IMG/VR virus record: IMGVR_UViG_2602041658_000005
Location: 15,174-79,173 of that record
Reading direction: 5' to 3' (one strand)
DNA length: 64,000 nucleotides
From: a virus
Taxonomy: Duplodnaviria > Caudoviricetes
Of the stretch, positions 1-64,000 are shown one piece after another (the first letter of the stretch is position 1; each line of letters begins with the position of its first letter). The position numbers and the translations under genes were made by a program. The notes below the pieces were generated by a model, which saw nothing but the letters and a program-made list of their open reading frames with translations, was not told the DNA's origin and ran no database searches.

Positions 1-1
1 T

Positions 2-100
2 GCGAAGAAAGTGGATGAGAAATACTATCTGTCGGATAAGGCACTTGAGTATTTCAATAGAGTTGATAAAGACAAAACGCATGGTCATAATTTCAAATAA
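2..100 (+). CDS. 3' end of the N-terminal part of a DNA (cytosine-5) methyltransferase, entering from the left edge
   Basis: Frame reads AKKVDEKYYLSDKALEYF...HGHNFK*; VDEKYYLS is typical of the start of the variable region in phage C5-MTases. Confidence 0.7.
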   Translation, partial: AKKVDEKYYLSDKALEYFNRVDKDKTHGHNFK

Positions 101-992
101 GGAGGGGTGGAGGGATAGCCTGTACCATAAGGTGCAAGGCAGGCAGCCGTGTAGATGACAATTTTGTAATAGATGAAAAATGAGATAATAGAAGCCGTCA
201 TCATACCGCAAGTAATGAGAGGGGGGGCAAGCCCAACAATAACGGCGAGTGTAAAGAATATGGGGTGTGCAAATCTTGTTTCGTTAGCGCATTTCCCCAT
301 TGCAGGAATTATAGAAATTTATGATAAAGAAGAATAAATCTTTGTTTGCCATGTTTGAGAAAGGGCTTGTTCCATTAGAGCCATACGTCTGCATAGATAC
401 TTACAATCAAAAGGTCATGAGAGATTGTTTCTGCACAATTCGCACGACCATAAGCAGTTCAAACTTACATTTCATAACAATAATGGAAGATGATTAAATT
501 TTTGAATCCTTACGAGACTTTCATTCCACAAAATAATGCACGTCATGTGTGTGGGCGAATAGAAGTTTGTAGAACTATCAAGGCGCAATACTATAAAGTA
601 GGAAAGGCTAATTTTATTAGGAAAGACGGATTGGGAGCGACAGCCGTAATAGAGGTAGAATTATAATTTGCTGTAAGTTTATGATAGAAGATGTTTTTGT
701 AATCAATGGCTATAAGAGAAATGACAAGGAGGTATCATCCACTATTCGTGGAGTATATGGTAAGTGTGGAGGTGGCAGTGTTTTTCTCAATACAGGACAT
801 GGGATAACGGGAATAGTAGAAGTGTATGAATCGGAATAAAAAAAAATAATTCAGTTGTTCAACATTCTACCACCATCTACGAATTTCCAGAACGGACAGA
901 GAGGCAGGGTTTACAGCGTGATGGGGGTAAGTCCTACCATTGATGCGATGCAGGGTGGAAATCTGCAACCGAAAATAGTAGTGATAGAGTGA
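95..992 (+). other. Tandem array of C5-MTase target-recognition-like mini-ORFs (~95-183, 173-337, 321-497, 490-666, 681-839, 826/846-992)
   Basis: Manual translation. Each module has a central T-I motif (CTIR, PTIT, CTIR, RTIK, STIR, PTID) and ends in a hydrophobic-acidic tail (VIDEK, IIEIYD, IMEDD, VIEVEL, IVEVYE, VVIE). Starts mostly overlap the previous stop. Confidence 0.7.
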
Positions 993-1657
993 TGAAATAT
1001 TTAGTATGTGCAAGTAGGGGGAGAAAAACCGACAATCCGAGTGAGCGAGGGAAGTCGCTCGGTAGATATAAACAAAGATTACAGGTTAATTTAAGAGAGG
1101 TATTAAACACGATAACGAGCATTCAGAAAGACTATTTGATGATGGAAATATATGAACCGATGTGCTTGTCTTTGTATCGGACGGACTATGGGAAAAAAGT
1201 TTGGAACGAATATGAGAAGAGACACAATATAAAAATGAATCGGAAAACTATGTTGTGTCTATTACCAAGGCACGATGGTCTATTTAGAACTATAACAACA
1301 TTACAAAGTGATATACAAATTATGGAATCAAGTAACAATAAAGGCAAGTTGATAACAGAAGAGGTGGCAGTGAAGTTAAAGCTACCGAAAGAGTATATTG
1401 GCAAATGTTTTAGGATAAGGAAACTGACACCAAGAGAGTGCTTTCGCCTTATGGACATGGAAGAAGAAAAAATAGACAAAGTGCTGAATGCCAAGAATGA
1501 GAAAGGACAGCAGCTTATATCCAATTCTCAACTTTACAAATTAGCTGGCAATAGCATAGTCGTGAGTTGTATGGAATATATGTTTAGGAACTTGTTTATT
1601 GGTGTTCCCGAAGATGAGAAAGGAAAACAAGAGCCAGTGCAATTAAAATTATTTTAG
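992..1657 (+). CDS. C-terminal part of the C5-MTase: two fused TRD-like modules plus motifs IX-X
   Basis: NTITSIQKD and RTITTLQSD modules; RIRKLTPRECFRLM (motif IX); QLYKLAGNSIVV (motif X). Confidence 0.9.
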   Translation: MKYLVCASRGRKTDNPSERGKSLGRYKQRLQVNLREVLNTITSIQKDYLMMEIYEPMCLSLYRTDYGKKVWNEYEKRHNIKMNRKTMLCLLPRHDGLFRTITTLQSDIQIMESSNNKGKLITEEVAVKLKLPKEYIGKCFRIRKLTPRECFRLMDMEEEKIDKVLNAKNEKGQQLISNSQLYKLAGNSIVVSCMEYMFRNLFIGVPEDEKGKQEPVQLKLF

Positions 1658-1786
1658 ATGAAATACTTAGGAAGCAAGCGCAGAATAGCGAAAGACATTT
1701 TGCCTATCATTCTTGATGGAATGAGAGAGGGAGATTATTTCATAGACGCCTTTTGCGGTGGTTGTAATCTGTTGGATAATAAATAA
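1658..1786 (+). pseudogene. Truncated N-terminus of a Dam/D12-class adenine methyltransferase
   Basis: MKYLGSKRRIAKDILPII...FIDAFCGGCNLLDNK* contains YxGSK and the motif I DxFxGG, then stops after 42 aa. Confidence 0.8.
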
Positions 1787-1797
1787 ACTTTACTCAA

Positions 1798-2490
1798 ATG
1801 AAAGAGATTTTTACTATTAATTCAAAAAGGTGGCTTTCTTTAAGGAATTACGAAGGAGAGGTATGGAAGCCTGTTGTTGGATATGAAAATTGCTACGAAG
1901 TAAGTAATTTTGGTAGAATTAAAAGTATAGCACGTTTTGTAAAATGTAAAGATGGCAAAATTCAGCGATACAATGAAAAAATACTTCGTTTATGGATAGC
2001 AAAATTAGGCTACGCATCAATAACGCTTGAACATTATGGAGAAACGAGGAAAGTTGGAGCGCACAGGATAGTTGCAGAGGCTTTTCTCCCAAACCCAAAA
2101 GGATTACCGCAAGTTAATCACAAAGACGAAAATCCTACAAATAATAAATTAAACAACTTAGAATGGTGCACGGCAAAATACAATTTGACTTACGGAAGCA
2201 GGTTACAACGATTACACCTATCAACGATAAATAATCCGAAAACCTCAAAGATAGTCCAGCAGTATTCATTTGATGGAGAGTTGATTTGCGAATATCCTTC
2301 ATTGATGGAGACAAGAAGACTTTTCGGAGGGCATGTAGGTGAAGTCTGTAATCATAAATACTACAGTACATTAGGTTATTTTTGGCTGTATAAAGGTATT
2401 AGTTTTGAAGAATGGCAGAAAAAGCATGAAGAAATTTTCAGAGAAAGAAGGCGTAATAAGCCAAGAAGAATTATAACTACCAAACGATAA
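1798..2490 (+). CDS. NUMOD4-HNH-NUMOD1 homing endonuclease
   Basis: EVWKPVVGYENCYEVSNFGRIKS (NUMOD4); HRIVAEAF...VNHKDENPTNN...NLEW (HNH); VQQYSFDG (NUMOD1). Confidence 0.92.
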   Translation: MKEIFTINSKRWLSLRNYEGEVWKPVVGYENCYEVSNFGRIKSIARFVKCKDGKIQRYNEKILRLWIAKLGYASITLEHYGETRKVGAHRIVAEAFLPNPKGLPQVNHKDENPTNNKLNNLEWCTAKYNLTYGSRLQRLHLSTINNPKTSKIVQQYSFDGELICEYPSLMETRRLFGGHVGEVCNHKYYSTLGYFWLYKGISFEEWQKKHEEIFRERRRNKPRRIITTKR

Positions 2491-2527
2491 CGAAGAAACC
2501 TATTGAAAAACTATTTATGCTATAATT

Positions 2528-2653
2528 ATGGAAAACAAACTTGACAGGGTCGCTTCTGAGTGGACAAAGAAACACCCGAAAGCGACACTTGAAGAAGCGT
2601 TCAAGGCGGGATATTTAAGGCATGTTGAAGCGTGGGTAAAGAACGAAAGATAA
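2528..2653 (+). CDS. Small hypothetical protein (41 aa)
   Basis: MENKLDRVASEW...EEAFKAGY; fills the gap before the next gene. Confidence 0.55.
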   Translation: MENKLDRVASEWTKKHPKATLEEAFKAGYLRHVEAWVKNER

Positions 2654-2655
2654 GA

Positions 2656-3429
2656 ATGATAGAAGAGAACAAACTATATCACGGTGATTGCTTTCGCCTT
2701 ATGCAGGACATTCCAGACAAGTCTATTGACATGATACTATCCGACCCACCCTACGCTTGTCTTAACAAATCTAATAAGGATGCAAGTTGGGACAAGGAGA
2801 TAGACCTACAAGAGTTGTGGAAACAGTATGAGCGCATTATAAAAGACAATGGAGCAATATTATTGTTTGGACAAGGCTTGTTTGCAGGCAAGCTCATTAT
2901 GAGTAACCCGAAGCTATATAGATACGACCTTGTGTGGGACAAGGTTAGGAAGGTGGGCTTTCTCAACGCGAAGAGAATGCCGTTAAGACAGCATGAGCAA
3001 ATACTTGTATTCTATAAAAAACTGCCTACATACAATCCTCAAATGGTGAAGTGCGAGCCGCACCAACGCAACCACAGCAGAGGAAGCGGCAACGAAACAA
3101 ATAGAACCTATGGGAATTATGGTAAGTCGGAAAGGATTATTACAGACGAGAAATATCCAAGCAGCATTATAACGTTTCCGAAAGGTAGTAAGGACGATTG
3201 GCTACACCCTACGGCAAAGCCAATAGAATTGCTTAGGTACCTTATTCGCACCTATTCTAACGAGGGCGATTTGGTGTTAGACAACTTTGCAGGTAGCGGC
3301 TCAACGTGTGTAGCTGCCATAAAGGAAAACCGTAAGTTTATCGGAATGGAAATGGAATACCACTTCTTTAAGGTGGCAGATGAGAGAATAAAAAACGAAT
3401 TGAGAGAACCAAAATTATTTTATAAATAA
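2656..3429 (+). CDS. Beta-class N6A/N4C DNA methyltransferase
   Basis: DPPY, HPTAKP and VLDNFAGSGST motifs. Confidence 0.93.
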   Translation: MIEENKLYHGDCFRLMQDIPDKSIDMILSDPPYACLNKSNKDASWDKEIDLQELWKQYERIIKDNGAILLFGQGLFAGKLIMSNPKLYRYDLVWDKVRKVGFLNAKRMPLRQHEQILVFYKKLPTYNPQMVKCEPHQRNHSRGSGNETNRTYGNYGKSERIITDEKYPSSIITFPKGSKDDWLHPTAKPIELLRYLIRTYSNEGDLVLDNFAGSGSTCVAAIKENRKFIGMEMEYHFFKVADERIKNELREPKLFYK

Positions 3430-3442
3430 AACTAAAGATATT

Positions 3443-3751
3443 ATGATTACGAATGATAAGAAGCCAGAGAGCCTTTATGTATATTCTATTCAGCTTTCTA
3501 CTATAAAATTAGTTCTCCAAAAGTGTTTAGATTTAGGATATTTTGATGCTAAGACGAAAGAAGATGCTTTCTATGATAAAGCGATTATCAAGTTTTGCTT
3601 ATCCAACAATCTCGCTGCGGACGAATTTGTATTAGGGGGACATGATTTCAAATATAGAAATCACAAGAGAGATAAAAGGGGAAAGATGGTGAGTGTAGAA
3701 GTATATTTACCTAAACTGGAAAAAAATAAACATAAACAAAAAGATTTTTAG
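3443..3751 (+). CDS. Hypothetical protein
   Basis: ORF tightly packed in the operon. Confidence 0.6.
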   Translation: MITNDKKPESLYVYSIQLSTIKLVLQKCLDLGYFDAKTKEDAFYDKAIIKFCLSNNLAADEFVLGGHDFKYRNHKRDKRGKMVSVEVYLPKLEKNKHKQKDF

Positions 3752-3754
3752 ATA

Positions 3755-4543
3755 ATGGTAAAAGAATTTGAACTCACTAAAAATAGTGGTAGCGAGGAGA
3801 TAAAAAAGTATTTTCAAAAGATATTAGAGCTAAGCAAGTCGGGCGAGAAATATCCCATTAACCTTGATGATGTTTGGGGCTTGGTGTATGGACAAAAGTC
3901 TGACGCTGTTGCTGCATTAAAGGAAAGTTTTATGCAAGATGTTGATTACCAAGTTTTAAGGAAAAATCCTCAAAACCCAACAGGAGGAAGACCCTCTAAT
4001 ATTTACTATATCTCTGTTCCTTGCATGGAGTTCTTTGTAGCTCGCAAAGTAAGGTCTGTTTTTGAGGTTTACAGACAAGTGTTTCATAAAATTGTGGAAG
4101 AAAGATGGGTACTGCCAAAGAATTTTTCGCAAGCATTACGTCTTGCCGCTGACCAATATGAGCAGATAGAAGCGCAGAACAAGCAGATAGAAGCCTTGAG
4201 CGATGAAGTGGTCGAGCTAAAAAAGAAAACCGATTATCTCGAAATAATATTACAAAGTAAGGAGACGGTTACAATAGGTCAGATTGCCGCAGACTACGGA
4301 ATGACACCGCAAGAGATGAACGGCTTACTCGCTAAAATGCACATACAGCACAAAGTGAACGGACAATGGCTGCTGTATGCAGACTATGTGCGAAAAGGAT
4401 ATACGCACAGCGAAACGATACCTATAAAGCACAAAGATGGCAGAGCCGAAGTGAAAATGTTTTCTAAGTGGAGACAGTCGGGAAGGATTTTCTTGTATAA
4501 TAAACTAAAAGAACGTGGTATAATTCCTTTAATAGAAAAGTAA
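3755..4543 (+). CDS. Phage antirepressor with C-terminal KilAC/ANT domain
   Basis: DYQVLRKNPQNPTGGRP; PKNFSQALRLAAD; VTIGQIAADYG...WRQSGRIFLY. Confidence 0.88.
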   Translation: MVKEFELTKNSGSEEIKKYFQKILELSKSGEKYPINLDDVWGLVYGQKSDAVAALKESFMQDVDYQVLRKNPQNPTGGRPSNIYYISVPCMEFFVARKVRSVFEVYRQVFHKIVEERWVLPKNFSQALRLAADQYEQIEAQNKQIEALSDEVVELKKKTDYLEIILQSKETVTIGQIAADYGMTPQEMNGLLAKMHIQHKVNGQWLLYADYVRKGYTHSETIPIKHKDGRAEVKMFSKWRQSGRIFLYNKLKERGIIPLIEK

Positions 4544-4548
4544 AGATT

Positions 4549-4959
4549 ATGAGCGAAAAAATAATTAAGGTTGGTAAATATGCCGTGTTACACGAAAGAG
4601 AAGCGAAGCGTCTCTTAGAATTTGCTGGTTATGATGAGACTATGCCTATAAGCGAGGTTAAAGATGATGACCAGAAACTTGCCTCGTGTAAAGAAATAGA
4701 GTTCGCAAAGCTAACCAAGCAAATGCTTGAAACTTTCAAAAAGAAAAACGCAGACTACGGAGATAGTACTACGCAGACATTCAAAGAGTTTGGATTGATG
4801 TCTTACGCTGTTAGACTGAACGATAAACTAAACAGGGTTAAGTCGTTCTGTAAGAAAGGTGTGTTGGAAGTGAAAGAAGAGAAAATAATAGACACGCTTA
4901 TGGATATGAGTGCATATTGTCTGTTGGCGGTTATGGATATTAAGAATCAAAAGGAGTAA
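4549..4959 (+). CDS. Nucleotide-modification-associated domain 1 (DUF1599-like) protein
   Basis: KKNADYGDS...RLNDKLNR...DTLMDMSAY. Confidence 0.75.
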   Translation: MSEKIIKVGKYAVLHEREAKRLLEFAGYDETMPISEVKDDDQKLASCKEIEFAKLTKQMLETFKKKNADYGDSTTQTFKEFGLMSYAVRLNDKLNRVKSFCKKGVLEVKEEKIIDTLMDMSAYCLLAVMDIKNQKE

Positions 4960-4963
4960 AACT

Positions 4964-5353
4964 ATGAGATACGAAAATTTAAAAATTACGGAAATAGGTG
5001 ATGAATATATCATTCTTGAGAATGATGATAAAGAAAAGTTAATGGTTAGCAGTTATCATTCTACCGATTGCTGCGAGTATCACTATTTGGATTTTTCAGC
5101 AGTTAAAGATATGATAGAAGATGATATGCTTTTTTGCATAGATACCGAAGACCCTATGTCATTCTTTTGCAAGGTAGAGGATTTTGGTATCAGACTACTT
5201 CCTACAAATAATCACCCTATATCTGTTCCCGGATATGGAATCAATAACGGATATTATAACAGCCACATAGACCTTATTGTGGAGGATATGAGGTTTCATA
5301 AAGAGATACTGAAGATTGATGCTTCTGAATGTCAAAACATAAAATGGGGATAA
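4964..5353 (+). CDS. Hypothetical phage protein
   Basis: HSTDCCE and NGYY motifs common in small phage proteins. Confidence 0.65.
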   Translation: MRYENLKITEIGDEYIILENDDKEKLMVSSYHSTDCCEYHYLDFSAVKDMIEDDMLFCIDTEDPMSFFCKVEDFGIRLLPTNNHPISVPGYGINNGYYNSHIDLIVEDMRFHKEILKIDASECQNIKWG

Positions 5354-5521
5354 ATGATGCAATTCTTTAAAAATATTTTACTTAAACTTTCATGCTTGCA
5401 TGACTGGGAACTCAGAAGAAGGGTATATACTTACGAGGATGAGTCTTGTAAATATCCATATAAGTGTGAGATACTTTATGTGTGTCGAAAGTGTGGAAAA
5501 TTCAAGAAAATAAAAATATGA
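5354..5521 (+). CDS. Small putative Zn-binding protein
   Basis: CLHDW...CRKCGK; coupled to its neighbours. Confidence 0.55.
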   Translation: MMQFFKNILLKLSCLHDWELRRRVYTYEDESCKYPYKCEILYVCRKCGKFKKIKI

Positions 5522-5736
5522 GTAAGATAATAGAAAACAAGGCTGACAAGGCTTTTCCTTGTCCAAAAGATGAAGACACCGTTGCTTCTATGCGTGAGAA
5601 AAAGAGAGGATACATAAAAGGGTATGAGCAGGCACTTAAAGACATGAAAGGACATCTTGACCTTGCTGCTATCGCTGGTAAAAGTTTTATGGTGCTTGAT
5701 ATGTGTAAATGGATTGAGGGGAGATTAAAGGATTAG
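5518..5736 (+). CDS. Hypothetical protein
   Basis: ATGA overlap with the upstream ORF. Confidence 0.55.
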   Translation: MSKIIENKADKAFPCPKDEDTVASMREKKRGYIKGYEQALKDMKGHLDLAAIAGKSFMVLDMCKWIEGRLKD

Positions 5737-5762
5737 GGGGAAAATATAAAAGGACTTAAGAT

Positions 5763-6563
5763 ATGGATAAAATTAAAGTTTTTAATTATAACGGAAGCAA
5801 TATAACGTTCAGTAGTGAAAACGGAGTGATGGTCAATGCGACAGAAATGGCGAGGGCTTTTGATAAGAGACCAATTGACTATCTCCGTCTTCCAACTACC
5901 ATAGAGTTGATAAATGCAATTGTGAGAAAATCTCACATTTCAGAAAGTCAGTTAATTATAACCAAGCAAGGCAGCTCTATTAATGGCGGTGGAACGTGGT
6001 TACACGAAGATATAGCCTTGGATTTCGCTCAATGGCTTTCAGTTGATTTTAGGCTATGGTGTAACGACCGCATCAAAGAGTTGCTAAAGTACGGCATGAC
6101 CGCTACACAACCAACTTTGGAGCAAATGGTAGATAATCCCGACCTTGTGATAGAACTTGCTGTGAAGCTGAAAACAGAGAGAGCAGAAAAAGCGAAATTG
6201 GAGCAGGAAAGGGAAATGCTTAATAACAAGTTAGAGCAACAAGCCCCGAAAGTAGCTTTTGCCAATGCCATAGAAGCAAGTAAATCAAGTTGTCTAATTG
6301 GTGAGCTTGCAAAGATACTCACACAGAACGGCTATACGATAGGACAGAACAGGCTTTTTGAATGGATGCGAAACAACGGCTATCTTGGAACGAAAGGCGA
6401 ATATTACAACATACCTAACCAAACGTATATCGAGCAAGGATTATTCGATTTGAAAAAAGGTGTTCGTAGTGGTAATGATGGTGTGATGCACACCACGATA
6501 ACAACGAAAGTAACAGGGAAAGGATGTAGGTATTTTATCAATAAATTTTTAGGAGGAAGATAA
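5763..6563 (+). CDS. KilA-N + KilAC antirepressor
   Basis: VNATEMARAF...GTWLHEDIALDFAQWLS; APKVAFA...IGQNRLFEWMR...VTGKG. Confidence 0.92.
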   Translation: MDKIKVFNYNGSNITFSSENGVMVNATEMARAFDKRPIDYLRLPTTIELINAIVRKSHISESQLIITKQGSSINGGGTWLHEDIALDFAQWLSVDFRLWCNDRIKELLKYGMTATQPTLEQMVDNPDLVIELAVKLKTERAEKAKLEQEREMLNNKLEQQAPKVAFANAIEASKSSCLIGELAKILTQNGYTIGQNRLFEWMRNNGYLGTKGEYYNIPNQTYIEQGLFDLKKGVRSGNDGVMHTTITTKVTGKGCRYFINKFLGGR

Positions 6564-6565
6564 TT

Positions 6566-6796
6566 ATGGCTGATATAAATTGGTTAGCAGAGATAGTAAA
6601 AGTTCATAAATTTCATATAGAATTTTATTATTCAAGTATTACTGATTGGTGCTTGATAATAACAAGAAAAGGGTGTAACAAAGGCGGTGGCGACATTGTT
6701 GTTTTTGATGACGAATGCAATGATTTATCTTTGCTATTATCAAAGGCAGAGGTCGCTGTTAAAGAGTATTGTCTTGAAGAATTAGGAGGGTATTAG
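6566..6796 (+). CDS. Hypothetical protein
   Basis: ORF in the operon. Confidence 0.6.
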   Translation: MADINWLAEIVKVHKFHIEFYYSSITDWCLIITRKGCNKGGGDIVVFDDECNDLSLLLSKAEVAVKEYCLEELGGY

Positions 6797-6799
6797 ACT

Positions 6800-7573
6800 A
6801 TGTTACGATTAATGGTTAAGCCGAAAGACGGCAAAGAGGGAGTGATAATGTTTGTAAAATCTTACAAACGAAATTGGCTGTTTAGAAAAAAAATAAAACT
6901 TACACCTTTAATAGGGGAGGCTATGGTCTTCGATTTAAACGAAACCGTAAAGGCGTATGAAATGAAAATTGAAATTGACGATATTGTTAAAACAGAAGTC
7001 GTGCATGACTCTGAAATAAATTACTATCGAAAATTTCATCAGTTTTATATCATTGCTAAACATACAAAGAAAGGACTTGAATATTATAGTTCTGAAAAAG
7101 AGTTTTACGATGAAAGGTTGAAACGTAGAGTGCAAATGCCCGACTTTACTACGGAAATAGAAAAAGCAGAATTTTCTAAAAGTCTTGTAAGTGTAAAAAA
7201 TATGCTTACAAGAATGAGGGTAAGTAATAAAGACAAGGTGGCTTCTTATAGTGTTTTTCTTACCATTAGAAACGACTTATACAAACCAAATATTATTTTC
7301 GTACTAACAAATAAGAAGACAAAGAACGTTTATTTTTTAAAGAAATATACGTTAAAGGGTAAAAAGAACTCAAGTATACAAGTGTGTGATAATATGCAAG
7401 ACGCGTTATCTGTAAAATATGATGAGGCTCTAAAAATATATGATGATTTACATGCTAAGCATAAGAATTTCTCTGTAAATTGTCATCTTCGCAAAGATAA
7501 CGAGAATGTAAATGCGAAAGATTTTAAGTTTAAACGTGAATTTTTACAAATAGGATTTAAGCTAAAAGTCTGA
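6800..7573 (+). CDS. Hypothetical basic protein
   Basis: 257-aa ORF in the operon. Confidence 0.65.
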   Translation: MLRLMVKPKDGKEGVIMFVKSYKRNWLFRKKIKLTPLIGEAMVFDLNETVKAYEMKIEIDDIVKTEVVHDSEINYYRKFHQFYIIAKHTKKGLEYYSSEKEFYDERLKRRVQMPDFTTEIEKAEFSKSLVSVKNMLTRMRVSNKDKVASYSVFLTIRNDLYKPNIIFVLTNKKTKNVYFLKKYTLKGKKNSSIQVCDNMQDALSVKYDEALKIYDDLHAKHKNFSVNCHLRKDNENVNAKDFKFKREFLQIGFKLKV

Positions 7574-7613
7574 TAAAGAAGACAATAGCAATATGTAAAT
7601 ATTTTTATAAAAG

Positions 7614-8549
7614 ATGAGGATGTTAGATAGAAAAGAAGAACAAGAGCGCAGAGAGTTTATTTTAAAAGAATTGAGAAAGAAAAATCTTGCTTTATTTTAT
7701 AAGGATTTTAGTATTGATCATAGGTTGTGGTTAAGAGAACTCACAGATAAATACAAAGAGAGGGGTTTATTGCCCCTCTCACCCCTTATCTTAGCAGACT
7801 ATTATAAAGAATATGAAGATAAACTTTTAGCAGTTTTAGTGGCTTGTATTTTGCTCGATGACAATGAAAGAGTTATGGAGCAAGTTTCAGCTATGAGAAA
7901 GATATTAGGCGAACACCCTTATAAAGATTTTTACTCTAATCGCACGTTCGTGCAGCTTTCAAACGGAGCTAATCAGACGAAGTATATTGCTTATTTTAGG
8001 TCAACAAAATATTATGAAATATCTAAATTATTTGATATTATATGGAATATTGAACACGACTATGGTAAAAAGATGTTCGAGGTGTTTTTTGAAACGATAA
8101 CACTAAAAGAATATACACCTTATAATGCTTTGTTGTTATTGTTGAGAGATTTCCCTGTAGGGCGTCCGGAGTGGCGTGTAAATCTTGCCCTGCTGCGTTT
8201 ATGCGATAAAAAAGGCATAAGTGAACCTTTGTGGGATTTAGGTTGCTTGGACGAAAAATTAGAATGCCCCCTAAGTAAAGAAATAAAAGATTATTTAAAC
8301 ACGTGGTTTTTTGAATGGTCGCGTACTTTTACCTTTAAAGAAGTATGCGCGATACTCGGTTTTGAGAGAGAAATAGATGTGTATTATAGTATGCTTGCTT
8401 TCAGAGAGTTATCTCGCTACAAGCCAAAGGAAGTAAAAGACTATTTAAAGCTGTATTACACGCAGTTTAAAAACGGAACGTTAGGACTTAGGGGTAGAAA
8501 GAAGCTCAAAGCAAGAATGCCAAAAATAGAGTTTGAGCATAGCAAGTAA
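7614..8549 (+). CDS. Hypothetical protein, possibly a divergent DUF2400/TIGR02757-like protein
   Basis: LRELTDKY...P...Y...D at the N-terminus and RVNLALLRL...LW...LECPL at the C-terminus resemble that family from memory. Confidence 0.45.
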   Translation: MRMLDRKEEQERREFILKELRKKNLALFYKDFSIDHRLWLRELTDKYKERGLLPLSPLILADYYKEYEDKLLAVLVACILLDDNERVMEQVSAMRKILGEHPYKDFYSNRTFVQLSNGANQTKYIAYFRSTKYYEISKLFDIIWNIEHDYGKKMFEVFFETITLKEYTPYNALLLLLRDFPVGRPEWRVNLALLRLCDKKGISEPLWDLGCLDEKLECPLSKEIKDYLNTWFFEWSRTFTFKEVCAILGFEREIDVYYSMLAFRELSRYKPKEVKDYLKLYYTQFKNGTLGLRGRKKLKARMPKIEFEHSK

Positions 8550-8638
8550 AAAATGCCCATCTTTTCTAAAATAAAAATGTTAAGGTATTATGAATAATTA
8601 TGCAACTTTGATGAAAAGACGGGCATTTAAATTAAATA

Positions 8639-8815
8639 CTACTTCTTTTTGTTTTTATTCTTATCTTTCTTTTTGTTAATCTTCTCATCTATAGCCAAGT
8701 ATATAAGGAAGATAATAAAACAAACAGCTAATACAGGTAAAACATACTTTATAAAATCCCATACTATAATGAGAACCACCTCTATGATTGTGAAAAGAAA
8801 ACCTAAAATAAACAT
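8639..8815 (-). CDS. Small membrane protein with Lys-rich tail (58 aa)
   Basis: MFILGFLFTIIEVVLIIVWDFIKYVLPVLAVCFIIFLIYLAIDEKINKKK...; lies directly downstream of the recombinase. Confidence 0.55.
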   Translation of the reverse strand: MFILGFLFTIIEVVLIIVWDFIKYVLPVLAVCFIIFLIYLAIDEKINKKKDKNKNKKK

Positions 8816-8830
8816 AATTGCAAAAATTTA

Positions 8831-9772
8831 TTAGTTGTTAAAAAAAGTCATTGCATTGGAACCGGGTCTTTTTCCGTCAAGACAGATATAACGGTCTGTC
8901 ATATTGGTCGTACTATGCCCAGCGAGGGTTTTTATTATTTCTACGGGGACATCTTTCCCTGCTAAAATAGTGCAGAAAGTTCTTCGTGCTGTGTGTAAAG
9001 TTACAAACTCCCACTTTTCGCCTTTTTGAAGCCTGCCTTTTACGTACAATTGGCAATCTTCATTTATTCCTATATTTCTACAAATACGCTGAATAGTTCT
9101 ATTTGCTACGGCGGTAGTATGTGTTTTGCATCTTTCGTTAATATACTTATGGAGCCATTTATGAACAGGTAGAGTAACCTCTGTTTTTGTTTTTTGAGAA
9201 ACATAAGATAGGAAACCATTAGTTATGTTATCTAATGTCATTCGCTTTGCATCGGAGCTGCGACAACCTGTCAATACGCATTTCATGAATAGATTTTTTA
9301 CGTCTTTTTCAGTTTCTGTTTTCGGTAAATAATCATTTAACTTTTCTAACTCGTTCTCTGTGAGCGCGATATGCTGCGATGGAACTTTCTTTCCACTTAA
9401 AACTCCCATTATATTTTTGCAAGGGATAACGTTCTCTTCTGAATATTCGTTGAGAAAGGCTTTTATTATATTAAGATACGTACACGCTGAATTTGGAGAA
9501 ACTTTATCTTTAATATAAGATGCAATTCTTACAAGGTTAATCTTTGATAGATCTTCCCATGTTATTAAATCTTTTTGCAATGCTTCCCCCATCATTCTAA
9601 TTATTTGTGGTCGTTGTGTATTCTTTAAAAGAAAAGCACCTGCAAAGGATTTTTTCCACTCATCAAAAGAATATTCTTCTATATTGTTCATAAAAGGGTT
9701 TGCAAGAATAGACGCAAACTGCCTATCGGTACATCTCTTGCCAAGTACTTTTTTCAAATCTTCTCTTTCCAT
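8831..9772 (-). CDS. Tyrosine recombinase (second one; no obvious arm-binding domain)
   Basis: TGCRSSD, KT, HTARRTF, LAGH and DRY catalytic motifs. Confidence 0.92.
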   Translation of the reverse strand: MEREDLKKVLGKRCTDRQFASILANPFMNNIEEYSFDEWKKSFAGAFLLKNTQRPQIIRMMGEALQKDLITWEDLSKINLVRIASYIKDKVSPNSACTYLNIIKAFLNEYSEENVIPCKNIMGVLSGKKVPSQHIALTENELEKLNDYLPKTETEKDVKNLFMKCVLTGCRSSDAKRMTLDNITNGFLSYVSQKTKTEVTLPVHKWLHKYINERCKTHTTAVANRTIQRICRNIGINEDCQLYVKGRLQKGEKWEFVTLHTARRTFCTILAGKDVPVEIIKTLAGHSTTNMTDRYICLDGKRPGSNAMTFFNN

Positions 9773-9902
9773 AATTATTATAATTTTAAATGTTTTTTAT
9801 TGTGAGCGAGGTAGGTTTTTCTCCTGCCACGCTCTGAAAATTACGAAAACAAAAAATGCCCGTATAATAAGGAACGTTAGCGCATACCCTTTTATAAAAC
9901 AT

Positions 9903-10136
9903 TTAAGATTTACTTTCTTTTTTCACTGCACTCCAATAAGCCTCAACACCCATCATATTTTGAATGGGCATAGTTAATTTATAAAACACATCTTCTATGT
10001 CTATATTATACTCGTCAGTGTTTACCTCTTCATGAAAATACTTGTAAAGTTTTTCTATGATTGTAGCCATTTCTGCGATATTGTTGCTTACTTTTACGGT
10101 TGTGCTTTTTGAATTATTATTATTAATATATGCCAT
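9903..10136 (-). CDS. Hypothetical protein
   Basis: ORF with an AT-rich leader. Confidence 0.55.
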   Translation of the reverse strand: MAYINNNNSKSTTVKVSNNIAEMATIIEKLYKYFHEEVNTDEYNIDIEDVFYKLTMPIQNMMGVEAYWSAVKKESKS

Positions 10137-10202
10137 CGTTGTATTTTTTATATGTTTATTTATTGATTAATAACTATTATTCTCTATATTTTTTATAGTT
10201 CT

Positions 10203-10355
10203 TTATTTTATTTTTGCAAGTGTGTGATTGCTTGTGTTACCTCCAAAAAGATGATTTATGTATGCTAACCCTTTTTGCGTGCAAACACATTTCATTACTA
10301 TTAAATCGGGGTGATTTTTTCTTTTTATAGGAGGAAGCTCTGTTAAGACGAAATT
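10203..10355 (-). pseudogene. Orphan C-terminal remnant of a KilAC/ANT domain
   Basis: FVLTELPPIKRKNHPDLIVMKCVCTQKGLAYINHLFGG...*; no start codon; TQKG is the KilAC terminal motif. Confidence 0.6.
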
Positions 10356-10356
10356 T

Positions 10357-11145
10357 TTAAATTCCTAACTCTTTTAATAATTCTCCAAATTTGCCAACAT
10401 ACCATTGTGGTTGTGTTTCTTTCGGGTTGTTTGGGTTTACTTGATTCTCACCAAACGCTTTGCCTTTCTCTGTAATAGAATAGAATTTGTGTTCCTTTCC
10501 TTGAAAGCCTTGTCGGGTAAGGTTACTAAGGAACCCTTTCTCTAAAGCAACTTTATTAAATTTCTGTGCGCTTATTTCCTTGTTATTGCGTTTGAGTAGT
10601 TCTGTTGCAGATAACATTTGGTCAATTGATGTTGTGTAGTCGGGAGTAGGCAGTCCGAGAGGGTCGCCTATTTTCTTTAACAATGATAGCTTAGAGCTAT
10701 CGTTAAGGTGTAGTATATCACCAACGCCTTTTATCCACGAAATCTTGGCGTTAATGATTTTAGATGAAATGGAATGTCTTTTTGTTTCTTTTTTCTTTGC
10801 GAGTTCTTCGCATCGAATAAAGTACTGACGAGCCATTTTCCCCCTCTCGTTGTTCTCTACCATTGAAAGTTCCTTTGCCATTTCAACGGAAATAGCGTAT
10901 TCGTCTTGTGGTCTACCCCCATTAGGGTTTTTCACAAATTTGTGAAAAACTTCAAAGTCTTGATTTTCAACGAATCCGTATTGGTTAATACGCTGATTAA
11001 TCCAATCTGTAAAATTACGTTTGTTTTCTAAGAATGTGTGTAACATTCTTGCACTTACGGCTCTCTTGCCGTTACTCTCATTGATAGGGATAAGCTCCCC
11101 GATGTTTTGGTTTTGGTTTTGTTCCATACTAATAGTTTTGAACAT
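10357..11145 (-). CDS. AntA/AntB-family antirepressor
   Basis: VSARMLHTFL...FTDWI..RI..YGFVENQDF...MAKELSMVE...ARQYFI. Confidence 0.9.
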   Translation of the reverse strand: MFKTISMEQNQNQNIGELIPINESNGKRAVSARMLHTFLENKRNFTDWINQRINQYGFVENQDFEVFHKFVKNPNGGRPQDEYAISVEMAKELSMVENNERGKMARQYFIRCEELAKKKETKRHSISSKIINAKISWIKGVGDILHLNDSSKLSLLKKIGDPLGLPTPDYTTSIDQMLSATELLKRNNKEISAQKFNKVALEKGFLSNLTRQGFQGKEHKFYSITEKGKAFGENQVNPNNPKETQPQWYVGKFGELLKELGI

Positions 11146-11326
11146 AAATAAAGCCGCACGATGTGTTGTTCATGTACTATTAGCGTAACATTCGGGGCAT
11201 TTCTGCTACCCGACACATGTGCGGCATATCTGATTATACCTTAATCTGAAATATGTAGATACAAAAAACACCGATGCTCAATCGGTGGTGTCTGTACCAC
11301 TAATAGTTTTGAACACTGCAAAGATA
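11128..11326 (-). promoter_or_regulatory. Promoter and structured 5' leader of the antirepressor
   Basis: TATCTTTG (-7) at 11319-11326 and TTTG (-33) at 11348-11351 on the minus strand; 17-bp direct repeat at 11128 and 11299; its complement at 11167-11183; stem 11153-11225. Confidence 0.65.
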
Positions 11327-11434
11327 GCAATAATATTTCGTATTTTCCAAATGATTGGCTTGCTTTTTTGTAGTTATTATGTTATTTTGTGTTAATACGT
11401 ACATTAATGTATTGCATTACTATAAATCTTATGT

Positions 11435-11442
11435 TACCTTTG
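11435..11442 (+). promoter_or_regulatory. Bacteroidota -7 promoter element for the toxin-antitoxin operon
   Basis: TACCTTTG shortly upstream of the ATG at 11466. Confidence 0.6.
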
Positions 11443-11465
11443 TATTGCAACAAAGAAATTTGACC

Positions 11466-12014
11466 ATGACACATTTTGACAAACAAAAACTATCTGAGGT
11501 TGTTTTGTACATTTTGAACAAGACAAAAGGCTTAGACTATTACCATTTGTTCAAGGTGATATACTTTGCTAATATGGAGCATTTGGTGAAGTATGGTTCC
11601 CCTATGGTTGCAGACGCTTTCTACGCACTACCTGACGGTCCCGTTCCTACGGTTCTTTATGATAGTATCAAGCGAGATACCAATTGCGATAGTGAGATGC
11701 ATAACCTTTTGTCAAGCAGTACAAAAAAGGGAGAGGACGATGCTTATTATATGCTTACCGCAAGCCGCAAGACCGATGAGGACTATTTGTCAAAGGCTGA
11801 TATTGAAGTGCTGGATAATTCAATCAAAGAAAACGCATATCTTCCCTATTCTGAGTTGAAAGCCAAGTCGCATGGCAAAGAGTGGGAAAGGGCTTTCTCA
11901 CAAAGTAGCGACAAAAAGATGAGCATTGTAGGCATTGCGAAAGATGGTAGAGCCTCTGATGACATGATAGAATACATCAAGGAAAACTTGATGATTGAAT
12001 CGGCTTTAGCATGA
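11466..12014 (+). CDS. Panacea (DUF4065/SocA-like) antitoxin
   Basis: LFKVIYFA...ALPDGPVP...SHGKEW. Confidence 0.85.
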   Translation: MTHFDKQKLSEVVLYILNKTKGLDYYHLFKVIYFANMEHLVKYGSPMVADAFYALPDGPVPTVLYDSIKRDTNCDSEMHNLLSSSTKKGEDDAYYMLTASRKTDEDYLSKADIEVLDNSIKENAYLPYSELKAKSHGKEWERAFSQSSDKKMSIVGIAKDGRASDDMIEYIKENLMIESALA

Positions 12015-12466
12015 CGAGTATAAGAGATTTAATCGGAAGTTTATCCGATAAGCTCACGCAAGACAACATTGCTGTTGGAAGCGTATATATGCTTCGTTTG
12101 GACAAAACTAATGGAATAACTCCAAAGAGTGGAGATACCTTTCGTGATAAATTCTTTGTAGTTCTCGGTTTTAACGAAGATAGAGTAGTTGTTGGCGGTT
12201 TGGTTATTAACTCAAACATCAACAAAAATCTGCCGCCCACTATTACTGATTACTATTTACCAATATCCGCTGAACGTTGCCCTTTTTTGAAACATGATTC
12301 ATTTGTGAATTGCTCAAAGTTAATCGTTGCTAACAAGGATAAATTCACACGCTCAACTTATTGTGGAGAAATTACTGACAGCAGTTTTTTAGAGAGTATA
12401 TACAATACCGTCAAAGAAAGCCCAACGGTGAGCAATAAGCAGCTAAAAATGTTTGGAATTGAATAG
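12011..12466 (+). CDS. Putative PemK/MazF-fold toxin
   Basis: ATGA overlap with the antitoxin; GSVY...RDKFFVVLG...INS...FLKHDSFVNCS. Confidence 0.6.
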   Translation: MTSIRDLIGSLSDKLTQDNIAVGSVYMLRLDKTNGITPKSGDTFRDKFFVVLGFNEDRVVVGGLVINSNINKNLPPTITDYYLPISAERCPFLKHDSFVNCSKLIVANKDKFTRSTYCGEITDSSFLESIYNTVKESPTVSNKQLKMFGIE

Positions 12467-12521
12467 GGTTTAATGTCTTTGCAACAAAACACATTTCATA
12501 CAGGTTATACTTTTGCAAAAC

Positions 12522-12555
12522 AAAAACCGCCCATACGTTTATTGCATGGGCGGCT
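12522..12555 (-). terminator. Intrinsic terminator between convergent genes
   Basis: CCGCCCAT...ATGGGCGG stem next to an A-tract. Confidence 0.55.
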
Positions 12556-12635
12556 GTGCTTATTACTGCTGCGACAGATTCGTAAAAACAAAAGTCAAAA
12601 TGTATGCTACTAAATTGACAGCTAATTATTTACTG

Positions 12636-12956
12636 CTATTCTCTATTATTTTCTTTTTTATGCTTATATATATAGATGCCCAAAGAACCAACTGCAATTA
12701 AAGTAAATATCCCGGAAATAGCCCAATTGCAAATATTGTACAAGGTTTCCTTATGGTTTAACTCATTCATATCCAATATATAATTTATAGTGTCATATTC
12801 TGTAGCTTGATGTAAAGAAACATCTGCATCATATTCAATAGACGAACGGATTCGCTCTGAACGCAAATTTTTGGAAGCGACCCTGAAAGCAAAAAAGCTA
12901 AATATTGCAAGTATCACGCTTGCAATAAAAGAGATAAGATATGCCTTAGTATTCAT
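12636..12956 (-). CDS. Two-TM membrane protein
   Basis: Two hydrophobic segments. Confidence 0.65.
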   Translation of the reverse strand: MNTKAYLISFIASVILAIFSFFAFRVASKNLRSERIRSSIEYDADVSLHQATEYDTINYILDMNELNHKETLYNICNWAISGIFTLIAVGSLGIYIYKHKKENNRE

Positions 12957-12996
12957 ATTGTATAATGATTTTTTGATTAGTACACGAACAAGAAAA

Positions 12997-13710
12997 TTAT
13001 TTTATTTCTTTTTTTATTATGTCAAGGATAGTCTTGTTACATTCAACAAGTTTTTTTGCGTTTTTTATTCTTGCTATATATTCTTCAGAAATCTCGGAGA
13101 AATTTATAAAATCATCAATACTAAGAATTTCGTCTGTCTGTACTCCTTCTTTTCTAATTTCTATTTTATTAAGCAAAGTGTCAGAAACCGCATAATATGT
13201 CTTTAGATGCTTCTCCCCTTTTTCGGTTACCCTTGCTGTTATTTTATATTGTAAAAACGTCTTACCTTTTAACGTCATAAATTTATTATACCTACTACGT
13301 AAAGTTTCCCCAAACCCATTTAAAATTGCAGAAATGTCATCAGAGCCTAAAGACATTGCTTCGTTTAATAAATCTAAATGCTTATACATAGCTTCTTTGA
13401 AAATAGGGTTTCTATGAGTTAGACCATGTAATTTTGGATTTTTTAATGCTTTGCTAATTTGGTCAGATTGCTTGCGATTGATTTTATTTATTGAATCATA
13501 AGTTTGCTTTAGTTCCTTTAAGAGGGATTGAGCTTCTTTTATGGTTATTGTATCACATGAATCAACAGAGACTATTTCGTCCAAGTTCTTCGGATCATCA
13601 AAATGGGTGCTTACATAGTCTTTGAAAGCGGTTTTGACTTTTCTTTTGTTCTGGTCAACGCATGAAATCAGACACATTAAAGCACATAATATAAAAATAA
13701 TATTTCTCAT
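12997..13710 (-). CDS. Lipoprotein of unknown function
   Basis: Signal peptide ending LIS-C. Confidence 0.75.
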   Translation of the reverse strand: MRNIIFILCALMCLISCVDQNKRKVKTAFKDYVSTHFDDPKNLDEIVSVDSCDTITIKEAQSLLKELKQTYDSINKINRKQSDQISKALKNPKLHGLTHRNPIFKEAMYKHLDLLNEAMSLGSDDISAILNGFGETLRSRYNKFMTLKGKTFLQYKITARVTEKGEKHLKTYYAVSDTLLNKIEIRKEGVQTDEILSIDDFINFSEISEEYIARIKNAKKLVECNKTILDIIKKEIK

Positions 13711-13797
13711 AATTTATAAATTAAAAAGTTATACATATACCCACGCAATCGGATGGGACTGCGTGTGGTTGTTTCTGTTTCATTTTCGTATACATCT

Positions 13798-14253
13798 CTA
13801 AGGATTGATTTCTTTATGAAATCCGGAACCGAATCGTGTGAAAGCAATACGACTGTCAGCTTCAAATTTTTCCATTTTTGTTCTCGACATTTTTACTCCA
13901 TATTTTTGATTGATTGCGCTCGTATTTGCAAGCCCTTTGTCAAACAAAGGAATCTCGTCAAGATAATATGCTACAAATCTATTTTTTCCTTTGTCAGACG
14001 AACCTATAATTTCCATTCTTCTGTCAAGTCCATTTGCATAAACAGTGCAAAGTAATACGCAATATGTAGTTGAATCAGTGTACTCTTGTTCTATCTCGTA
14101 TACTTTTACTTCTTTTCCATATTCACTTTGCAATGATTTCTCTATTTTTTTAGCATAGTCAAATGATGCTTCAATTATAGACCTCTTTTGGCACGCACTG
14201 AACGCCGCCATTGCTACAACGGCAACGAACATAATAGATAAAAGTCTTTTCAT
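13798..14253 (-). CDS. Lipoprotein of unknown function
   Basis: MKRLL...AAFSA-C lipobox. Confidence 0.75.
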   Translation of the reverse strand: MKRLLSIMFVAVVAMAAFSACQKRSIIEASFDYAKKIEKSLQSEYGKEVKVYEIEQEYTDSTTYCVLLCTVYANGLDRRMEIIGSSDKGKNRFVAYYLDEIPLFDKGLANTSAINQKYGVKMSRTKMEKFEADSRIAFTRFGSGFHKEINP

Positions 14254-14544
14254 TTTTATAATTTTAGAATTAAAAGAATTATTTATATATTTGTTGTTTG
14301 ATTTGCAAAAATAAACAAAATATTAAAATAAAGAAGGGTCGTACTATAAAAGTTTTGTTATAATTAGTTAAAACAATTCTACTTAATAGAAATGTGATGT
14401 ATATTGCGTTCTTTTATTTAAACTTGCTATCCGTGTAGAGTTATTAAGAAAAAAAAGCAAACAAGCAAATAAAAATTTAGCTATATTTATTTTATTGCTT
14501 CGTACTTTTAACTGCTTCGTACTTTGGATAATAGGGCGCAAATA

Positions 14545-14583
14545 AAAAGAAAAAGGCTGCCACGAATCACTTCGTAGTAGCCC
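14545..14583 (-). terminator. Probable terminator of the leftward early operon
   Basis: GGCTGCCACGAA...TTCGTAGTAGCC stem followed by a U-tract on the minus strand. Confidence 0.55.
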
Positions 14584-14656
14584 GTAATAATAATAATTTA
14601 AAATTTTAATTATGAAAAATTTAATACTTAAACAGCAAGTCGCTTCTTGCTAAAAT

Positions 14657-15529
14657 TTATATATTTTCTTTATCAAAGTAAGTGTTTAGAATATCACCAA
14701 TCATTTTACTTGCCTCTTCCATTTTTAAACCATCTTCCATATAAAGGATTTGTTTTGCTAAATCTTCTATTTCGTTAATCTCATCGAAATTATCTTTAAA
14801 AGAAGGTAACGCTTCTATCTTCATGATTAATGCGCTGATTTGGGTAGTAACGAATATAAATTTTACGCGATATTCGTAAATATCAGCTAAATCTACGGCA
14901 TACTGCATAGATGCATCATCTGAAGACAATTCTATCGTACTTCCATTCTGGCTTATTTTAAAAGGTTTTATACCATATTTTTTTTCATATTCTAAAGCTG
15001 AATTTGTCGAAGCGAAATCTATTAATAGTTGGAAAAATATTCGTATATCGAACGCATCAAGAGTGTTTTTTAAAACTTCATCTGTATCGTCCGGACAAAG
15101 ACAATGACGCATAGTATATGGTTCAAGAACACTATTTGGTATATTCTCTAAAACAAGGCTACCACCAGCATCTTTGTCGGTAGGTAAGATGTGTCCTTTC
15201 TTTATTCTTTCTAACCTTTCATTTTCTGCAAAAGTACGCCATGTCGAAGGGTAATACTCTGATGCATAAAAGAGGATATTTCTCAAAAAAGGTAAAATAG
15301 CGGATACATATTCATGAAACAACAAAGAATTTACATACATCTTGTTTTTCTTGTCATCTTTCGTTTCGATAAAAGACTTTGGCTTTGAATACGCGTACAT
15401 AGGGAAAGCCAATTTAACACCTTTGTTAAAAAACTCGCATAGCTCTTCATCGCCTTTTAATAAATGAAAATTTTTATCCATGTTATAATTTGTTTTTTTT
15501 AATCTTAATATATACGCTTTTAGACGCAT
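14657..15529 (-). CDS. Hypothetical protein (start may be at 15481)
   Basis: Long ORF. Confidence 0.65.
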   Translation of the reverse strand: MRLKAYILRLKKTNYNMDKNFHLLKGDEELCEFFNKGVKLAFPMYAYSKPKSFIETKDDKKNKMYVNSLLFHEYVSAILPFLRNILFYASEYYPSTWRTFAENERLERIKKGHILPTDKDAGGSLVLENIPNSVLEPYTMRHCLCPDDTDEVLKNTLDAFDIRIFFQLLIDFASTNSALEYEKKYGIKPFKISQNGSTIELSSDDASMQYAVDLADIYEYRVKFIFVTTQISALIMKIEALPSFKDNFDEINEIEDLAKQILYMEDGLKMEEASKMIGDILNTYFDKENI

Positions 15530-15589
15530 TTAAATATTTTTTTTCGTACTCTTTCGTACTCTTCCGAACTAAGGGCAAACGTTTTGAAT

Positions 15590-16165
15590 TTATTCTATAG
15601 GAACGGTAGTCCTATATAATAGCTCTTCGCCCACAGGCTTATTTTGAAATATATCCATAGTTTTCCCTTTAAATTTAGGGTCGGTAAGTATATAATCTAT
15701 TCCCGAAAGTAGAGAATGTTCATCAAACACTGCGTGTTCATGATCATCTTTTTCAGAAATCATTAAAATGTCATGTAAGGCTCTAATATGAAAACGACTA
15801 TACCCTTGCACCATATCATAAAAAGCGCAAGTAATATCAATATATTCCTTGCACTCTGTGTAAAAACCTAACGGACTCCACGATGTAATAAAATCGCATT
15901 CTGCCCAATCCGAAAATACAGCGAAAGGGTAATCTATATCATCACCGGGCTGGAAGGTCAATACCGTATGTGTAGGGTGTTCGCTTCTTAATTTTACCGT
16001 ACAATACCAACAATCGCGATCAATTTCATTACCTTTAAAATTGGTAAAACAATCGAAACCTTGTAAATGGAACCACGGTTCGTACATATCGTACAATTCA
16101 AAACATTGCTTTTCAAAATCTCTAAATGTTTTGATTTTTTCTTTTGGAGGAATATAATAATCCAT
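15590..16165 (-). CDS. Hypothetical acidic/aromatic protein
   Basis: ORF; ATG of MDYYIP preferred as start. Confidence 0.65.
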   Translation of the reverse strand: MDYYIPPKEKIKTFRDFEKQCFELYDMYEPWFHLQGFDCFTNFKGNEIDRDCWYCTVKLRSEHPTHTVLTFQPGDDIDYPFAVFSDWAECDFITSWSPLGFYTECKEYIDITCAFYDMVQGYSRFHIRALHDILMISEKDDHEHAVFDEHSLLSGIDYILTDPKFKGKTMDIFQNKPVGEELLYRTTVPIE

Positions 16166-16532
16166 GTGCAATAAATTTAAAATATTGATTTGTTTTAGAA
16201 TAATAGGCAAGTGCAAATTTACCTATTATATCCCACTTTTGTGGAGAGAGGAGTCTTTTTAATACTTGTAAATACTATTTAAAAGTGTGAAAAGATTTTC
16301 GTACATCTTACTATTTTACCTTTTATGTATCTTTCTTTTGAATAAAAAAACAATACAAATAGCAGTCTTATAGCATAAAGCCATCTTTTTGCTGTTTCTT
16401 TTTTTGTTCTGACGGCTTTTTATGTTTCTTTCGACTAATTGTCTATCAAAAAGATTTTGAAGCGTCATACGAAGAAAACGCGCGCTTGTGTATTTTCTGA
16501 AAAAACAAAGACATCGTACTTTTAGCTAATTA

Positions 16533-16799
16533 CTATCTGTTGTAAATTATAGATAGTTTATAGTTTTCAACGTTTTTCATTGATTTACGTTGAACGCTAT
16601 TTGAACAACCTATTGCTGAGTAATTTCTTTCCTCAAGGCTTAATAAAGCGTTCGCGAAGTCCATTATAGAAACATCTTCACCATAACTATCAAGTCCTTT
16701 GTATTCAGATTCACAAAAGTTATCAACGTACTTATTCATTCTCTTAAACGAATTTTTTAGAAGTTCTTTTACTTCTTTTCTGAATTGTTCCTTTTTCAT
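16533..16799 (-). CDS. Small early-type protein
   Basis: ATG after hairpin and AT-rich leader (MKKEQF). Confidence 0.65.
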   Translation of the reverse strand: MKKEQFRKEVKELLKNSFKRMNKYVDNFCESEYKGLDSYGEDVSIMDFANALLSLEERNYSAIGCSNSVQRKSMKNVENYKLSIIYNR

Positions 16800-16876
16800 A
16801 ACTATATATATATTTAAATTAAACATCGTACTTGCCACAACGATTAAGATGTAGCAAGCTGTAATAATTCAAATGG

Positions 16877-17092
16877 TTATAAGGTCAGTTCTTTTTGAAT
16901 AGCACCGATAAATATATACTCTGCTTGAGATTTCGTGTGTGCATACTCGCAGGTCTCCGCAATTTTGTCGCCAAACATATTGAGGATAACCGTTTCTATT
17001 TTGTAGCGGTTGCCTGACCTTTTGTACAGATAAATTTTTGCCGTTGCCCCATCTTTACGGTCATGCTCGAAAAATGATGTGAAAATCCTCAT
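16877..17092 (-). CDS. Small early-type protein
   Basis: ORF preceded by a hairpin. Confidence 0.65.
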   Translation of the reverse strand: MRIFTSFFEHDRKDGATAKIYLYKRSGNRYKIETVILNMFGDKIAETCEYAHTKSQAEYIFIGAIQKELTL

Positions 17093-17184
17093 AATTTAAT
17101 TTAATAGTTTAATTGTTAATAATATCGTACTTTGCGTAAATATTAATTCACGCAAAGTTGTAAGACTTAAATTATTTTTTATTT

Positions 17185-17439
17185 TCACTTCCGTGAAAAA
17201 ATATCATAAGTGATAGCAAAAGCAGCCAGTTCCCTATCGCTTGTAAAAACATCTTCTTTAAATTTGTAAAGCTGTTTTAGCAAAGGTTTTAATAATTCGT
17301 CTTTTATCAAACTTTCACCTTTGAGGATCAGCTCCTCTGGCGTGCTAAAATAATCGTACAGCATTGCATGTACACCATCTAAAACTTTACTAAAAAGAGC
17401 AATATCAAAATTTTCCTTTTCAAAAAATAATTTTTCCAT
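17185..17439 (-). CDS. Small early-type protein
   Basis: ORF in the operon. Confidence 0.6.
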   Translation of the reverse strand: MEKLFFEKENFDIALFSKVLDGVHAMLYDYFSTPEELILKGESLIKDELLKPLLKQLYKFKEDVFTSDRELAAFAITYDIFSRK

Positions 17440-17455
17440 AATCTTCTTTTTTTTA

Positions 17456-17671
17456 TTAATAGATATATAGCGAACCTTTTTGCTTGCAAAGTTTTTTCAA
17501 ACTTTCTAAATCTTTTCTCTTTGGATATTCCTCGTGATACGTGGCATCTATCAACGGCATGTCGTTTGTTGTTGTACTCCATTGCTTACCAGTAGTCGGG
17601 CTTGTATAAGTTACTTTGTAATGTCCATAACCAGCGAACTCAAATCTGAAATCTGTTAATTCTGTTTTCAT
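17456..17671 (-). CDS. Small early-type protein
   Basis: MKTELTDFRFEFAGYGHYKVTY; preceded by a hairpin. Confidence 0.7.
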   Translation of the reverse strand: MKTELTDFRFEFAGYGHYKVTYTSPTTGKQWSTTTNDMPLIDATYHEEYPKRKDLESLKKLCKQKGSLYIY

Positions 17672-17757
17672 AATCGTATAATTTTTAGTGAATAATAATT
17701 TTATCGTACTTTGCGTAAACGCCAATTCACGCAAAGTTTTTATTTAATTCGTGAAGA

Positions 17758-18018
17758 TTAAGAAACCTCTTCTATAAATTGTTCTATTGTTTTGCACCAT
17801 ACGGCATCCCTTTGCGCAGTGTTTGCTGTATCGCAGTACACTAACACGCACATCTTACCGTTCAAGCTATAAGAAACGTCTATAATTTTTCTTTGCGTGG
17901 GGTGCATGAATTTTTGAATGTGATAATACTTGTTCTTCACTTCTTCTATCATTACGGGATTTAAGCCGCAAGCACTATAAAGATTATTTAGTGCTTTTTT
18001 AAAAGTCTCTTTTTTCAT
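17758..18018 (-). CDS. Small early-type protein
   Basis: MKKETF; preceded by a hairpin. Confidence 0.65.
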   Translation of the reverse strand: MKKETFKKALNNLYSACGLNPVMIEEVKNKYYHIQKFMHPTQRKIIDVSYSLNGKMCVLVYCDTANTAQRDAVWCKTIEQFIEEVS

Positions 18019-18090
18019 AATCTTAAAATTTTTATAATTAATAAATATTGTACTTTGCACGAAAATTACTTCGTACAAAGCTCTAAGGAG

Positions 18091-19086
18091 TTAATCCTTT
18101 TTCACATAAGCCCAGCTTGTGATTATAGGCTTGCACCAATAGCTATCAAAATCTTTATCAATAGGTTTTTCTTTGATTTTTCCAAAATACTTTTTGCAGG
18201 TCATTTCGACCCATAAATATTTTTTCTCGAACCTATGGTAATACAAGCGACAAAGATTATCACCAGCTTGTGGTTGGTAATTTTCATATTTAGAATAACC
18301 ATCAGGAGCAGGGTTTTCAGAAATAAATTTATTTATCATTTCCTCTTTTTTCTTTTGTTCCTCTGCTTCTTTCTTTTTTCGTTCTTCATACTCTTTTTCC
18401 CACTTTGCATTAAGCTCTTCATACTTACGTTTTTCTTCCGCTTTAATTTCTTCGTACTTTTTATGACCTTCTTCTAAAGTCATACCAGAAAGATTTTCAA
18501 AAAGTTCTGAAAAATTCTTTTCATAAAAGCAACAAATATTTGCATCGAGGCACATATAGCTATAAAATAGTCCTTGAGCAATGTAGCAAGAAACATTACC
18601 AACAAATAGACTTCTATCTATCTTTTTGGCTTCTTCTTCGTACTTATGCACAATCTCAAGGACTTTATCACGGTTGGTTTTCCAATCATTCGGTAAAACT
18701 TGCGTTTTGCGAATGTAAAAATCTGTGGAATTTTTTACAATTCTCCAATCTGTGATGGTCGAAAGCAAATTAAATAATTTTGCTTTTTTGTCGTGGTCAA
18801 TAGCATTATATCGTACTCCTACAGATTTATTTTTGTTCTGTATAAGATTAACATAACCGCCAATACAATTTGTAGAAAGCTCTGGAAAAATACCATGTAT
18901 CGTTATCTGTGTTTTATATTTAAACACATCAAACTTTTTATTCATCATTTCCTCAAGTTGTTCAATACTGCAACCGTTTTCAATACTTGTAAGATATTCT
19001 TGTGGAACTTTTTTGTTACAAGTATTGAGCTTGTGTTTCTTATCGTACTCGGTTTCAATACTGAAAAATTTTTCTAACTGTTTCAT
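18091..19086 (-). CDS. Hypothetical protein with coiled-coil segment
   Basis: MKQLEKF; E/K-rich region; preceded by a hairpin. Confidence 0.7.
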   Translation of the reverse strand: MKQLEKFFSIETEYDKKHKLNTCNKKVPQEYLTSIENGCSIEQLEEMMNKKFDVFKYKTQITIHGIFPELSTNCIGGYVNLIQNKNKSVGVRYNAIDHDKKAKLFNLLSTITDWRIVKNSTDFYIRKTQVLPNDWKTNRDKVLEIVHKYEEEAKKIDRSLFVGNVSCYIAQGLFYSYMCLDANICCFYEKNFSELFENLSGMTLEEGHKKYEEIKAEEKRKYEELNAKWEKEYEERKKKEAEEQKKKEEMINKFISENPAPDGYSKYENYQPQAGDNLCRLYYHRFEKKYLWVEMTCKKYFGKIKEKPIDKDFDSYWCKPIITSWAYVKKD

Positions 19087-19163
19087 AATTGCAAAAATTT
19101 TAGTTATTAATAAATATCGTACCTGCAAGATTGGCTAAAATCTTGCAAGTAAATTTTCGTGTA

Positions 19164-20096
19164 TTACTCGTCAGCCCAGTATGTCCACGTTTGCAATTTT
19201 TTTGTACCATATCTTTTTAAGTACGACTTGAGACGTTTTTCAAACTTTTCGTACTCTTGCTTTTGAGCTGCATAGCACTTTTGCAAATCCTCATCGGTTG
19301 CTTTTGTCAAACCGTCAAACCTCCAAGCCTTATCCTTTGCATCGTACTCGTTAAGAAAAACTATTGAATAAAGATTTGAATCGCTGTATTTCCTTGCAAA
19401 GTATAAATTCTTCGTACTTTCATAGGAGTCCTTTTTATTGCCTTCGAAAAGGTTTAATGCGTCCTGCATATCTGCAAGATTATTTGCAAGAAATTGTTTC
19501 TCGCCAAAATTTTCGCACGCATCATTTGCCGCATCGTAACTTTCTGTATCTGTCATACTATCGTGATAACCGAAACAGAAATTTGTTTCAATTTTCGGTT
19601 TTTCAAAAATAACAAGACCGCCGAAAGATGTACGCACACAGTTACTAACCTCCTTCAGGCAATAGCTCCGCATATGCTCACTAACCCAAATTTTGGAAAA
19701 TTCTTCTTTTAGTAAAAATTCGTGTGGCAAAGAATTTTTCTTAAATTTAATCGTACTAAATTCTTTAATTGACTGCAAATCTTGTTCGTACCCGTTCGCT
19801 TCGCACCATTCAGCAAATGCTTCCTGACGGTTGGCATCGTACTTTTTCAGAACTGCCAAAACTTTCCAAATTTCATCACTAATAAAACTTTCCCCAATCA
19901 TAGAATCAGAAACGTTTTCATAATCTTGAAACATAAATTCTGGGTCGCTTTCATCTTTGTGCAATCTTTTACACGTTTGCAAAAATTCGTTTTTGCTTTC
20001 GTACTTTGAAAGTTGTAACCATTTACCAGCAATTGAGCCGCTTGCATACTTTCCATAAGTGCCAACGTAAGCACTTGCTTGCATTAAATTTTTCAT
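19164..20096 (-). CDS. ardA: ArdA-like antirestriction N-terminal domain fused to an unknown C-terminal domain
   Basis: YVGTYGKYASGSIAGKWLQL...LHKDESDPEFMFQDYE. Confidence 0.8.
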   Translation of the reverse strand: MKNLMQASAYVGTYGKYASGSIAGKWLQLSKYESKNEFLQTCKRLHKDESDPEFMFQDYENVSDSMIGESFISDEIWKVLAVLKKYDANRQEAFAEWCEANGYEQDLQSIKEFSTIKFKKNSLPHEFLLKEEFSKIWVSEHMRSYCLKEVSNCVRTSFGGLVIFEKPKIETNFCFGYHDSMTDTESYDAANDACENFGEKQFLANNLADMQDALNLFEGNKKDSYESTKNLYFARKYSDSNLYSIVFLNEYDAKDKAWRFDGLTKATDEDLQKCYAAQKQEYEKFEKRLKSYLKRYGTKKLQTWTYWADE

Positions 20097-20181
20097 AATC
20101 TGAATTTTTAAATTGTTAATACTAAAAATAGAACCCCAACTAAATTTTACTTTAGTTAGGGCCTCGTACTTTGTCTTTTCT

Positions 20182-20454
20182 TTATAGCATTTTTGCTATT
20201 TCTGATTCTTTTAAGGCTTTTACAAATATTGTTTTAAAATGAGTATCATTGCAGTCATATTTATCATACCATTCGCAAATTGTACGAAGTGGAAAAACTT
20301 GCCTTGCTACATCAAAAGCTATTCTTACTTCTATGTTTTTATATGCTCTTTCTTTTTTCACAGTGCTTATATGCTGCATAAGCTGCTCCGGATTCTCTAA
20401 TTTTAGTTGTTTGAAACTTTTTAAAACCTCTGGATAAATTTCTTTTAATTTCAT
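20182..20454 (-). CDS. Small early-type protein
   Basis: ORF preceded by a hairpin. Confidence 0.65.
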   Translation of the reverse strand: MKLKEIYPEVLKSFKQLKLENPEQLMQHISTVKKERAYKNIEVRIAFDVARQVFPLRTICEWYDKYDCNDTHFKTIFVKALKESEIAKML

Positions 20455-20524
20455 GATTTTATAATTTTTAGAATGTTAATAATAAAAAGTAAGTACGAAG
20501 ATTTTTACATCTTCGTACTTTGTT

Positions 20525-20722
20525 TTATTTGTCCTCTAACATAAGAGAGAGCCGCTTATTTATTATTAAAAATCGTTTCCAAAAACGGCTGGGACTAATT
20601 TTTAAAATAACTATTAAATACATCGTACTTAAAAGTATTAGTACTAAATTGTTAGAAATAATTCCTATAAAAAAAGGTAGGAGTAAAAACATTCCTACCA
20701 AAAAAGTTTTAAAATCTTTCAT
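20525..20722 (-). CDS. Small membrane protein
   Basis: Two hydrophobic segments. Confidence 0.55.
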   Translation of the reverse strand: MKDFKTFLVGMFLLLPFFIGIISNNLVLILLSTMYLIVILKISPSRFWKRFLIINKRLSLMLEDK

Positions 20723-20741
20723 AACTCAAACGATTTAATGT

Positions 20742-20915
20742 TTATAGCTTTGTTTCATCCCAATATTCATTATTTACACATCCGTATATAGAATAACATA
20801 TAGAATAAGTACCTATTTGATCCAATTCTTCCTTCGCTTCCTCAAGCGTTGAGCAATTAGCAACAATGACTTCGCAACCGTCATCAACAACAACATAAGA
20901 ATCATACTTTTTCAT
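20742..20915 (-). CDS. Small acidic early-type protein
   Basis: MKKYDSY; preceded by a hairpin. Confidence 0.6.
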   Translation of the reverse strand: MKKYDSYVVVDDGCEVIVANCSTLEEAKEELDQIGTYSICYSIYGCVNNEYWDETKL

Positions 20916-20994
20916 ATTTTCTAAAATTTTTAAATTAAACATTCGTACTTGCAAGATTGGTTAGAATCTTGCAAGCTAATTTTACAATACCTTA

Positions 20995-21213
20995 TTAATA
21001 ACGGCGCCCATAACTATCTATATTTCCGTTATTATAAGTTTTTAAGACATTTTCCTCCTCGTCCTCATAATGATAGTTACAATTTTGCAACTTGTGGCGT
21101 AACTTTGCCTCCTTTGCACTATCATAAACACGTCTTACATCATACTTCCTCCAAATTGCTTTTGTAAATCGTGGAGCTACATTTTTTAATTCTGTTTCGA
21201 TATAAATTTTCAT
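20995..21213 (-). CDS. Small early-type protein
   Basis: ORF preceded by a hairpin. Confidence 0.6.
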   Translation of the reverse strand: MKIYIETELKNVAPRFTKAIWRKYDVRRVYDSAKEAKLRHKLQNCNYHYEDEEENVLKTYNNGNIDSYGRRY

Positions 21214-21310
21214 AACCTTTTATTTTTATAAATTGTTAATATTATTGATAAACAAGCACCGCCTTTAAAATCTTTCATTTAAAAGCGGCTTAAAAATCTT
21301 ACTAAAATAA

Positions 21311-21475
21311 TTATATAGTATAGTTATAACCAGCACCTTCACAGTGCCAGCACCCATTTTCTAACTTTGTTATCTTTTTATACAAAGTTGAAAGTTTCAC
21401 TTTCTTGACTTCCATTGAATTATATAAAGGCAATAATTCTAAAGCGGCTTGCTTTCTTGTTTTTAACTTGTTCAT
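21311..21475 (-). CDS. Small protein (54 aa) with CWHCEG motif
   Basis: Manual translation MNKLKTRKQAALELL...; preceded by a hairpin. Confidence 0.55.
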   Translation of the reverse strand: MNKLKTRKQAALELLPLYNSMEVKKVKLSTLYKKITKLENGCWHCEGAGYNYTI

Positions 21476-21582
21476 AATTGATTAATTTTTAATTTGATTT
21501 TGTTTTTATTCTTTATAAAAAGCACCGCGCAAAATTTTCACATTTTGCACGGCGTTAATATTTAGGACTTAAAAGCTAACTT

Positions 21583-21933
21583 TTAGATAAATTTTACTTG
21601 TCCGTTTATTTCTAAAGTTATTGCCTCCTGTAACATTTCCTTTTTAAGATTTTCGCAAATTTCTAAAATAGTATCTATATTTTCTTTTAATTGCTCGGAG
21701 GTACAATAACTATATACTATTTTAATTTTCTCAATAACAGTTTGTCCATCATTTGCAACCCAGCCTCCTACAGCATCAGATGCTGTAGCACCGCCAAAAA
21801 GAAGGGATAACTTCTTTATAATTTGCAAAACTTGTTGTTCGTTATTTACTTCTTTGTCAACGTCGACCGTTGATGGCACATAAATTGCTACTTTACAATC
21901 TAAATCAAACTTAAACTTTAATTCTTTTTTCAT
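21583..21933 (-). CDS. DUF3574-like (ferredoxin/PII-like fold) protein
   Basis: FGGATA...GGWV...E...V...QEAI pattern. Confidence 0.55.
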   Translation of the reverse strand: MKKELKFKFDLDCKVAIYVPSTVDVDKEVNNEQQVLQIIKKLSLLFGGATASDAVGGWVANDGQTVIEKIKIVYSYCTSEQLKENIDTILEICENLKKEMLQEAITLEINGQVKFI

Positions 21934-22034
21934 TTTCGTAAAATTCTAAAAATTAATAAATAAAAAGTGCCAGCTTTAAAATGTTTCATTTAAAACTGGC
22001 TTAAACAAAAAGCACCACGAAGTATATTTTGTTT

Positions 22035-22517
22035 TTATTTCTTTATATAGCTATAATAAAAGTTAGTAGCATCTTTATAATCGAAATTATATAATAACAT
22101 TGTTTCCTTTTTTATTCTCAAATCTTTCATATCATTTTTTAGCTTTTTATAGAAATGATCCAAATAATGAAAAAACAGTTCAGAGCCTTTGTCTTTAATT
22201 TCTTTTAATTCTAAAAGATCCAGTCGTGCCAATATGCATGTCCTTTGCACGGGGTGCATATTGTGAAAATAAGCTAAAGCAGCAGCCGTTCCAGCGTTAC
22301 TTAATTTGTTTAATTCTTTATTAGCATAAATAGAATCAGCACCGCCGCCGTTGTCGCTATCATTATCATTATTGATATTATCAATATAACGATCCTCCTT
22401 CATCTTTATAAAGGATTTAAGCCCATGTACCGGCACCCGCTGCAGTGCAGCCTCCAGCTCCCACTTGTTGTAATAAGTGGCTGGTATTGTTATTTCTTTG
22501 TTGTTGTTGTTATTCAT
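22035..22517 (-). CDS. Hypothetical protein
   Basis: ORF. Confidence 0.6.
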   Translation of the reverse strand: MNNNNNKEITIPATYYNKWELEAALQRVPVHGLKSFIKMKEDRYIDNINNDNDSDNGGGADSIYANKELNKLSNAGTAAALAYFHNMHPVQRTCILARLDLLELKEIKDKGSELFFHYLDHFYKKLKNDMKDLRIKKETMLLYNFDYKDATNFYYSYIKK

Positions 22518-22602
22518 TTTGATTTATTTTTTATGTTAGGTACTTTGTAAATATTTTTCAATTTATAAAGCATAAAAAAAGCGGCTTATTAAGCCGCTTT
22601 AA

Positions 22603-23418
22603 TTAATCGAAAATATCATTAACCACATCACATATTAATGATTTGTTAGCATCTTTTTCTTTTAGTTTTTGCAAAATTACTCGCAAATCATTTAACAAGC
22701 TCCCAGCTTTATTTGCTGCCTTTTTTACTTTGTTAAATTCTTTTACGTAATAAGAAAAACTAACAACCGCTTTTATATAATTTGTTCGATTTAAATCTAA
22801 CTTCTTATAATAAACAGTCCCAGTGTGTGGATGACTGTATATATCATTAATAGTGATTGTTGTATAATTGTCTTTGCGTTCATTGTCTTTATTTTCATTG
22901 TCATTTTTAATCGTATCAGACAAAAAACAAATTACATAACCATCTTTTACTATTTTTTTATAATCAAAATTATTATAAAAAACATTGTCTATTAGTGCTT
23001 TAATTTCTGAATCTTGTAAAATTTGCTCAAAAAATTGCACCGTTGGTGTATTTTCTATTTTTTCAATTTCTTCTTTATTCTCATCCTCCCAGCTTTTTTT
23101 AACCGCCTTTAATGCGCCTTCGAAAGCGTTTGAATCAACGTTTTTTAAAGCGCCAAAGGATGTCATAAAGTTTTTATATTTTTCTGATCCTTCAAAAAAT
23201 AGTCCCGTCTTATTATCTAATAACTTTTTGAGTTTTTTTGTTTTTGATTCTTCTTTAATATTAGAATCATCACAATTAGATTTGTTACTTTTAGTTGTGG
23301 AGTTGTCCTCCACATTTAAGCCTTCATTTTCTAATTTGTTACTGTTTTCAATTTCTTTTTTGGTATTTTCTGAAATATTTAAATTCTCAGAAAACTTTTT
23401 GTTTTCTAAATTTTTCAT
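22603..23418 (-). CDS. Hypothetical protein, first gene of the leftward operon
   Basis: 271-aa ORF. Confidence 0.7.
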   Translation of the reverse strand: MKNLENKKFSENLNISENTKKEIENSNKLENEGLNVEDNSTTKSNKSNCDDSNIKEESKTKKLKKLLDNKTGLFFEGSEKYKNFMTSFGALKNVDSNAFEGALKAVKKSWEDENKEEIEKIENTPTVQFFEQILQDSEIKALIDNVFYNNFDYKKIVKDGYVICFLSDTIKNDNENKDNERKDNYTTITINDIYSHPHTGTVYYKKLDLNRTNYIKAVVSFSYYVKEFNKVKKAANKAGSLLNDLRVILQKLKEKDANKSLICDVVNDIFD

Positions 23419-23964
23419 AACTTAAAAGTTTTTTAATTTGTTATTATTGTTATTATTATTATTGTGTGGGGGGCTTATTTTCCAAAGGTACTCCCACGTG
23501 TTTTTGTTTTTGCTTATTATTTTATTTCAGATGCACAAACAAGCAAACAAACTAACATCAATTAATTAGATTTATATATTTAAGAATCTTTTTTTTGTCT
23601 TATTTTTCAAAAACAAAAAAAAACAAATAAAACTACATTAACCACTTGATATATTGCAAGTTAATTATATCAAGTAATTAAGCAGGATCCACGCCTTCCT
23701 CCGGTCGTGTGCATGAAAGTAAGACAAAGATTTTTTAAAAGTTTGCAAAGTAAAAATTTTATTTATATCTTTGCACCGATTTTGTGAATCAAGCAAAAAT
23801 ATTTTTTATTTTTGAGTAGCTAAAAAAACTTGCAAGGTTATATTTTTAGCTACTTTTTTTTGCTTTCAAATTTTCAAAAAGTAAAACAGTTAGTAGCTTT
23901 ATTACATTGTTGTTATTGCTACTGTCTGTAAAAGTAACCGCCGTTATCTTTTTTAATTACATAA

Positions 23965-24094
23965 CAAAGGTAGTAAATTTTGTTTATTAATCCAAATTTA
24001 AAGGGTTGTTTTTTCGTTAAATTTTGCAAATAAAATTACCACTACAACAAAGTAAAAAATATTTACATTTTCACAAAGGACTAAAACAAAGATA
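23965..24094 (-). promoter_or_regulatory. Tandem leftward Bacteroidota-type promoters
   Basis: TACCTTTG at 23965-23972 with TTTG at 23993-23996; TATCTTTG at 24087-24094. Confidence 0.6.
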
Positions 24095-24142
24095 ATAAGT
24101 ATCATTATTATTATTGTATCTGTGTATATGCAAGTTGCTAAG

Positions 24143-24326
24143 ATGTATAATGTATAATGTATATAAGGTTATAAGGTTATAAGGATATAAGGATATAAGG
24201 ATATAAGGATATAAGGATGTAAGACGTATATATAAGGTAATAGATAGGAGGTAATAGATAGTAGGGAGTAGGGAGTAGGGAGTAGATAAGGTAAGGTAAG
24301 GTAAGGTAAGATGTATATATATAAGG
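24143..24326 (+). repeat. Compound tandem repeats
   Basis: TATAAGG(T/A) x7 (24162-24217), GGTAATAGATAG x2, GTAGGGA x3, GTAAG x4-5. Confidence 0.9.
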
Positions 24327-25259
24327 CTGTAATTAAGGCAATAAGAGAGTCAGGAGGGAGGCGATTCTTAATAGTTTGAGAGTGTAAGAGAGGAGGTTAT
24401 ATTTTCGTTGTAAGTTGTTGTTTATCAATAAGATAGGTTATACAAATAATGTATCTTTTTTTTTTAGTAGTAAGGGGGGGGTAACCCCTTAATGAAAGCA
24501 AAGAGTCCCTATTTGATTACCGGTCTAAATTTTTTATTTTTTTTTTTTGTTTTTGGGGTTGTCTATTGTTTAGGGTATTGGTTTAGTATTGGTTTAGTGT
24601 GTGTTAAGGGTGCATTGAGTGTATATGTAGAGCGTATGTGTAGAGTGTTAAAATGACGTTAAAAAAGTCATGTTTTTATGTTTTTGGGTCTTGTATGGAC
24701 TATTTTGTCATTTTATTTGACAATTTATTTTTATTTTTCGAGATTTTTGTTTAATCTTTTCAAAGTCTTTATTATAAAGGGTATCTTTGCATTGTTAGTG
24801 GACATATTTCTTAATTATTACCTATTTTAGGGTATCTATATAGGATATTTATATATATATTATATATATTTACTAATAAACGCGAGGAGATGAGTTTTAG
24901 AGAGTGTATTTTAGCGAAATTAGCGCGATATAGCGAAAAAATAGCGATAGATAAGAGAATGTGCCAAAATGGATAGAAAGTGCTTTAAAACGCACGTAAA
25001 ACAGATTTGAGCAAACATAATGTATGCGAGTAAGGAAGTTGTTTGTATTTTTAAGGTAAAGGTTTGCTGCTGTTTTTTTGCGAAAGATAGGTATTGTAGC
25101 TATCTTAGCAAACAGAGAAAGAGAAAAAAGGAAAAGAAAAAAAATAAAAAAAGAAAAGGAAATAAGAGAAAGACGAAAGACGAGTGAGAGAGAGAAAAAA
25201 AGGACGAGAAAGAAACCGTAAGAGGGAAACAAGGAATTGGATAGAGATAAGGAGAGTTT

Positions 25260-26747
25260 ATGGTTAGAAAGAGTAGTGTTAGTAGGGTTAGTAGAGTATG
25301 TTTAAAGGCTGAGGGTAGTTCTGATTATGTTCGTAGTATGGATATAGTGTCTTCGTTGTCGTTGTCGCTATATTCTTCTTTTAACAAGAAAGAGTTTCAG
25401 CGTGTGGTTATGGAGCCTCGTTTTGGGGATAGGGTATTTGGTTATGAGAACTGCGTCCGTAGTGCTTGTGCTAAGGTATTGAAGTATTATCGGGATCGTG
25501 TGTATTACTTCTCGGGTAAGTATTGGTCGGAGCTGTCTGGTGAGCTGTTAGAATTGTCTTTGAATGATGCTTTGTTGCGTTTCCGTCCTCAAAAGTCGGA
25601 TTTAGTAAAGGCTCGTGCTAACATCTTGCGTGCTGCTAAGCAAGGGGCTTCGCTTTCTCGCTTACGTCCGTCCCGTTCTGTGGTAGGCTTTAGTAATGGT
25701 GTGTATGATTTTACTGATGTAGACAATCCGGTGTATCACCCTTTTTCAGACCGCATGGACGTGCTGTCTATACTTCCTTATGCTTATGATGAGACAGCTA
25801 CCTGTCCTAAGTGGCTATCTTTTATGCGTTCTGTCCTTACCCCTGTACAGGTGTCTTTGTTGCAAAAGTATTTGTCTTTAGGTATAGCTCCTCGCGATGC
25901 TTCTTCTCGGAAGATAGAAGAGACGTTGTGGTTGGTGGGTAATGGTGCAAATGGCAAGAGTGTTATCTTTGAGGTTGTCAGTGCTGTTTTTGGTATAGAT
26001 AGTATATCTTCGGTATCTCTTCACAATCTCATACGTGGTGGTGATGAGCGTGCAAGGTTTATGGCTGCCATAGTGGGCAAGATATTTAATTATTGTACAG
26101 AGGTAGACTCTTCTGATATATCAAAATATGAGGGTAATTTTAAGTCGTTATGCTCTGGTGAGCGTCAAGAGGTGCGTTTGATAGGTAAGAATGTGGAGAT
26201 GACGTCAGACATACCTTATTTGGTTTTCAACATGAATAAGAAGCCGAGCAATAGGAGTATGGGAGAGGCTTTTATGCGTAGGTTGCTACTTATCCACTTT
26301 AGGACTACGGTGTCTAAGCACGATATGCGTCCGGACTTGGTAAAAGAACTATGTACGGAACTTAGCGGTATAAGGAATTGGCTTATTCAAGGCTATAAAT
26401 CGTTGAAAGAAGATGGGTTTAAGTTTGTCCCTACGAAAGAGAGTTTAGAGGAAACGGAGGAGTATCTATTAGAGAACGGTCAGACCATACAGATGTTTTT
26501 GCGTGTTAGAGGCTATAGACCTAATAGATATAGTGGTCATTGGAATGAGAAACCTAAAGCTGTGCCTGCTCAATCTCTGTACAATGACTATGTTACGTTC
26601 TGTGAGCGTAAGATGTATGAGGTAGAAACTCTAAATATGTTCGGCAGGGAGATGACGCGGTTAGGCTTTAGTAAACGTAAGCAGAGCAGCTATAACATCT
26701 ATGAGATTTTTAGCGACAATGAGATAAGTTACGCATTTAATGTTTAG
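25260..26747 (+). CDS. D5-like / P4-family SF3 helicase (primase-associated)
   Basis: FSNGVYD, CPKWLSF, Walker A GNGANGKS, FKSLCSGE, RRLLLIHF. Confidence 0.88.
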   Translation: MVRKSSVSRVSRVCLKAEGSSDYVRSMDIVSSLSLSLYSSFNKKEFQRVVMEPRFGDRVFGYENCVRSACAKVLKYYRDRVYYFSGKYWSELSGELLELSLNDALLRFRPQKSDLVKARANILRAAKQGASLSRLRPSRSVVGFSNGVYDFTDVDNPVYHPFSDRMDVLSILPYAYDETATCPKWLSFMRSVLTPVQVSLLQKYLSLGIAPRDASSRKIEETLWLVGNGANGKSVIFEVVSAVFGIDSISSVSLHNLIRGGDERARFMAAIVGKIFNYCTEVDSSDISKYEGNFKSLCSGERQEVRLIGKNVEMTSDIPYLVFNMNKKPSNRSMGEAFMRRLLLIHFRTTVSKHDMRPDLVKELCTELSGIRNWLIQGYKSLKEDGFKFVPTKESLEETEEYLLENGQTIQMFLRVRGYRPNRYSGHWNEKPKAVPAQSLYNDYVTFCERKMYEVETLNMFGREMTRLGFSKRKQSSYNIYEIFSDNEISYAFNV

Positions 26748-26759
26748 ATTTATATAGTT

Positions 26760-27407
26760 ATGAGAGAAAGAAAAGAATATTGGGCAAAGGTTATAAGCGA
26801 GGAGGCTTTGTTGTTTCTCTGTTCGCAAAACATTTGTACTCGCGAATTGCCAATTATGAAAGTGTACGATATTGGTCGCAACGAGGTGATGATTGTTGAA
26901 ATATTAGGGTGTACTATCCCACAACAGATAAAGTATAAGTTTTTAGGCAGCAGTATATCTAAACTATCTCTTAAAGAAGCATTATCACTCGACATTAAAG
27001 ACAAGAAGCGAGCTGAAATTTTAGAAGATTGTTTGGTTAATGAAAACGAAAAAGATTACTCTAACAAATCTAATTTTATCTCTCGTGGTGCAATAAAGGG
27101 TAAGTGGAGTGATGATATTAAAGGGCTGAAGAATAATCCAGCCTTTGATGAGAGGTGTTCACTACTTCCCGATGAAATAGACCTGTACAATTTCTTCGAG
27201 AAATATAAGGGACACGCTAAATGTTTTCATATATTTGGTTATGTTGTTTGTTGCTATACACTTAATGGTTATATTACGGAATACAAGGAAAGTGATAAGA
27301 TTGAATACTTTATTGACGACAACCGCTACTATGCTATCAAGTTCAAGGACAGAGGCACGTTCCTTGTGAGCGAGAAAAGATATAAAGAACTAAAAGCAAA
27401 GAAATGA
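26760..27407 (+). CDS. Hypothetical protein
   Basis: ORF in the operon. Confidence 0.6.
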   Translation: MRERKEYWAKVISEEALLFLCSQNICTRELPIMKVYDIGRNEVMIVEILGCTIPQQIKYKFLGSSISKLSLKEALSLDIKDKKRAEILEDCLVNENEKDYSNKSNFISRGAIKGKWSDDIKGLKNNPAFDERCSLLPDEIDLYNFFEKYKGHAKCFHIFGYVVCCYTLNGYITEYKESDKIEYFIDDNRYYAIKFKDRGTFLVSEKRYKELKAKK

Positions 27408-27838
27408 TGCTGCAAGAGTTTAAAAACGACATATACCCACGTACGTTATGGGTTGCTACGAGTTGGGAGGATGTTAAGGATAAGTTTGTCTGTCATAAGA
27501 ACGATGAAAAACCAATAGAAAAGTACGAAGACGGTGATGCTTATACCTACCAATATGTTATGCACAAGAAAAATAAGAAATATGGCACGCTGATACTTTT
27601 CATTTTGGAAGGAGAAATGCTTGGTAGCGAAATTGTGGGACGTATTGCCCACGAAAGCCTACACGCAGTGAACTCTATTTTTGATGAGCTTAATATAGCG
27701 TACGATTTGGTCAACGATGAACACGCAGCCTATATGGTAGGTTATATAGCCAAGTGTTGTTGGAAAGTATTACAAAAAGAAATATATAAAAACAGAACTA
27801 ATGATGAAGAAGTACAGAAAGAAACCAGTAGTAGTTGA
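27404..27838 (+). CDS. HExxH (zincin-like) protein
   Basis: IAHESLHAV...DEHAAY. Confidence 0.65.
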   Translation: MMLQEFKNDIYPRTLWVATSWEDVKDKFVCHKNDEKPIEKYEDGDAYTYQYVMHKKNKKYGTLILFILEGEMLGSEIVGRIAHESLHAVNSIFDELNIAYDLVNDEHAAYMVGYIAKCCWKVLQKEIYKNRTNDEEVQKETSSS

Positions 27839-28082
27839 AGCCGTGCAATGGAACGGTAAAAATTTTGATGAGTGTATGAATTTCATGGGAGAAGACTGCG
27901 GAAATAAAGTCGCATACGAAGACTATGAAGAAAAATGTCTTAAATCAGAAGAACTAACTATTCATACGTTAGAGGGAAATATGATTACTTCTAAAGGCGA
28001 TTACATCATCAAAGGTGTGAATGGAGAGTTTTATCCTTGCAAGCCAGATATATTTGAGAAAACATACGAGGAAGTAGTATGA
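27801..28082 (+). CDS. PGDYG-like phage protein
   Basis: YRKKPVVVEAVQW...TLEG...GDYIIKGVNGEFYPCKPDIFEKTYE. Confidence 0.8.
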   Translation: MMKKYRKKPVVVEAVQWNGKNFDECMNFMGEDCGNKVAYEDYEEKCLKSEELTIHTLEGNMITSKGDYIIKGVNGEFYPCKPDIFEKTYEEVV

Positions 28083-28199
28083 ACTTTGTGAAAAATAATA
28101 CATGATAAAACGAGCTGCATTTAGATTTAGTGAGTTCCTATACGGAATACCTACGAGTAAAAAAACTATCGTCCATAGAAATATTAAACTTGTAATGAT

Positions 28200-28418
28200 A
28201 TGAGACAGGAAGATGTGAAAACCATTGATTATTTCGTAGCAAGTCTATCTGGAAAAGAGGTAAGGGAGCAGTTATCCCTTGCTTACCAACAGATGGAACT
28301 TTGCTTAGATGTACTAAACGGAAAGAAAGGTATAAAACCTATTGTAATGAAAGACAATGGGTTGTCTACCGATTTAGAGTTATTCTACAAATGTATAGAA
28401 GTAGTAGATAGTTTTTAA
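28200..28418 (+). CDS. Hypothetical protein
   Basis: ORF. Confidence 0.55.
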   Translation: MRQEDVKTIDYFVASLSGKEVREQLSLAYQQMELCLDVLNGKKGIKPIVMKDNGLSTDLELFYKCIEVVDSF

Positions 28419-28439
28419 TCAAAAGAAAGATATAAGATT

Positions 28440-29036
28440 ATGGAAAAAGAGGAAAAGAAAGACAGGAGAGTGCTACCTTTTAAGGAATATGCTCGATTTG
28501 GCAATTTTAAGATAAAGAAAGTGAATTTGCTTATTTCCGATAAGGGAACGGCGCAAGAGGAAGATCCAATGGCAGAGTTGTCGGAGGAAAATATTGATAA
28601 GAGGGGTTTGTATAAAATAGAGGCTGTCAAAATAGCTTCATTGGAAGAGTTGTGGTGTGTGCGTATTCCATCAAATAGGGTGATGTACCGCTTTATAGTA
28701 GACTTATACGAAGAGAATAAGGAGGAAAACGATAAGATACTAAGCACATTGTTTTGCAATATCAGCAACGTAACTTCTTTAGGTGATGGTTTGTTTCATG
28801 ACGTAGTTATTCATGCTGCTATGGCTTATATGAACCGTAGAGACGAAGTAAGTTCAAAGGAAGACAAGGTAAAAGAGTATAAACGCATAACGGATTCTAT
28901 CTTAGCCGATATGCTTAAGGACTTAGAAAGTTATACTCCTAAGAAGAAGATAGATGAAACAAAGAAAGAGTTTAGGCAATCTGTACTTGCTGATGAGCTA
29001 AGAGCAAAGACTATAAACGAAAACGAGGCGAGCTAA
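28440..29036 (+). CDS. Hypothetical protein
   Basis: ORF. Confidence 0.65.
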   Translation: MEKEEKKDRRVLPFKEYARFGNFKIKKVNLLISDKGTAQEEDPMAELSEENIDKRGLYKIEAVKIASLEELWCVRIPSNRVMYRFIVDLYEENKEENDKILSTLFCNISNVTSLGDGLFHDVVIHAAMAYMNRRDEVSSKEDKVKEYKRITDSILADMLKDLESYTPKKKIDETKKEFRQSVLADELRAKTINENEAS

Positions 29037-29048
29037 GAAAAGTTTAAT

Positions 29049-29666
29049 ATGGCAAAGGATTGGAAAGGTAACGGGAATAGTATCTTTAAGACGCTTGGGG
29101 CAAGTAACCATACTACAAAAGAACGTGAAGAGAACGACTTCTATGCTACGGATAACATAGCTATAGACCGGTTAAGGGCAAAGTTTGATATTCCTCACGA
29201 TGTATGGGAGCCATGCTGTGGAGAAGGAACCTTGTCGGAGCGTTTAAAGGCGTTTGGACATAACGTGTACTCTTCTGATATTATAGATAGGGGTTATGGC
29301 GATGAGGTAAAAGATTTCTTTAGTTATGACAAAGCTCCTGCTATTCTTGGGGAGGACTTTTGTATACTCACTAATCCCCCTTATAAATATGCCTGCGATG
29401 TTGTAAAACACTCATTAAGTTTGCTTCCTAAGGGTTGCTATTCTATAATGTTTTTGAAGACTACCTTTTTAGAGGGTAAACGAAGATATGAGGAACTGTT
29501 CAGTAAAACGCCCCCGAAGTATGTTTTTCAGTATATTAGTAGGGTATTGTGCGCTAAAAACGGTGATTTCGACTACATGCGCTCTCATGGAGGCTCTGCG
29601 GTGAGCTATGCTATGTATGTTTTTGAAAAAGGGTATAACGGTACGTCTGTGATAGATTGGATTTAA
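29049..29666 (+). CDS. Small phage adenine-type DNA methyltransferase
   Basis: DFYAT, WEPCCGEG and TNPPY motifs. Confidence 0.85.
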   Translation: MAKDWKGNGNSIFKTLGASNHTTKEREENDFYATDNIAIDRLRAKFDIPHDVWEPCCGEGTLSERLKAFGHNVYSSDIIDRGYGDEVKDFFSYDKAPAILGEDFCILTNPPYKYACDVVKHSLSLLPKGCYSIMFLKTTFLEGKRRYEELFSKTPPKYVFQYISRVLCAKNGDFDYMRSHGGSAVSYAMYVFEKGYNGTSVIDWI

Positions 29667-29678
29667 TAAGGCTGCGCT

Positions 29679-29843
29679 ATGATTTGGTTAATTCTAATTA
29701 CGACGGTATTAATGTTTTACTGGGTTTACCTTGCAACAGGAATAGACTTATACAAAGGGGGACTATTTATATTTGTTTTTAGGTTAATAGTTACCTTGTA
29801 TATAGAATTTTTCTTGCTTGTATGGTGGTTCTATAATTCTTAA
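29679..29843 (+). CDS. Small membrane protein (54 aa)
   Basis: Manual translation MIWLILITTVLMFYW... Confidence 0.45.
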   Translation: MIWLILITTVLMFYWVYLATGIDLYKGGLFIFVFRLIVTLYIEFFLLVWWFYNS

Positions 29844-29915
29844 TCCTTAACTCGCCTACCATGCGTAGAAGGAGTAACAAGGGCGTATATTGGTTGTACG
29901 CCTTTTGTCTTTGTT

Positions 29916-31001
29916 CTATTTTGTTCCGTCTTGCTTTACAGATGGTTCTTTTACCCAAATATCTATATTGTCGTGGGTCAAACTTTTTCCAAATTCAGAT
30001 ATAAAATACGCTATGAATTGCTGGTCTGGTCTAAACATTTCACATTTCGCACCCTCATTATCTTTGCAGTACTTGGGGTTACCACACTTTTTGTATAATA
30101 CACAGAACTTATCGAGAGATAGGTCTGTTTTTTGCCATTTACAAACCTCGCAGGTTTTAGGCAGAATACCATCAAGGTAAGCTTTAACCTTTCCTATAGT
30201 ATAAAGCCCAATACTCTCTATAAAGTAAGAGAGACTGTTATTGTAGGGTACACTTATTTCATAGATTCCTCTACGATAGACTGAATAATTCTTACAAGTA
30301 AACAGTTGAGTTTCTACATAGCTTTTTAGAGATGGGAATAGTATGTATTTCTGAAATGGAAGTTCTAACTTGTCTGATAGGGTTTTATTGCACTTAAAAT
30401 TATAAAACCTGACCCTTTCGCTTTCTATTAAGTAATGCGAGTTAACGATTTCCAATACATCCTCTTCTGATTGTATTGAAATTTCTATAATCCTAATTCC
30501 TGAACTTATTTTTTTCTCGCTACATTCGTGTGTTACGAAAATTTCAATAAAAAGAGGCGAGTCTGTTCCGTTGTTTCTTTGACAAAATAAATCAGCAACA
30601 AAATTGTTGTATCTTTGTTCTCGAACACATCGTGAATAGTATTTTTTTATATCAAATCTTGACCGTTGGGTTGCAAGGCAGTAATTCTCATTATAAAACT
30701 TACACTCCCCTGTCCTTATGCACTTCCTGTAACTATTCATATCAATAGTAATAGATTCACTTTCGTTGAACCAGTCCATTATGAGTACTTCTGAAATAGA
30801 ATGCAAGTACTTGTCATAAGAGCATGCTTTTACTTTATGTGCGAAATGCCATTGCCTCACTCCTCCGCGCTTGGCTATCAATTCTTTACGACAGCAAGGA
30901 CAAAGAAACGTTTGCTGTTCTCTTTTAGGACAGTCATGTATATCAACCAATTTGTCGTTTTCGTCAAGTGCAAAATGTTGTAGCTTGCAACCTTTCTCCA
31001 T
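29916..31001 (-). CDS. CoiA-like Zn-finger plus PD-(D/E)XK nuclease
   Basis: FLCPCC..ELIAKRG..RQWHFAH; ADL...FIEIFVTH; own TATATTTG promoter near 31077. Confidence 0.75.
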   Translation of the reverse strand: MEKGCKLQHFALDENDKLVDIHDCPKREQQTFLCPCCRKELIAKRGGVRQWHFAHKVKACSYDKYLHSISEVLIMDWFNESESITIDMNSYRKCIRTGECKFYNENYCLATQRSRFDIKKYYSRCVREQRYNNFVADLFCQRNNGTDSPLFIEIFVTHECSEKKISSGIRIIEISIQSEEDVLEIVNSHYLIESERVRFYNFKCNKTLSDKLELPFQKYILFPSLKSYVETQLFTCKNYSVYRRGIYEISVPYNNSLSYFIESIGLYTIGKVKAYLDGILPKTCEVCKWQKTDLSLDKFCVLYKKCGNPKYCKDNEGAKCEMFRPDQQFIAYFISEFGKSLTHDNIDIWVKEPSVKQDGTK

Positions 31002-31126
31002 GCTGTTGTTTTATTAAAGAATCCAGCCCATCGCAAAATAATAGGCTGTGTAATATAGCACCCATATTGTGAGTGCAAATATAAAAAGAAAATGTTAATG
31101 GAGGTTGAAAACGGTGATTTTTTTGC

Positions 31127-31654
31127 TTATTCTTTGTCTTTGCACATTTCCCTTGCCATCTCTATCTCTGCCTGCTTTTCGTTATATTCTTGAAGAAGTG
31201 GGCAGTCGTTGCATTTTAAAGGCATATATATACGAATGCTATCTTCTTCGGGTTCTGCGTCTACGGTGCTGTTGCGCCGTAGTAGTTCGGTATATTTAAC
31301 AAACATTTCTCCTCGCTCTTTAGAACCCTCTGGGAGTAGCTGTGCAGCTTTAAGAACCTGCTTAGCAGCATCTTCTGTACTCATAAGTTCCATGTCTTCA
31401 TTATCTTTCAAAGGTAACCTTGAGCGTAGAGAATCTATGCGGTCATTGACCATTTCTTTAAAGCGTCCTGACTTTGTTATGCCCTCTCTTATGCTTTGGT
31501 TTTGCTGAAAATTCAAGACAGCATTTTCTTGATACACTATATCGTAAGCCTCATTAGGTGTATAACCTATTGTTATTAAATCTGCCATTACTAAGGTGGC
31601 AGGGTCTATGGCGTATTTCTTTGCCTCTTTTATAATTCTTTTACTAAGTTCCAT
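31127..31654 (-). CDS. Hypothetical protein, candidate terminase small subunit
   Basis: Position in the packaging operon; helical, with C-terminal CxxC. The assignment is positional only. Confidence 0.4.
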   Translation of the reverse strand: MELSKRIIKEAKKYAIDPATLVMADLITIGYTPNEAYDIVYQENAVLNFQQNQSIREGITKSGRFKEMVNDRIDSLRSRLPLKDNEDMELMSTEDAAKQVLKAAQLLPEGSKERGEMFVKYTELLRRNSTVDAEPEEDSIRIYMPLKCNDCPLLQEYNEKQAEIEMAREMCKDKE

Positions 31655-31668
31655 AAAGTATATTGTCT

Positions 31669-32610
31669 TTACATGTTAGGTTCTTTAAAAGTAGAACCGT
31701 TAGACTTTTCGGCTCTTTCTAATTGTTCTATTGTAAAAATGGGAACTCGCCAACACTTACAATTGGGGTGTGGGTATTCTTCATTTATATCTGCTTTATG
31801 TAAGCCTACCTCTGCATCGCATAAAGAGCAGGGGTATGAGCTTCCGCGCTGCTGATAATAATACTCTACATTAGAGGATTCAAACTCCATAAGTTGCTCT
31901 CTCATCCACGCCATATTCATAGTAGTTTTAGCCATATTAATAACATTAACGGCATTGCTACTACTTGCGCCTATGGAACTCAAAGGGACATTATCAACGC
32001 TGTGATTGCCATGTGAAAGGAGATACATAGCCTGCATAGCGATTATATTCTTCTTAGACATGGCAAGGCGGACTTCAGGGGTAGCGTAAACAGAGTGCAG
32101 TGAGCTTTTTATTTTAGCTATGGCAGCTGATTTTGTAAAATTAGAATTATTCTCCATAGAGAGTTTTATAGCAGCTATAAGAGCCTCTAAATCGTATAAA
32201 TATCTAAACAAATAACCTCGCAAGGTATCTTGCAAGGTATTATTTCTACGTCCTAACGAAGCAATGTAGGCTACTATGGCTTTTTTGCTTTTTTCGCTTT
32301 TAGTATTCTTTACCGAATATTCTACGATGAGCGTCATTATCTCGTCCTCTATACGGTTCATGACCTCTTCGATTTGAGCAAACATCTGCTTGTTAGTGGT
32401 TAGCTTAAAACTTTTAGCAGGAATGTTGTACATAAGACATATTTGCGCAATCTCGCCAGCGGCGTTGGTAAGAATATTATCTATACGTGTACCTAAGCTG
32501 TTAGAGGTATATTCTCTTTTAAGAATAAAGTTTTTAGCCTTGTTAATGTCTTGCAAGGTGGGTTTAAGAAACTTTGTCGTATCTATTTTAATATTTATAG
32601 TCTTATCCAT
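31669..32610 (-). CDS. Head morphogenesis (Mu F / SPP1 gp7-like) protein
   Basis: C-terminal CSLCD...PHPNCKC. Confidence 0.7.
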   Translation of the reverse strand: MDKTINIKIDTTKFLKPTLQDINKAKNFILKREYTSNSLGTRIDNILTNAAGEIAQICLMYNIPAKSFKLTTNKQMFAQIEEVMNRIEDEIMTLIVEYSVKNTKSEKSKKAIVAYIASLGRRNNTLQDTLRGYLFRYLYDLEALIAAIKLSMENNSNFTKSAAIAKIKSSLHSVYATPEVRLAMSKKNIIAMQAMYLLSHGNHSVDNVPLSSIGASSSNAVNVINMAKTTMNMAWMREQLMEFESSNVEYYYQQRGSSYPCSLCDAEVGLHKADINEEYPHPNCKCWRVPIFTIEQLERAEKSNGSTFKEPNM

Positions 32611-32935
32611 TGTGTGAGGCTAAACGTTCTTTTTCTTTCTTCTCTATGATGCGCATGGCTTTAACCTGTTGTCTTGTCATGGCTTTGATGATAGTGTTTT
32701 GTACTTTCTCTAAGACAAACTTAGGAGTGTCATTATCTCTGATAAAAACAGGATAAGCCCATCTCCTGTATTTTTTAAAGAAGAGTTGTCCGTCTTCTGA
32801 ATCTATTTTGATAGCTATTCTCAAAGTAGGTATCCAAAGATCCCTTTTACCCGGTTTATTTACAGCTCTGGCGTATTTAATATTATTTTCTTCGAGAAAC
32901 TTTTTAACCTTTTCGAGCTTGTTAATATTCTTCAT
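32603..32935 (-). CDS. Small PD-(D/E)XK-like protein
   Basis: RDLWIPTLRIAIKID resembles DUF559/Vsr-like cores. Confidence 0.45.
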   Translation of the reverse strand: MKNINKLEKVKKFLEENNIKYARAVNKPGKRDLWIPTLRIAIKIDSEDGQLFFKKYRRWAYPVFIRDNDTPKFVLEKVQNTIIKAMTRQQVKAMRIIEKKEKERLASHNG

Positions 32936-32987
32936 AAATAACAGAAAATATAGTCTTCACTTTTTACAATCTATATATACCATGTTA

Positions 32988-33692
32988 CTATGTTCTCCAT
33001 TTACAGCCTACACGGTATGTGTTAGCTTGTACTTGGAATCCATAGTTGAGTGTAGTAAAAGTATAACCTTCAATATCACGGAAGTGAACTCCTTTCATTT
33101 GAGTCCATATAAAGTGAGTTATCTTTTTAAAATATCTCTTTTTTACTCCGTTTTTGATTATTTTTACTATAGTAGAAACAGATTTGCCGATTTTTTGTGC
33201 AATAGTTTTGTAAGAAAGTCCTTTTTCGCAGTATTTGTTTCCATAACCATACCTCCTACATACTTTTTGCGCTTCTTTGACTTTTTTAGGGTTGTGAGCG
33301 TGATGTGCATTGTGAATAGCATGTTTACAGAAATCTTTTTGCTGTTGAATAAGTACGACTTGCAAAGCCTGCAATGATTTTTCTACTGTTTTTACGTTTT
33401 TAAAGTCCATGTTGCCAATATTCATGTTTCTATCTTTGTGTTTACTCACCGTAGAGCGAAAAACGAGGCTGTTTTTCTCCACAAAGATAAGTCCATGTTC
33501 TTTTAATGTACGCAATCTCTTTTTAATAGTGTTAGCGTGCATTCCGGTCATGTCATGAATAAGGTTTATTGAATATTTATGCAAAATAGAGGCTTTAGTC
33601 TTACTTTTTATTAAGTAAGCCATAGCTATTGCTTTGAGTAAAGCAGTGTCATGGAAAGTTTCCTTCACTAAAGACCGTCTAATATGCTTCAT
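32988..33692 (-). CDS. Basic protein with two HTH-like motifs
   Basis: IHDMTGMHANTIKKRL and YKTIAQKIGKSVSTI. Confidence 0.65.
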   Translation of the reverse strand: MKHIRRSLVKETFHDTALLKAIAMAYLIKSKTKASILHKYSINLIHDMTGMHANTIKKRLRTLKEHGLIFVEKNSLVFRSTVSKHKDRNMNIGNMDFKNVKTVEKSLQALQVVLIQQQKDFCKHAIHNAHHAHNPKKVKEAQKVCRRYGYGNKYCEKGLSYKTIAQKIGKSVSTIVKIIKNGVKKRYFKKITHFIWTQMKGVHFRDIEGYTFTTLNYGFQVQANTYRVGCKWRT

Positions 33693-33934
33693 ACGCGATC
33701 TAAGAAAAAAAATGTGAGGGCGTTATAAACCGATTGTGAAAACTTTTTCAGCAAAAAAAGACAATCTACTTTACAACTCCCTCTTTATTTAGTAGCCTTT
33801 CGGCTTTGATTATTATTTTATTAAATTTCCTTACTGAAAAAGATTTCTTTAGCGCGAAGGTATAAAGTGAAAAGTTTATAACCCCGTGGAAAATCAAAAA
33901 TCTTAAAAGAAATACCAAAAGTTTTTTGTTAATC

Positions 33935-35689
33935 TTAGTGTTTCGCATTGTAAGCATCCCATTTAGAGTATGCTTTACCCTTTGTAGGGTCAACTTTATT
34001 GCGGTTAGCATCCCATAAGAACTGCCCTTTCCCTGAAATTATTTGTGCCTTATCCTTAGCGTTATTGTTGGAAGTGTCTTTCGATAGGTCGGTTTTCTTT
34101 TCAGAAATCTTATTTATCTCTTCTGTTTGCTTTATAGAGTTTTGAGTTTGCACATCTAACTTTTGTTCTGTCAGCAATAAATCCATTTCCTGTTCATGTT
34201 TTTTCTCTGCGAGTATTCTATCCCATTCTTGGGGTGTAGAATAAACAGATTTTTCAGAAGCTGTTTGTTTGGAAAGGAATCCGTTTTGAACCTGCATGGC
34301 GAGGTTATTTGTAAGTTCTGTTTCATTTAAATGGACGTATGGCTTTATGTAATGGGAAATAGGTGTGCTTTTAAAAAGTAGCTGATTATTAGTTTCTACA
34401 CCGTACCCAAAAGAGAAGATGTCGACCATTTTATCTACAACCTGATCGTATTCGTTAGCATCAGCCATAGCTTTTTCATACGCAGGCGAATATAAAATTT
34501 TAAGTGCAGCAGCAGGTAAGTCTCCGGACTTTAGTTCTGGTGGTATAACAGCGAAAGATTGCGTATAGATTTGCTTTTCTAAAATTTCGAGTTCTTTTGC
34601 ATAACCTGTGCTTGCATCTTGTTTATTAAGGAAGCCCATGTCCCCGTCAGAGGGTAGGAAGAATATTTTAGAGGCGTGGCTCATATCTTGCTTGCTAACC
34701 TCTTCTGACCCTTCCCCTTTCACGTACATGATAGGTAAGCCAAAGTCGTGGTTACTTTGCGCCATGCGTGAGAACGCCATTTCATAGTTGTCGATAGTTT
34801 CTTGCGAGAGAGTCCAACATGCTCCCATGTCATCTCTATGATAAGCTACGGGTATAGAATCGAACCCATGTGTTTCTTTTATTTCGAGCGAGTAACCTTT
34901 AACATTAAAGAGATTGTCGATAGCTTGTTTAAACTTCTTTAAAGCTGTGGTAGCTTCGCCATCGGCTTTAAATCTGTAATAATAAGTATCGTCCCAAACA
35001 TCTATATACCTATTAACTACATTACCATTATCAGCGTAATTACAGTAAGTCCGGGCTAAGAGGTTAAGCCTTCCGGTTTTTGTATCGTAGTGAGGGAAGA
35101 TTTTGTCGCCTTTTAAGAAAGATAGGATTTTCCATCCAAAGCGTTTATTATCAAGATAACCTACCATAGCACCATCACCGGTGGCTTTAACGGATTTAGC
35201 CAAGAGATACCATGCTGTTTCCATGTTACGTTCTTGCCAGCCTCGTTTAAAGGTGTTGTATGTTTTTCTTGACTTGTCATCGTCTTTCTTATCGGCAAGT
35301 TCAAACTGAATATCATTACCGCAAAGATGTGTTAGCTGTTTGTTTAAGATGACATATTGAAAGCTAAAAGCATATCTTGGGACTTCTTCTAAATACCACA
35401 ATCCTTTTCCTTCTTCTCTTGTGTCTTGCCGCCATATATCATGATAATATTCGCGGTCGTTGATGAGGTGTCCGTAAGGGTCGAGTTCTCTTGCGAAATC
35501 TTCTTGTGTTACGATTTTGCGATGTAGGTAATCGTAAATAGGGGCTTCCTCCATAGTATTGCCAAAGCGTTCGCCATGATTATAATGCCCATTAGGCTTT
35601 ATTCGAGTAAAGGGTTTTTTTGTTAGCAGCTCCCTTACGTTAAGGGTGCGCGCTTGGTCTTTTTTTATATTTATTTTGGTTAAATCCAT
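33935..35689 (-). CDS. Portal protein (SPP1-like)
   Basis: 584 aa, directly after the terminase; HGFDSIPVAY; LSKQTA. Confidence 0.8.
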   Translation of the reverse strand: MDLTKINIKKDQARTLNVRELLTKKPFTRIKPNGHYNHGERFGNTMEEAPIYDYLHRKIVTQEDFARELDPYGHLINDREYYHDIWRQDTREEGKGLWYLEEVPRYAFSFQYVILNKQLTHLCGNDIQFELADKKDDDKSRKTYNTFKRGWQERNMETAWYLLAKSVKATGDGAMVGYLDNKRFGWKILSFLKGDKIFPHYDTKTGRLNLLARTYCNYADNGNVVNRYIDVWDDTYYYRFKADGEATTALKKFKQAIDNLFNVKGYSLEIKETHGFDSIPVAYHRDDMGACWTLSQETIDNYEMAFSRMAQSNHDFGLPIMYVKGEGSEEVSKQDMSHASKIFFLPSDGDMGFLNKQDASTGYAKELEILEKQIYTQSFAVIPPELKSGDLPAAALKILYSPAYEKAMADANEYDQVVDKMVDIFSFGYGVETNNQLLFKSTPISHYIKPYVHLNETELTNNLAMQVQNGFLSKQTASEKSVYSTPQEWDRILAEKKHEQEMDLLLTEQKLDVQTQNSIKQTEEINKISEKKTDLSKDTSNNNAKDKAQIISGKGQFLWDANRNKVDPTKGKAYSKWDAYNAKH

Positions 35690-35714
35690 ATAGCGTATGT
35701 GTGTTTAAAAAAAA

Positions 35715-38360
35715 TTAGAAATTTCTTACCCACGATGGTATTTTGACGGCTCTTAGGTTAATTTCAAAATACATAATCATCATTAAAGCCTCAAAGAAGT
35801 CAGGGGAGTGCTTTACAAGTCGTTTCATTTGGTCTTTCTTTATTAAACACCAACCTTTATCGAGCTTGTTAATGTCTTGTCTTATACATTTTCGTTCCAT
35901 TTGCAGAATATCTTTGAGAGGTTTCCCATCATATCCTTTTCCCGAGAATTTCCGTTCGAGCAGCGTAGGTTCGAAACTTATCTCGGCTTGTTGTATTTTT
36001 TGAGCGAACATATAAGCGCATTGACTTTTTACGTTGTCATATACGTTTCTGTATTTTGGCTGTACAGCTTCGATGTTGTTAAAAGGAATTGCATTTTTAA
36101 AGAACCCCTTAAACGTTTGCCCTAATCCGTTTAAATCGTATAAGAAGTGGTTTTCGGACACTCCCCATTCGGCTAATTTTGCTTGTACGGCTTGGCAAGT
36201 TTGCATGGAATCGAGTTGGCAAACAAAGATGTCAGCCAAGTGCCATCCGATCCAATGCCAAAGGACGCAGTTGTCGCCTCCTGTGAAAGCCACGTCGCAG
36301 GTAGCTCTATGTACGTGGTCGCCAAGCATTTGGTCATTGAGAAAACATTTTGCCAAGTGGGACATACTTATGAGGTCTTCTCCTGTTTCGATAAAATTCC
36401 AATTCCCCTCAACCTCTCTTGCTCTTGTGGCTTCGTCTTGATTGTAGAGTTTAGCTAAATAGCTTCGGTCGTTTTTTAAAAGAATCTTGTTATCAGTAAG
36501 TTCTGCCTTTATGAACGTAACGGAACTTACAAAGAAACTTTTTTTGTCATACCCCAACTTTTCTAATTCGCTATTCCATTGCCTATCAATATCGCCTTTA
36601 CATTGCATATAAACCTCTTCGGGCGTGTTGCCCCAAACGATGTTGTCAACAGAGGTGTCTCCCATGTAACAATACCTAATAACGCCATTTCTTTCGGGGA
36701 TAGGTGTACCTTTGTCGTCTATATACCAATCTATAAACACCCTTAACCATGACAAGGGGTCGGGGTTGCATGTTCCAACGAAGCGCGATTTTATTCCGCT
36801 TGAGTTTCTGTTAGAGGTTAAAAGAAACTTGAACGTTTCAAAAGGCATCTGTGGAAGCTCGTCGACGCCGATGTACGCTATCTGCTGTCCACGATATTTG
36901 TCGTCAAAGTCTTGATAAGGCATGTCGAAATATCCAAAGCCTAAGTCGGCTCCAGAATTAAAATACCATGTCATATCGTCTTTTGCCACGTTATAATGTC
37001 CGAAATTAGAATATAGCTTTTTGCTTTCACGAATAATGTTTCTAAAGTCGCCCTTGTTCTTTCTTAGAATAATCCCATTAAAATTAGGGTTATTTATATC
37101 ATACATAGCTTCCATGAGAAGCGTAAAAGTGTTGTGATTTACTGTATAGGCGTTAGACAAATAGAGATGGTCTTTACCTGAAACGGTAATACATCTACAC
37201 TTCCTTTTCTTCTTATTTTTTTTAATCCATACAATCTTTTTGGTTAGAACATCTTTGCAATAAGGACTTCTTGGTTTGCTTGCGTTTAGCTGCGACTTGT
37301 ACTTATAAGACATTTTATAGTAAATATCTCCATCGTCCGGGCAGATAAAAACAATACCTTTCCACCCATAACGTTCGGGCTTTTCGACAACATCATATAT
37401 CTTAGCCCATATGCCTAAAGAACGAGCAAGAGAGGCAACGTCTTCGATGAGCTTCTTATTAGAAAGCTCTAAATGTGGGTGTTTCTTGAAAGAGAACCCA
37501 TATTTATAGAATACGCCTCGTAGGAACTCCCAACGAGCAGAAATGCTTGCCGTCATGTACTCTTTAGGGATTCGTGCTAAGTGTCTCATGCGTTTAGAGG
37601 TTATTGCTTTGCGTGCCTGGTCTGTAATGCCTTTTAAAAGATACTTTCCTTGTCGTTTTAGAATGCGATAACCTAAACTTGTGCATTTGTTAGCTATATA
37701 CATCTCATGTTCTAAATTAACACCGGCAGTAGGGAACTCAAGATAGCCATCACTACACATATAGCCCAAAAGGAAAGGGTGTATAGGTAAATCAAGTTCA
37801 GTAATATTCTCGTTCATCTCAACCTCTCCGGGCAAAGGAATTTCAAAGAAAGTATCACCACCTTGCCTCAAAGAGTTAGGGGGCATAGAGCTTAGCTTGT
37901 AATAATTGAAAATATCTCTTGCAACATACTCTTTAAACTCTCTATCTCTACCATATCTTGCCCAAAAGCGGTGGTTGTCCATACATTGCAGACTTGTGCC
38001 ATCATCAAAATGTAAAGTGTATACATACTGCTCGCCTTGCTCAAAAATCTGTTGGACTTTCTGTATACCATCATAAGGGGTACAAATGCAATCGCCAACC
38101 TCTAAAGACCCCATAGTAACAAAGCCGTTAGGCGTGGCAATAGGGGTGAAATAGGTATTAGCTTTACCGCCGCCACGGTTACCTCCTGTTATGAGAATAT
38201 CTACGTTGCTGTGCAGATCGTCTTCTTGCGCTCCTTCTTGGGGTATAAATACGTTTTTTAAATTTTTATTCTCAATATCTTCTCTGCATTTTTTTATAAA
38301 AGAATTAGTGTAAATGCGTTTACCAGAAAGACTTGTTAATTTAGTGAAATCATTACACAT
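35715..38360 (-). CDS. terL: Terminase large subunit containing an intein
   Basis: GGNRGGGK/T Walker A, IGVDE Walker B, TCNP, nuclease motifs DVAFTGGD and SPDFFEA. Confidence 0.93.
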   Translation of the reverse strand: MCNDFTKLTSLSGKRIYTNSFIKKCREDIENKNLKNVFIPQEGAQEDDLHSNVDILITGGNRGGGKANTYFTPIATPNGFVTMGSLEVGDCICTPYDGIQKVQQIFEQGEQYVYTLHFDDGTSLQCMDNHRFWARYGRDREFKEYVARDIFNYYKLSSMPPNSLRQGGDTFFEIPLPGEVEMNENITELDLPIHPFLLGYMCSDGYLEFPTAGVNLEHEMYIANKCTSLGYRILKRQGKYLLKGITDQARKAITSKRMRHLARIPKEYMTASISARWEFLRGVFYKYGFSFKKHPHLELSNKKLIEDVASLARSLGIWAKIYDVVEKPERYGWKGIVFICPDDGDIYYKMSYKYKSQLNASKPRSPYCKDVLTKKIVWIKKNKKKRKCRCITVSGKDHLYLSNAYTVNHNTFTLLMEAMYDINNPNFNGIILRKNKGDFRNIIRESKKLYSNFGHYNVAKDDMTWYFNSGADLGFGYFDMPYQDFDDKYRGQQIAYIGVDELPQMPFETFKFLLTSNRNSSGIKSRFVGTCNPDPLSWLRVFIDWYIDDKGTPIPERNGVIRYCYMGDTSVDNIVWGNTPEEVYMQCKGDIDRQWNSELEKLGYDKKSFFVSSVTFIKAELTDNKILLKNDRSYLAKLYNQDEATRAREVEGNWNFIETGEDLISMSHLAKCFLNDQMLGDHVHRATCDVAFTGGDNCVLWHWIGWHLADIFVCQLDSMQTCQAVQAKLAEWGVSENHFLYDLNGLGQTFKGFFKNAIPFNNIEAVQPKYRNVYDNVKSQCAYMFAQKIQQAEISFEPTLLERKFSGKGYDGKPLKDILQMERKCIRQDINKLDKGWCLIKKDQMKRLVKHSPDFFEALMMIMYFEINLRAVKIPSWVRNF
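37131..38162 (-). mobile_element. 344-aa intein with a degenerate LAGLIDADG domain, inserted in the terminase P-loop
   Basis: GK|ANTYFTPIATPNG...CMDNHRFW...LLGYMCSDG...CRCITV...TVNHN|TF. Confidence 0.9.
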
Positions 38361-38385
38361 ACTAAAAACTTTATTGATTATAATG

Positions 38386-38486
38386 CAAAAATACCTATTA
38401 TTCAGGTCGTTATGCTGTTTTTTGACAAAAATGTAAAAGATTTTTGTGATTTTTTTTTTACATGAAATAAAATGCTTTTATTTTTG
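38386..38486. promoter_or_regulatory. Divergent promoters for the packaging and capsid operons
   Basis: TATTTTTG on the minus strand (38386-38393) and on the plus strand (38479-38486). Confidence 0.55.
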
Positions 38487-38513
38487 TGAAAATATTTTAC
38501 AAAAAACAGAAAA

Positions 38514-39344
38514 ATGGAGAAAGAAGCTCTTATAAATGAATTGAAAGCTAAGGTTGGAGAAGACGATTTTAGCGTGTTATCGGGTCAGACCGTGGATGCT
38601 CTTGTAACTACGTTTCTGCCATCGTTTGCGGATGACGAAAAAATTACAAATGACACTTGGAAACTGCCGGTAGAGGTATGTAAAAATTATGTTGGTCAAT
38701 ACCGCCATGATTTAGCTACCAAAGCAGCAGAGGAAAAAGCTCGTTTGGAAAGGGAGAAAGAAGAGGCTGTAAAAACTCTTGTTGAGAAAAAATTAGAGAG
38801 TTTGAAAGCCGAGTGGGAAAAGGAGCATAAAAACGTAAAAGAGGAAACCGATAACAAACCTATTCACAGCGATAAAGATGACTTTGTAGTAAAAGCTATT
38901 GAGGAGTATAACAAGAAACTTTTTGGTGAAGACGGCAAGAGTGGTCTTATCGGGGGGCAGCTAAAAGCTACTTCTGATTTTATTGCTGAATCTGTAAAGG
39001 CTACTGAGGCTGAAAAAATAAAAACCATTAAGCAGCAACTCAAAGATTATTTACAAAAAGACCGAAAGGCTTCTCGTGAGCCTGTAGTAAACCTATCGGT
39101 GGGCGACTTGGAAATTACACCAAAATCGGACATTAACGAGCTAAAAATAGAGGTAGAAAAGATCTACGAAGAGCGTTATAAAGAGTTCTATGGTGATGGT
39201 GGAAAGCCTTTTGGCGGTGATACTTTGGGTGGTGATAATGGTGATGACACAGACCTTGAGGTGAAGAAGTATTTGGAAGCGCGGAAAAAAGCCGACGAGG
39301 AGAGAACTAAGATACTGGAAGCCAGTCGCCAAACATTTGTATAA
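38514..39344 (+). CDS. Putative capsid scaffolding protein
   Basis: Acidic coiled coil upstream of the capsid genes. Confidence 0.6.
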   Translation: MEKEALINELKAKVGEDDFSVLSGQTVDALVTTFLPSFADDEKITNDTWKLPVEVCKNYVGQYRHDLATKAAEEKARLEREKEEAVKTLVEKKLESLKAEWEKEHKNVKEETDNKPIHSDKDDFVVKAIEEYNKKLFGEDGKSGLIGGQLKATSDFIAESVKATEAEKIKTIKQQLKDYLQKDRKASREPVVNLSVGDLEITPKSDINELKIEVEKIYEERYKEFYGDGGKPFGGDTLGGDNGDDTDLEVKKYLEARKKADEERTKILEASRQTFV

Positions 39345-39378
39345 TACATATTGTTAAACAAGCAAAAGAAAGAAAAAT

Positions 39379-39981
39379 ATGTCAAAAGGAACATTTAATC
39401 AATCGGTATGCTATTCAAACAAGATAGGTGGCTACCGTAAAGTCTTTGAGGGTCATGTTGCAATGCTTGTTGGTGGTTTCAATTGGGATTTGAAAGATTT
39501 ACCAGAAGCAGGTAATGTCTTACCAGCAGGTACACCGGTGTATATAGACGAGGAAGCTCGCACCATTAAGCCTCTTTGTGGTTTTAAGGTGGTAAGCAAC
39601 GAGGGAACAACTCTGACCGTAGAAAAAGGTATTTTTGGTACATGTGCTAAAGTAGGAATGACCATAGGCGGGCAGAAGGTGAAAGCTGTGGACATTTCAA
39701 AACACTTAGTAGCAGTTCTTACAATGGAAGCAGCTGTGAACAGCGTTAAGAAAGGCGATGTAGTGTATGGAACGGTGGACGGTGAGGATATTACAGGAAA
39801 GGTAAACGCTCTTACCCCTTACGACATTTGTTTAGACGGCAATGCTGTCAGCGCAGATGGCGATGGTGTATGGAAGAGTGAATATCCTGTTTTGGTAACT
39901 CGCATGCCTCCTGTTACAGACGAGGTTTTGAAAGCATTAAACAGTAATGGTTGTTTTTTCCGTTTTAGTAAGCGTCATTAA
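39379..39981 (+). CDS. Putative head decoration protein
   Basis: LPAGTPV motif; directly before the major capsid gene. Confidence 0.6.
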   Translation: MSKGTFNQSVCYSNKIGGYRKVFEGHVAMLVGGFNWDLKDLPEAGNVLPAGTPVYIDEEARTIKPLCGFKVVSNEGTTLTVEKGIFGTCAKVGMTIGGQKVKAVDISKHLVAVLTMEAAVNSVKKGDVVYGTVDGEDITGKVNALTPYDICLDGNAVSADGDGVWKSEYPVLVTRMPPVTDEVLKALNSNGCFFRFSKRH

Positions 39982-39998
39982 AAGAAAGGGTAAGTACG

Positions 39999-41141
39999 AT
40001 GAAAGAAACTAATCAATATTCTATTGGCGATTTACGTCAATATATAAGTCCGGGAAACTTCGGTATGATTTTGGATAACTCCAATGCGCGCTATAATGAC
40101 GCTATCTGGCGTAGGTTTGCTATGTGGGGTACACCAAGCGATGACAGAGAATGGGTACAAGGTCAGAAAGAAACACCAATCATGGTGCGTGCTTCTATAC
40201 TTGGTACACACTCTAACAAGCCACAAAGAAACGGTGGCGGCTGGAAGGTCTACACAGGGTCTGTGCCTAAGATAGGTCATGGCTACTCTATAGACGAGGA
40301 CGACCTATTTACAATAAGAAAGAATAAGAACATGCAGGGTATTCCTACCTCTATTCTTATGACAGACTTAGTAACAGACCGTAGTGCGGCTATGATAGGT
40401 GGTGTTCATGCCGAGCTTAACTATCTCACCCTGCAAGCTCTTTCTACGGGAGCTATACATGATGTATCGGTAGACGGTACGAGTGTGGATTATAAATTCC
40501 CTATAGAGGATAGTCATTATTTGAAGTTAGCTAAAGCTAAAGAGTGGTTTAAGAAAGCATCAGGAGGTAAGGTGGTGGATAATGAAACCGCAGACCCTAT
40601 AAGCGACATTTTGAATGCTCAAAATGTTTTAACTAACGAATTAAACCTTTCAGTAGACCATTGGAAGATAAGCAAAGAACTATTCCGCCGTCTGATTCAG
40701 CATAAGAACGTGGTAGCAAAGTGTGTGGCAAGAGCTAACTACTTTGATAAAGACAACGTTCATTTAACAGATAAAGAGGTAGCTACATTCTTACACGACA
40801 TGGGGGTATGGATGTTTGATGTAGTGGATTACAAATCTCGCCATGAGGTAGACGGTGTAAGCACTGCTGATGCACCTGCTTTTGATGAGCATAACTTAGT
40901 AGCGTTTAGTTCGCAGATTATCCCATTTGAGATGAAGTGTACTAACAGCGTTATGATAGACCGTCAGAAATTAGGTCAGATAGGTAGCAACCACAATTAC
41001 TATCTCGTAGAGGATCGTATTGCAGTGTTATCAACTACTGAAGAGCGTCCTTTCAAGAATATTGTAGACTGCGAGCTTTATGCGGCACCTGTCTTTAACA
41101 ATATTAGAGAGATTGGGTTCTTAACAGCATGGTCTGAATAA
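39999..41141 (+). CDS. Major capsid protein (lambda E-like)
   Basis: 380 aa; LQALSTG...VDY...W...ADPISDI. Confidence 0.8.
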   Translation: MKETNQYSIGDLRQYISPGNFGMILDNSNARYNDAIWRRFAMWGTPSDDREWVQGQKETPIMVRASILGTHSNKPQRNGGGWKVYTGSVPKIGHGYSIDEDDLFTIRKNKNMQGIPTSILMTDLVTDRSAAMIGGVHAELNYLTLQALSTGAIHDVSVDGTSVDYKFPIEDSHYLKLAKAKEWFKKASGGKVVDNETADPISDILNAQNVLTNELNLSVDHWKISKELFRRLIQHKNVVAKCVARANYFDKDNVHLTDKEVATFLHDMGVWMFDVVDYKSRHEVDGVSTADAPAFDEHNLVAFSSQIIPFEMKCTNSVMIDRQKLGQIGSNHNYYLVEDRIAVLSTTEERPFKNIVDCELYAAPVFNNIREIGFLTAWSE

Positions 41142-41162
41142 CTAAGAGAAAGACTATAGACT

Positions 41163-41564
41163 ATGGAATGTGGAATATATACCATATCTAAATATCTTAA
41201 GGGCAAAGTCAGGAACATAAACGTTCCTGACGAGGCTCTTCTTTCTATATTGGCAGATAATGACTTGGCTCCTGATACGGAATATACAGAAGTGTCAATA
41301 GAAAAGAAAGAACTATGCGTGGCAGATTTGTATGCTTGGGTAGCTTTATCGCCAACATCATCGAGCAGGGTGTCGGATAAAGATGCTCATTGGGAACATA
41401 GCGAGGGCGGCGAAACGATGTCGGCTTCTGTATTAAACAGCTACATGCGTATGGCTAACTCTATATATAAGCGGTATGGCAAGCCTATGGTAGGTGCAAG
41501 CAAATGGGGTATGGTAGGAAGAGGATTTCACAACATAAGAAACGGTAGAGATAGAAACCTTTAG
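41163..41564 (+). CDS. Putative head-tail adaptor
   Basis: Size and position. Confidence 0.55.
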   Translation: MECGIYTISKYLKGKVRNINVPDEALLSILADNDLAPDTEYTEVSIEKKELCVADLYAWVALSPTSSSRVSDKDAHWEHSEGGETMSASVLNSYMRMANSIYKRYGKPMVGASKWGMVGRGFHNIRNGRDRNL

Positions 41565-41579
41565 ATAGAAAGAGAAGAA

Positions 41580-41915
41580 ATGACAGACAACCCACGTTTT
41601 CCACATAAATGCAGGATAATAAGGCATAGCGACAATGGCGACCCTATGACAGATGAAGATGAAGGAATAGTGATATATGAGGGTGAATGTCGTGGGTATG
41701 ATAAGCTGACAACCTCAATAGGTGGTGATGTGATAAGCTCATATAGAGAGCTGTCGCTCCCTTTAACACAATGGGAATGGCGGAAAGATACTATTCCACA
41801 AGAGGGAGACAGAATAGAATTAGACAAAGGCAGCTATGTGGAAAAAGGCGAGGTGGTAGACCGTATGCCGGGAAATTTGGGAACTCATTTGCTTTGGAAA
41901 TATGTCAGAAATTAA
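41580..41915 (+). CDS. Putative head closure protein
   Basis: Size and position. Confidence 0.5.
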   Translation: MTDNPRFPHKCRIIRHSDNGDPMTDEDEGIVIYEGECRGYDKLTTSIGGDVISSYRELSLPLTQWEWRKDTIPQEGDRIELDKGSYVEKGEVVDRMPGNLGTHLLWKYVRN

Positions 41916-42438
41916 AGCACAAATACATAAGGCTATGGAAGAATTTCTTCTTGGCATAGAGAAGGACTTGGAGAAGAGGTGCCGCTTTATATGTGAAGAG
42001 CTGATTGATGAGGCTATAAAGAACAGAGAGGGAAGCAAGGGTAAACACGACTTCACGGGAAACTTTCTTAACAGCATCGTTGTGTGTTTGTATAAAAAAG
42101 GAAGCCCTTTAGTGGCTTATTCTGCAGCAGAAAAAGTGGGCAAAAGACCTATACAAAAGAAGATGTCTGCGGTAAGAAAGCGATATATCTTTGAGAAAGA
42201 CTATGAGGAAAGTAAAAGTCAATATAAGCCCGAGCAGTATACAGATATGGGGTATGGTAACGTTGACGCGATACGGTTTTTTCAAAGCTACCGTCCAAAA
42301 GGGAACTTTTTATTTGACATAGTAGTGGCGTACCCTGTGGAATATGCCTCTTTTATAGAAATAAAGCGAGGCACAGCAGGATATTTTAAGACAAAAGAAG
42401 AAGCAAAAAATATAGCTATAACATATTTAGGAATTTAA
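41902..42438 (+). CDS. Putative neck protein (HK97 gp10-like)
   Basis: TGNFLNSI...EYASFIE. Confidence 0.6.
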   Translation: MSEIKAQIHKAMEEFLLGIEKDLEKRCRFICEELIDEAIKNREGSKGKHDFTGNFLNSIVVCLYKKGSPLVAYSAAEKVGKRPIQKKMSAVRKRYIFEKDYEESKSQYKPEQYTDMGYGNVDAIRFFQSYRPKGNFLFDIVVAYPVEYASFIEIKRGTAGYFKTKEEAKNIAITYLGI

Positions 42439-42442
42439 CATT

Positions 42443-42856
42443 ATGGCGAAACCTATAACATACAACATATTAAACTCTTTATGTAAAGCGGTGAAGACGA
42501 CAGGTATAAAATATTTATACGTTATAAACCGTCCTGACGTGTCGCATGAGCAGACAGAGTTTGTCGTAATAGATTTGCCATCAGAGATAAAGCGTAAAAC
42601 AAAAGGAGAAGATGACTTTTTGTTAGAAACAGAAGGTATATTCTATTTAGGTGTGAAGAGCAAGGGGAATAATACACCTAATATAGAAAAACAAACAGAG
42701 TTAGCTCAAAAGCTAATGAACTTGTTCCCTATACAAGACGACTATATAGTAGCTACGCGTCCCTCACTACTATTTGAGGGTAGCGATAAAAGCAATTTTC
42801 AGATAACAACAATAGCATTTAACATCCGCACAAAAATAAATTCGTTTAATCATTAG
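42443..42856 (+). CDS. Putative tail terminator
   Basis: Size and position. Confidence 0.5.
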   Translation: MAKPITYNILNSLCKAVKTTGIKYLYVINRPDVSHEQTEFVVIDLPSEIKRKTKGEDDFLLETEGIFYLGVKSKGNNTPNIEKQTELAQKLMNLFPIQDDYIVATRPSLLFEGSDKSNFQITTIAFNIRTKINSFNH

Positions 42857-42868
42857 AAGGGAAAGAAT

Positions 42869-43456
42869 ATGGCATTTAGTAGGAAAATAGACATGCAGGG
42901 AGATGTGTTCAATGGTATATCTTCCGTATTCGCAGTAAAAGATGGTATTAAAACATCTGGTAACGCTGCAACTCTTAAAGACAGCGAGATGATAGAGTTT
43001 CCTGTATCAGAAGAGTCGGGTTTTAGTTTTGATACCGGCGCCCCAAGCGTGGATCATTTTAAGGTAAAGGGTTTGCAAGCAGACTGGGTATCAAAGTTTA
43101 AACCCGGTGATGGTGAGGTGAAGTTGGAAGTTCCATGTAACAACACCGGAATTATGGAATTTTGTGGTTTCGTGGGTAATGATACTACTCTTACTCTTCC
43201 TCAAGGCTTTTCAGTAGGAGGAAAAGGTAAGATAAAGGGTAAAACATTCGCATCGACACAGAAAGCTATTTATTTAGGTATTCTTGTTCTTAACGATAGT
43301 GAGGACAAGGTATTATACGTAAAGAAGGTGAAGTTTATGGCGCAGCTTGTTTTTGACGGCTCTAACAAACCTTTGTGTGTAACACTAACAGGTAGCGTAG
43401 CCGCTGGGGCAGATAGCGATGCTTTTGGCATCTTAGTGCCTGACGCTACTGCATAA
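42869..43456 (+). CDS. Putative major tail tube protein
   Basis: Position; followed by a stem-loop at about 43491-43525. Confidence 0.6.
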   Translation: MAFSRKIDMQGDVFNGISSVFAVKDGIKTSGNAATLKDSEMIEFPVSEESGFSFDTGAPSVDHFKVKGLQADWVSKFKPGDGEVKLEVPCNNTGIMEFCGFVGNDTTLTLPQGFSVGGKGKIKGKTFASTQKAIYLGILVLNDSEDKVLYVKKVKFMAQLVFDGSNKPLCVTLTGSVAAGADSDAFGILVPDATA

Positions 43457-43550
43457 AATAAATATTGTTTAATAAAAAAAGTAAGCCAAAGGGGCAGTGG
43501 TAGTATTGTTGCCGCTGTCCCTTTTAAAATATAAGAAAAGGAGAAGATAT

Positions 43551-44123
43551 ATGGAAGAAGAACCTATAGTAAGACAGCCGAGCGAAGAGGAACAAAGGGT
43601 ATATCAATCGGCACGAGATAATGACCCTACGATAGTACGCATACCTCAGACAAACAAAGAGTATAAGCTGCGTTGGCTAAAATATTGTCAGACGAGAAAA
43701 CTTGGAAGAGTGCTTTTGAACAAGCAGAAGAGCGATGACAAAGACAAAGAACAATCAAACCTAAGCGAGGCAGATATAGTAATAAAGGATAGCAAGATAG
43801 CTTGTAAGGCGGCTGCTATATTCTTGCTTGACGGAATGTTTAAACTAAACTTTTTTTATTGGTTTTTGTGGCGTTGGTTTTACTACATAAAAGAGTATAG
43901 CTATACGCAGTTATTACCATTACTTACAGAGGGTAAAAAAAAAGTACCTCTAATGCAGTACTTCGGAGCTACCACATCACTGATAGGGGTAAAGGATACG
44001 CTACTGCAGATGACGACAAAGGAAGTAGAACGTATCCTCCAAGAACTGGGTTCGGAGCAGCCCACACAGGAGCAAAGCACAGAGAATGGCTCGTCAAAAC
44101 AAGGTACTTCCTCTTCGGACTGA
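43551..44123 (+). CDS. Tail assembly chaperone (G-like)
   Basis: Lies between the tail tube and tape measure genes; A9 slippery site at 43935-43943. Confidence 0.7.
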   Translation: MEEEPIVRQPSEEEQRVYQSARDNDPTIVRIPQTNKEYKLRWLKYCQTRKLGRVLLNKQKSDDKDKEQSNLSEADIVIKDSKIACKAAAIFLLDGMFKLNFFYWFLWRWFYYIKEYSYTQLLPLLTEGKKKVPLMQYFGATTSLIGVKDTLLQMTTKEVERILQELGSEQPTQEQSTENGSSKQGTSSSD

Positions 44124-44365
44124 TACCGGTAAAAATGTATGAGTACTATTACGTATATACTATCGCACAAATAGAACTAATGAATATAGATGTTCCTATG
44201 ACTTGTTATAGGCACGAAAGAGGCAAAAACGACCCGCCATCGAGAAAAGAGATGGATAATGCTGTGAAAAAGTGGGAAGAGCGCAAGAAACATAGGAAAT
44301 GGAAAATGGAAGACCTATTAAAAGGAAAATTACCAAAGGAAGAAAAACAATTAAAAAAAGAGTAA
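43943..44365 (+). CDS. -1 frame extension of the tail assembly chaperone (GT-like)
   Basis: The -1 frame is open from the slippery site into the 44135-44365 ORF. Confidence 0.7.
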   Translation, partial: STSNAVLRSYHITDRGKGYATADDDKGSRTYPPRTGFGAAHTGAKHREWLVKTRYFLFGLIPVKMYEYYYVYTIAQIELMNIDVPMTCYRHERGKNDPPSRKEMDNAVKKWEERKKHRKWKMEDLLKGKLPKEEKQLKKE

Positions 44366-44369
44366 AGCT

Positions 44370-47300
44370 ATGTCTAATAACAACATATTAAAATTTATCG
44401 TAGCTATAGAGGATCAAGCTACAAAGGGCTTAGATGAGATAGAAAGACGCCTTAACTCTATGGTGGACTATTTTAAATCATCGACTACGAACATAAATAA
44501 AATACTCGGGGGTATAGGTGGCAAGGAAAATGCACAAGGTGTAGAGAGCTTTACGAAGATCCTTTCCGAAGTGCAAGCATCTTTGAAGAAAGATGTGGGT
44601 GATGTGCCTTTGTTTAAATCTGTAATGGAGCAGATGATGCAATTGCAAAAATTTATAGGTAGCAATTCTTTGAAAGAAGAGATAGAAAAGGTGCGTGCGA
44701 GTATAAACAACCTATTTACAGAAGTTCCAAAGGTAAATCCGGGTGCTTTTAATGCTTATTTCCAAGAGTTAAACAAGGCTTATGAGACTTTTAGAGGGAA
44801 GCTCTCTGGAGGCAAGAGCTTCTACTTAACAGAGGGGTTAGGAGCAGATATTTCCCGTTTAGGCTCGATAAGCGGTGGTGATACGTATAAAGATATGCAG
44901 GCGCAAGTGGAAGCAGTGAAATTAGCTTTATTAAAATCAATGAAAGAGATAAACGAAGCTATAAACGTTACGAAAGGTCTGTTTTCAAATAACGGCATTG
45001 ATTTTGGGAAAGTGAGTGAAAAGGTAGAGAAGTTGACTGCAAATATAGACGTTTTAGCCACAGCTTTTAGGAATCTTAATGGGGTTATAAAAGACGAAAA
45101 ACTATTAAACACTGCGGCAGGTATAGGTGAATCTATAAGAATCGTAAAAGGCTCTGTAAAAGTTCTTCAAGAGGGAAGTGCTAACATGCGTGTGAAAGAA
45201 GATTTTGACGAAGCTGCAAAAAGTATATATAGAGCGCGTGCGGAAATAGAACGACTAATTCCTCTTCAGGAAAAGCTACAGAAGCAGATAGATATAGCGA
45301 AGTTCTTGGGTCTTGATAGCGAGAAGATAGAGAAAGCTCAAGCAGAAATGTTACGTTTAAGAGAGATATTGTCAAGCATAACAAGAAGCCCGAACGGTCT
45401 TGCTAACGGAAAGGACGTACATAGAGACGACCTCACAGGTCTTAACACTTCGCAGCTTATGGAAGCATATAGAGATGAGGTCATAAGAGCGAAGAACGCT
45501 TTGGCTACACAAACGCAAAGAAACTCAGAGACTTTAAAAAACGAAGCTCAAGCGCAGAAAGAAAATGAAATAGCTAAGAGGTCTAACTCGCAAGCTACAG
45601 AGGCTTTGATACAAAAGGAAAATCAGCTTAGCAACGCTATAGAGAAAGCAACAGGAAAAGGACGTGAGCATAGCCAAGTGATAAGCGACTTAAAGGGCAT
45701 GGCTTTGCAATATCTTAGCGTGTGGGGTGCGCAACAGTTCTTAGTAGACATGGCTAACATAACAGGAGAGTTAGAACTGCAAAAAAAATCGCTCGAGGTG
45801 ATACTGAATAGTGCCAGCGCGGCTCAGAACATGTATTCAGAGATACGCGACCTTTCGCAGATGTCGCCTTACTCTTTTGAAGACCTTTTAAAATCGCATA
45901 GACAATTAGCTGCCTTTGGTATTGAGACTAAAGATGTATTTGGTACGTTAAAATCGCTATCGGACATAGGGGCAGGTTTAGATGTAGATGTATCTCGCCT
46001 CATATTAGCATACGGTCATACTCGGTCTTATGGGTACTTGTCGGGAATACAGAACAGGCAATTTGAAACAGCAGGTATAGACCTCGTGGGTGCTTTGACA
46101 GATAAGTATAACAAACTTGCAGCTGCAGAGAAGCGCGCAGGTAGGCAGGCAGAGTTTGTGTCGAGGAAAGACATCTTTAGCAGAATGAGAGATAGGAGCA
46201 TTCCTTTTAGTGATGTGCAAGATGTTATCATGGATCTTGATAAACCGGGTGGAAAATTTTATGACATGCAGATACGTCAGTTTGAAACTCTTGGTGGAAA
46301 GCTAAGAAACTTGCGTAATAACTACCGTATAATGATGTCGGAATTAGGCGAAGAGCATAAAGGACTACTTTACGGCGTGGTTAGCATAATAAACGAGTTG
46401 ACAGAAAATTGGAACAGGTATTATCATATCTTGCGAAACGTAGCAATAGGTTATGGTGCTATAAAGGTAGCCGCTATGATGGCAGGGCGCGCAGGTAAGG
46501 CTGCAAACTTAGCTCTAACGGAATCGATAAGGAAAAGACAAAGAGAGGCGGCGGTAGTAAACTATCTTAACGGGGACGTTGGGATAGGTAAAGCGTCAGG
46601 GGCAGGCTCTTCGTGGAGGTTGTTTAAAAAGAGTAAAGGAGTAGTAGCAAGCCGAGAGAACAACAACCTTGTAAGGAACTTAGCCCAAGACAGAGAGGTA
46701 AACAACCTTGTAAAGCAACGAATAGCTCTAACCTCAAAGCTGACCGTAGCGCAGAGAGCTTACCTTTTGCAATCGACGGGGGTAAATGCAGCAGAGGCAC
46801 GTTCGATAGCTCTTTCAAGTGGTTGGAAGAGAGGCTTGTTGTCAGTGAGACTTGGCATTATAGGGGTAGCTCAAAGTTTTAAGGCTATGACGATAGCTAT
46901 GCTTTCTAACCCTATGACATGGGTTTTTGCAGCCGTAGAGGCTTTTACATGGCTCGTAGATAGAATGGGCGCAGCTTCGAGGACGGCGGAAGAATTTAAA
47001 AACACAATAGAAGAGACAGCTCAAACAGACTTAGACGGCATAAAACAATCATTATCTACTTTTGAAGACGAGGGTATAATAACACGAAGAGCGAAAGACT
47101 CGTATAAAAGCTCGGAAGGTACGGCTTTTTTAACAGAAACGAAAGTGTCGGAAAAAGCGTTAGAGGATTATGGTGTAGAGAACGCCTTTGAAGAGTTAGA
47201 CAGAGCTTTGCAAGTGCATTCCCCACTATATAAAGGTGATTACTTTGATGTAGTGAAAGCAGGTAATCAGGTGGAGCAGGTGAAAGCTATGTTTAAGAAA

Positions 47301-50300
47301 CTGGATAACATAGAATATGCTACGCAGATACAAAATCTGAATAAAGAAAATATAGAAAAAGATATTAAATCTACAGGAGGGGTGTTTGATGATGATGTCA
47401 TTGTGAACATGAATGACTATAACAAGGCTTACGAGAAAACGTTAGCTTCTATAAACTTGACTGATGAAAACTGGAGCAAGGTTTACGATAATGATAAGCG
47501 TGCGATAGAGGACTATATGAAAAAGTTGGGCATTAGTAAGAAAGAGGCAATAGCAAAATACATAGAAGATGTGGGTGTTGAGAGCTTCAGCAGCCTTTTT
47601 ACGACACGTGCAGATGGCAGTACTGACGGAGGGGTAAAAAGGTATAAGAGTACTAACAGCTTGAACAAAGCATTTAAAGAGGCTTCTGATGACATGAAGT
47701 TGATGAGTGGAGATATAGCCCTTATCTTAAAAGAATCTTTTAAAGGAAATACAGATGCAGGTGTAGAGTTTATAGAGAAAACTCTAAACCAAATGTTCTC
47801 ACAAGCAAAGATAGGGAACGAGGACGTTAAAGCACACTTGTCAGATGGATTTTATAGCGTTGTCATAGCATCTTTGCGAAAAATGGGACAAAAAGAAGAT
47901 GCGGACGCATACGAGAAGCAGCAAATGAACAGAAAGGTAGGTGCTATCCTTTTTGATAAAATAAAAACTCGAGTATCGGAAAAAAGCAGTCAAGGAGATA
48001 AGGTTAAAGCTGTTCAAGAAAGCCTAAAAGCTGCGATAGAAGCAGCAAAGAAAGGATCGAAAAATTTTGCAGCTTTCTGGAAAAAGTTAGGGAAGAAAGG
48101 TCAAGATGCGTTTAAAGCAGGGCTGAACTTGTCAGGTATAAACTATGCTAACCTATTAACCAACATATCAGGATGGCAAAAACGCGCGATAAAAATGGGT
48201 GTGAGCGTTACTTTAGGAGCTGATGTGGACTATACAGAATTTATAAACAAAATACGCGATAAGATAAAAGAGGCTCGTGAAAAGCTAAAAGCAAATCAAG
48301 GGCGCATAAACTATATAATGGGTGTAAACGTCAACCTTGACGTAAGGACTGTAGGGGACGCTAAAAAGCTGTTAGAGATGTTTCAGAAAAAGCGTAATGC
48401 TTTGCATCGTGCATGGGTAGCATTTGTAAAGAAATATCGAAGCAAAGACGGCTATATACATGATCCTCGCAAAGCTAAAGAAGCTATGAACCTTAAAGAC
48501 CAATGGATGGAAATGGACGACATTTATATACCTATGGCTAAAGAAATGTTTGGAGATATAAAATATGTAAAGAGTGAGCATCAAGACTTAGAACCCGCTA
48601 AAGAGCATAGGTCGGCACCAACACATAAGCAAACAGGTGGCAAGAAGGGTAAAAAGAGCAGCTCGGCATTTGGTAGGAAAGAAGATAAATTAGCAAGAGA
48701 TATTCGCTCGCAGGCTCAAATATTGGGAGAGGCATATTCAGAATATAAGAAATGGGAAGAGAAGATAGGTAATACCAAAGCCTTAAGCAAGGTGCAAGAG
48801 GAATTTTTTTGGAAAGGGGTCTGCTCTGACAAAGGCAGGATTTTCTTTTAAAGATGTGCCAAAATATTATGAAAATCTTAACAAGCTGAAAGATAAACTT
48901 AATAAGTATTATAACTCTAAGAAAGGGCATAACAGCTATGTTTTAGACGCTATAAAAGAAATAGGGAAGTCGATAAACCAAGTAGATTTCGATAGATTTA
49001 CTAAGAAGTCGGACAACTGGGCATCGAACATGTCGATACAATTAGACAGACTTACAAAAAGGTGGGAGCGGTATAACAATGTGTTAAAAGCTACGGGCGA
49101 TACGAAGATGGCTTCTTCGGTAGCTTTAGTAGACCCATATAAATACCAAGACATGGCAGATGAGATAAAGGGGAATATAAAGGCTCACTTTAAAGAAGCT
49201 GGTGCTACGAGCGAATATACCTTTGACAAAGATGATAGCGACAAGAAGATAGATGAAGATGTAAAAAACCTGTTAGGTAAAGACGCTAAAGATGACCATA
49301 TAAAAGGGCTTGTAGAAGAGATAAAGAAATGGCGAGAAGCACAACAGAAAGCAGAAGATGAGGGCGTGGACACGTTCTCAACCCTTATGGGTAGCATAGA
49401 TGACTATGCTACACGAATAAGAAAAGCGAACAATGAGTATGAAAGACTTATTGAAAAGATGCAGAAAGCTAAAGATTCGGGAGCTTTGTCGAGTGAGAAA
49501 TTTGAGAAAGCTAAGCAGATAGCAAAAGATAAGCTGGAGTGGAAAAATTATAAGTACAGTGCGCCTTACAGAATTTTGATTACTCACACTTTAACGAACA
49601 CTATAGCAAGTGCAAGGAAAGAGGGTGGTAATGCTAAAAAAAGATTAGACGAGGCTTTAGCTCATGGGTCTATATCAGCTGATGAATATGTACAAGGAAT
49701 AAAGGACATAAACGAAGCTCTTGATAAGGTGTCGAAAAATTCAGTTAGCGGTATAGTGAGATTTTTTAACGAATCTTCAGAACAAAAGCATGAGCGCAAG
49801 GCTAATGAATATATGGATCTTTTCTTTAAAAGTGCGGAAAATTACGCCCAGTATAGAAGTTTAAGAGCCTCTGCTTTGAAAAACGGAAGTAACGTAAGGG
49901 CTTTGGAACTTTATGGAAAGATGAATGAAGAAGATAGAAATATGAATATGAACTTTGAAAAGGCTGCGGAAGAAAAGAAAAAAGCGAAGAGTTCTAAGGC
50001 TTTTTCTGATGGTGTAAATTCGGCGGTAAAAGGTTTGCAGTTATTCTCTGGTGGTCTTAATATGCTTAGCAGGCTTTTAGATGGTTTAGGGAAAAGTTCA
50101 AGAGATGTTGACACCGGGAAAGAAGTCGTAGGAGGCATGGCTCAAGGCGCAGCTTCCTTTTCGGGTGCAGGAACTTACGGTATGATAGCAGGAGCTGTTA
50201 TGGGAGGTATTATTGGGCTTCTTGAGTCTTTCAGGAAACAACACGAAGCGGATTTAGCAGAATTTAGAAGACAGGCAGACGAAAGTCATTTCCAATATGA

Positions 50301-51321
50301 TTTAATAGAGAAAAGAAAGGAACGAACTTATGGCTATTTTACAGGTTATCAACGTAAGCCTGATATAAAGGCTACGCAGATCCTTACTGCTCGTGAATTA
50401 TGGGAACAATATGAAAATTTTCATAAAGAGAGTTTACATACGAGTGCTTATGACCTTCAACGTAAGGAGTTGGAATCCGAACTTGAAACCTACAACAATA
50501 TGCTCGAAAACGAAAAGGGTTCAAAATATAGAGACGAGGCGAGGATACTTGAAATAGATAAAAAAAGAGCCGAATTAGCAGAGCAAATAACTTATTTTGC
50601 GGAAGATACGGCTAAAAGTTTGTGGGGTATAGACTTAAAAAAATGGGCAGATCAACTTAGCGATGCTTTGTGCAATGCTTTTGAAAACGGTGAGAACGCT
50701 GTGGAGGCTTTTAAAGACGCCACTTCTGACATGTTGAAGGGAGTAGTACACAGATTGATGCAATTGACAGTAATGGAACCAATGTTTAAAGATCTTCAAA
50801 ATAAATTTTTTGGAGAAAAAGGGCTTTTTGGCACTACTGAAGACTATTTACAAGATCCGGCTAAAGCAGGAGAGCAGGCTGCCGAGCTGATAGCGTCTTA
50901 TTTTCAAACAACAATGTTACCACTTATTAATGCGGAGCAGCAATCATGGACGGCTATTAATAGAAGCCTAAAAGAAAAGGGTTACGATATGACTGAGAGT
51001 GGAACGAAGGGCGAAAAGCTATCAAGCAGCATACAGGGGACTTCGGAAGAAACGAGTGCTTTGTTAGCAGGATATGTGAACGCTTTGCGTCAAGACGTTT
51101 CTTACATGAGGCTTATGCAGACAGAGGTGTTTAACGAAGCGTGGCAAGGCTATGTAAAGCAAATAACAGGAATGTCTACCACGTTAGGACAAATAGACTC
51201 TAACGTGGCAGCTATTCGCGCAGTTATTAGCGAGAATGGAACTTTATATAGTAAGATAGAACGACTTTCGGACGATTTTCATAATGTTATCTTAGGAAAC
51301 CAAAATTTGCATGTGATATGA
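44370..51321 (+). CDS. Tape measure protein, split into 44370-48851 and 48856-51321 by a T7 run at 48804-48810
   Basis: Tape-measure domain (SPYSFEDL...QLAAFG...LSDIGAG); removing one T fuses both ORFs. Confidence 0.85.
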
Positions 51322-51333
51322 TAATATAGAGAT

Positions 51334-51372
51334 AAAAAAAAACGACTGTCTTCACAGATGGTCGTTTTTTTC
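51334..51372. terminator. Bidirectional intrinsic terminator
   Basis: A-tract, CGACTGTC...GATGGTCG stem, T-tract. Confidence 0.75.
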
Positions 51373-51407
51373 GCTTTAATGAAATACATTCGGTCTTTAA
51401 AAAATGT

Positions 51408-51923
51408 CTATTTAAGATATGAAAAATCGTCTTTTATTCTAATAGTTTTGTTTGCTGTAATCACAACGTTTTTGGAATTTTTTAAAACAAGGAGATCGGG
51501 TGAGTCTTGCACCTCAACATCTATGTTAGCATTCTCAAAAAGATGTATTATTGTAAAAGAATTATTCTTTATAAAAATCTTTACAAAAGAATTATCCCTT
51601 ACGTATATGATAGAGTGGTGTCTTCCATTAACCCTTATAATGGCTTTAGAAGAACCAAGAATCATAGCTTCTTCGGGATTGAGCAAACTTCGGTTATCAT
51701 CGACAAGAATACCATTTTTGCGTAGTAAGTCTTTGTCGAAAAAGTTCTTAATGAACTCGTTAGAAGGGTAGTGATGTTTTAAAGAAAAATCGACCCCTTT
51801 AAAATATTTGTTTATAAGAACCTGCTGGCTGGAATCTTCGTCCCACTTTTGCTGCCACTTCTCGCATAACCCAAGACTAATGGCTTTGTCTTTTAACTTA
51901 CTATTTAACTCTTTGATATTCAT
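51408..51923 (-). CDS. Hypothetical protein with short beta-repeat C-terminus, antisense within the tail module
   Basis: ORF with its own TAATTTTG promoter near 51944. Confidence 0.65.
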   Translation of the reverse strand: MNIKELNSKLKDKAISLGLCEKWQQKWDEDSSQQVLINKYFKGVDFSLKHHYPSNEFIKNFFDKDLLRKNGILVDDNRSLLNPEEAMILGSSKAIIRVNGRHHSIIYVRDNSFVKIFIKNNSFTIIHLFENANIDVEVQDSPDLLVLKNSKNVVITANKTIRIKDDFSYLK

Positions 51924-52077
51924 GCGTTAAGTTCTTTCGAGGGCAAAATTACAACAAATAGGAATAAAAAAGATGCTTGCAAACAAAAAAGTAAGAGGGG
52001 AGGTGCGCTTTTTTTTGAAGAAGCGGCTTATTTGAGTAAATATTTTTTACTATATTTGCGAAAATATTTTACATTTT

Positions 52078-52629
52078 ATGGAAGTAAGCAGAGTATATAT
52101 ACAACAAAGTTTTTTCAATGGCGTTTCTTACGTGAAAGGGGAAGTGGTAGATTTATTAGAAAAATTTAATGTGGCTTGTTCTTCTTTTCCTTTTAAATAT
52201 AAGCCAGAGGCGAAAGATTTGCCTTTTCGAGACTGGGCAGGCGAAGATGGACGAGATGTGTATATACCTAAAGAGGGAATTTTCATAAAAAACTATGAAG
52301 TAGAAGCTTCCTTTTTGTATAAAGGTGTAAAGGAAACGATACATAAAGATGTTAAAGATTTTATTGATTTTGTTTATGGTCGCAACAATGGTTCGGTTGG
52401 GGCGGCTCTTATTATATATGATGAGTATGCGCAGGCTGGACGAAAAGACGTGCATGTTGCTTCTGTTAGCAATGATGTTTACTATTATGGTGATGACGAT
52501 CCTGATGCGATAGCTTCTTTTAAGGTAAAATTTATGATAGAAGACCCTACGACGGTTATTATACCCGAGTATGGTGTATCTGATAGCGGGGACAAGAAGA
52601 TAATAGACTTAACTTTTGTAGGTGTATGA
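52078..52629 (+). CDS. Putative distal tail protein
   Basis: Follows the tape measure; DWAGEDGRDVYIP; promoter TATATTTG at 52051. Confidence 0.55.
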   Translation: MEVSRVYIQQSFFNGVSYVKGEVVDLLEKFNVACSSFPFKYKPEAKDLPFRDWAGEDGRDVYIPKEGIFIKNYEVEASFLYKGVKETIHKDVKDFIDFVYGRNNGSVGAALIIYDEYAQAGRKDVHVASVSNDVYYYGDDDPDAIASFKVKFMIEDPTTVIIPEYGVSDSGDKKIIDLTFVGV

Positions 52630-55600
52630 TAGGAAAGGTTTTAAAGATATTATATAAAGGCGAAGACGGGAAAGAGTACGTTCGCTGTATTGTCAAGAAA
52701 TGGGAGTTTCGCGACAAGGCTATGTCCGTAGGCGAGCAGTGCTTGACATTTGAGCTAAACACTGAAAACCTGATACCTTTTGCGATAGGGGATTATTGCG
52801 AATATAGAGGGCAGCAGTTTTTTATGAACAACTTACCAAGCGTAGTGCAGGTGGCAGAACCGATGAAAACGGGCAATGCTTTCAAATATGAAAGTGTGAA
52901 GATGGAAAGTGCTGCTTGTGAGCTTGGCAGGGTAACCTTACTTGACATAACACCATCAACGAGCTTATATACGTCTTCCTTAGGAACAAACTATACGGGG
53001 AGTGCTAACTTTCAGCTATTTTGTGGAAGTGTAAGGGGGACTTTTGAGGGAAAGACGGTAGAGAGGACACCTGTTTGCGTTTTAGCAGGAAGAATACAAG
53101 CTAATCTTGACAGGGTGTATAAGGAAAAGAAATGGAAGGTGCATGTAAACTTAGCTTTGGAAAGAATGGTAGACGGCACTATGCGTAGCGCGACCCATTC
53201 GGAAGATAAGGTGTTATCTTTTAATAATACTACGGTGGCAGGAGCTATGGCAGAGGTGCAGAATGCTTTTAAACTTTCTTATTTTATAAAAGGTAGGGAT
53301 ATATATATAGGATATGCTCTTGGAACTGTAACGGGTAAGGCTGATAAGATAGCAGACAAAGAAGATGACTTCTTTTATTTTGGTTACGGTAGAGGATATG
53401 CGGATAAAAAACATCAAGGGAAGTCGCTTTTTGAAATAAAAAAAGTAGCCAACCCATCACAGCAGATTATAACTCGTCTTCGTGCTTTTGGCTCAAAAAA
53501 GAATATCCCATTTAGGTATTATAATAAACGTTACGACTTGTCGCAATCTTTCTTTCCTCAAAACTTACAACTCCCCGATACTTTTGAAACATTAGAGACA
53601 AAGAAACAAAGAAACGAATTAAGAAAAAAGCAATCGCCTAACTTGCGAGCAGTGCTTGGCGATACAAACGATGCTTATATAGAGAAAAATGACGATAGCC
53701 TTACTACTACGGAGGGACTTCGCGAGGGGGTTGCTGCATGGGACGGCTCTAATCAAGATTTAGAAGAGATATATCCTACTATAAAAGGGGTAACCTTTGG
53801 GGATCTTAGGGGGAACGACACGCCTGACATGTTTAAATGTACAGAGAAAGATGATAAACTGCCTAAAAAAGATGGCGAGCATCGTTCGTTTTGGAACTAC
53901 CAAGATAAAGAGCGTATAGATGAAATTTTAGCAGTAGGGGAACTTAGAGATAAGAATATCTTACATGATGATGCTCATATAGGAATGGGGATAATGCCCG
54001 GTGCTGCTCAAAATAGATATGGAGCAATAGACTGCCCCTGCCTTATAAACGAACACTTTGAGCTTAATTCGTCTATCATGTTTTATCATAGTAATGCTTA
54101 CGAGCTATTTCACACTTTAAAAGCACAACCAAGTGGTAGATATATGCTTTATACGCAGGCAGGAGATTCACTTATAGCAAGTACTGTGGTAAATACAGGC
54201 AGATTTGCTTCTAATGGCATTTTTGCTACGGCAGACGTTAGTTTTGAAATAGTAATATATGCAAAACCTTGTAGACCAAATTCAAAAAAAGAGGAGATAG
54301 CTCGCTATCGCACGAGAACCGTTCACGTACACAGCAAAGACATAGATCTTTCTCATGCAGAAGTAAAACTACCTAATTTACCCGATTATTTCGATAAAAC
54401 TCTTCTTGAAAAGAATGAAGACATGCAAGTACCCGAAATTATCGTAAAAGAAGTTAGTGATATAAGTGCTACGATAAGATTTGACATGGTAAATATAAAT
54501 ACCGACATGAGAGAGAAAGGCGAAAATCTTTATATAGATTTCCATGTAGGTAATACGCAGGGAAGGCAGCATGCTAAAAATATGAATGATTACGGGCTTT
54601 ATCTTTGGGGACTTTCTACGGAACAGCAAAAAACAATAGACGACCCTTTTCATATAATCATCAAAGATTTAGGTATACCCAACTTTACTGCTCAATTTAC
54701 AGGGAAAGAAGATGCGCAGATAGAAATGAGGGACGGGAACTGCGTTTGCAGGCAGTTTAGCATACTTAAGCCGGGAGCGAAGCGAGTAAAATATATAAAA
54801 GACGGCAAGGAATATAATGGGTGGGAGCTGAAACTGAAAAGGTCGGTAGATGATTCTATACATACTTATTACCCGAGCGGGAAGGATAAACTGAAAGCAG
54901 GCGACCACTTTGTTATTTTAGGAATAGAAATGCCTGACTCTTATATAAAGGCAGCAGAAATGCGTTTGTTAGCTGCCGCTTCTCGCTATTTGGAAGCAAA
55001 CAGCAAAACGATGTATTCTTACGAGCCTCATTTAGACGAGATATATCTTGCCCGTAATTATGATAATTGTGAGAAAGAGGGAGATGTAACACGCTCTGTC
55101 TATTGGAATTTATATGCAGGGTTTAAATTTCCTTTTAGAGGAATACCTAAGAGTGCAAATAAGGAAGAAGAGCTTCCGGCTATGAACGTAACAATAGAAA
55201 GCCTTACTATAAAAGAGGGAGATGGGCTTATACCAAAGGTAGAGCTGAAACTTAACGAAAAGATAGAACAAGGTGTTTATCAAAGAGTAACGAACACTGT
55301 GAACAAAATTACTGAAGGTAATTTTTTCGGAGATGTGTTAGAATCTGACGTTGTAAATGTTATTAAAAAGGCAGGTAGAGAATTTTTCATATCTAAAATA
55401 TTTTCAGATGTATCTAATGATTTTATAACGTTTTTAAAGGGTATAGGTGCTAAAGCTAAATCTTTCTTTACGGGAATAGACAATGAGGGTGATTTGAATA
55501 ACACCGGTGAGATAACTACAAAAGACTTAATAGTTACTGGTACTGCGCGGTTTTTAACTTTGGAGATAGCGAAAGCAAAGGCTGCAGGTGGGGTGATAGT

Positions 55601-57017
55601 GCAGAGCATAGCAGAATTTCATGTAGACGATGTAGAGGAGACGGAAGAGGGATATGTATGCTATCAGGTAGCAGAAAAAGATGGTGTGAAACTAAGGCAG
55701 ATGTGCCAAGTGGGCGACCAAATGTTATGCTATGGTGCGTTTAATACGGAAATAAAAACAGCAGGGAATAATTCGCAATTTTATTGGCGATATGTTTCAA
55801 AAGCTCCTTTGGAAACAGAGATGCGATATTTAGAATATGATAAAGCTACGGAGTGCCTAAAGATAGTGTTGTCAAAGGGTGATTGCGCAGGCTATAGCAC
55901 AGCACCGCAACGTGGCGACAGCCTTGTACAGATAGGTAACCGCACGGATAAAGAACGTCAAAGCGTGATAGTGTCAGCAGCTACATTCCCTTTATTGGAC
56001 GACTTAAAACCTCCTTATTGGGCTAAATATACAGGGATAAACAACTACGAGCTAACAGCTCACCGCGAAACTTTCTTTTCAAAGGACAAGAATCAAATAA
56101 TAGGCACTCTTCTCACAAAGGCAGAAGACGGTACTTATCAGCCTATTCCCGATGATCTTGTGAAGCAGTTTTCAGAAATTAAGCAAACGGCAAACAAAAT
56201 AAGTTTTAAGGTAGCTGAGCAGGACAAAGGGTTGCGAGCAGCTGGCATAGACATCGAGAGCGGGCAGATAGTAGCCACTGCTGACAATTTCAAAGTGAAG
56301 AACAGCAGCGGCACGGAAACGTTTCTAATAGATAAGCAGGGGAAAGTAAGTGTTGGTATGCTTAGCGAGCCTTGGTTTTGCAGAAAGTTCACAGAAATAA
56401 ACGATAATAATTTTCATGAATATTTAAGATTTGTAAATGGGATTTTTAAGCCAGAGATAAGAGGGTCTTATGCGTTCCATTGGGTCAATGTGGCTAAAGC
56501 GGGTCCAAGTATATCGTTTAATATGACACATAAAGCTAAATTGGGTACCTCTCCCTTTTATGCAGCACCTCGCATTTATTTAAATTATCTTTCTTATATG
56601 CCTCGTAGAGGGGAAGTACCTGGCGCGTTGGATAATAACTTTTTGTTGGGATCAGAATTAGTCATCGAAAACAAAGGGGATATATCAGTAGGAATAGTAG
56701 GTTCTTTATGCTTTTCGGGATATGGTTTCCCCTCTTTAGCTTATCGGGGAAATGGCTATAATGCAGATATGGAAGAGAAAAGATCTTATTTTCAACCTTT
56801 GAAAATAGAAATAGATAAGGGAGAGATAGCTCATCTTAGATGTAGACTTGTAGGAGATAGGAAGTCAGTAAAGATAGGCTGGGAATATGCTGTAGGCAAG
56901 TTGTCTAATTGGAATGATGGTATAAATTATATTCCTTACTATTATCCTTCAAACAAAACAGATAGTGGTGATGGAAATTACCGTATAGATAGGTATGGTA
57001 ACGAAACAGATGATTAA
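52626..57017 (+). CDS. Large tail tip / baseplate-hub protein
   Basis: 1463 aa; IITRLRAFGS.KN; SEIKQTANKISFKV tail repeat. Confidence 0.75.
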   Translation: MIGKVLKILYKGEDGKEYVRCIVKKWEFRDKAMSVGEQCLTFELNTENLIPFAIGDYCEYRGQQFFMNNLPSVVQVAEPMKTGNAFKYESVKMESAACELGRVTLLDITPSTSLYTSSLGTNYTGSANFQLFCGSVRGTFEGKTVERTPVCVLAGRIQANLDRVYKEKKWKVHVNLALERMVDGTMRSATHSEDKVLSFNNTTVAGAMAEVQNAFKLSYFIKGRDIYIGYALGTVTGKADKIADKEDDFFYFGYGRGYADKKHQGKSLFEIKKVANPSQQIITRLRAFGSKKNIPFRYYNKRYDLSQSFFPQNLQLPDTFETLETKKQRNELRKKQSPNLRAVLGDTNDAYIEKNDDSLTTTEGLREGVAAWDGSNQDLEEIYPTIKGVTFGDLRGNDTPDMFKCTEKDDKLPKKDGEHRSFWNYQDKERIDEILAVGELRDKNILHDDAHIGMGIMPGAAQNRYGAIDCPCLINEHFELNSSIMFYHSNAYELFHTLKAQPSGRYMLYTQAGDSLIASTVVNTGRFASNGIFATADVSFEIVIYAKPCRPNSKKEEIARYRTRTVHVHSKDIDLSHAEVKLPNLPDYFDKTLLEKNEDMQVPEIIVKEVSDISATIRFDMVNINTDMREKGENLYIDFHVGNTQGRQHAKNMNDYGLYLWGLSTEQQKTIDDPFHIIIKDLGIPNFTAQFTGKEDAQIEMRDGNCVCRQFSILKPGAKRVKYIKDGKEYNGWELKLKRSVDDSIHTYYPSGKDKLKAGDHFVILGIEMPDSYIKAAEMRLLAAASRYLEANSKTMYSYEPHLDEIYLARNYDNCEKEGDVTRSVYWNLYAGFKFPFRGIPKSANKEEELPAMNVTIESLTIKEGDGLIPKVELKLNEKIEQGVYQRVTNTVNKITEGNFFGDVLESDVVNVIKKAGREFFISKIFSDVSNDFITFLKGIGAKAKSFFTGIDNEGDLNNTGEITTKDLIVTGTARFLTLEIAKAKAAGGVIVQSIAEFHVDDVEETEEGYVCYQVAEKDGVKLRQMCQVGDQMLCYGAFNTEIKTAGNNSQFYWRYVSKAPLETEMRYLEYDKATECLKIVLSKGDCAGYSTAPQRGDSLVQIGNRTDKERQSVIVSAATFPLLDDLKPPYWAKYTGINNYELTAHRETFFSKDKNQIIGTLLTKAEDGTYQPIPDDLVKQFSEIKQTANKISFKVAEQDKGLRAAGIDIESGQIVATADNFKVKNSSGTETFLIDKQGKVSVGMLSEPWFCRKFTEINDNNFHEYLRFVNGIFKPEIRGSYAFHWVNVAKAGPSISFNMTHKAKLGTSPFYAAPRIYLNYLSYMPRRGEVPGALDNNFLLGSELVIENKGDISVGIVGSLCFSGYGFPSLAYRGNGYNADMEEKRSYFQPLKIEIDKGEIAHLRCRLVGDRKSVKIGWEYAVGKLSNWNDGINYIPYYYPSNKTDSGDGNYRIDRYGNETDD

Positions 57018-57043
57018 AACGACAAGAGAAAAGAAATATAATC

Positions 57044-58657
57044 ATGAGTGGTATGTGTTATAACGATAGAGAATTTAGCAGGTGTGGCGGAGCGGAAGAG
57101 CCGCAGACAGCGAAAGGGATAGTGAAGATAAACTACAAAGAGGACTTTGAAGTTGTGGTAGAGCTTATGGCAGGCGAAGAGCCTTATAAGATAGGCGAGG
57201 TGGACGACTTTGAGATTAAGTTCCAAGTGGGGGTAGCAACGTATAGCGTAGGCAGGAAAGCAGGCGTGTGGAACAGATGCGAGTTAGCGGACGAGAACAA
57301 GGTACGCTGTTTCTTGAGTAAGCATAAACTTCATGTTGGCAGGTTACGTGTAGAGGTGTATGTAAAGACCCAAGATGCGAATTTCGATAACGGCAAGAGG
57401 CTACACGTTGCTATTGCAGAGGGTGTGGTAGAGTTAGTACGAGAGAACTCACGCTTTGATGCAGCAGAGATAAAGGCTTACATGCCTATGGTGCTTACGG
57501 ACGCATATAAGTTAGCTAAGGAGCATGGCTACGGAGGTACGCAAGAGGAATACTATAATACGTTCAGCGATATTACGTCTTTGTTAGGTGAGTTAAGGAG
57601 CGTTGCCAAGAATGAGAGTCAGAGGGTGGAAGCGGAGAAGAAACGCGAGGAGTACACTGATAAGATACACGCCACATTAGGCGAGGCAGAACGCTTGGCA
57701 GCACTAAGGAAAAAGGAATACGAGCAGGAAATGGAAGTGCGTAAGGTGGTAGAAGCGGAACCTAAAGACCCACAATATAATATATGGTTTGACACTAAGA
57801 CAGGGACGGTGAAAAGGACACCTGTAGAAGACCATCTATCTTATTCTACTTACAGAGTGTATTACATGGGTGCTTACACGGTAAAGGGGAGGTTAGGACG
57901 ATTCTCTGCCCCTTATGGGGATAGCGGTAACGAGTATGTTAAGGAGTTAGACTTGAGCCGGTGGGACACCACGCTGATGACTGATGTGAGCAGTATGTTT
58001 TATGGTTGGAAAGCGTTAAGAGGTGTGAACTTCGATGGGTGGACGATGAAGAACGTGAGAAATGCAACCGAAATGTTCGAGAACTGCGACAGCTTGAGAT
58101 ATATAGACACAAGCTCTTGGCAGATGAAGAGCTTACAAAATGCAGAGTATATGTTCTCCTATTGCACACGCTTGGACGCATTAGATGCGAGTTCTTGGGA
58201 TTTGTCGGAGCTAACGAGTGGCTCTTTTATGTTTAGAAATTGCTCATCTTTACAAGAGTTAGACACGAGCAAATGGAACTTGTCGAATATAAAGTGGACA
58301 GGGTCTATGTTTCAAAACTGCTCGAGCCTAAAGAAGTTGGATTTCAGAAATAGCACCTTTAGGAAAGTAGAAGGCGCAAGTGATATGTTCTATGGCGTAG
58401 ATAGCTTGCAGGAACTATGGCTGCCGCTAACCTTTGACCAGTTGGAGGAACTGAAGATAAACGGTACATCGAAATGGGGAGAAACCGAAGAGGGACTAAA
58501 ATCGCTTAAATGGACTTTTGGCGAGGGAGCAGACGACAGAGTAGCGAGAGGACTAAAGCCATGCGTGATAACGTTAGACAGGAAGGTGTATGACAGGTTG
58601 AGCGATGAGGAGCGTGCTGCGGCAGCTAAGAAAGGCTGGACGATAGCAAAGTACTAA
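57044..58657 (+). CDS. Putative tail fibre / receptor-binding protein with BspA/DUF285-like leucine-rich repeats
   Basis: Six ~26-aa LDxSxW...MFxNCxSL repeats; AYKLAKEHGYGGT motif. Confidence 0.75.
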   Translation: MSGMCYNDREFSRCGGAEEPQTAKGIVKINYKEDFEVVVELMAGEEPYKIGEVDDFEIKFQVGVATYSVGRKAGVWNRCELADENKVRCFLSKHKLHVGRLRVEVYVKTQDANFDNGKRLHVAIAEGVVELVRENSRFDAAEIKAYMPMVLTDAYKLAKEHGYGGTQEEYYNTFSDITSLLGELRSVAKNESQRVEAEKKREEYTDKIHATLGEAERLAALRKKEYEQEMEVRKVVEAEPKDPQYNIWFDTKTGTVKRTPVEDHLSYSTYRVYYMGAYTVKGRLGRFSAPYGDSGNEYVKELDLSRWDTTLMTDVSSMFYGWKALRGVNFDGWTMKNVRNATEMFENCDSLRYIDTSSWQMKSLQNAEYMFSYCTRLDALDASSWDLSELTSGSFMFRNCSSLQELDTSKWNLSNIKWTGSMFQNCSSLKKLDFRNSTFRKVEGASDMFYGVDSLQELWLPLTFDQLEELKINGTSKWGETEEGLKSLKWTFGEGADDRVARGLKPCVITLDRKVYDRLSDEERAAAAKKGWTIAKY

Positions 58658-58702
58658 GAAAGGAAAATAAAAAAACATAAAAAGCAGAAAGGAAAAGATA
58701 TA

Positions 58703-59326
58703 ATGGAAGTACGAGAGATAAGCGGTTGTAAGGTATTGATAGCCGATGAGGGTAAGAAGATAATGCGTAATGGGAACGTTTACGGCTATGAGGTGTGGCT
58801 ATCTACCTTAGATAACGCAGAGGGATATACGGAGATAGATATTCAAGAGGCAGAGCGCATAGAGAAAGAACGAGAGCAGGAGGCACGTAAAAAACGAGAG
58901 GAGCGACACTCTGCTACTTCTTCACAAAGAGGCGAAGAGCAGGGGAAAGAGGAGCTACCTTTAGAAGCCGAGAAAGCGAGGAAGATAGCAGAGATAGAAG
59001 ACTACTCTAATAGTAGCAACGTAAACGACTTAACCTTTAAAGGGTTGCATACGTGGGTAACACCTGCTGTGAGGGCAAACTACTTAGTGAGCTTAGACGC
59101 TGCCGAGCTGTTGGGAGAGAAAGACATAACCTTTGTGGTAGAGGGCGTGCAGGTAACTTTAGCGATAGAGAAAGTGCGGATAATCTTAGCGCAGATACAA
59201 CGTTATGCTGATGCGTGCTACATAGTAACAGAGGGACATAAGAGAGCCGTGAGAGCATTAGAGAATGTAGACGAGGTGAGAGGGTATGACTTTACGAAAG
59301 GTTACCCTAATAAGCTGAACTTTTAA
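58703..59326 (+). CDS. Putative tail fibre assembly protein (DUF4376-like)
   Basis: KARKIAEI..Y...VN...YADACY.VT..HK..V...YDF..GYP. Confidence 0.6.
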   Translation: MEVREISGCKVLIADEGKKIMRNGNVYGYEVWLSTLDNAEGYTEIDIQEAERIEKEREQEARKKREERHSATSSQRGEEQGKEELPLEAEKARKIAEIEDYSNSSNVNDLTFKGLHTWVTPAVRANYLVSLDAAELLGEKDITFVVEGVQVTLAIEKVRIILAQIQRYADACYIVTEGHKRAVRALENVDEVRGYDFTKGYPNKLNF

Positions 59327-59350
59327 AGAGCAGAAAGGAGAAAGAAGACA

Positions 59351-59644
59351 ATGAGGCTAAAAGGAATATTGTGGCGAAATGGAGTAAATGGGTGTGGCGT
59401 AATGGGGTTGCGTCCGCCATTCTTTGGAATGTTTCAAGAATATTGTGAGCTGCATGATGCTATGTATAACGAGGGTGGCGGTAAGAAAGAACGCTTTAGA
59501 GCGGATAAAAGGCTGTTAGCAGATATGGTGAGTAGAAGTACTTGCACATGGCTTATGGTGTGGTGCTTTGCGTATTATATGGCTGTGCGTGGCTTTGGCT
59601 GGCTGTTCTTTAACTATAAGGGAAAGGAGGAAAAGAAATGTTAG
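59351..59644 (+). CDS. Small protein with a phospholipase A2-like motif
   Basis: NGCG...CELHDAMY...ADKRL. Confidence 0.55.
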   Translation: MRLKGILWRNGVNGCGVMGLRPPFFGMFQEYCELHDAMYNEGGGKKERFRADKRLLADMVSRSTCTWLMVWCFAYYMAVRGFGWLFFNYKGKEEKKC

Positions 59645-60129
59645 AGTTAGAAATATCACATCACTTCCTACATTCTATGGGTGTACATTTAGGCATTTGC
59701 GGTATGCTGTGGGCGGTCATCGTCTTAGCAATACTTGTAGACCTTTGGGACAGGATATACACGAATAAGAAGTTAGGCAAGAAAGTATCATCGCATAAGA
59801 TGAGAATCACCATAGACAAGTTTACGGAGTATTGGCGGTTTATGCTGATAGCGTTCACGATAGACACGGTACTATTTATTGGATTTTATCTTTACCATAT
59901 ACCTTTATTGCCTTACGCCTCAATGGCTCTGTGCATAGTGCTGCTTATAATAGAGATAAAATCATTATACGAACACGCTAAGGAGCGTAAGAGCGAGCTT
60001 GTGCAGCTTAACGACTTAATGCAGATAGTTATTAACGCTACTACATCAGCTGATGCTAAGGACGCTATAAAAAGCGTATCGGAGTTTATTACTAAAAGTA
60101 GAGGTGCGGTGCAGGATAATGGGCAGTAA
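59638..60129 (+). CDS. Holin
   Basis: Three TM segments; EIKSLYE; directly upstream of the endolysin. Confidence 0.75.
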   Translation: MLELEISHHFLHSMGVHLGICGMLWAVIVLAILVDLWDRIYTNKKLGKKVSSHKMRITIDKFTEYWRFMLIAFTIDTVLFIGFYLYHIPLLPYASMALCIVLLIIEIKSLYEHAKERKSELVQLNDLMQIVINATTSADAKDAIKSVSEFITKSRGAVQDNGQ

Positions 60130-60291
60130 AAGAGAAGAAGAGTAAAAACTATATTTTCATACTTTTATATTTTATTTGTTATTATATTTTTATTTTGAAA
60201 GTATCTTTATTTTATTCACTACATCGGTACGCGAGTATAGGTGTAGTTTTTAATTTAAACTAAAAAACAAAAAGAAAGGAAATTATATATT

Positions 60292-60792
60292 ATGGCAGAT
60301 TACAAGAAGTTAATACCATTTATAAAGAAGAGTGAGGGTGGTTTTGTAAACGACCCCTTAGACCGTGGCGGTGCTACAAACATGGGGATAACAATAAACA
60401 CATACAGAACCGTGTACGGCAGCAAGAAGACCGTAGATGACCTTAAACATATAACCGAGCAGGAGTGGGAACACGTCTTTAAGCATATCTTTTGGGATAG
60501 ATGCAAGGCGGACGAGATAAAGTCGCAAGGAGTAGCCAATAACATGGTAGATTGGGTATGGGGCAGCGGCATAAGCGGCATTAAAGGTGTGCAAAGGCTT
60601 GTAGGCGTGAAAGCAGACGGCATAGTAGGTAGTAACACCTTAGCGGCTATAAACGCGGCAGGAGAGAGCCTCTTTCCACGTATTACACAGGCAAGGATAA
60701 GGTTTTATAACGCTATCGTAAGCAGCCGACCAAATCAAAAACGATTCCTTAATGGCTGGATTTGCAGAGCATACGGAGTGCCGAAGAAGTAA
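60292..60792 (+). CDS. Endolysin, GH108 lysozyme with peptidoglycan-binding domain
   Basis: EGGFVNDPLDRGGATNMGIT; DGIVG..TL; FLNGW..R. Confidence 0.92.
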   Translation: MADYKKLIPFIKKSEGGFVNDPLDRGGATNMGITINTYRTVYGSKKTVDDLKHITEQEWEHVFKHIFWDRCKADEIKSQGVANNMVDWVWGSGISGIKGVQRLVGVKADGIVGSNTLAAINAAGESLFPRITQARIRFYNAIVSSRPNQKRFLNGWICRAYGVPKK

Positions 60793-60808
60793 GAGTGCGT
60801 AATAGATT

Positions 60809-61375
60809 ATGAAGATACAATATAATAAAGGAAATTTACCCCACATTCTCATTTGCATTTTAAGCCTGTTTCTTATGTTAAGCCTACTACTTAACTATTG
60901 GCAGTGCGAACGCGCTCATACGCCACACGGAGCAGCGATTAAAAGCGATACTATTACCCTGCATGATACCGTTACGGAGCTATTGCCAATGGTTAGGGAT
61001 AGTATCGTGATAAGAAGAGAAGTGGCGAGGCTTAAAGTGGTGGTGCCACAAGCTAACAACATAAGCTCTGATACTATTAATAACATAGCTAATGTAGAGG
61101 GCGGCAGCATACAAGCGAAGAGGGATAGCGTGAGCGTGGAAGTGCCTATCGTGCAAAAGATGTATGAGGGAAAAGGATATAAAGCCTATATAAGCGGCTA
61201 CCATGCAAGCCTTGATAGTATTAAGCTATATAGAGATACAAAGATTATAACTAATACTATAATGCCTAAAACTAAACGGTGGGGAGTAAGTCTGCAAGCT
61301 GGATATGGATATAACGGCAGAGAGTTTAAACCATACATCGGTATAGGGGTAAGCTACAATATCTTTGCTTTTTAA
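60809..61375 (+). CDS. Putative spanin-like lysis protein
   Basis: N-terminal TM segment, DT repeats, C-terminal WG...GYG...YIGIGVSY; follows the endolysin. Confidence 0.55.
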   Translation: MKIQYNKGNLPHILICILSLFLMLSLLLNYWQCERAHTPHGAAIKSDTITLHDTVTELLPMVRDSIVIRREVARLKVVVPQANNISSDTINNIANVEGGSIQAKRDSVSVEVPIVQKMYEGKGYKAYISGYHASLDSIKLYRDTKIITNTIMPKTKRWGVSLQAGYGYNGREFKPYIGIGVSYNIFAF

Positions 61376-61538
61376 GGGGAAGTATTGTTAGTAAAAGTTA
61401 AATTATCGAGTACATATCAAAATAATGATTATTTTATTTTGATTTTTAGAAAATACTTATTACCTTTGCATCAGTTAAACAAATAAACATATAACAATTA
61501 AGAAAGGTGAGACACACCGTAACAACTGTAAAAGAATT

Positions 61539-61769
61539 ATGAAGTACCAATGGGAGAATGGCTTTAAAAGAGAAACGTTAGAAATGATGAACAAGTCTTC
61601 ACTTAGCTATCATTATGGTATCGTAGAAATGGAAGACGGACGCGTGTTCAGTGAAAGCCGTTGTTACAACGATAACGTAAAGCCTTGTTATGAGGTACTG
61701 ACCAGCAAAGAGGGCGTGCGATACAACGTAAACTTAAACAATGGTATGGCATACAAGACAAACTTATAA
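61539..61769 (+). CDS. Hypothetical protein (moron)
   Basis: Own promoter TACCTTTG at 61461-61468. Confidence 0.6.
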   Translation: MKYQWENGFKRETLEMMNKSSLSYHYGIVEMEDGRVFSESRCYNDNVKPCYEVLTSKEGVRYNVNLNNGMAYKTNL

Positions 61770-61773
61770 AAGT

Positions 61774-62157
61774 ATGGACAAATACGTAATACAGAAGAGC
61801 AGTACCCAGCCTAATGGTTGGGTATTGACCGATACTGAAGAGGGCATAGTGGTGAGGTTTGAGGACGGAAAGTACAACGAAACGCAGAAAGTAACCATTC
61901 TTGAAGATAAGCCTAATCCTTCGGCGGCGGAGTTAGCACGTGTGATGCGAGAAATAGGGGAATGGGCAGTAAAGTATCATAGTAGTAAATGTTTCTCACA
62001 ACCATACGGTTATGAATATAGGGAAGCCGATGAGAAGCTATGTCTATACAGGCGTAACGAGCCACGATGGCATTTAATCATAGAGGGGGAAACAGATGCG
62101 GAACGCCTTGCAACATCATTACGTAAGGCAGCGGAATTTGTAACAAAAAGAAAATGA
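61774..62157 (+). CDS. Hypothetical protein
   Basis: MDKYVIQKSSTQPNGWVLTD. Confidence 0.65.
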   Translation: MDKYVIQKSSTQPNGWVLTDTEEGIVVRFEDGKYNETQKVTILEDKPNPSAAELARVMREIGEWAVKYHSSKCFSQPYGYEYREADEKLCLYRRNEPRWHLIIEGETDAERLATSLRKAAEFVTKRK

Positions 62158-62432
62158 TAAGCATAGAGCAAGAGCAAGAAGTAATACGGCTTTATCGTGG
62201 GAGGAAGAATAGCATAAAGCAGATAATGGCTAAGACAGGGGTAAGGTCTGAGCAGACCATATATAGGATATTGTCTGCTAACAACGTCCCGCTTTTGAAA
62301 AAGCGAAAGCCCACGAAGAGAATATCCGTAGGGCTTGATGAGGAAGCCGAGCGTATCATTAGAAAAGCAAGACCAAGAAACGTGTCGGAGTTCGTGTCTG
62401 AAATGATTAAGAGGGGTTACGAAAAGCTGTAG
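62154..62432 (+). CDS. HTH plus RHH-like DNA-binding protein
   Basis: IKQIMAKTGVRSEQTIYRIL; RISVGLD...NVSEFV. Confidence 0.7.
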   Translation: MISIEQEQEVIRLYRGRKNSIKQIMAKTGVRSEQTIYRILSANNVPLLKKRKPTKRISVGLDEEAERIIRKARPRNVSEFVSEMIKRGYEKL

Positions 62433-62604
62433 CCCCCCTGCTTGCGTTGTTACATTTTTATGATTTCGTTGCAATGGGTATTACACTTTTTTATACCTTT
62501 GCAGTGGAGAGTTTTATACGTAAATTATATTTCATAGGTTAAAAAGTTTAAGCAATTAGCTGGCGAGCTAATGATAAATAATTTTGTTTATTTAATTTTT
62601 ATAA

Positions 62605-62648
62605 TAAAGCACCCACCGCTTGTAGAAAGTAGTGGGGCTTTTTATTTT
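62605..62648. terminator. Terminator downstream of the integrase
   Basis: AAAGC.CCCAC...GTGGGGCTTT stem with T-tract. Confidence 0.55.
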
Positions 62649-64000
62649 TATAAATTACTTATCACATCTTTTAATATAGAGTCGTCAATATTGCGGTAGC
62701 GCGCAAACGCTTTTGATCCCTCTACGTGTCCGCTCATCTTTCCTACTATGTTAGGGTCTTTTACCAAAGAATAAGCATTCCCTACAAATGTGCGCCTTGC
62801 CATGTGGCTACTTGCTATTTCGTTAATGTGGCGTTGTTCGGGTTCTCCCGTAAGGGGGTTGCGCACCGTTACAATACGGTCGATACCAACTATAGATAAA
62901 ATTTCTTTAATAGCATTATTATATTTTTGAGAAGGAATACATGGTAGCAGCTTATCTCCTGCGGTGTTTTTATATCGCTCTATAATGGCTTTGGCTTGTT
63001 CGTGTAATGGCACACGCGCTATCAGAGTTTGCTCGCCATCGTCTTTTGTCTTATGAGGAGCATATACGAGAAAGCCTTCTGAAACATTGCTTTTTGTGAG
63101 CCTTTCCAAATCGCTAACACGACACCCTACAAGACATTGAAAAATAAATATATCACGTTGGCGAGCTAAGTATGCAGATGTGAATGGATATTGGGATATT
63201 TTATTTCTTTCATCTATACTAAGATAATAAGGTGTACCATAATGAGTGGAGCCAAGAGAAATGGATTTAAAAGGATTGTTATCAATGCGCTCTGTGTTAT
63301 TCAGCCATAGAAAAAATGATTTTATTTTTTTTACTATCCCGATTATAGTATTTTCACCTTTAGGCTTAATTATATTATTACCCTTAGGAACAATACCTTG
63401 ACTATCTTGTATAATCTTTTCAAGAAGAGCTGTATTCTCTAAGTATAATTTATGCTCGTTTCTTATATAGCTAATAAATTCTTCTATTTCAGCTCTCTTT
63501 ACGGTGTAAGGGTCGAACTTGTATTTTGGATTTTTAGTGGCTCTTTTGTAAAGCTCATAACGTTTAATATCACGGAAAGCAACTAAGACTCCTGGCTTGT
63601 ACGCTGCTGAGAAATTTTTATTATCAAGAAATTCTGTTATGAGATTTTCTAAAGATTTCTTTTTCCCTTTTATTATTGTATTAGGATTGTGAAATTGGAA
63701 GATAATAGACTTTAGCCACTCTCCATTAATTTCTTCATTTATGGTTTGAGAAAGTGATTTAAGAATGAAAGCCTCTAAATTTTGCATTTTTCTTAATTGC
63801 TCTTCGTGATAATCATTGTCATTGTTTAATTTGCGACGATTAACGAAAATTTCTCCTTTCCTAAAGTTTGATGGTGTAACAAATATTCCAGATTTACCTC
63901 TTACGAAATAATCCTTACCATTCTTTAAACTAATTAGCACTTCTGCTAAATTAGTACCTTTTTGTACTTTCTGTGAAAGTCGTTTGTAGATTGTAACCAT
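62648..64000 (-). CDS. int: Phage integrase (tyrosine recombinase with arm-binding and SAM-like domains)
   Basis: GCRVSDL, KT, SHMARRTF, MSGH, FARY. Confidence 0.93.
   Translation of the reverse strand: MVTIYKRLSQKVQKGTNLAEVLISLKNGKDYFVRGKSGIFVTPSNFRKGEIFVNRRKLNNDNDYHEEQLRKMQNLEAFILKSLSQTINEEINGEWLKSIIFQFHNPNTIIKGKKKSLENLITEFLDNKNFSAAYKPGVLVAFRDIKRYELYKRATKNPKYKFDPYTVKRAEIEEFISYIRNEHKLYLENTALLEKIIQDSQGIVPKGNNIIKPKGENTIIGIVKKIKSFFLWLNNTERIDNNPFKSISLGSTHYGTPYYLSIDERNKISQYPFTSAYLARQRDIFIFQCLVGCRVSDLERLTKSNVSEGFLVYAPHKTKDDGEQTLIARVPLHEQAKAIIERYKNTAGDKLLPCIPSQKYNNAIKEILSIVGIDRIVTVRNPLTGEPEQRHINEIASSHMARRTFVGNAYSLVKDPNIVGKMSGHVEGSKAFARYRNIDDSILKDVISNL

Follow-up and report, generated by a model that had tools for sequence, protein, structure and literature searches.

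A candidate cassette array of target-recognition mini-genes between the halves of a split phage cytosine-5 methyltransferase

The first 1,657 nucleotides of the window, the whole 64 kb stretch of phage DNA analyzed here, raise the question of whether a cytosine-5 methyltransferase (C5-MTase) whose catalytic core and target-recognition domains (TRDs) are spread over several reading frames is a gene falling apart or a system of parts. The answer favored here, at a probability of roughly 0.6, is a cassette array of TRD mini-genes, singly phase-variable in many relatives, that would be translated separately and would serve a split core like that of M.AquI. The following features were located:

1..100 (+): 3' end of the N-part gene (C5-MTase); stop at 98-100, protein end ...HGHNFK
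91..183 (+): unit 1 (..GGGIACTIRCKAGSRVDDNFVIDEK); -1 frame relative to the N-part, without ATG, GTG or TTG
173..337 (+): TRD mini-gene 2 (..SPTITAS..GIIEIYDKEE); 54 aa, ATGA start overlapping the end of unit 1, in frame at present
221..227 (+): G7 tract inside mini-gene 2; one of just two G/C runs of at least 7 in the 64 kb
321..497 (+): TRD mini-gene 3 (..CTIRTT..FITIMEDD); 58 aa, ATGA start within GAAATTTATGA
490..666 (+): TRD mini-gene 4 (..CRTIKAQYYK..ATAVIEVEL); 58 aa
681..839 (+): TRD mini-gene 5 (..SSTIRGVYGK..GIVEVYESE); 52 aa, ATGA start after a 14-nt spacer
826..849 (+): junction ATGA of unit 6; gives a 7-codon ORF only (MNRNKKK), owing to the A9 run
838..846 (+): A9 run between the junction ATG at 826 and unit 6; puts unit 6 out of frame with its ATG
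840..992 (+): unit 6 (..IIQLFN..GRVYSVMGVSPTID..PKIVVIE); canonical C5-MTase TRD type, without an in-frame ATG
992..1657 (+): C-part gene; 221 aa from the ATG at 992 (TGATG overlap), two fused TRDs plus motifs IX-X
about 992-1150 and 1151-1340 (+): the two fused TRDs of the C-part, from the unit alignment
1145-1155 (+): relic junction GAAATATATGA between the fused TRDs, from a motif search
1412-1438 (+): motif IX (RIRKLTPRE) in the C-part, from sequence reading
1547-1564 (+): motif X (GNSIVV) in the C-part, from sequence reading

The catalytic core was divided between the N-part and C-part genes. The full N-part ORF (L001 857-1600, corresponding to G000:C1 14530-15273; 247 aa) starts upstream of the window, and motifs I, IV, VI and VIII were readable in it as FSGYDS, SPCQDFS, ENV and QNRER, respectively. 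In a Pfam search PF00145 (324 profile positions) was matched by the N-part (L001 857-1597) at positions 5-222 (E 1.4e-54) and by the C-part at positions 193-322 (E 8e-07). PF00145 enzymes carry motifs I-VIII and IX-X in one polypeptide; here motifs IX and X were found in a separate ORF (992-1657). The layout was that of the two-subunit M.AquI type, with motifs I-VIII on the N-part and a portion of the variable region together with motifs IX-X on the C-part. A second, independent assembly, made from what is probably the source run, was identical across L001 800-3200, at a depth of 192. Judged by its sequence, the locus on balance probably encodes a multispecific cytosine-5 DNA methyltransferase that is carried by a prophage and organized as cassettes, its activity being presumed.

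Six short units, each with a T-I core and with switches of frame between them, lay between the N-part and the C-part, and two more such units were contained within the C-part. A sequence-only reading had assigned these units their positions, T-I core and shared tail, and ORF reading together with an alignment of all eight units bore out each of these assignments; the T, the I and a tail E were invariant. The units were homologous to the TRDs of continuous multi-TRD relatives, which places tandem TRDs between motifs VIII and IX as in the SPR-type enzymes. The other hallmark of the SPR type, TRDs and core in one polypeptide, was absent, as the window held seven separate reading frames. No Pfam family was matched by units 1-5 or by unit 6 read from its TTG; unit 6 had a weak match to phrog_26324 (DNA methyltransferase). 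AlphaFold2 gave module 4 alone (35-row alignment) a mean pLDDT of 45.6 and no secondary structure. For the continuous homologue L009 (401 aa, 32-row alignment) confidence was high in the core, and the whole variable region, residues 197-323, had a pLDDT below 50.

The sequence-only reading had also held that the breaks fall mostly at module boundaries with fresh start codons. Boundary breaks with fresh ATGs did recur in many diverged relatives, although two of the six window breaks had no usable ATG. Unit 1 was joined in frame to the N-part in L005, L132 and continuous homologues and was out of frame in the window; this break was common to the four closest relatives and was thus fixed in all five members of the window clade. 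It looks like a fixed 1-nt loss, comparable to ordinary damage. A candidate -1 slippery site at this break, TTTCAAA, was rejected, since it does not have the form X XXY YYZ and a T4-to-T3 loss explains the break. Unit 6 shared the frame of unit 5 and lay behind unit 5's TAA, with a TTG at 855 and the junction ATG at 826 in a different frame. The counterpart of the A9 run was shorter or interrupted in L094, L085 and X3 (two fewer A in X3), and there the ATG was in frame with unit 6.

In the window each of the seven junction ATGs, the internal one at 1152 among them, read ATGA, and stops in all three frames occurred within about 20 nt at the window junctions. The frame relations were as the sequence-only reading had described them, with four ATGs in the +1 frame (173, 321, 490 and 826) and one TGATG overlap (990-994). 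The geometry of the junctions was not uniform: some overlapped, by 1 to 46 nt, others had spacers of 14 nt, and the frame shift was +1, -1 or 0. The strict motif GARNTNTATGA occurred four times in the 64 kb, three of them within the array on the plus strand. This total was not unusual (shuffle mean 1.9; 12 of 100 shuffles reached four) and four of the seven window junctions did not match the motif; only its clustering in the array was notable. No invertase or inverted repeats came to notice at the locus in incidental reading. The same succession of short ORFs was present in split relatives, where the next ATG overlapped tails such as ..VIEVYE; automatic ORF tiling of the relatives sometimes chose wrong segments and was used for junction contexts only. 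Given ATGA and stops in all frames, a frameshift in one module need not silence the downstream modules or the C-part.

The breaks were not private to the window. In total, 164 loci including L001 were collected, and both core halves were present in 100 of these (44 split and 56 continuous). After removal of identical arrays, 87 distinct classifiable loci remained: 41 split loci and 46 continuous multi-TRD enzymes, the latter with up to about eight TRDs (L023, 709 aa). The possible refutation that homologues are single continuous ORFs was therefore true of 46 of the 87 loci and untrue of the 41 that were split. According to record descriptions, the hosts associated with homologous loci were mainly Bacteroidales. 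A blastn search of the locus against a phage genome collection returned no related array, only six weak partial matches to the conserved core.

Module number and order, which the sequence-only reading had expected to vary in related phages, did vary among close relatives, and the breakpoints lay exactly at junctions. L085, L089, L094 and L142 were 91-93% identical to the window until L001 1824/1825, just past a junction ATGA, after which each of the four had a different next module. The X2 and X3 contigs contained the same joints, and in the X4 assembly the locus was covered in short pieces only. Mini-gene 3 was missing from five relatives (L094, L085, L089, L142 and X3), and L142 carried a hybrid of two modules. 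This variation fits the suggestion, made from the sequence alone, that recombination occurs at the junction motif. In a tree built from the N-part core, from which 18 of the 87 distinct loci were left out by core-length and motif I filters, the split/continuous state needed 13 changes, at least five of them forced. Either the split class may be mixed or the arrays may recombine independently of the core, and the tree does not discriminate whether the split or the continuous state is ancestral.

Module cores are under purifying selection. Median dN/dS was 0.12 for the module 2 core (20 of 21 pairs below 0.5), 0.26 for module 4 (18 of 20), 0.28 for module 5 (8 of 10) and 0.37 for module 6 (136 of 180), in sets that mix split and continuous loci and from which gapped or internal-stop matches were dropped. 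Pairs with dS ≤0.05 or saturated dS were also dropped, and module 3, represented by two sequences, gave no estimate. These four cores do not fit neutral evolution, the outcome that would have counted against the sequence-only reading. The module 2 core was conserved even where a relative's tract was out of phase. Module 4 was matched at E ≤1e-3 by 40 of 41 candidate small proteins (45-98 aa). These stand-alone homologues formed 40 clusters, and most of the aligned ones kept the C-terminal ..AVIE.E(I/L) followed by a stop.

Each mini-gene of most split relatives had, at a Gly-Gly site, a run of 7-11 G or, rarely, C. The window array contained one G tract and one A run, and modules 3-5 were without a tract. 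In the 41 split arrays there were 81 G/C runs of at least 7 in 48,743 bp (1.66 per kb; 75 G and 6 C, with G8-G9 the commonest lengths), compared with 20 in 236,135 bp of their flanks and none in 29,142 bp of the 46 continuous arrays. Long G tracts were thus about 20-fold enriched in split arrays, an association that is not fully independent, because the split class is partly defined by frameshifts that the tracts themselves cause. In the continuous arrays, none of 93 Gly-Gly pairs was encoded as GGGGGG.

Tract lengths, compared between assembled contigs of different genomes, differed among near relatives. In the window clade the region of the G7 tract measured 11, 8, 9, 7 and 7 nt, giving three phases among five genomes. 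L012 and L132 were 99.7% identical over 971 bp and their sole indel was a single G; with G8 the N-part and module 1 are fused, and with G9 the fusion is broken. At the same module L007 (G8) was in frame and L008 (G7) out of frame, and a corresponding tract was G10 in L032 and G8 in L033. Frame-setting repeat tracts within coding sequence (the window G7 and A9 and the 81 tracts of the split arrays), differing in length between near-identical genomes, are the features of phasevarion-type systems. By a heuristic score, 36 of 77 scorable tracts were out of frame, which is readable as decay too. The per-module poly-G tracts of the wider family, unremarked by the sequence-only reading, point to phase variation of single specificities and not only to plug-in modularity; such slippage-prone runs probably let the phage switch individual methylation specificities on and off.

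Three other accounts of the array were weighed. A once-continuous multispecific C5-MTase could be breaking up in a defective prophage, the small ORFs being functionless leftovers. Decay would suit the lack of a start codon in unit 1 and of an in-frame ATG in unit 6, the plainly damaging in-frame stop in the conserved linker of L043, the loss of the C-part from L053, where modules are present, and the state of about half of the tracts, which are out of frame. The 46 distinct homologues that are intact single ORFs, and the split loci that adjoin continuous ones on the N-part tree (e.g., L144 by L147), also speak for it. In addition, module 6 of L089 was truncated, away from any long run. Against decay, breaks at module boundaries with ATGA recur in many diverged loci, the cores stay open at dN/dS of 0.12-0.37, and the 40 stand-alone clusters share the same stop in most aligned members. 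Long tracts that are not selected should also shrink, whereas these were enriched in the split arrays and absent from the intact ones. Decay is accordingly quite unlikely.

A silent cassette store, in which only the N-part and the C-part with its fused TRDs are active and the modules form an untranslated reservoir recombined at junctions into the C-part or between phages, is unlikely as well. The differing module content of the 91-93% identical relatives, the two-module hybrid of L142 and the relic junction between the fused TRDs of the C-part would all be expected of a store. It would have no need for an ATG at each junction, for stops in all frames or for switch tracts within ORFs, and the strong purifying selection on the cores also argues against it. 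A store is compatible with translated mini-genes, and the two are not mutually exclusive. The sequence-only reading had further allowed for joining of the modules by recoding, that is, one long multispecific polypeptide made by +1 ribosomal frameshifting at the junctions or by transcriptional slippage on A or G runs. Four junction ATGs are indeed in the +1 frame, A9 and G7 runs exist, and the continuous homologues show a fused protein to be viable. What is conserved, however, is ATG(A) and stops in every frame and not a slippery or stall site; the geometry of the junctions is variable, and at five of seven window junctions the +1 frame holds a stop 3-21 nt upstream of the ATG. Six successive frameshifts would, moreover, be expected to give a negligible yield. 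Recoding is very improbable on these grounds.

Under the favored reading, that of translated TRD mini-genes, the core would be split like M.AquI, one gene encoding motifs I-VIII and a second encoding two TRDs and motifs IX-X, and each intervening TRD would be its own mini-gene of 45-65 codons between the core genes. A ribosome in any frame would terminate at a junction and restart on the next module, so that translational coupling would reset the frame. Junctions would be the sites of module gain, loss and replacement between related phages, and slipped-strand change of tract length would switch a single module on or off. In the state captured by the window, the G7 tract would leave module 2 in frame and the A9 run would currently uncouple module 6 from its ATG. 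The likely use would be stochastic combinatorial variation of the sites methylated by the phage or lysogen, which would hedge the gain of protection against Type II restriction against the cost of being exposed to methyl-dependent (Type IV) restriction. We infer translation of the mini-genes, function of free TRD peptides together with the split core, and a selective benefit. A more ambitious version is tentative, and its chances may fall somewhat short of even: a phage combinatorial phasevarion, in which trans-acting TRD peptides of 45-65 residues from coupled mini-genes would each be switched independently by a tract and the junction would double as a cassette-exchange site.

The C5-MTases of Bacillus phages (SPR, phi3T, rho11s and H2) are multispecific, with tandem TRDs of T-(L/I/V) core between motifs VIII and IX. 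Like these enzymes, the locus combines tandem T-core TRDs with one catalytic core, is phage-borne and presumably counters restriction, and the layout of the 46 continuous homologues is the same as theirs. Unlike them, the TRDs here lie in separate ORFs, mostly with their own ATGA start and stop, to which relatives add their own homopolymer tract, and the hosts are mainly Bacteroidales instead of Bacillus. According to PMC3404938, M.AquI and M.EcoHK31I function as two polypeptides, and fragments of monomeric C5-MTases such as M.SssI complement each other. The locus resembles the two-part enzymes described there in that motifs I-VIII are apart from IX-X and variable-region sequence, the split falling in the variable region. 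M.AquI and M.EcoHK31I have two parts and a single specificity, whereas up to six extra TRD-only small ORFs without a catalytic motif were found here.

In phasevarions, as outlined in PMC12707154 and PMC7394358, simple sequence repeats switch methyltransferases of Type I and Type III. The likeness is in coding-sequence homopolymer tracts whose length differs between near-identical genomes and decides the open frame. In known cases a whole mod or hsdS gene is switched, whereas here there is a tract per TRD mini-gene of one C5 enzyme, on a phage. As in the Type I hsdS shufflons (PMC7394358), specificity is encoded apart from catalysis and varied by recombination among duplicated modules. Type I systems rely on inversion or recombination of half-genes of a large S subunit in an N6A enzyme, unlike the direct, same-strand mini-genes of a C5 enzyme. 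Multispecific, split and repeat-driven phase-variable methyltransferases are each known singly, and full-text searches of the literature found no account of a C5-MTase combining all three.

If the favored reading is true, the DNA-recognition domain of a C5-MTase can be supplied as a small subunit of its own, comparable to HsdS in Type I systems, and the array would be an uncomplicated natural scaffold on which methylation specificities could be exchanged or added. Gut and rumen Bacteroidales would then have temperate phages that bet-hedge their epigenetic disguise module by module, with a bearing on phage host range, on the arms race over Type II and Type IV restriction and on how heterogeneous the methylomes of lysogens are. 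From the tract enrichment, raw reads are predicted to be heterogeneous in tract length and 5mC methylomes to switch at the level of motifs. Should the combinatorial phasevarion also hold, as many as 2^n patterns of methylation would be sampled by a phage population with n modules.

The window opens mid-gene (positions 15174-79173 of G000:C1, the parent record), and its locus was read together with the upstream sequence (L001). The locus held an N-part and a C-part of a DNA cytosine-5 methyltransferase and, between these core genes, six short target-recognition (TRD) ORFs. All six units noted in the sequence-only reading were found in place by ORF reading and alignment, and the probable source run, assembled independently, gave an identical sequence for the locus (depth 192). 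Features, in window coordinates except where L001 is given, were:

L001 857-1600, ending at window 98-100: N-part ORF, 247 aa, motifs I, IV, VI and VIII
91-183: unit 1
173-337: unit 2
321-497: unit 3
490-666: unit 4
681-839: unit 5
840-992: unit 6
992 (ATG) to 1657: C-part ORF; motif IX at 1412-1438, motif X at 1547-1564
1658-1786: D12 (Dam-type) adenine methyltransferase stub, a 42-codon N-terminal piece directly after the C-part
1798-2490: NUMOD4 and HNH_3 homing-type endonuclease ORF, 230 aa, next after the stub
2632-3429: DPPY-type N4/N6 DNA methyltransferase (phrog_67, E 4.7e-75)

The N-part matched Pfam PF00145 over profile positions 5-222 of 324 (E 1.4e-54) and the C-part matched positions 193-322 of the same profile (E 8e-07). 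Two additional units were fused within the C-part; when these two were aligned with the six small units, T-I and a glutamate in the tail were invariant. A Pfam scan of the six small units matched no family, and a PHROGs scan of five gave no match for four. The C5 enzyme, the D12 stub and the DPPY-type gene form a methyltransferase island. The stub matched PF02086 weakly (19.7 bits, below the cutoff of 22). In the homologous locus L094 the D12 gene was whole (245 aa) and the HNH ORF absent, indicating that the endonuclease gene replaced most of the window's D12 gene. L094 also carried two DPPY-type genes in tandem and an N-part ORF of 599 aa (2184-3983) with ~350 extra residues within motif IV (..SSP[C...VHN]CQDFS); this insert resembles an intein placed at the catalytic Cys.

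The seven junction ATGs (173, 321, 490, 681, 826, 992 and the internal 1152) were each followed by A, reading ATGA with an overlapping TGA in all seven cases. A stop lay 3-21 nt upstream in the ATG's own frame at five of the seven junctions, and the upstream module's frame ended 5-14 nt downstream of the ATG or just upstream of it. Each junction thus ends reading in all three frames and reopens one of them. Unit 6 shared the frame of unit 5 and came after that unit's TAA. The ATG at 826 opened an ORF of only seven codons because the A9 run (838-846) puts it out of frame with unit 6; this ATG was in frame in L094 and L085, and the contig from sequencing run X3 had two A fewer in the run.

Searching with the N-part identified 41 loci in viral, 42 in genome and 80 in metagenome sequence, which with L001 made a set of 164. 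Both core halves were in reach in 100 loci, 44 split (the enzyme divided over separate ORFs) and 56 continuous (a single multi-TRD ORF); the C-part was out of reach in 63, many of them contig ends, and one locus was without the N-part. Closest genome matches were mostly labelled as Bacteroidales MAGs. After removal of identical arrays, 41 distinct loci were split and 46 continuous. As in the window, split relatives had short ORFs with tails such as ..VIEVYE.., the next ATG overlapping, in a junction context of approximately GTAAT(T/A)GAR.T.TATGA. Continuous relatives, the longest 709 aa, were true multi-TRD enzymes in which TRDs of these types were joined in one frame. In L053 (2300-3113) no C-part followed the array, and the last module was in frame with an unrelated ORF.

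Module number and order varied among relatives, as the sequence-only reading had proposed. Four loci (L085, L089, L094 and L142) were 91-93% identical to the window across the N-part and modules 1-2 and parted from it at L001 1824/1825, right behind the junction ATGA of module 3. The successor was module 5 directly in L094, a different module in L085, a module with a new head in L089 and a hybrid of two modules in L142. Contigs from runs X3 and X2 had the same joints: X3 jumped from 1824 to 2179, X2 carried 177 letters in place of 1825 to 2226, and both had insertions at 2329. Elsewhere, L099 and L101 were 98.9% identical and differed by a 423-nt block.

Runs of G or C of at least 7 nt numbered 81 per 48,743 bp in the 41 distinct split arrays, 20 per 236,135 bp in their flanks and 0 per 29,142 bp in the 46 continuous arrays. 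Before de-duplication, tracts were present in 32 of 44 split loci and in none of 56 continuous ones. The split-array tracts comprised 75 G (G7, 14; G8, 33; G9, 23; G10, 4; G11, 1) and six C (C7, 1; C8, 5), located at Gly-Gly sites immediately before or after the T-(I/L) core. Continuous arrays encoded 93 Gly-Gly pairs and used GGGGGG in none. A simple heuristic for reading frame scored 41 tracts as in frame, 36 as out of frame and four as unclear. The sequence flanking split arrays also held more such runs (20 in 236 kb) than that flanking continuous ones (4 in 321 kb); similar tracts may occur in further genes of the phages, or the array boundaries may have been drawn too narrowly. The window had just two runs of this kind, G7 at 221-227 and G8 at 24474-24481. 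The latter lay within 24456-24548, flanked by T10 and T12 runs in a 1.5-kb stretch without an ORF of at least 60 aa; this region could mark an end of the prophage or have a regulatory role.

Tract lengths, compared between assembled contigs, differed among close relatives. L012 and L132 were 99.7% identical over 971 bp with one G as the sole indel: with G8 the N-part continued into module 1, and with G9 there was no read-through. L032 and L033 showed a GG difference within one tract. The tract stretch of module 2 was 11 nt in the window, 8 in L085, 9 in L089 and 7 in both L094 and L142, giving three phases across five genomes of the window's clade. A module with the core RTIKAQYY was in frame in L007 (G8) and not in L008 (G7). 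At the N-terminus, members of this family carried either MIN.KNRK..LNLYSY.. or MKK.KAINIC.., heads unrelated to each other (L007 4405-4614, L008 2920-3070 and proteins P0009-P0034). A single DNA stretch upstream of the poly-G tract appears to encode both heads, each in its own frame, so the TRD core could still be made in two of the three phases.

Using gap-free core alignments of split and continuous loci mixed, with saturated pairs dropped, median dN/dS was 0.12 for module 2 (<0.5 in 20 of 21 pairs), 0.26 for module 4 (18 of 20), 0.28 for module 5 (8 of 10) and 0.37 for module 6 (136 of 180). The neutral evolution that would have spoken against functional modules was not seen in these four. 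Apparently nearly all members of the module 2 set belonged to split arrays (L100 was unclassified), and the module's core was kept even with the tract out of phase. Of 41 small proteins of 45-98 aa taken as candidates, 40 matched module 4; most of the aligned homologues shared a C-terminal stop, and they had either of two alternative N-terminal heads, apparently one stretch of DNA translated in two frames ahead of the tract.

Some evidence counts against a cassette model. Unit 1 lay in the -1 frame without ATG, GTG or TTG, and 91-97 was the sole stretch where the N-part and unit 1 were both open. The in-frame homologues L005 and L132 suggest that a T run has lost one base here; this break, fixed in the window's clade, looks like plain damage. 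The window array had two tracts only, and some relatives had clearly damaging changes or no C-part. Mapped onto a 69-row N-part tree, the split/continuous character required 13 changes (at least five forced), compared with a mean of 21 for shuffled states (0 of 500 shuffles as low as 13). Either cassette arrays and genes that are simply broken are pooled in the split class, or array recombination proceeds independently of the core. Simple decay, which the sequence-only reading had also considered a poor fit, is argued against by the regular ATGA-plus-stops junction, the recurrence, the core selection and the tract enrichment. Joining of modules by recoding, also raised in that reading, was disfavored since the conserved junction element is a start codon and not a slippery site.

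In the most economical model, translationally coupled TRD mini-genes form an array that serves a two-subunit core like that of M.AquI (PMC3404938). Per-module contingency tracts would turn single modules on or off, and the junctions would serve also as recombination points. We infer that the mini-genes are translated and that free TRD peptides function. Multispecific, split and phase-variable methyltransferases are each already known and have been described separately; a full-text literature search found no description of per-TRD mini-genes or per-TRD tracts. A methyl mark that guards DNA against one restriction enzyme can leave it open to methyl-dependent enzymes (PMC12707154), and this trade-off between protection and exposure is a plausible reason for the phage to hedge.

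Follow-up and report, generated by a model that had tools for sequence, protein, structure and literature searches.

Why should one short word be crowded, almost always in the same orientation, into a single part of a phage operon? Within the window (the whole 64-kb stretch of DNA analysed), an exact word search finds 31 plus-strand copies of TCGTAC at 14339-20948 and three in reverse orientation (19221, 20282 and 20493), and the only plus-strand copies outside this field are at 7299 and 8908. These figures bear out the preliminary description, which had listed the 31 copies at precisely these coordinates with three reversed, had found only two before the field and had put the chance expectation at about one. 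Both strands of the 64-kb window together hold 44 matches versus 15.2 ± 3.7 in 100 dinucleotide shuffles, none of which reaches 44, and 31 of the 33 plus-strand copies in the 79,173-bp contig lie within the field. The genes of the field are on the minus strand, so the transcript-sense form of the word is (a)GTACGA and TCGTAC is its antisense reading; the orientation first reported stands, but the meaningful strand is the coding strand, opposite to the one originally read. On that strand GTACGA is the most over-represented hexamer of the field (31 copies where base composition predicts 1.25, and 3 reverse complements), and A precedes it, i.e. T follows TCGTAC, in 24 of 31 copies. The borders are as sharp as had been claimed, the same operon being free of copies upstream (20949-23418) and downstream (12636-14338), and the reported enrichment of GTAC is likewise evident, 3-kb bins holding 18 and 25 within the field and 1-13 elsewhere.

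The 31 sense copies of the field (14339..20948, minus strand) divide into 16 within 13 called ORFs and 15 between ORFs. Selection on the nucleic acid rather than the protein had been proposed from the use of different reading frames, and both points hold. The in-gene copies occupy three frames (xxG-TAC-GAx 11, xGT-ACG-Axx 4, GTA-CGA 1), and their number compares with 3.0 ± 1.6 under a null of the kind that had been called for, preserving amino acids and codons, in which 0 of 2000 shuffles reach the observed count. Tyrosine before Glu or Asp is encoded TAC 11 : TAT 4 if the preceding codon ends in G, and 2 : 8 otherwise. In-gene copies also outlast saturated synonymous change: four sites are identical across five homologues with a third-codon-position identity of 0.55-0.61, and the four copies in a 331-aa gene of unknown function (18091..19086, minus strand) are perfectly conserved in 4 homologues at 74-80% protein identity. 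A further seven copies, varied in frame, fall in an ArdA-like anti-restriction gene (19164..20096, minus strand; 310 aa; Pfam ArdA, E 9e-13). The word itself is strict. Four pooled arrays hold 122 sense and 4 antisense exact copies, no single-mismatch variant exceeds 16, and among the 113 contexts left distinct after collapsing those at least 80% identical, the ±30 nt around the word conserve A at -1 (92/113) and -2 (71/113) and nothing else.

Related phages and a Prevotella prophage keep comparable same-sense arrays, with sense:antisense counts of 18:0 (L024), 26:0 (L025), 34:1 (L026), 42:1 (L038), 20:1 (L033) and, for the prophage, 22:0 (L039); these sources are partly redundant, in that L024 and L025 overlap L026, L165 and L166 are about the same, and the contig of L072 is L164. 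Arrays run at about one copy per 200-350 nt over 5-9 kb, with a hint of even spacing in three of eight (CV 0.69-0.72, P about 0.02) and not in the remaining five. Gene content is mosaic, most array genes not being shared between arrays and homology blocks being cassette-sized, and lineages with 31% protein identity retain the identical word over a GC range of 31-50%. The called coding sequences of 12 sources contain 140 sense versus 15 antisense copies, and genes that lie within the field on the opposite strand (L038 15126-15698 and 16285-18333; L039 1222-1794) have none in either orientation; the word therefore follows sense transcripts, the direction of which is inseparable from that of replication in lineages sharing one conserved module. 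A thin-field group has 6-11 copies and neither of the genes that head the denser arrays, and in an unrelated phage locus, L118, GGTACGA recurs every 10-11 bp in either orientation, in the manner of iterons or operators.

The operon runs leftward from a 1.8-kb AT-rich stretch (23419..25259, 27-35% GC) that holds no convincing ORF and no copy of the word on either strand. Divergent from it lies a D5-like primase/helicase gene (25260..26747, plus strand), whose synteny is kept in all array-bearing lineages, and the array adjoins the presumed origin/replication module. A sense-strand match to TAnnTTTG, the Bacteroidetes -7 box consensus, lies about 65 nt upstream of the first gene as a candidate operon promoter (23483..23490, minus strand), and host-type -7 boxes are rare within the field. 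Gene order, and only this, suggests that the operon is an early one, as had been supposed. Its proximal part (21258..22600, minus strand) is word-free and contains four terminator-like hairpins followed by T-runs (22600-22578, 22000-21969, 21554-21523 and 21289-21258). At the far end a 313-aa tyrosine recombinase (8831-9772), co-oriented with the operon and conserved at 65-88%, closes it, and several DNA methyltransferase genes are also carried by the phage.

Two genes at the head of the operon are candidates for a role in reading the word. The first gene (22603..23418, minus strand) encodes 271 aa with a low-complexity N-terminus and no known fold, belongs to a family conserved at the same position in array-bearing lineages and is the second candidate partner. 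The other, here called the domain gene (22035..22517, minus strand), encodes an all-helical candidate reader of 160 aa and no known family. Its C-terminal domain of about 75 aa heads every dense array examined except that of L039, whose 22 copies are accompanied by a domain gene detectable only as its N-terminal 47 residues. In several lineages the array begins with a tight cluster of 3-6 copies, spaced 10-22 nt, at 250-500 nt after the domain gene. A profile search with the C-terminal domain matched eight sources; downstream, each of them has 11-36 copies in the sense orientation and 0-3 in antisense. Loci retrieved by the domain protein alone had a downstream array in 7 of 7 cases (18:0, 15:1, 11:1, 15:0, 14:0, 14:0 and 25:0), one of them at 50% GC and 31% identity, a co-occurrence that may reflect common descent and not function, since array-bearing lineages share one conserved module of D5-like gene, gap, first gene and domain gene. 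Structure comparisons recognised no nucleic-acid-binding fold in the head proteins (Foldseek best E 2.2 and 0.097; VIA best Z 6.8 and 5.1), and the candidates showed no similarity to N or Q, no HTH and no likeness to stoperator-binding repressors.

Between genes the word is joined to a hairpin. When 92 intergenic-like sites of 10 sources are averaged without selection, the 5' arm falls at -28..-17, the loop at -16..-11 and the 3' arm at -10..+1, with the tail open from +2 onward, while the same averaging over 141 in-ORF sites is flat, with no average hairpin signal. The 256 word sites yield 60 distinct hairpins and 3694 control GT anchors yield 128; of the 60, 42 have a 12-bp stem and 37 a 6-nt loop. 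Stems vary in sequence, and compensatory change maintains hairpins of which only the geometry and the stem foot are conserved. When G.U and A.C were treated alike in hairpin calling, 52 word hairpins contained 72 G.U versus 5 A.C, as against 737 versus 289 in other hairpins of the same regions. Because G.U lies far above A.C and the stem sequences are variable, the hairpin folds on the sense strand, which favours the transcript over duplex DNA; the same hairpin could equally form in single-stranded DNA. It starts -1..20 nt after the upstream stop in 36 of 44 cases, and the next ATG follows the word's G by 21-44 nt in 31 of 43. The sequences that follow canonical hairpins do not form U-tracts, T reaching no more than 24/44 at its commonest position, so most of these hairpins are not obvious terminators needing antitermination. 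The first two bases of the word are paired in canonical elements, and predicted RNA accessibility of the word is average, at the 43rd-57th percentile. The word is not universally so placed relative to the hairpin: it lies in the 5' arm or loop in the thin-field group, as it does for some copies of the window.

A canonical element in the window (20935..20978, minus strand) has a 12-bp stem, a 6-nt loop and a 3' arm ending in AAGT, followed by ACGA, and adjoins the ATG of the next ORF. Others on the same strand lie between the ArdA-like and 331-aa genes (19109..19152, with the ATG 36 nt past the G), upstream of a 71-aa ORF (17696..17739, ATG at 17671) and at 16818..16861, where the word overlaps the ATG (GTACGATG) of ORF 16826-16533. 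A minus-strand variant with a 13-bp stem and 4-nt loop (17125 to approximately 17160) precedes the ATG at 17092. The intergenic elements 17125/17704 and 19117/20943 are paralogous. Identity between phages is 86-91% for shared hairpin and word elements, against about 75% for coding DNA; the word is the exact starting point of two homology blocks.

It is strand and folding, and only these, that point to RNA as the level at which the word may act. The reading preferred here, tentatively and at somewhat short of an even chance, is a signal acting at the level of RNA to control the operon as a whole, with the head proteins as its possible readers. Some factor would recognise the word in the operon RNA, whether nascent or mature, and so decide what becomes of the entire transcript; the word would come in two forms. 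One would be intercistronic punctuation, in which a stop codon and a few nucleotides lead into a hairpin with a 12-bp stem and 6-nt loop, the 3' arm ends in AAGU, and single-stranded ACGA and an A/U-rich leader follow before an AUG about 30 nt on; the other would be bare copies placed in ORFs through synonymous and amino-acid choices. The likeliest function would be read-through of the many intercistronic hairpins by a processive, repeatedly reloaded antitermination or anti-polarity device. Alternatively, the word may direct endonucleolytic processing or stabilisation, each upstream cistron being left with a protective 3' hairpin. The likeliest readers would be one or both of the conserved proteins encoded directly before the array, and the opening clusters resemble a loading site.

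In the N/nut system of lambda, nut sites occur once per operon in the order boxA then boxB, and the boxB hairpin is sequence-specific. The present array similarly sets a linear RNA word beside a hairpin in an early-left operon with terminators and a small head protein upstream of the first sites, but it has tens of sites, variable hairpins and a word 3' of the stem. Another parallel is found in Cluster K mycobacteriophages, where the parts of the published account used here describe SAS, an asymmetric 13-bp word of unknown function in 11-19 copies, nearly all in one orientation, confined to the non-structural half of the genome, upstream of gene starts and conserved between relatives; directly in front of about half lies an imperfect inverted repeat (spacer 4-13 bp), the two together forming ESAS (PMC3203893). 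An asymmetric, co-oriented word in many copies, the inverted repeat before it and its retention in relatives are common to both systems. However, SAS is tied to translation starts and, in those parts of the account, not reported inside genes, whereas the 7-nt phage word typically lies 21-44 nt before an ATG, has more than half of its copies in ORFs and is 2-3 times denser; ESAS arms have a subcluster-specific consensus where the present stems conserve only geometry and foot, and host phylum and phage family are unrelated (PMC3203893).

It is also possible, if unlikely, that the word acts in DNA, a phage protein such as a head protein binding duplex or non-template strand in an orientation-dependent manner to block or govern elongation and so damp potentially toxic accessory genes. 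The model would be the stoperators of Cluster A mycobacteriophages, described in the sections consulted as 13-mers read on duplex DNA by phage-encoded repressors of the L5 gp71 type, genome-wide in short intergenic spaces, sharing sequence with the promoter operator and oriented such that reversal abolishes repression (PMC9283540). Both systems have many asymmetric sites that track transcription and act along operons, the present word being strictly co-oriented; the 10-22 nt spacing at array heads is compatible with cooperative DNA binding, and the L118 repeats resemble operators or iterons. Yet no copy lies in the 1.8-kb regulatory gap, the expected place for an operator, the word has 7 nt as against the 13 of stoperators (PMC9283540), ORFs contain half of the copies and the array is limited to one operon. 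Duplex recognition, moreover, needs no compensatory hairpins of RNA type with G.U far exceeding A.C, and the candidate protein is encoded within the operon to be silenced.

Rather improbable is exchange of hairpin and word joints as cassette boundaries, by homologous recombination as for PeSL or site-specific recombination of a folded strand as for attC, with in-ORF copies secondary. The promoter-early stem-loop (PeSL) cassettes of T4-type phages and integron attC sites give each small accessory gene of a hyperplastic, mosaic region one repeated, co-oriented stem-loop, and attC sites are bulged and 57-141 bp long. The array has the same arrangement, with one co-oriented hairpin at nearly every cassette boundary, mosaic gene content, cassette-sized homology blocks (two starting exactly at the word) and elements better conserved than coding DNA; strand-specific folding also suits a folded single DNA strand, and a tyrosine recombinase closes the operon. 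That enzyme, however, is encoded at the far end, co-oriented, and is most simply the phage integrase, and the stems are perfect, fixed-length 12-bp helices without attC-type bulges or length, or any accompanying promoter consensus. Most copies lie in ORFs without hairpins (141/233 pooled; 16/31 in the window) and are conserved there, and selection for evolvability alone rarely fixes synonymous sites.

The Chi/KOPS-like option of the preliminary description is improbable; spelled out here, it would have host RecBCD/AddAB recognise the word (TCGTAC on the plus or GTACGA on the minus strand), which would protect replicating or entering phage DNA or stimulate recombination. Rec-less lambdoid phages do provide a precedent, Chi in LLS (23 sites, 20 in active orientation), MD8 (32/32 co-oriented) and P1 being described, in the portions of the source drawn on, as the most frequent word of its length, nearly one-stranded, clustered and running through genes regardless of codon usage (PMC12315714). 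The array also sits beside the presumed origin/replication module, and no recombination module was recognised among the scanned phage proteins, a weak point as most are unannotated. But Chi is the host's own word and abundant there, whereas in a Prevotella genome carrying a related prophage AGTACGA occurs 119+109 times (228) versus 243+223 (466) for a same-composition control, and AAGTACGA outside the prophage (33 forward and 41 reverse; control 56 and 66) is interspersed on a 2-Mb contig without replichore polarity. A word neither over-represented nor polarised in the host argues against a signal of this type, and at 1 per about 200 bp it is some ten times as dense as Chi in the reported Chi-rich phages (PMC12315714). 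The hairpin context and the skipping of opposite-strand genes are likewise unexplained. With this option set aside, an oriented recognition array under nucleic-acid-level selection, for a phage or host factor, is still the best general description, with the two co-occurring phage proteins as candidate factors.

Very doubtful is a target or decoy for a host or phage DNA-modification or restriction system whose site is asymmetric and 6-7 bp long (Type III, Type ISP/IIL or BREX-like); copies all facing one way would escape head-to-head cleavage, and their abundance close to the anti-restriction genes would titrate the enzyme. The hexamer is as strict as an enzyme site, the array surrounds ardA in a phage with several methyltransferase genes, and the host has the word at about half the frequency of the control. 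Avoidance accounts for the orientation, not for the 25-fold enrichment or in-gene conservation, and neither the geometry of the hairpins nor their G.U bias matters for recognition of a duplex; a term search of the main text of a Prevotella intermedia methylome and R-M study found GTAC, TCGTAC and GTACGA 0 times (PMC5608340). Absence of function, the array being a by-product of composition, codon usage, K-Y-E protein motifs or recent duplication of intergenic repeats, might be argued from the paralogous elements and the one frame holding 11/16 in-gene copies, but is effectively refuted by the codon- and protein-preserving null, the arrays and in-gene conservation in relatives, the 113 distinct contexts and the persistence of the word across distant lineages of differing GC.

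The array looks like an undescribed control signal for which the head proteins are candidate readers. On the best reading, the field is a selected, transcript-sense cis-signal, A-GUACGA, written through the leftward accessory (anti-defence) operon of temperate Prevotella/Bacteroidales siphophages.

All 31 plus-strand copies of TCGTAC listed for 14339-20948 in the preliminary description are confirmed, as are the 3 reverse copies within that field. Only 2 other plus-strand copies occur in the window, the whole 79,173-bp contig holds 33, of which 31 lie within one 6.6-kb block, and no copy of TCGTAC or GTACGA is present on either strand of 20949-26863, a segment that includes a 1.8-kb regulatory gap. 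All convincing ORFs between 12.6 and 23.4 kb are on the minus strand, therefore the relevant reading is GTACGA on the coding strand. There an A precedes the word in 24 of 31 field copies and an A or T comes after it in 29; it is written (A)GTACGA here. GTACGA is the top over-represented hexamer of the field, with 31 copies against 1.25 expected from composition; its reverse complement accounts for 3. Tandem pairs of the word at 14500-14522, 15544-15559 and 16080-16094, with spacings of 17, 10 and 9 nt, sit toward the distal end of the field, unlike the tight clusters of other lineages, which are proximal. On the plus strand, GTACGA at 26864, 27523 and 27700 falls within about 850 bp of the rightward operon, in the first genes after the D5-like gene, where about 0.2 copies are expected, and these sense-oriented copies may be a small second cluster.

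Sixteen field copies lie within 13 called ORFs (5,445 nt) and the remaining 15 in about 1.2 kb of intergenic DNA, at approximately four times the ORF density. The preliminary description had staked its reading on the enrichment outlasting an amino-acid- and codon-preserving null, and it does: when synonymous codons are shuffled gene by gene, 3.0 +/- 1.6 copies are obtained (maximum 10), and none of 2000 shuffles reaches the observed 16. Pooling codons across genes before shuffling gives 2.8 +/- 1.5 copies and shuffling codon order 1.4 +/- 1.2, again compared with 16. Codon choice follows the word, i.e. Tyr before Glu or Asp is encoded by TAC 11 times and TAT 4 times after a G-ending codon, but by TAC twice and TAT 8 times otherwise, while Tyr elsewhere uses TAT 63 times and TAC 24 times.

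The window is a siphophage-like temperate element with portal, large terminase and major capsid protein genes, two integrases and many antirepressors, and its distant DNA relatives are phages of Parabacteroides, Bacteroides and Alistipes. With the 331-aa mid-field protein as query, 15 metagenomic loci and one viral locus were fetched, and the comparable field that the preliminary description proposed to look for in relatives is present. Five loci carry dense same-strand fields, with sense:antisense counts of 18:0 (L024), 26:0 (L025), 34:1 (L026), 42:1 (L038) and 20:1 (L033), and in four of the five the leading hexamer is GTACGA or AGTACG. Their 331-aa homologues are 74-80% identical to the query, except in L033 (56%). 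A prophage of Prevotella sp. oral taxon 376 (L039), retrieved via its D5-like protein, has 22:0. In a further group, whose 331-aa homologue is about 57% identical, the clusters are thinner, at 6-11 copies. Loci L001-L018, retrieved by ArdA, are unrelated phages without a field, the D5-retrieved viral loci L020-L022 are fragments that end short of the operon, and an initial scan of genome contigs found nothing. A scan for a three-copy pattern mostly picked up ordinary tandem repeats; of at least 120 loci 80 were examined, and L072 and L044 alone proved informative. In L118, an unrelated phage of 49% GC, about 14 GGTACGA repeats occur at 10-11 bp spacing and in both orientations within one intergenic region (5526-6039), resembling iterons or operators, so that the same core word is seen in a clearly DNA-type arrangement.

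Array genes are mostly not common to these phages and homology comes in cassette-sized blocks, which argues that the word is a property of the operon and not of given genes. The 331-aa gene has four in-gene copies that all five dense-field homologues keep unchanged while the flanking codons differ, at a third-codon-position identity to the window of only 0.55-0.61, and the thin-field homologues have different residues where these copies sit.

Pooled word contexts comprise 166 sites, or 113 once contexts at least 80% identical are collapsed, and the only conserved positions within +/-30 nt are A at -1 (92/113) and at -2 (71/113). Exact copies number 122 sense and 4 antisense, every single-mismatch variant occurs at most 16 times, and information content is confined to 7-8 nt. 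The signal is thus a strict heptamer, neither a degenerate operator nor a two-block promoter. Inside coding sequences called by codon score in 12 sources there are 140 sense and 15 antisense copies. Genes on the opposite strand within an array lack the word in either orientation, as seen in L038 for a 190-aa gene and a UvrD-like helicase gene and in L039 for a single gene, while the sense-strand genes on both sides carry copies; the word therefore tracks sense transcripts and not merely a stretch of DNA. In all lineages the D5-like replication gene and the array operon point away from each other, so that the direction of transcription and that of a replication fork leaving the region are inseparable. 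The word-free insert is an opposite-strand module for a 190-aa protein with a weak DUF7726 match, at L038:15126-18333, where the UvrD-like helicase gene is added, and at L039:1222-1794. Even spacing of the word is weakly suggested, at P about 0.02 in three of eight arrays.

Intergenic copies are associated with a defined fold. When unpaired probabilities were averaged by position over all 92 intergenic-like sites from 10 sources, with no selection on structure, a hairpin emerged with a 5' arm at -28 to -17, a loop at -16 to -11, a 3' arm at -10 to +1 and open sequence from +2, the stem closing on the word's G and U and the tail beginning with ACGA. The same average over the 141 in-ORF sites (of 233 in total) is flat, with no hairpin register. 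An explicit search found 60 distinct hairpins among 256 word sites, compared with 128 among 3,694 control GT anchors. Of the 60, 42 have a 12-bp stem and 37 a 6-nt loop. With G.U and A.C scored alike in the search, the 52 word-anchored hairpins contain 72 G.U and 5 A.C pairs, against 737 and 289 in other hairpins of the same regions. Selection for the fold therefore acts on the sense strand, whether as RNA or as single-stranded sense DNA, and not on the duplex. Within the loop, position 2 is T in 29 of 33 and position 4 a purine in 33 of 33. In an alignment of 44 non-redundant canonical elements (30-nt hairpins closed by the word), both partners change at 9 of 12 pairs (183 cells); the 97.5% of paired cells is a circular figure, because the rows had been picked for pairing at 11 or more of the 12 positions. 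In 36 of 44 elements the hairpin begins -1 to 20 nt past the upstream stop codon, and the distance from G to ATG is 21-44 nt in 31 of 43, with a full range of 5-388. The geometry is not universal, as the thin-field group and some of the window's copies have the word in the 5' arm or loop. RNA accessibility of the hexamer gave no signal.

Two protein families are kept at the operon head. Every dense field has at its head the gene for a 160-aa all-helical protein (window 22035-22517). A profile of this protein's C-terminal ~75 residues matched 8 sources, all with 11-36 sense and 0-3 antisense copies downstream, and none of the tandem-repeat control loci. In L072 and L044, two further lineages with the same hairpin-word-leader-ATG units, the opening cluster of the array has 6 or 4 copies, and just upstream lies a gene for a shorter version of the domain protein. 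Viral loci retrieved by the domain alone have an array in seven of seven cases, starting 250-500 nt past the gene, with downstream counts of 18:0, 15:1, 11:1, 15:0, 14:0, 14:0 and 25:0; one of the seven has 50% GC and 31% identity, and there is redundancy among them, as L164 is the contig of L072 and L165 is about equal to L166. This is a small family: at E <= 1e-3, 1.84 billion representatives yield 55 clusters, and the domain always forms the C-terminus, in proteins of 36-212 aa. Pfam and PHROGs gave nothing meaningful for 45 family members, Foldseek (PDB, BFVD) and VIA-wide searches with the domain protein gave only generic helical matches (best Z 6.8) and nothing more specific than a three-helix bundle, and a protein atlas search gave no usable match. 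The second family is the operon's first gene (22603-23418), whose protein model is confident (mean pLDDT 79.7, core above 90) and likewise found only generic helical matches (Foldseek PDB, VIA-wide; best Z 5.1). Neither head family was detected in the thin-field group, and of the domain protein only the first 47 residues persist in the Prevotella prophage. Since all array lineages share one module, the co-occurrence of head protein and array suggests, but does not prove, that one of these proteins is the reader. A ~70-aa hydrophobic protein is encoded, in several lineages, by the gene that separates the domain gene from the opening cluster (L161:10302-10511, L162:367-582, L033:2747-2962 and L072:6037-6261); this gene has a conserved word copy (…F-S-T-R…) near its 3' end.

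Bacteroidetes promoters have a -7 box TAnnTTTG with TTTG at -33, and no host-type promoter pattern accompanies the word; sense-strand TAnnTTTG boxes lie upstream of genes only at 23490, 16221 and 14313. Canonical elements lack the GC-rich hairpin and immediate U-tract of intrinsic terminators, as their stems are followed by ACGA and then mixed A/T (T in at most 24 of 44 at any position). Only three field hairpins pass a terminator scan (20163-20132, 19151-19120 and 20520-20491) and most have no U-tract. The four canonical terminators are all in the word-free first 2.2 kb of the operon, as the four strong terminator-like hairpins on the minus strand of 21258-22600; three of these end in GGTGC/GGCAC and then a T-run, so that at least those copies of the AGCACC motif are terminator 3' feet. 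Rfam covariance models applied to 12000-26000 gave only four sub-threshold matches, near 22529-22676, and none in the field. Between the divergent operons, a 1.8-kb AT-rich stretch (23419-25259) with no convincing ORF, no recognised repressor gene and several TAnnTTTG boxes on both strands is likely to be a promoter or origin region. Just beyond the operon end and on the opposite strand, 11355-12466 (+) encodes a Panacea/SocA-domain antitoxin-like protein (Pfam E 1e-20) followed by an overlapping 151-aa ORF without a known family, a pair that is possibly a toxin-antitoxin system.

Given the observed enrichment, conservation, strand, fold and co-occurrence, the reading tentatively preferred for level of action, reader and outcome is that the word is read on the operon RNA (sense strand), partly in the measured hairpin context, by a factor loaded at the operon head. 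Such a factor could keep RNA polymerase going through the many intercistronic hairpins, i.e. antitermination; alternatively, the cistrons could be processed and stabilised.

Among published systems, the closest architecture is that of SAS/ESAS and the closest logic that of stoperators, yet the element lacks defining features of both, as well as of Chi, attC and intrinsic terminators. PMC3203893 describes SAS/ESAS of Cluster K mycobacteriophages as an oriented word among non-structural genes, of unknown function, tied to the translation initiation site and in about half of cases preceded by an inverted repeat with a short spacer. The word shares the single orientation, the restriction to non-structural genes and the preceding inverted repeat (60 hairpins at 256 sites, and dominant in the unselected intergenic average). 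It differs in its loose relation to translation initiation (G-to-ATG 5-388 nt and 141 of 233 sites inside ORFs), in sequence (AGTACGA, compared with 5'-GGGATAGGAGCCC) and in lineage, its relatives being Prevotella/Bacteroidales phages.

Stoperator-like DNA binding at the word is possible, at lower probability than reading on RNA. As set out in PMC9283540, stoperators are 13-bp sites in short intergenic spaces genome-wide, bound by a monomeric immunity repressor, with orientation that correlates with transcription direction and a site that doubles as the early lytic promoter operator. The orientation correlation holds for the word (122 sense to 4 antisense; 140 to 15 in CDS), but the absence of any copy in 20949-26863 leaves no operator at the early promoter, and a 7-8-nt word with 16 of 31 copies in ORFs and 31 of 33 in 6.6 kb is neither 13 bp, intergenic nor genome-wide. 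No repressor was identified in the phage.

Cassette recombination at hairpin-plus-word elements is another possibility of lower standing, for which attC is the model: imperfect palindromes of 57-141 bp with extrahelical bases, found only between cassettes, with IntI next to attI at the array head. A folded-strand site at the 3' end of each cassette, co-oriented, is common to both (placement in 36 of 44, G.U 72 against A.C 5), but word copies also occur inside ORFs, the hairpins are only 30 nt and the gene for the tyrosine recombinase sits distally in the array operon. The reading of the word as a restriction site is also possible, again with less probability than the RNA reading.

The Chi/KOPS-like option raised in the preliminary description is not supported by the one host genome examined. 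Rec-less lambdoid phages accumulate co-oriented host Chi (Zheng et al. 2025, PMC12315714), whose abundance and polarity in the chromosome are not shared by the word: AGTACGA is rarer in the Prevotella genome than its reversed control (228 against 466), and AAGTACGA outside the prophage occurs 33 times forward and 41 reverse, interspersed along a 2-Mb contig with no polarity. Chi copies in such phages also cluster toward the packaging end; the word is co-oriented, and its field is 15-24 kb from the terminase gene within a linear contig whose ends may not be those of the genome. Rec-less phages have no recombination module or RecBCD inhibitor of their own; here neither was recognised among the scanned proteins, most of which match no family.

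Mimicry and seed-pairing readings were rejected. The sarcin-ricin loop begins AGUACGA, but two suspected host rRNA operons, each with three AAGTACGA copies, had no Rfam match and encode integrases and an acetyltransferase, and G follows the word in only 11 of 113 sites; at the host locus, a density of 4 copies in 7.5 kb falls short of significance (19 of 200 shuffles). These loci (L040, G004:C3:621500-629000, and G004:C1:660-664 kb) are a duplicated integrative element of the Prevotella genome with four same-strand word copies; it encodes a GNAT acetyltransferase and, in tandem, two tyrosine integrases that have arm-binding domains. A tRNA minihelix (12-bp stem, ACCA-like ACGA tail) would be expected to show a T-loop signature, which the loop lacks (position 3 C in 1 of 33, position 5 A in 4 of 33), and small-RNA seed pairing finds no complementary copy in the 1.8-kb ORF-free gap and no special enrichment of wobble-compatible variants.

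Targeted searching of the literature on Prevotella prophages and stem-loops and on Bacteroides phage antitermination returned no description of the element, and searches of phage literature for the hexamers gave only primers and cos ends. To our knowledge, few genome-scale cis-signals are known in phages, among them the oriented short-word arrays Chi, stoperators and SAS/ESAS, two of which still have no full mechanism. The present array is unusually clean: the 7-nt word is strict, the hairpin keeps one geometry, Bacteroidales phages of gut, oral and other origin conserve the system, both candidate readers are proteins without known fold, and a cultured Prevotella lysogen carries an array. A bolder reading, which is unlikely, is that word and 12-bp hairpin form an RNA "licence code" marking each exchangeable anti-defence cassette, read by the small helical head proteins as a new protein family. 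If true, any word-bearing cassette would be expressed, or shut off, in step, in an integron-like cassette market whose shared currency is an RNA signal and not a recombination site, and the same principle would be expected with other words in other phage lineages. That such a licence, common to exchangeable anti-defence cassettes, is a categorically new system is given a clear minority of the probability.

The word is a simple metagenome marker for this class of accessory operon, and a portable operon-level control element for Bacteroidales genetics is a possible use. As the array is written on an operon of anti-restriction and accessory cassettes, understanding it would show how these phages time or protect the expression of their counter-defences in a phylum whose transcription and translation signals are unlike the E. 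coli paradigm.
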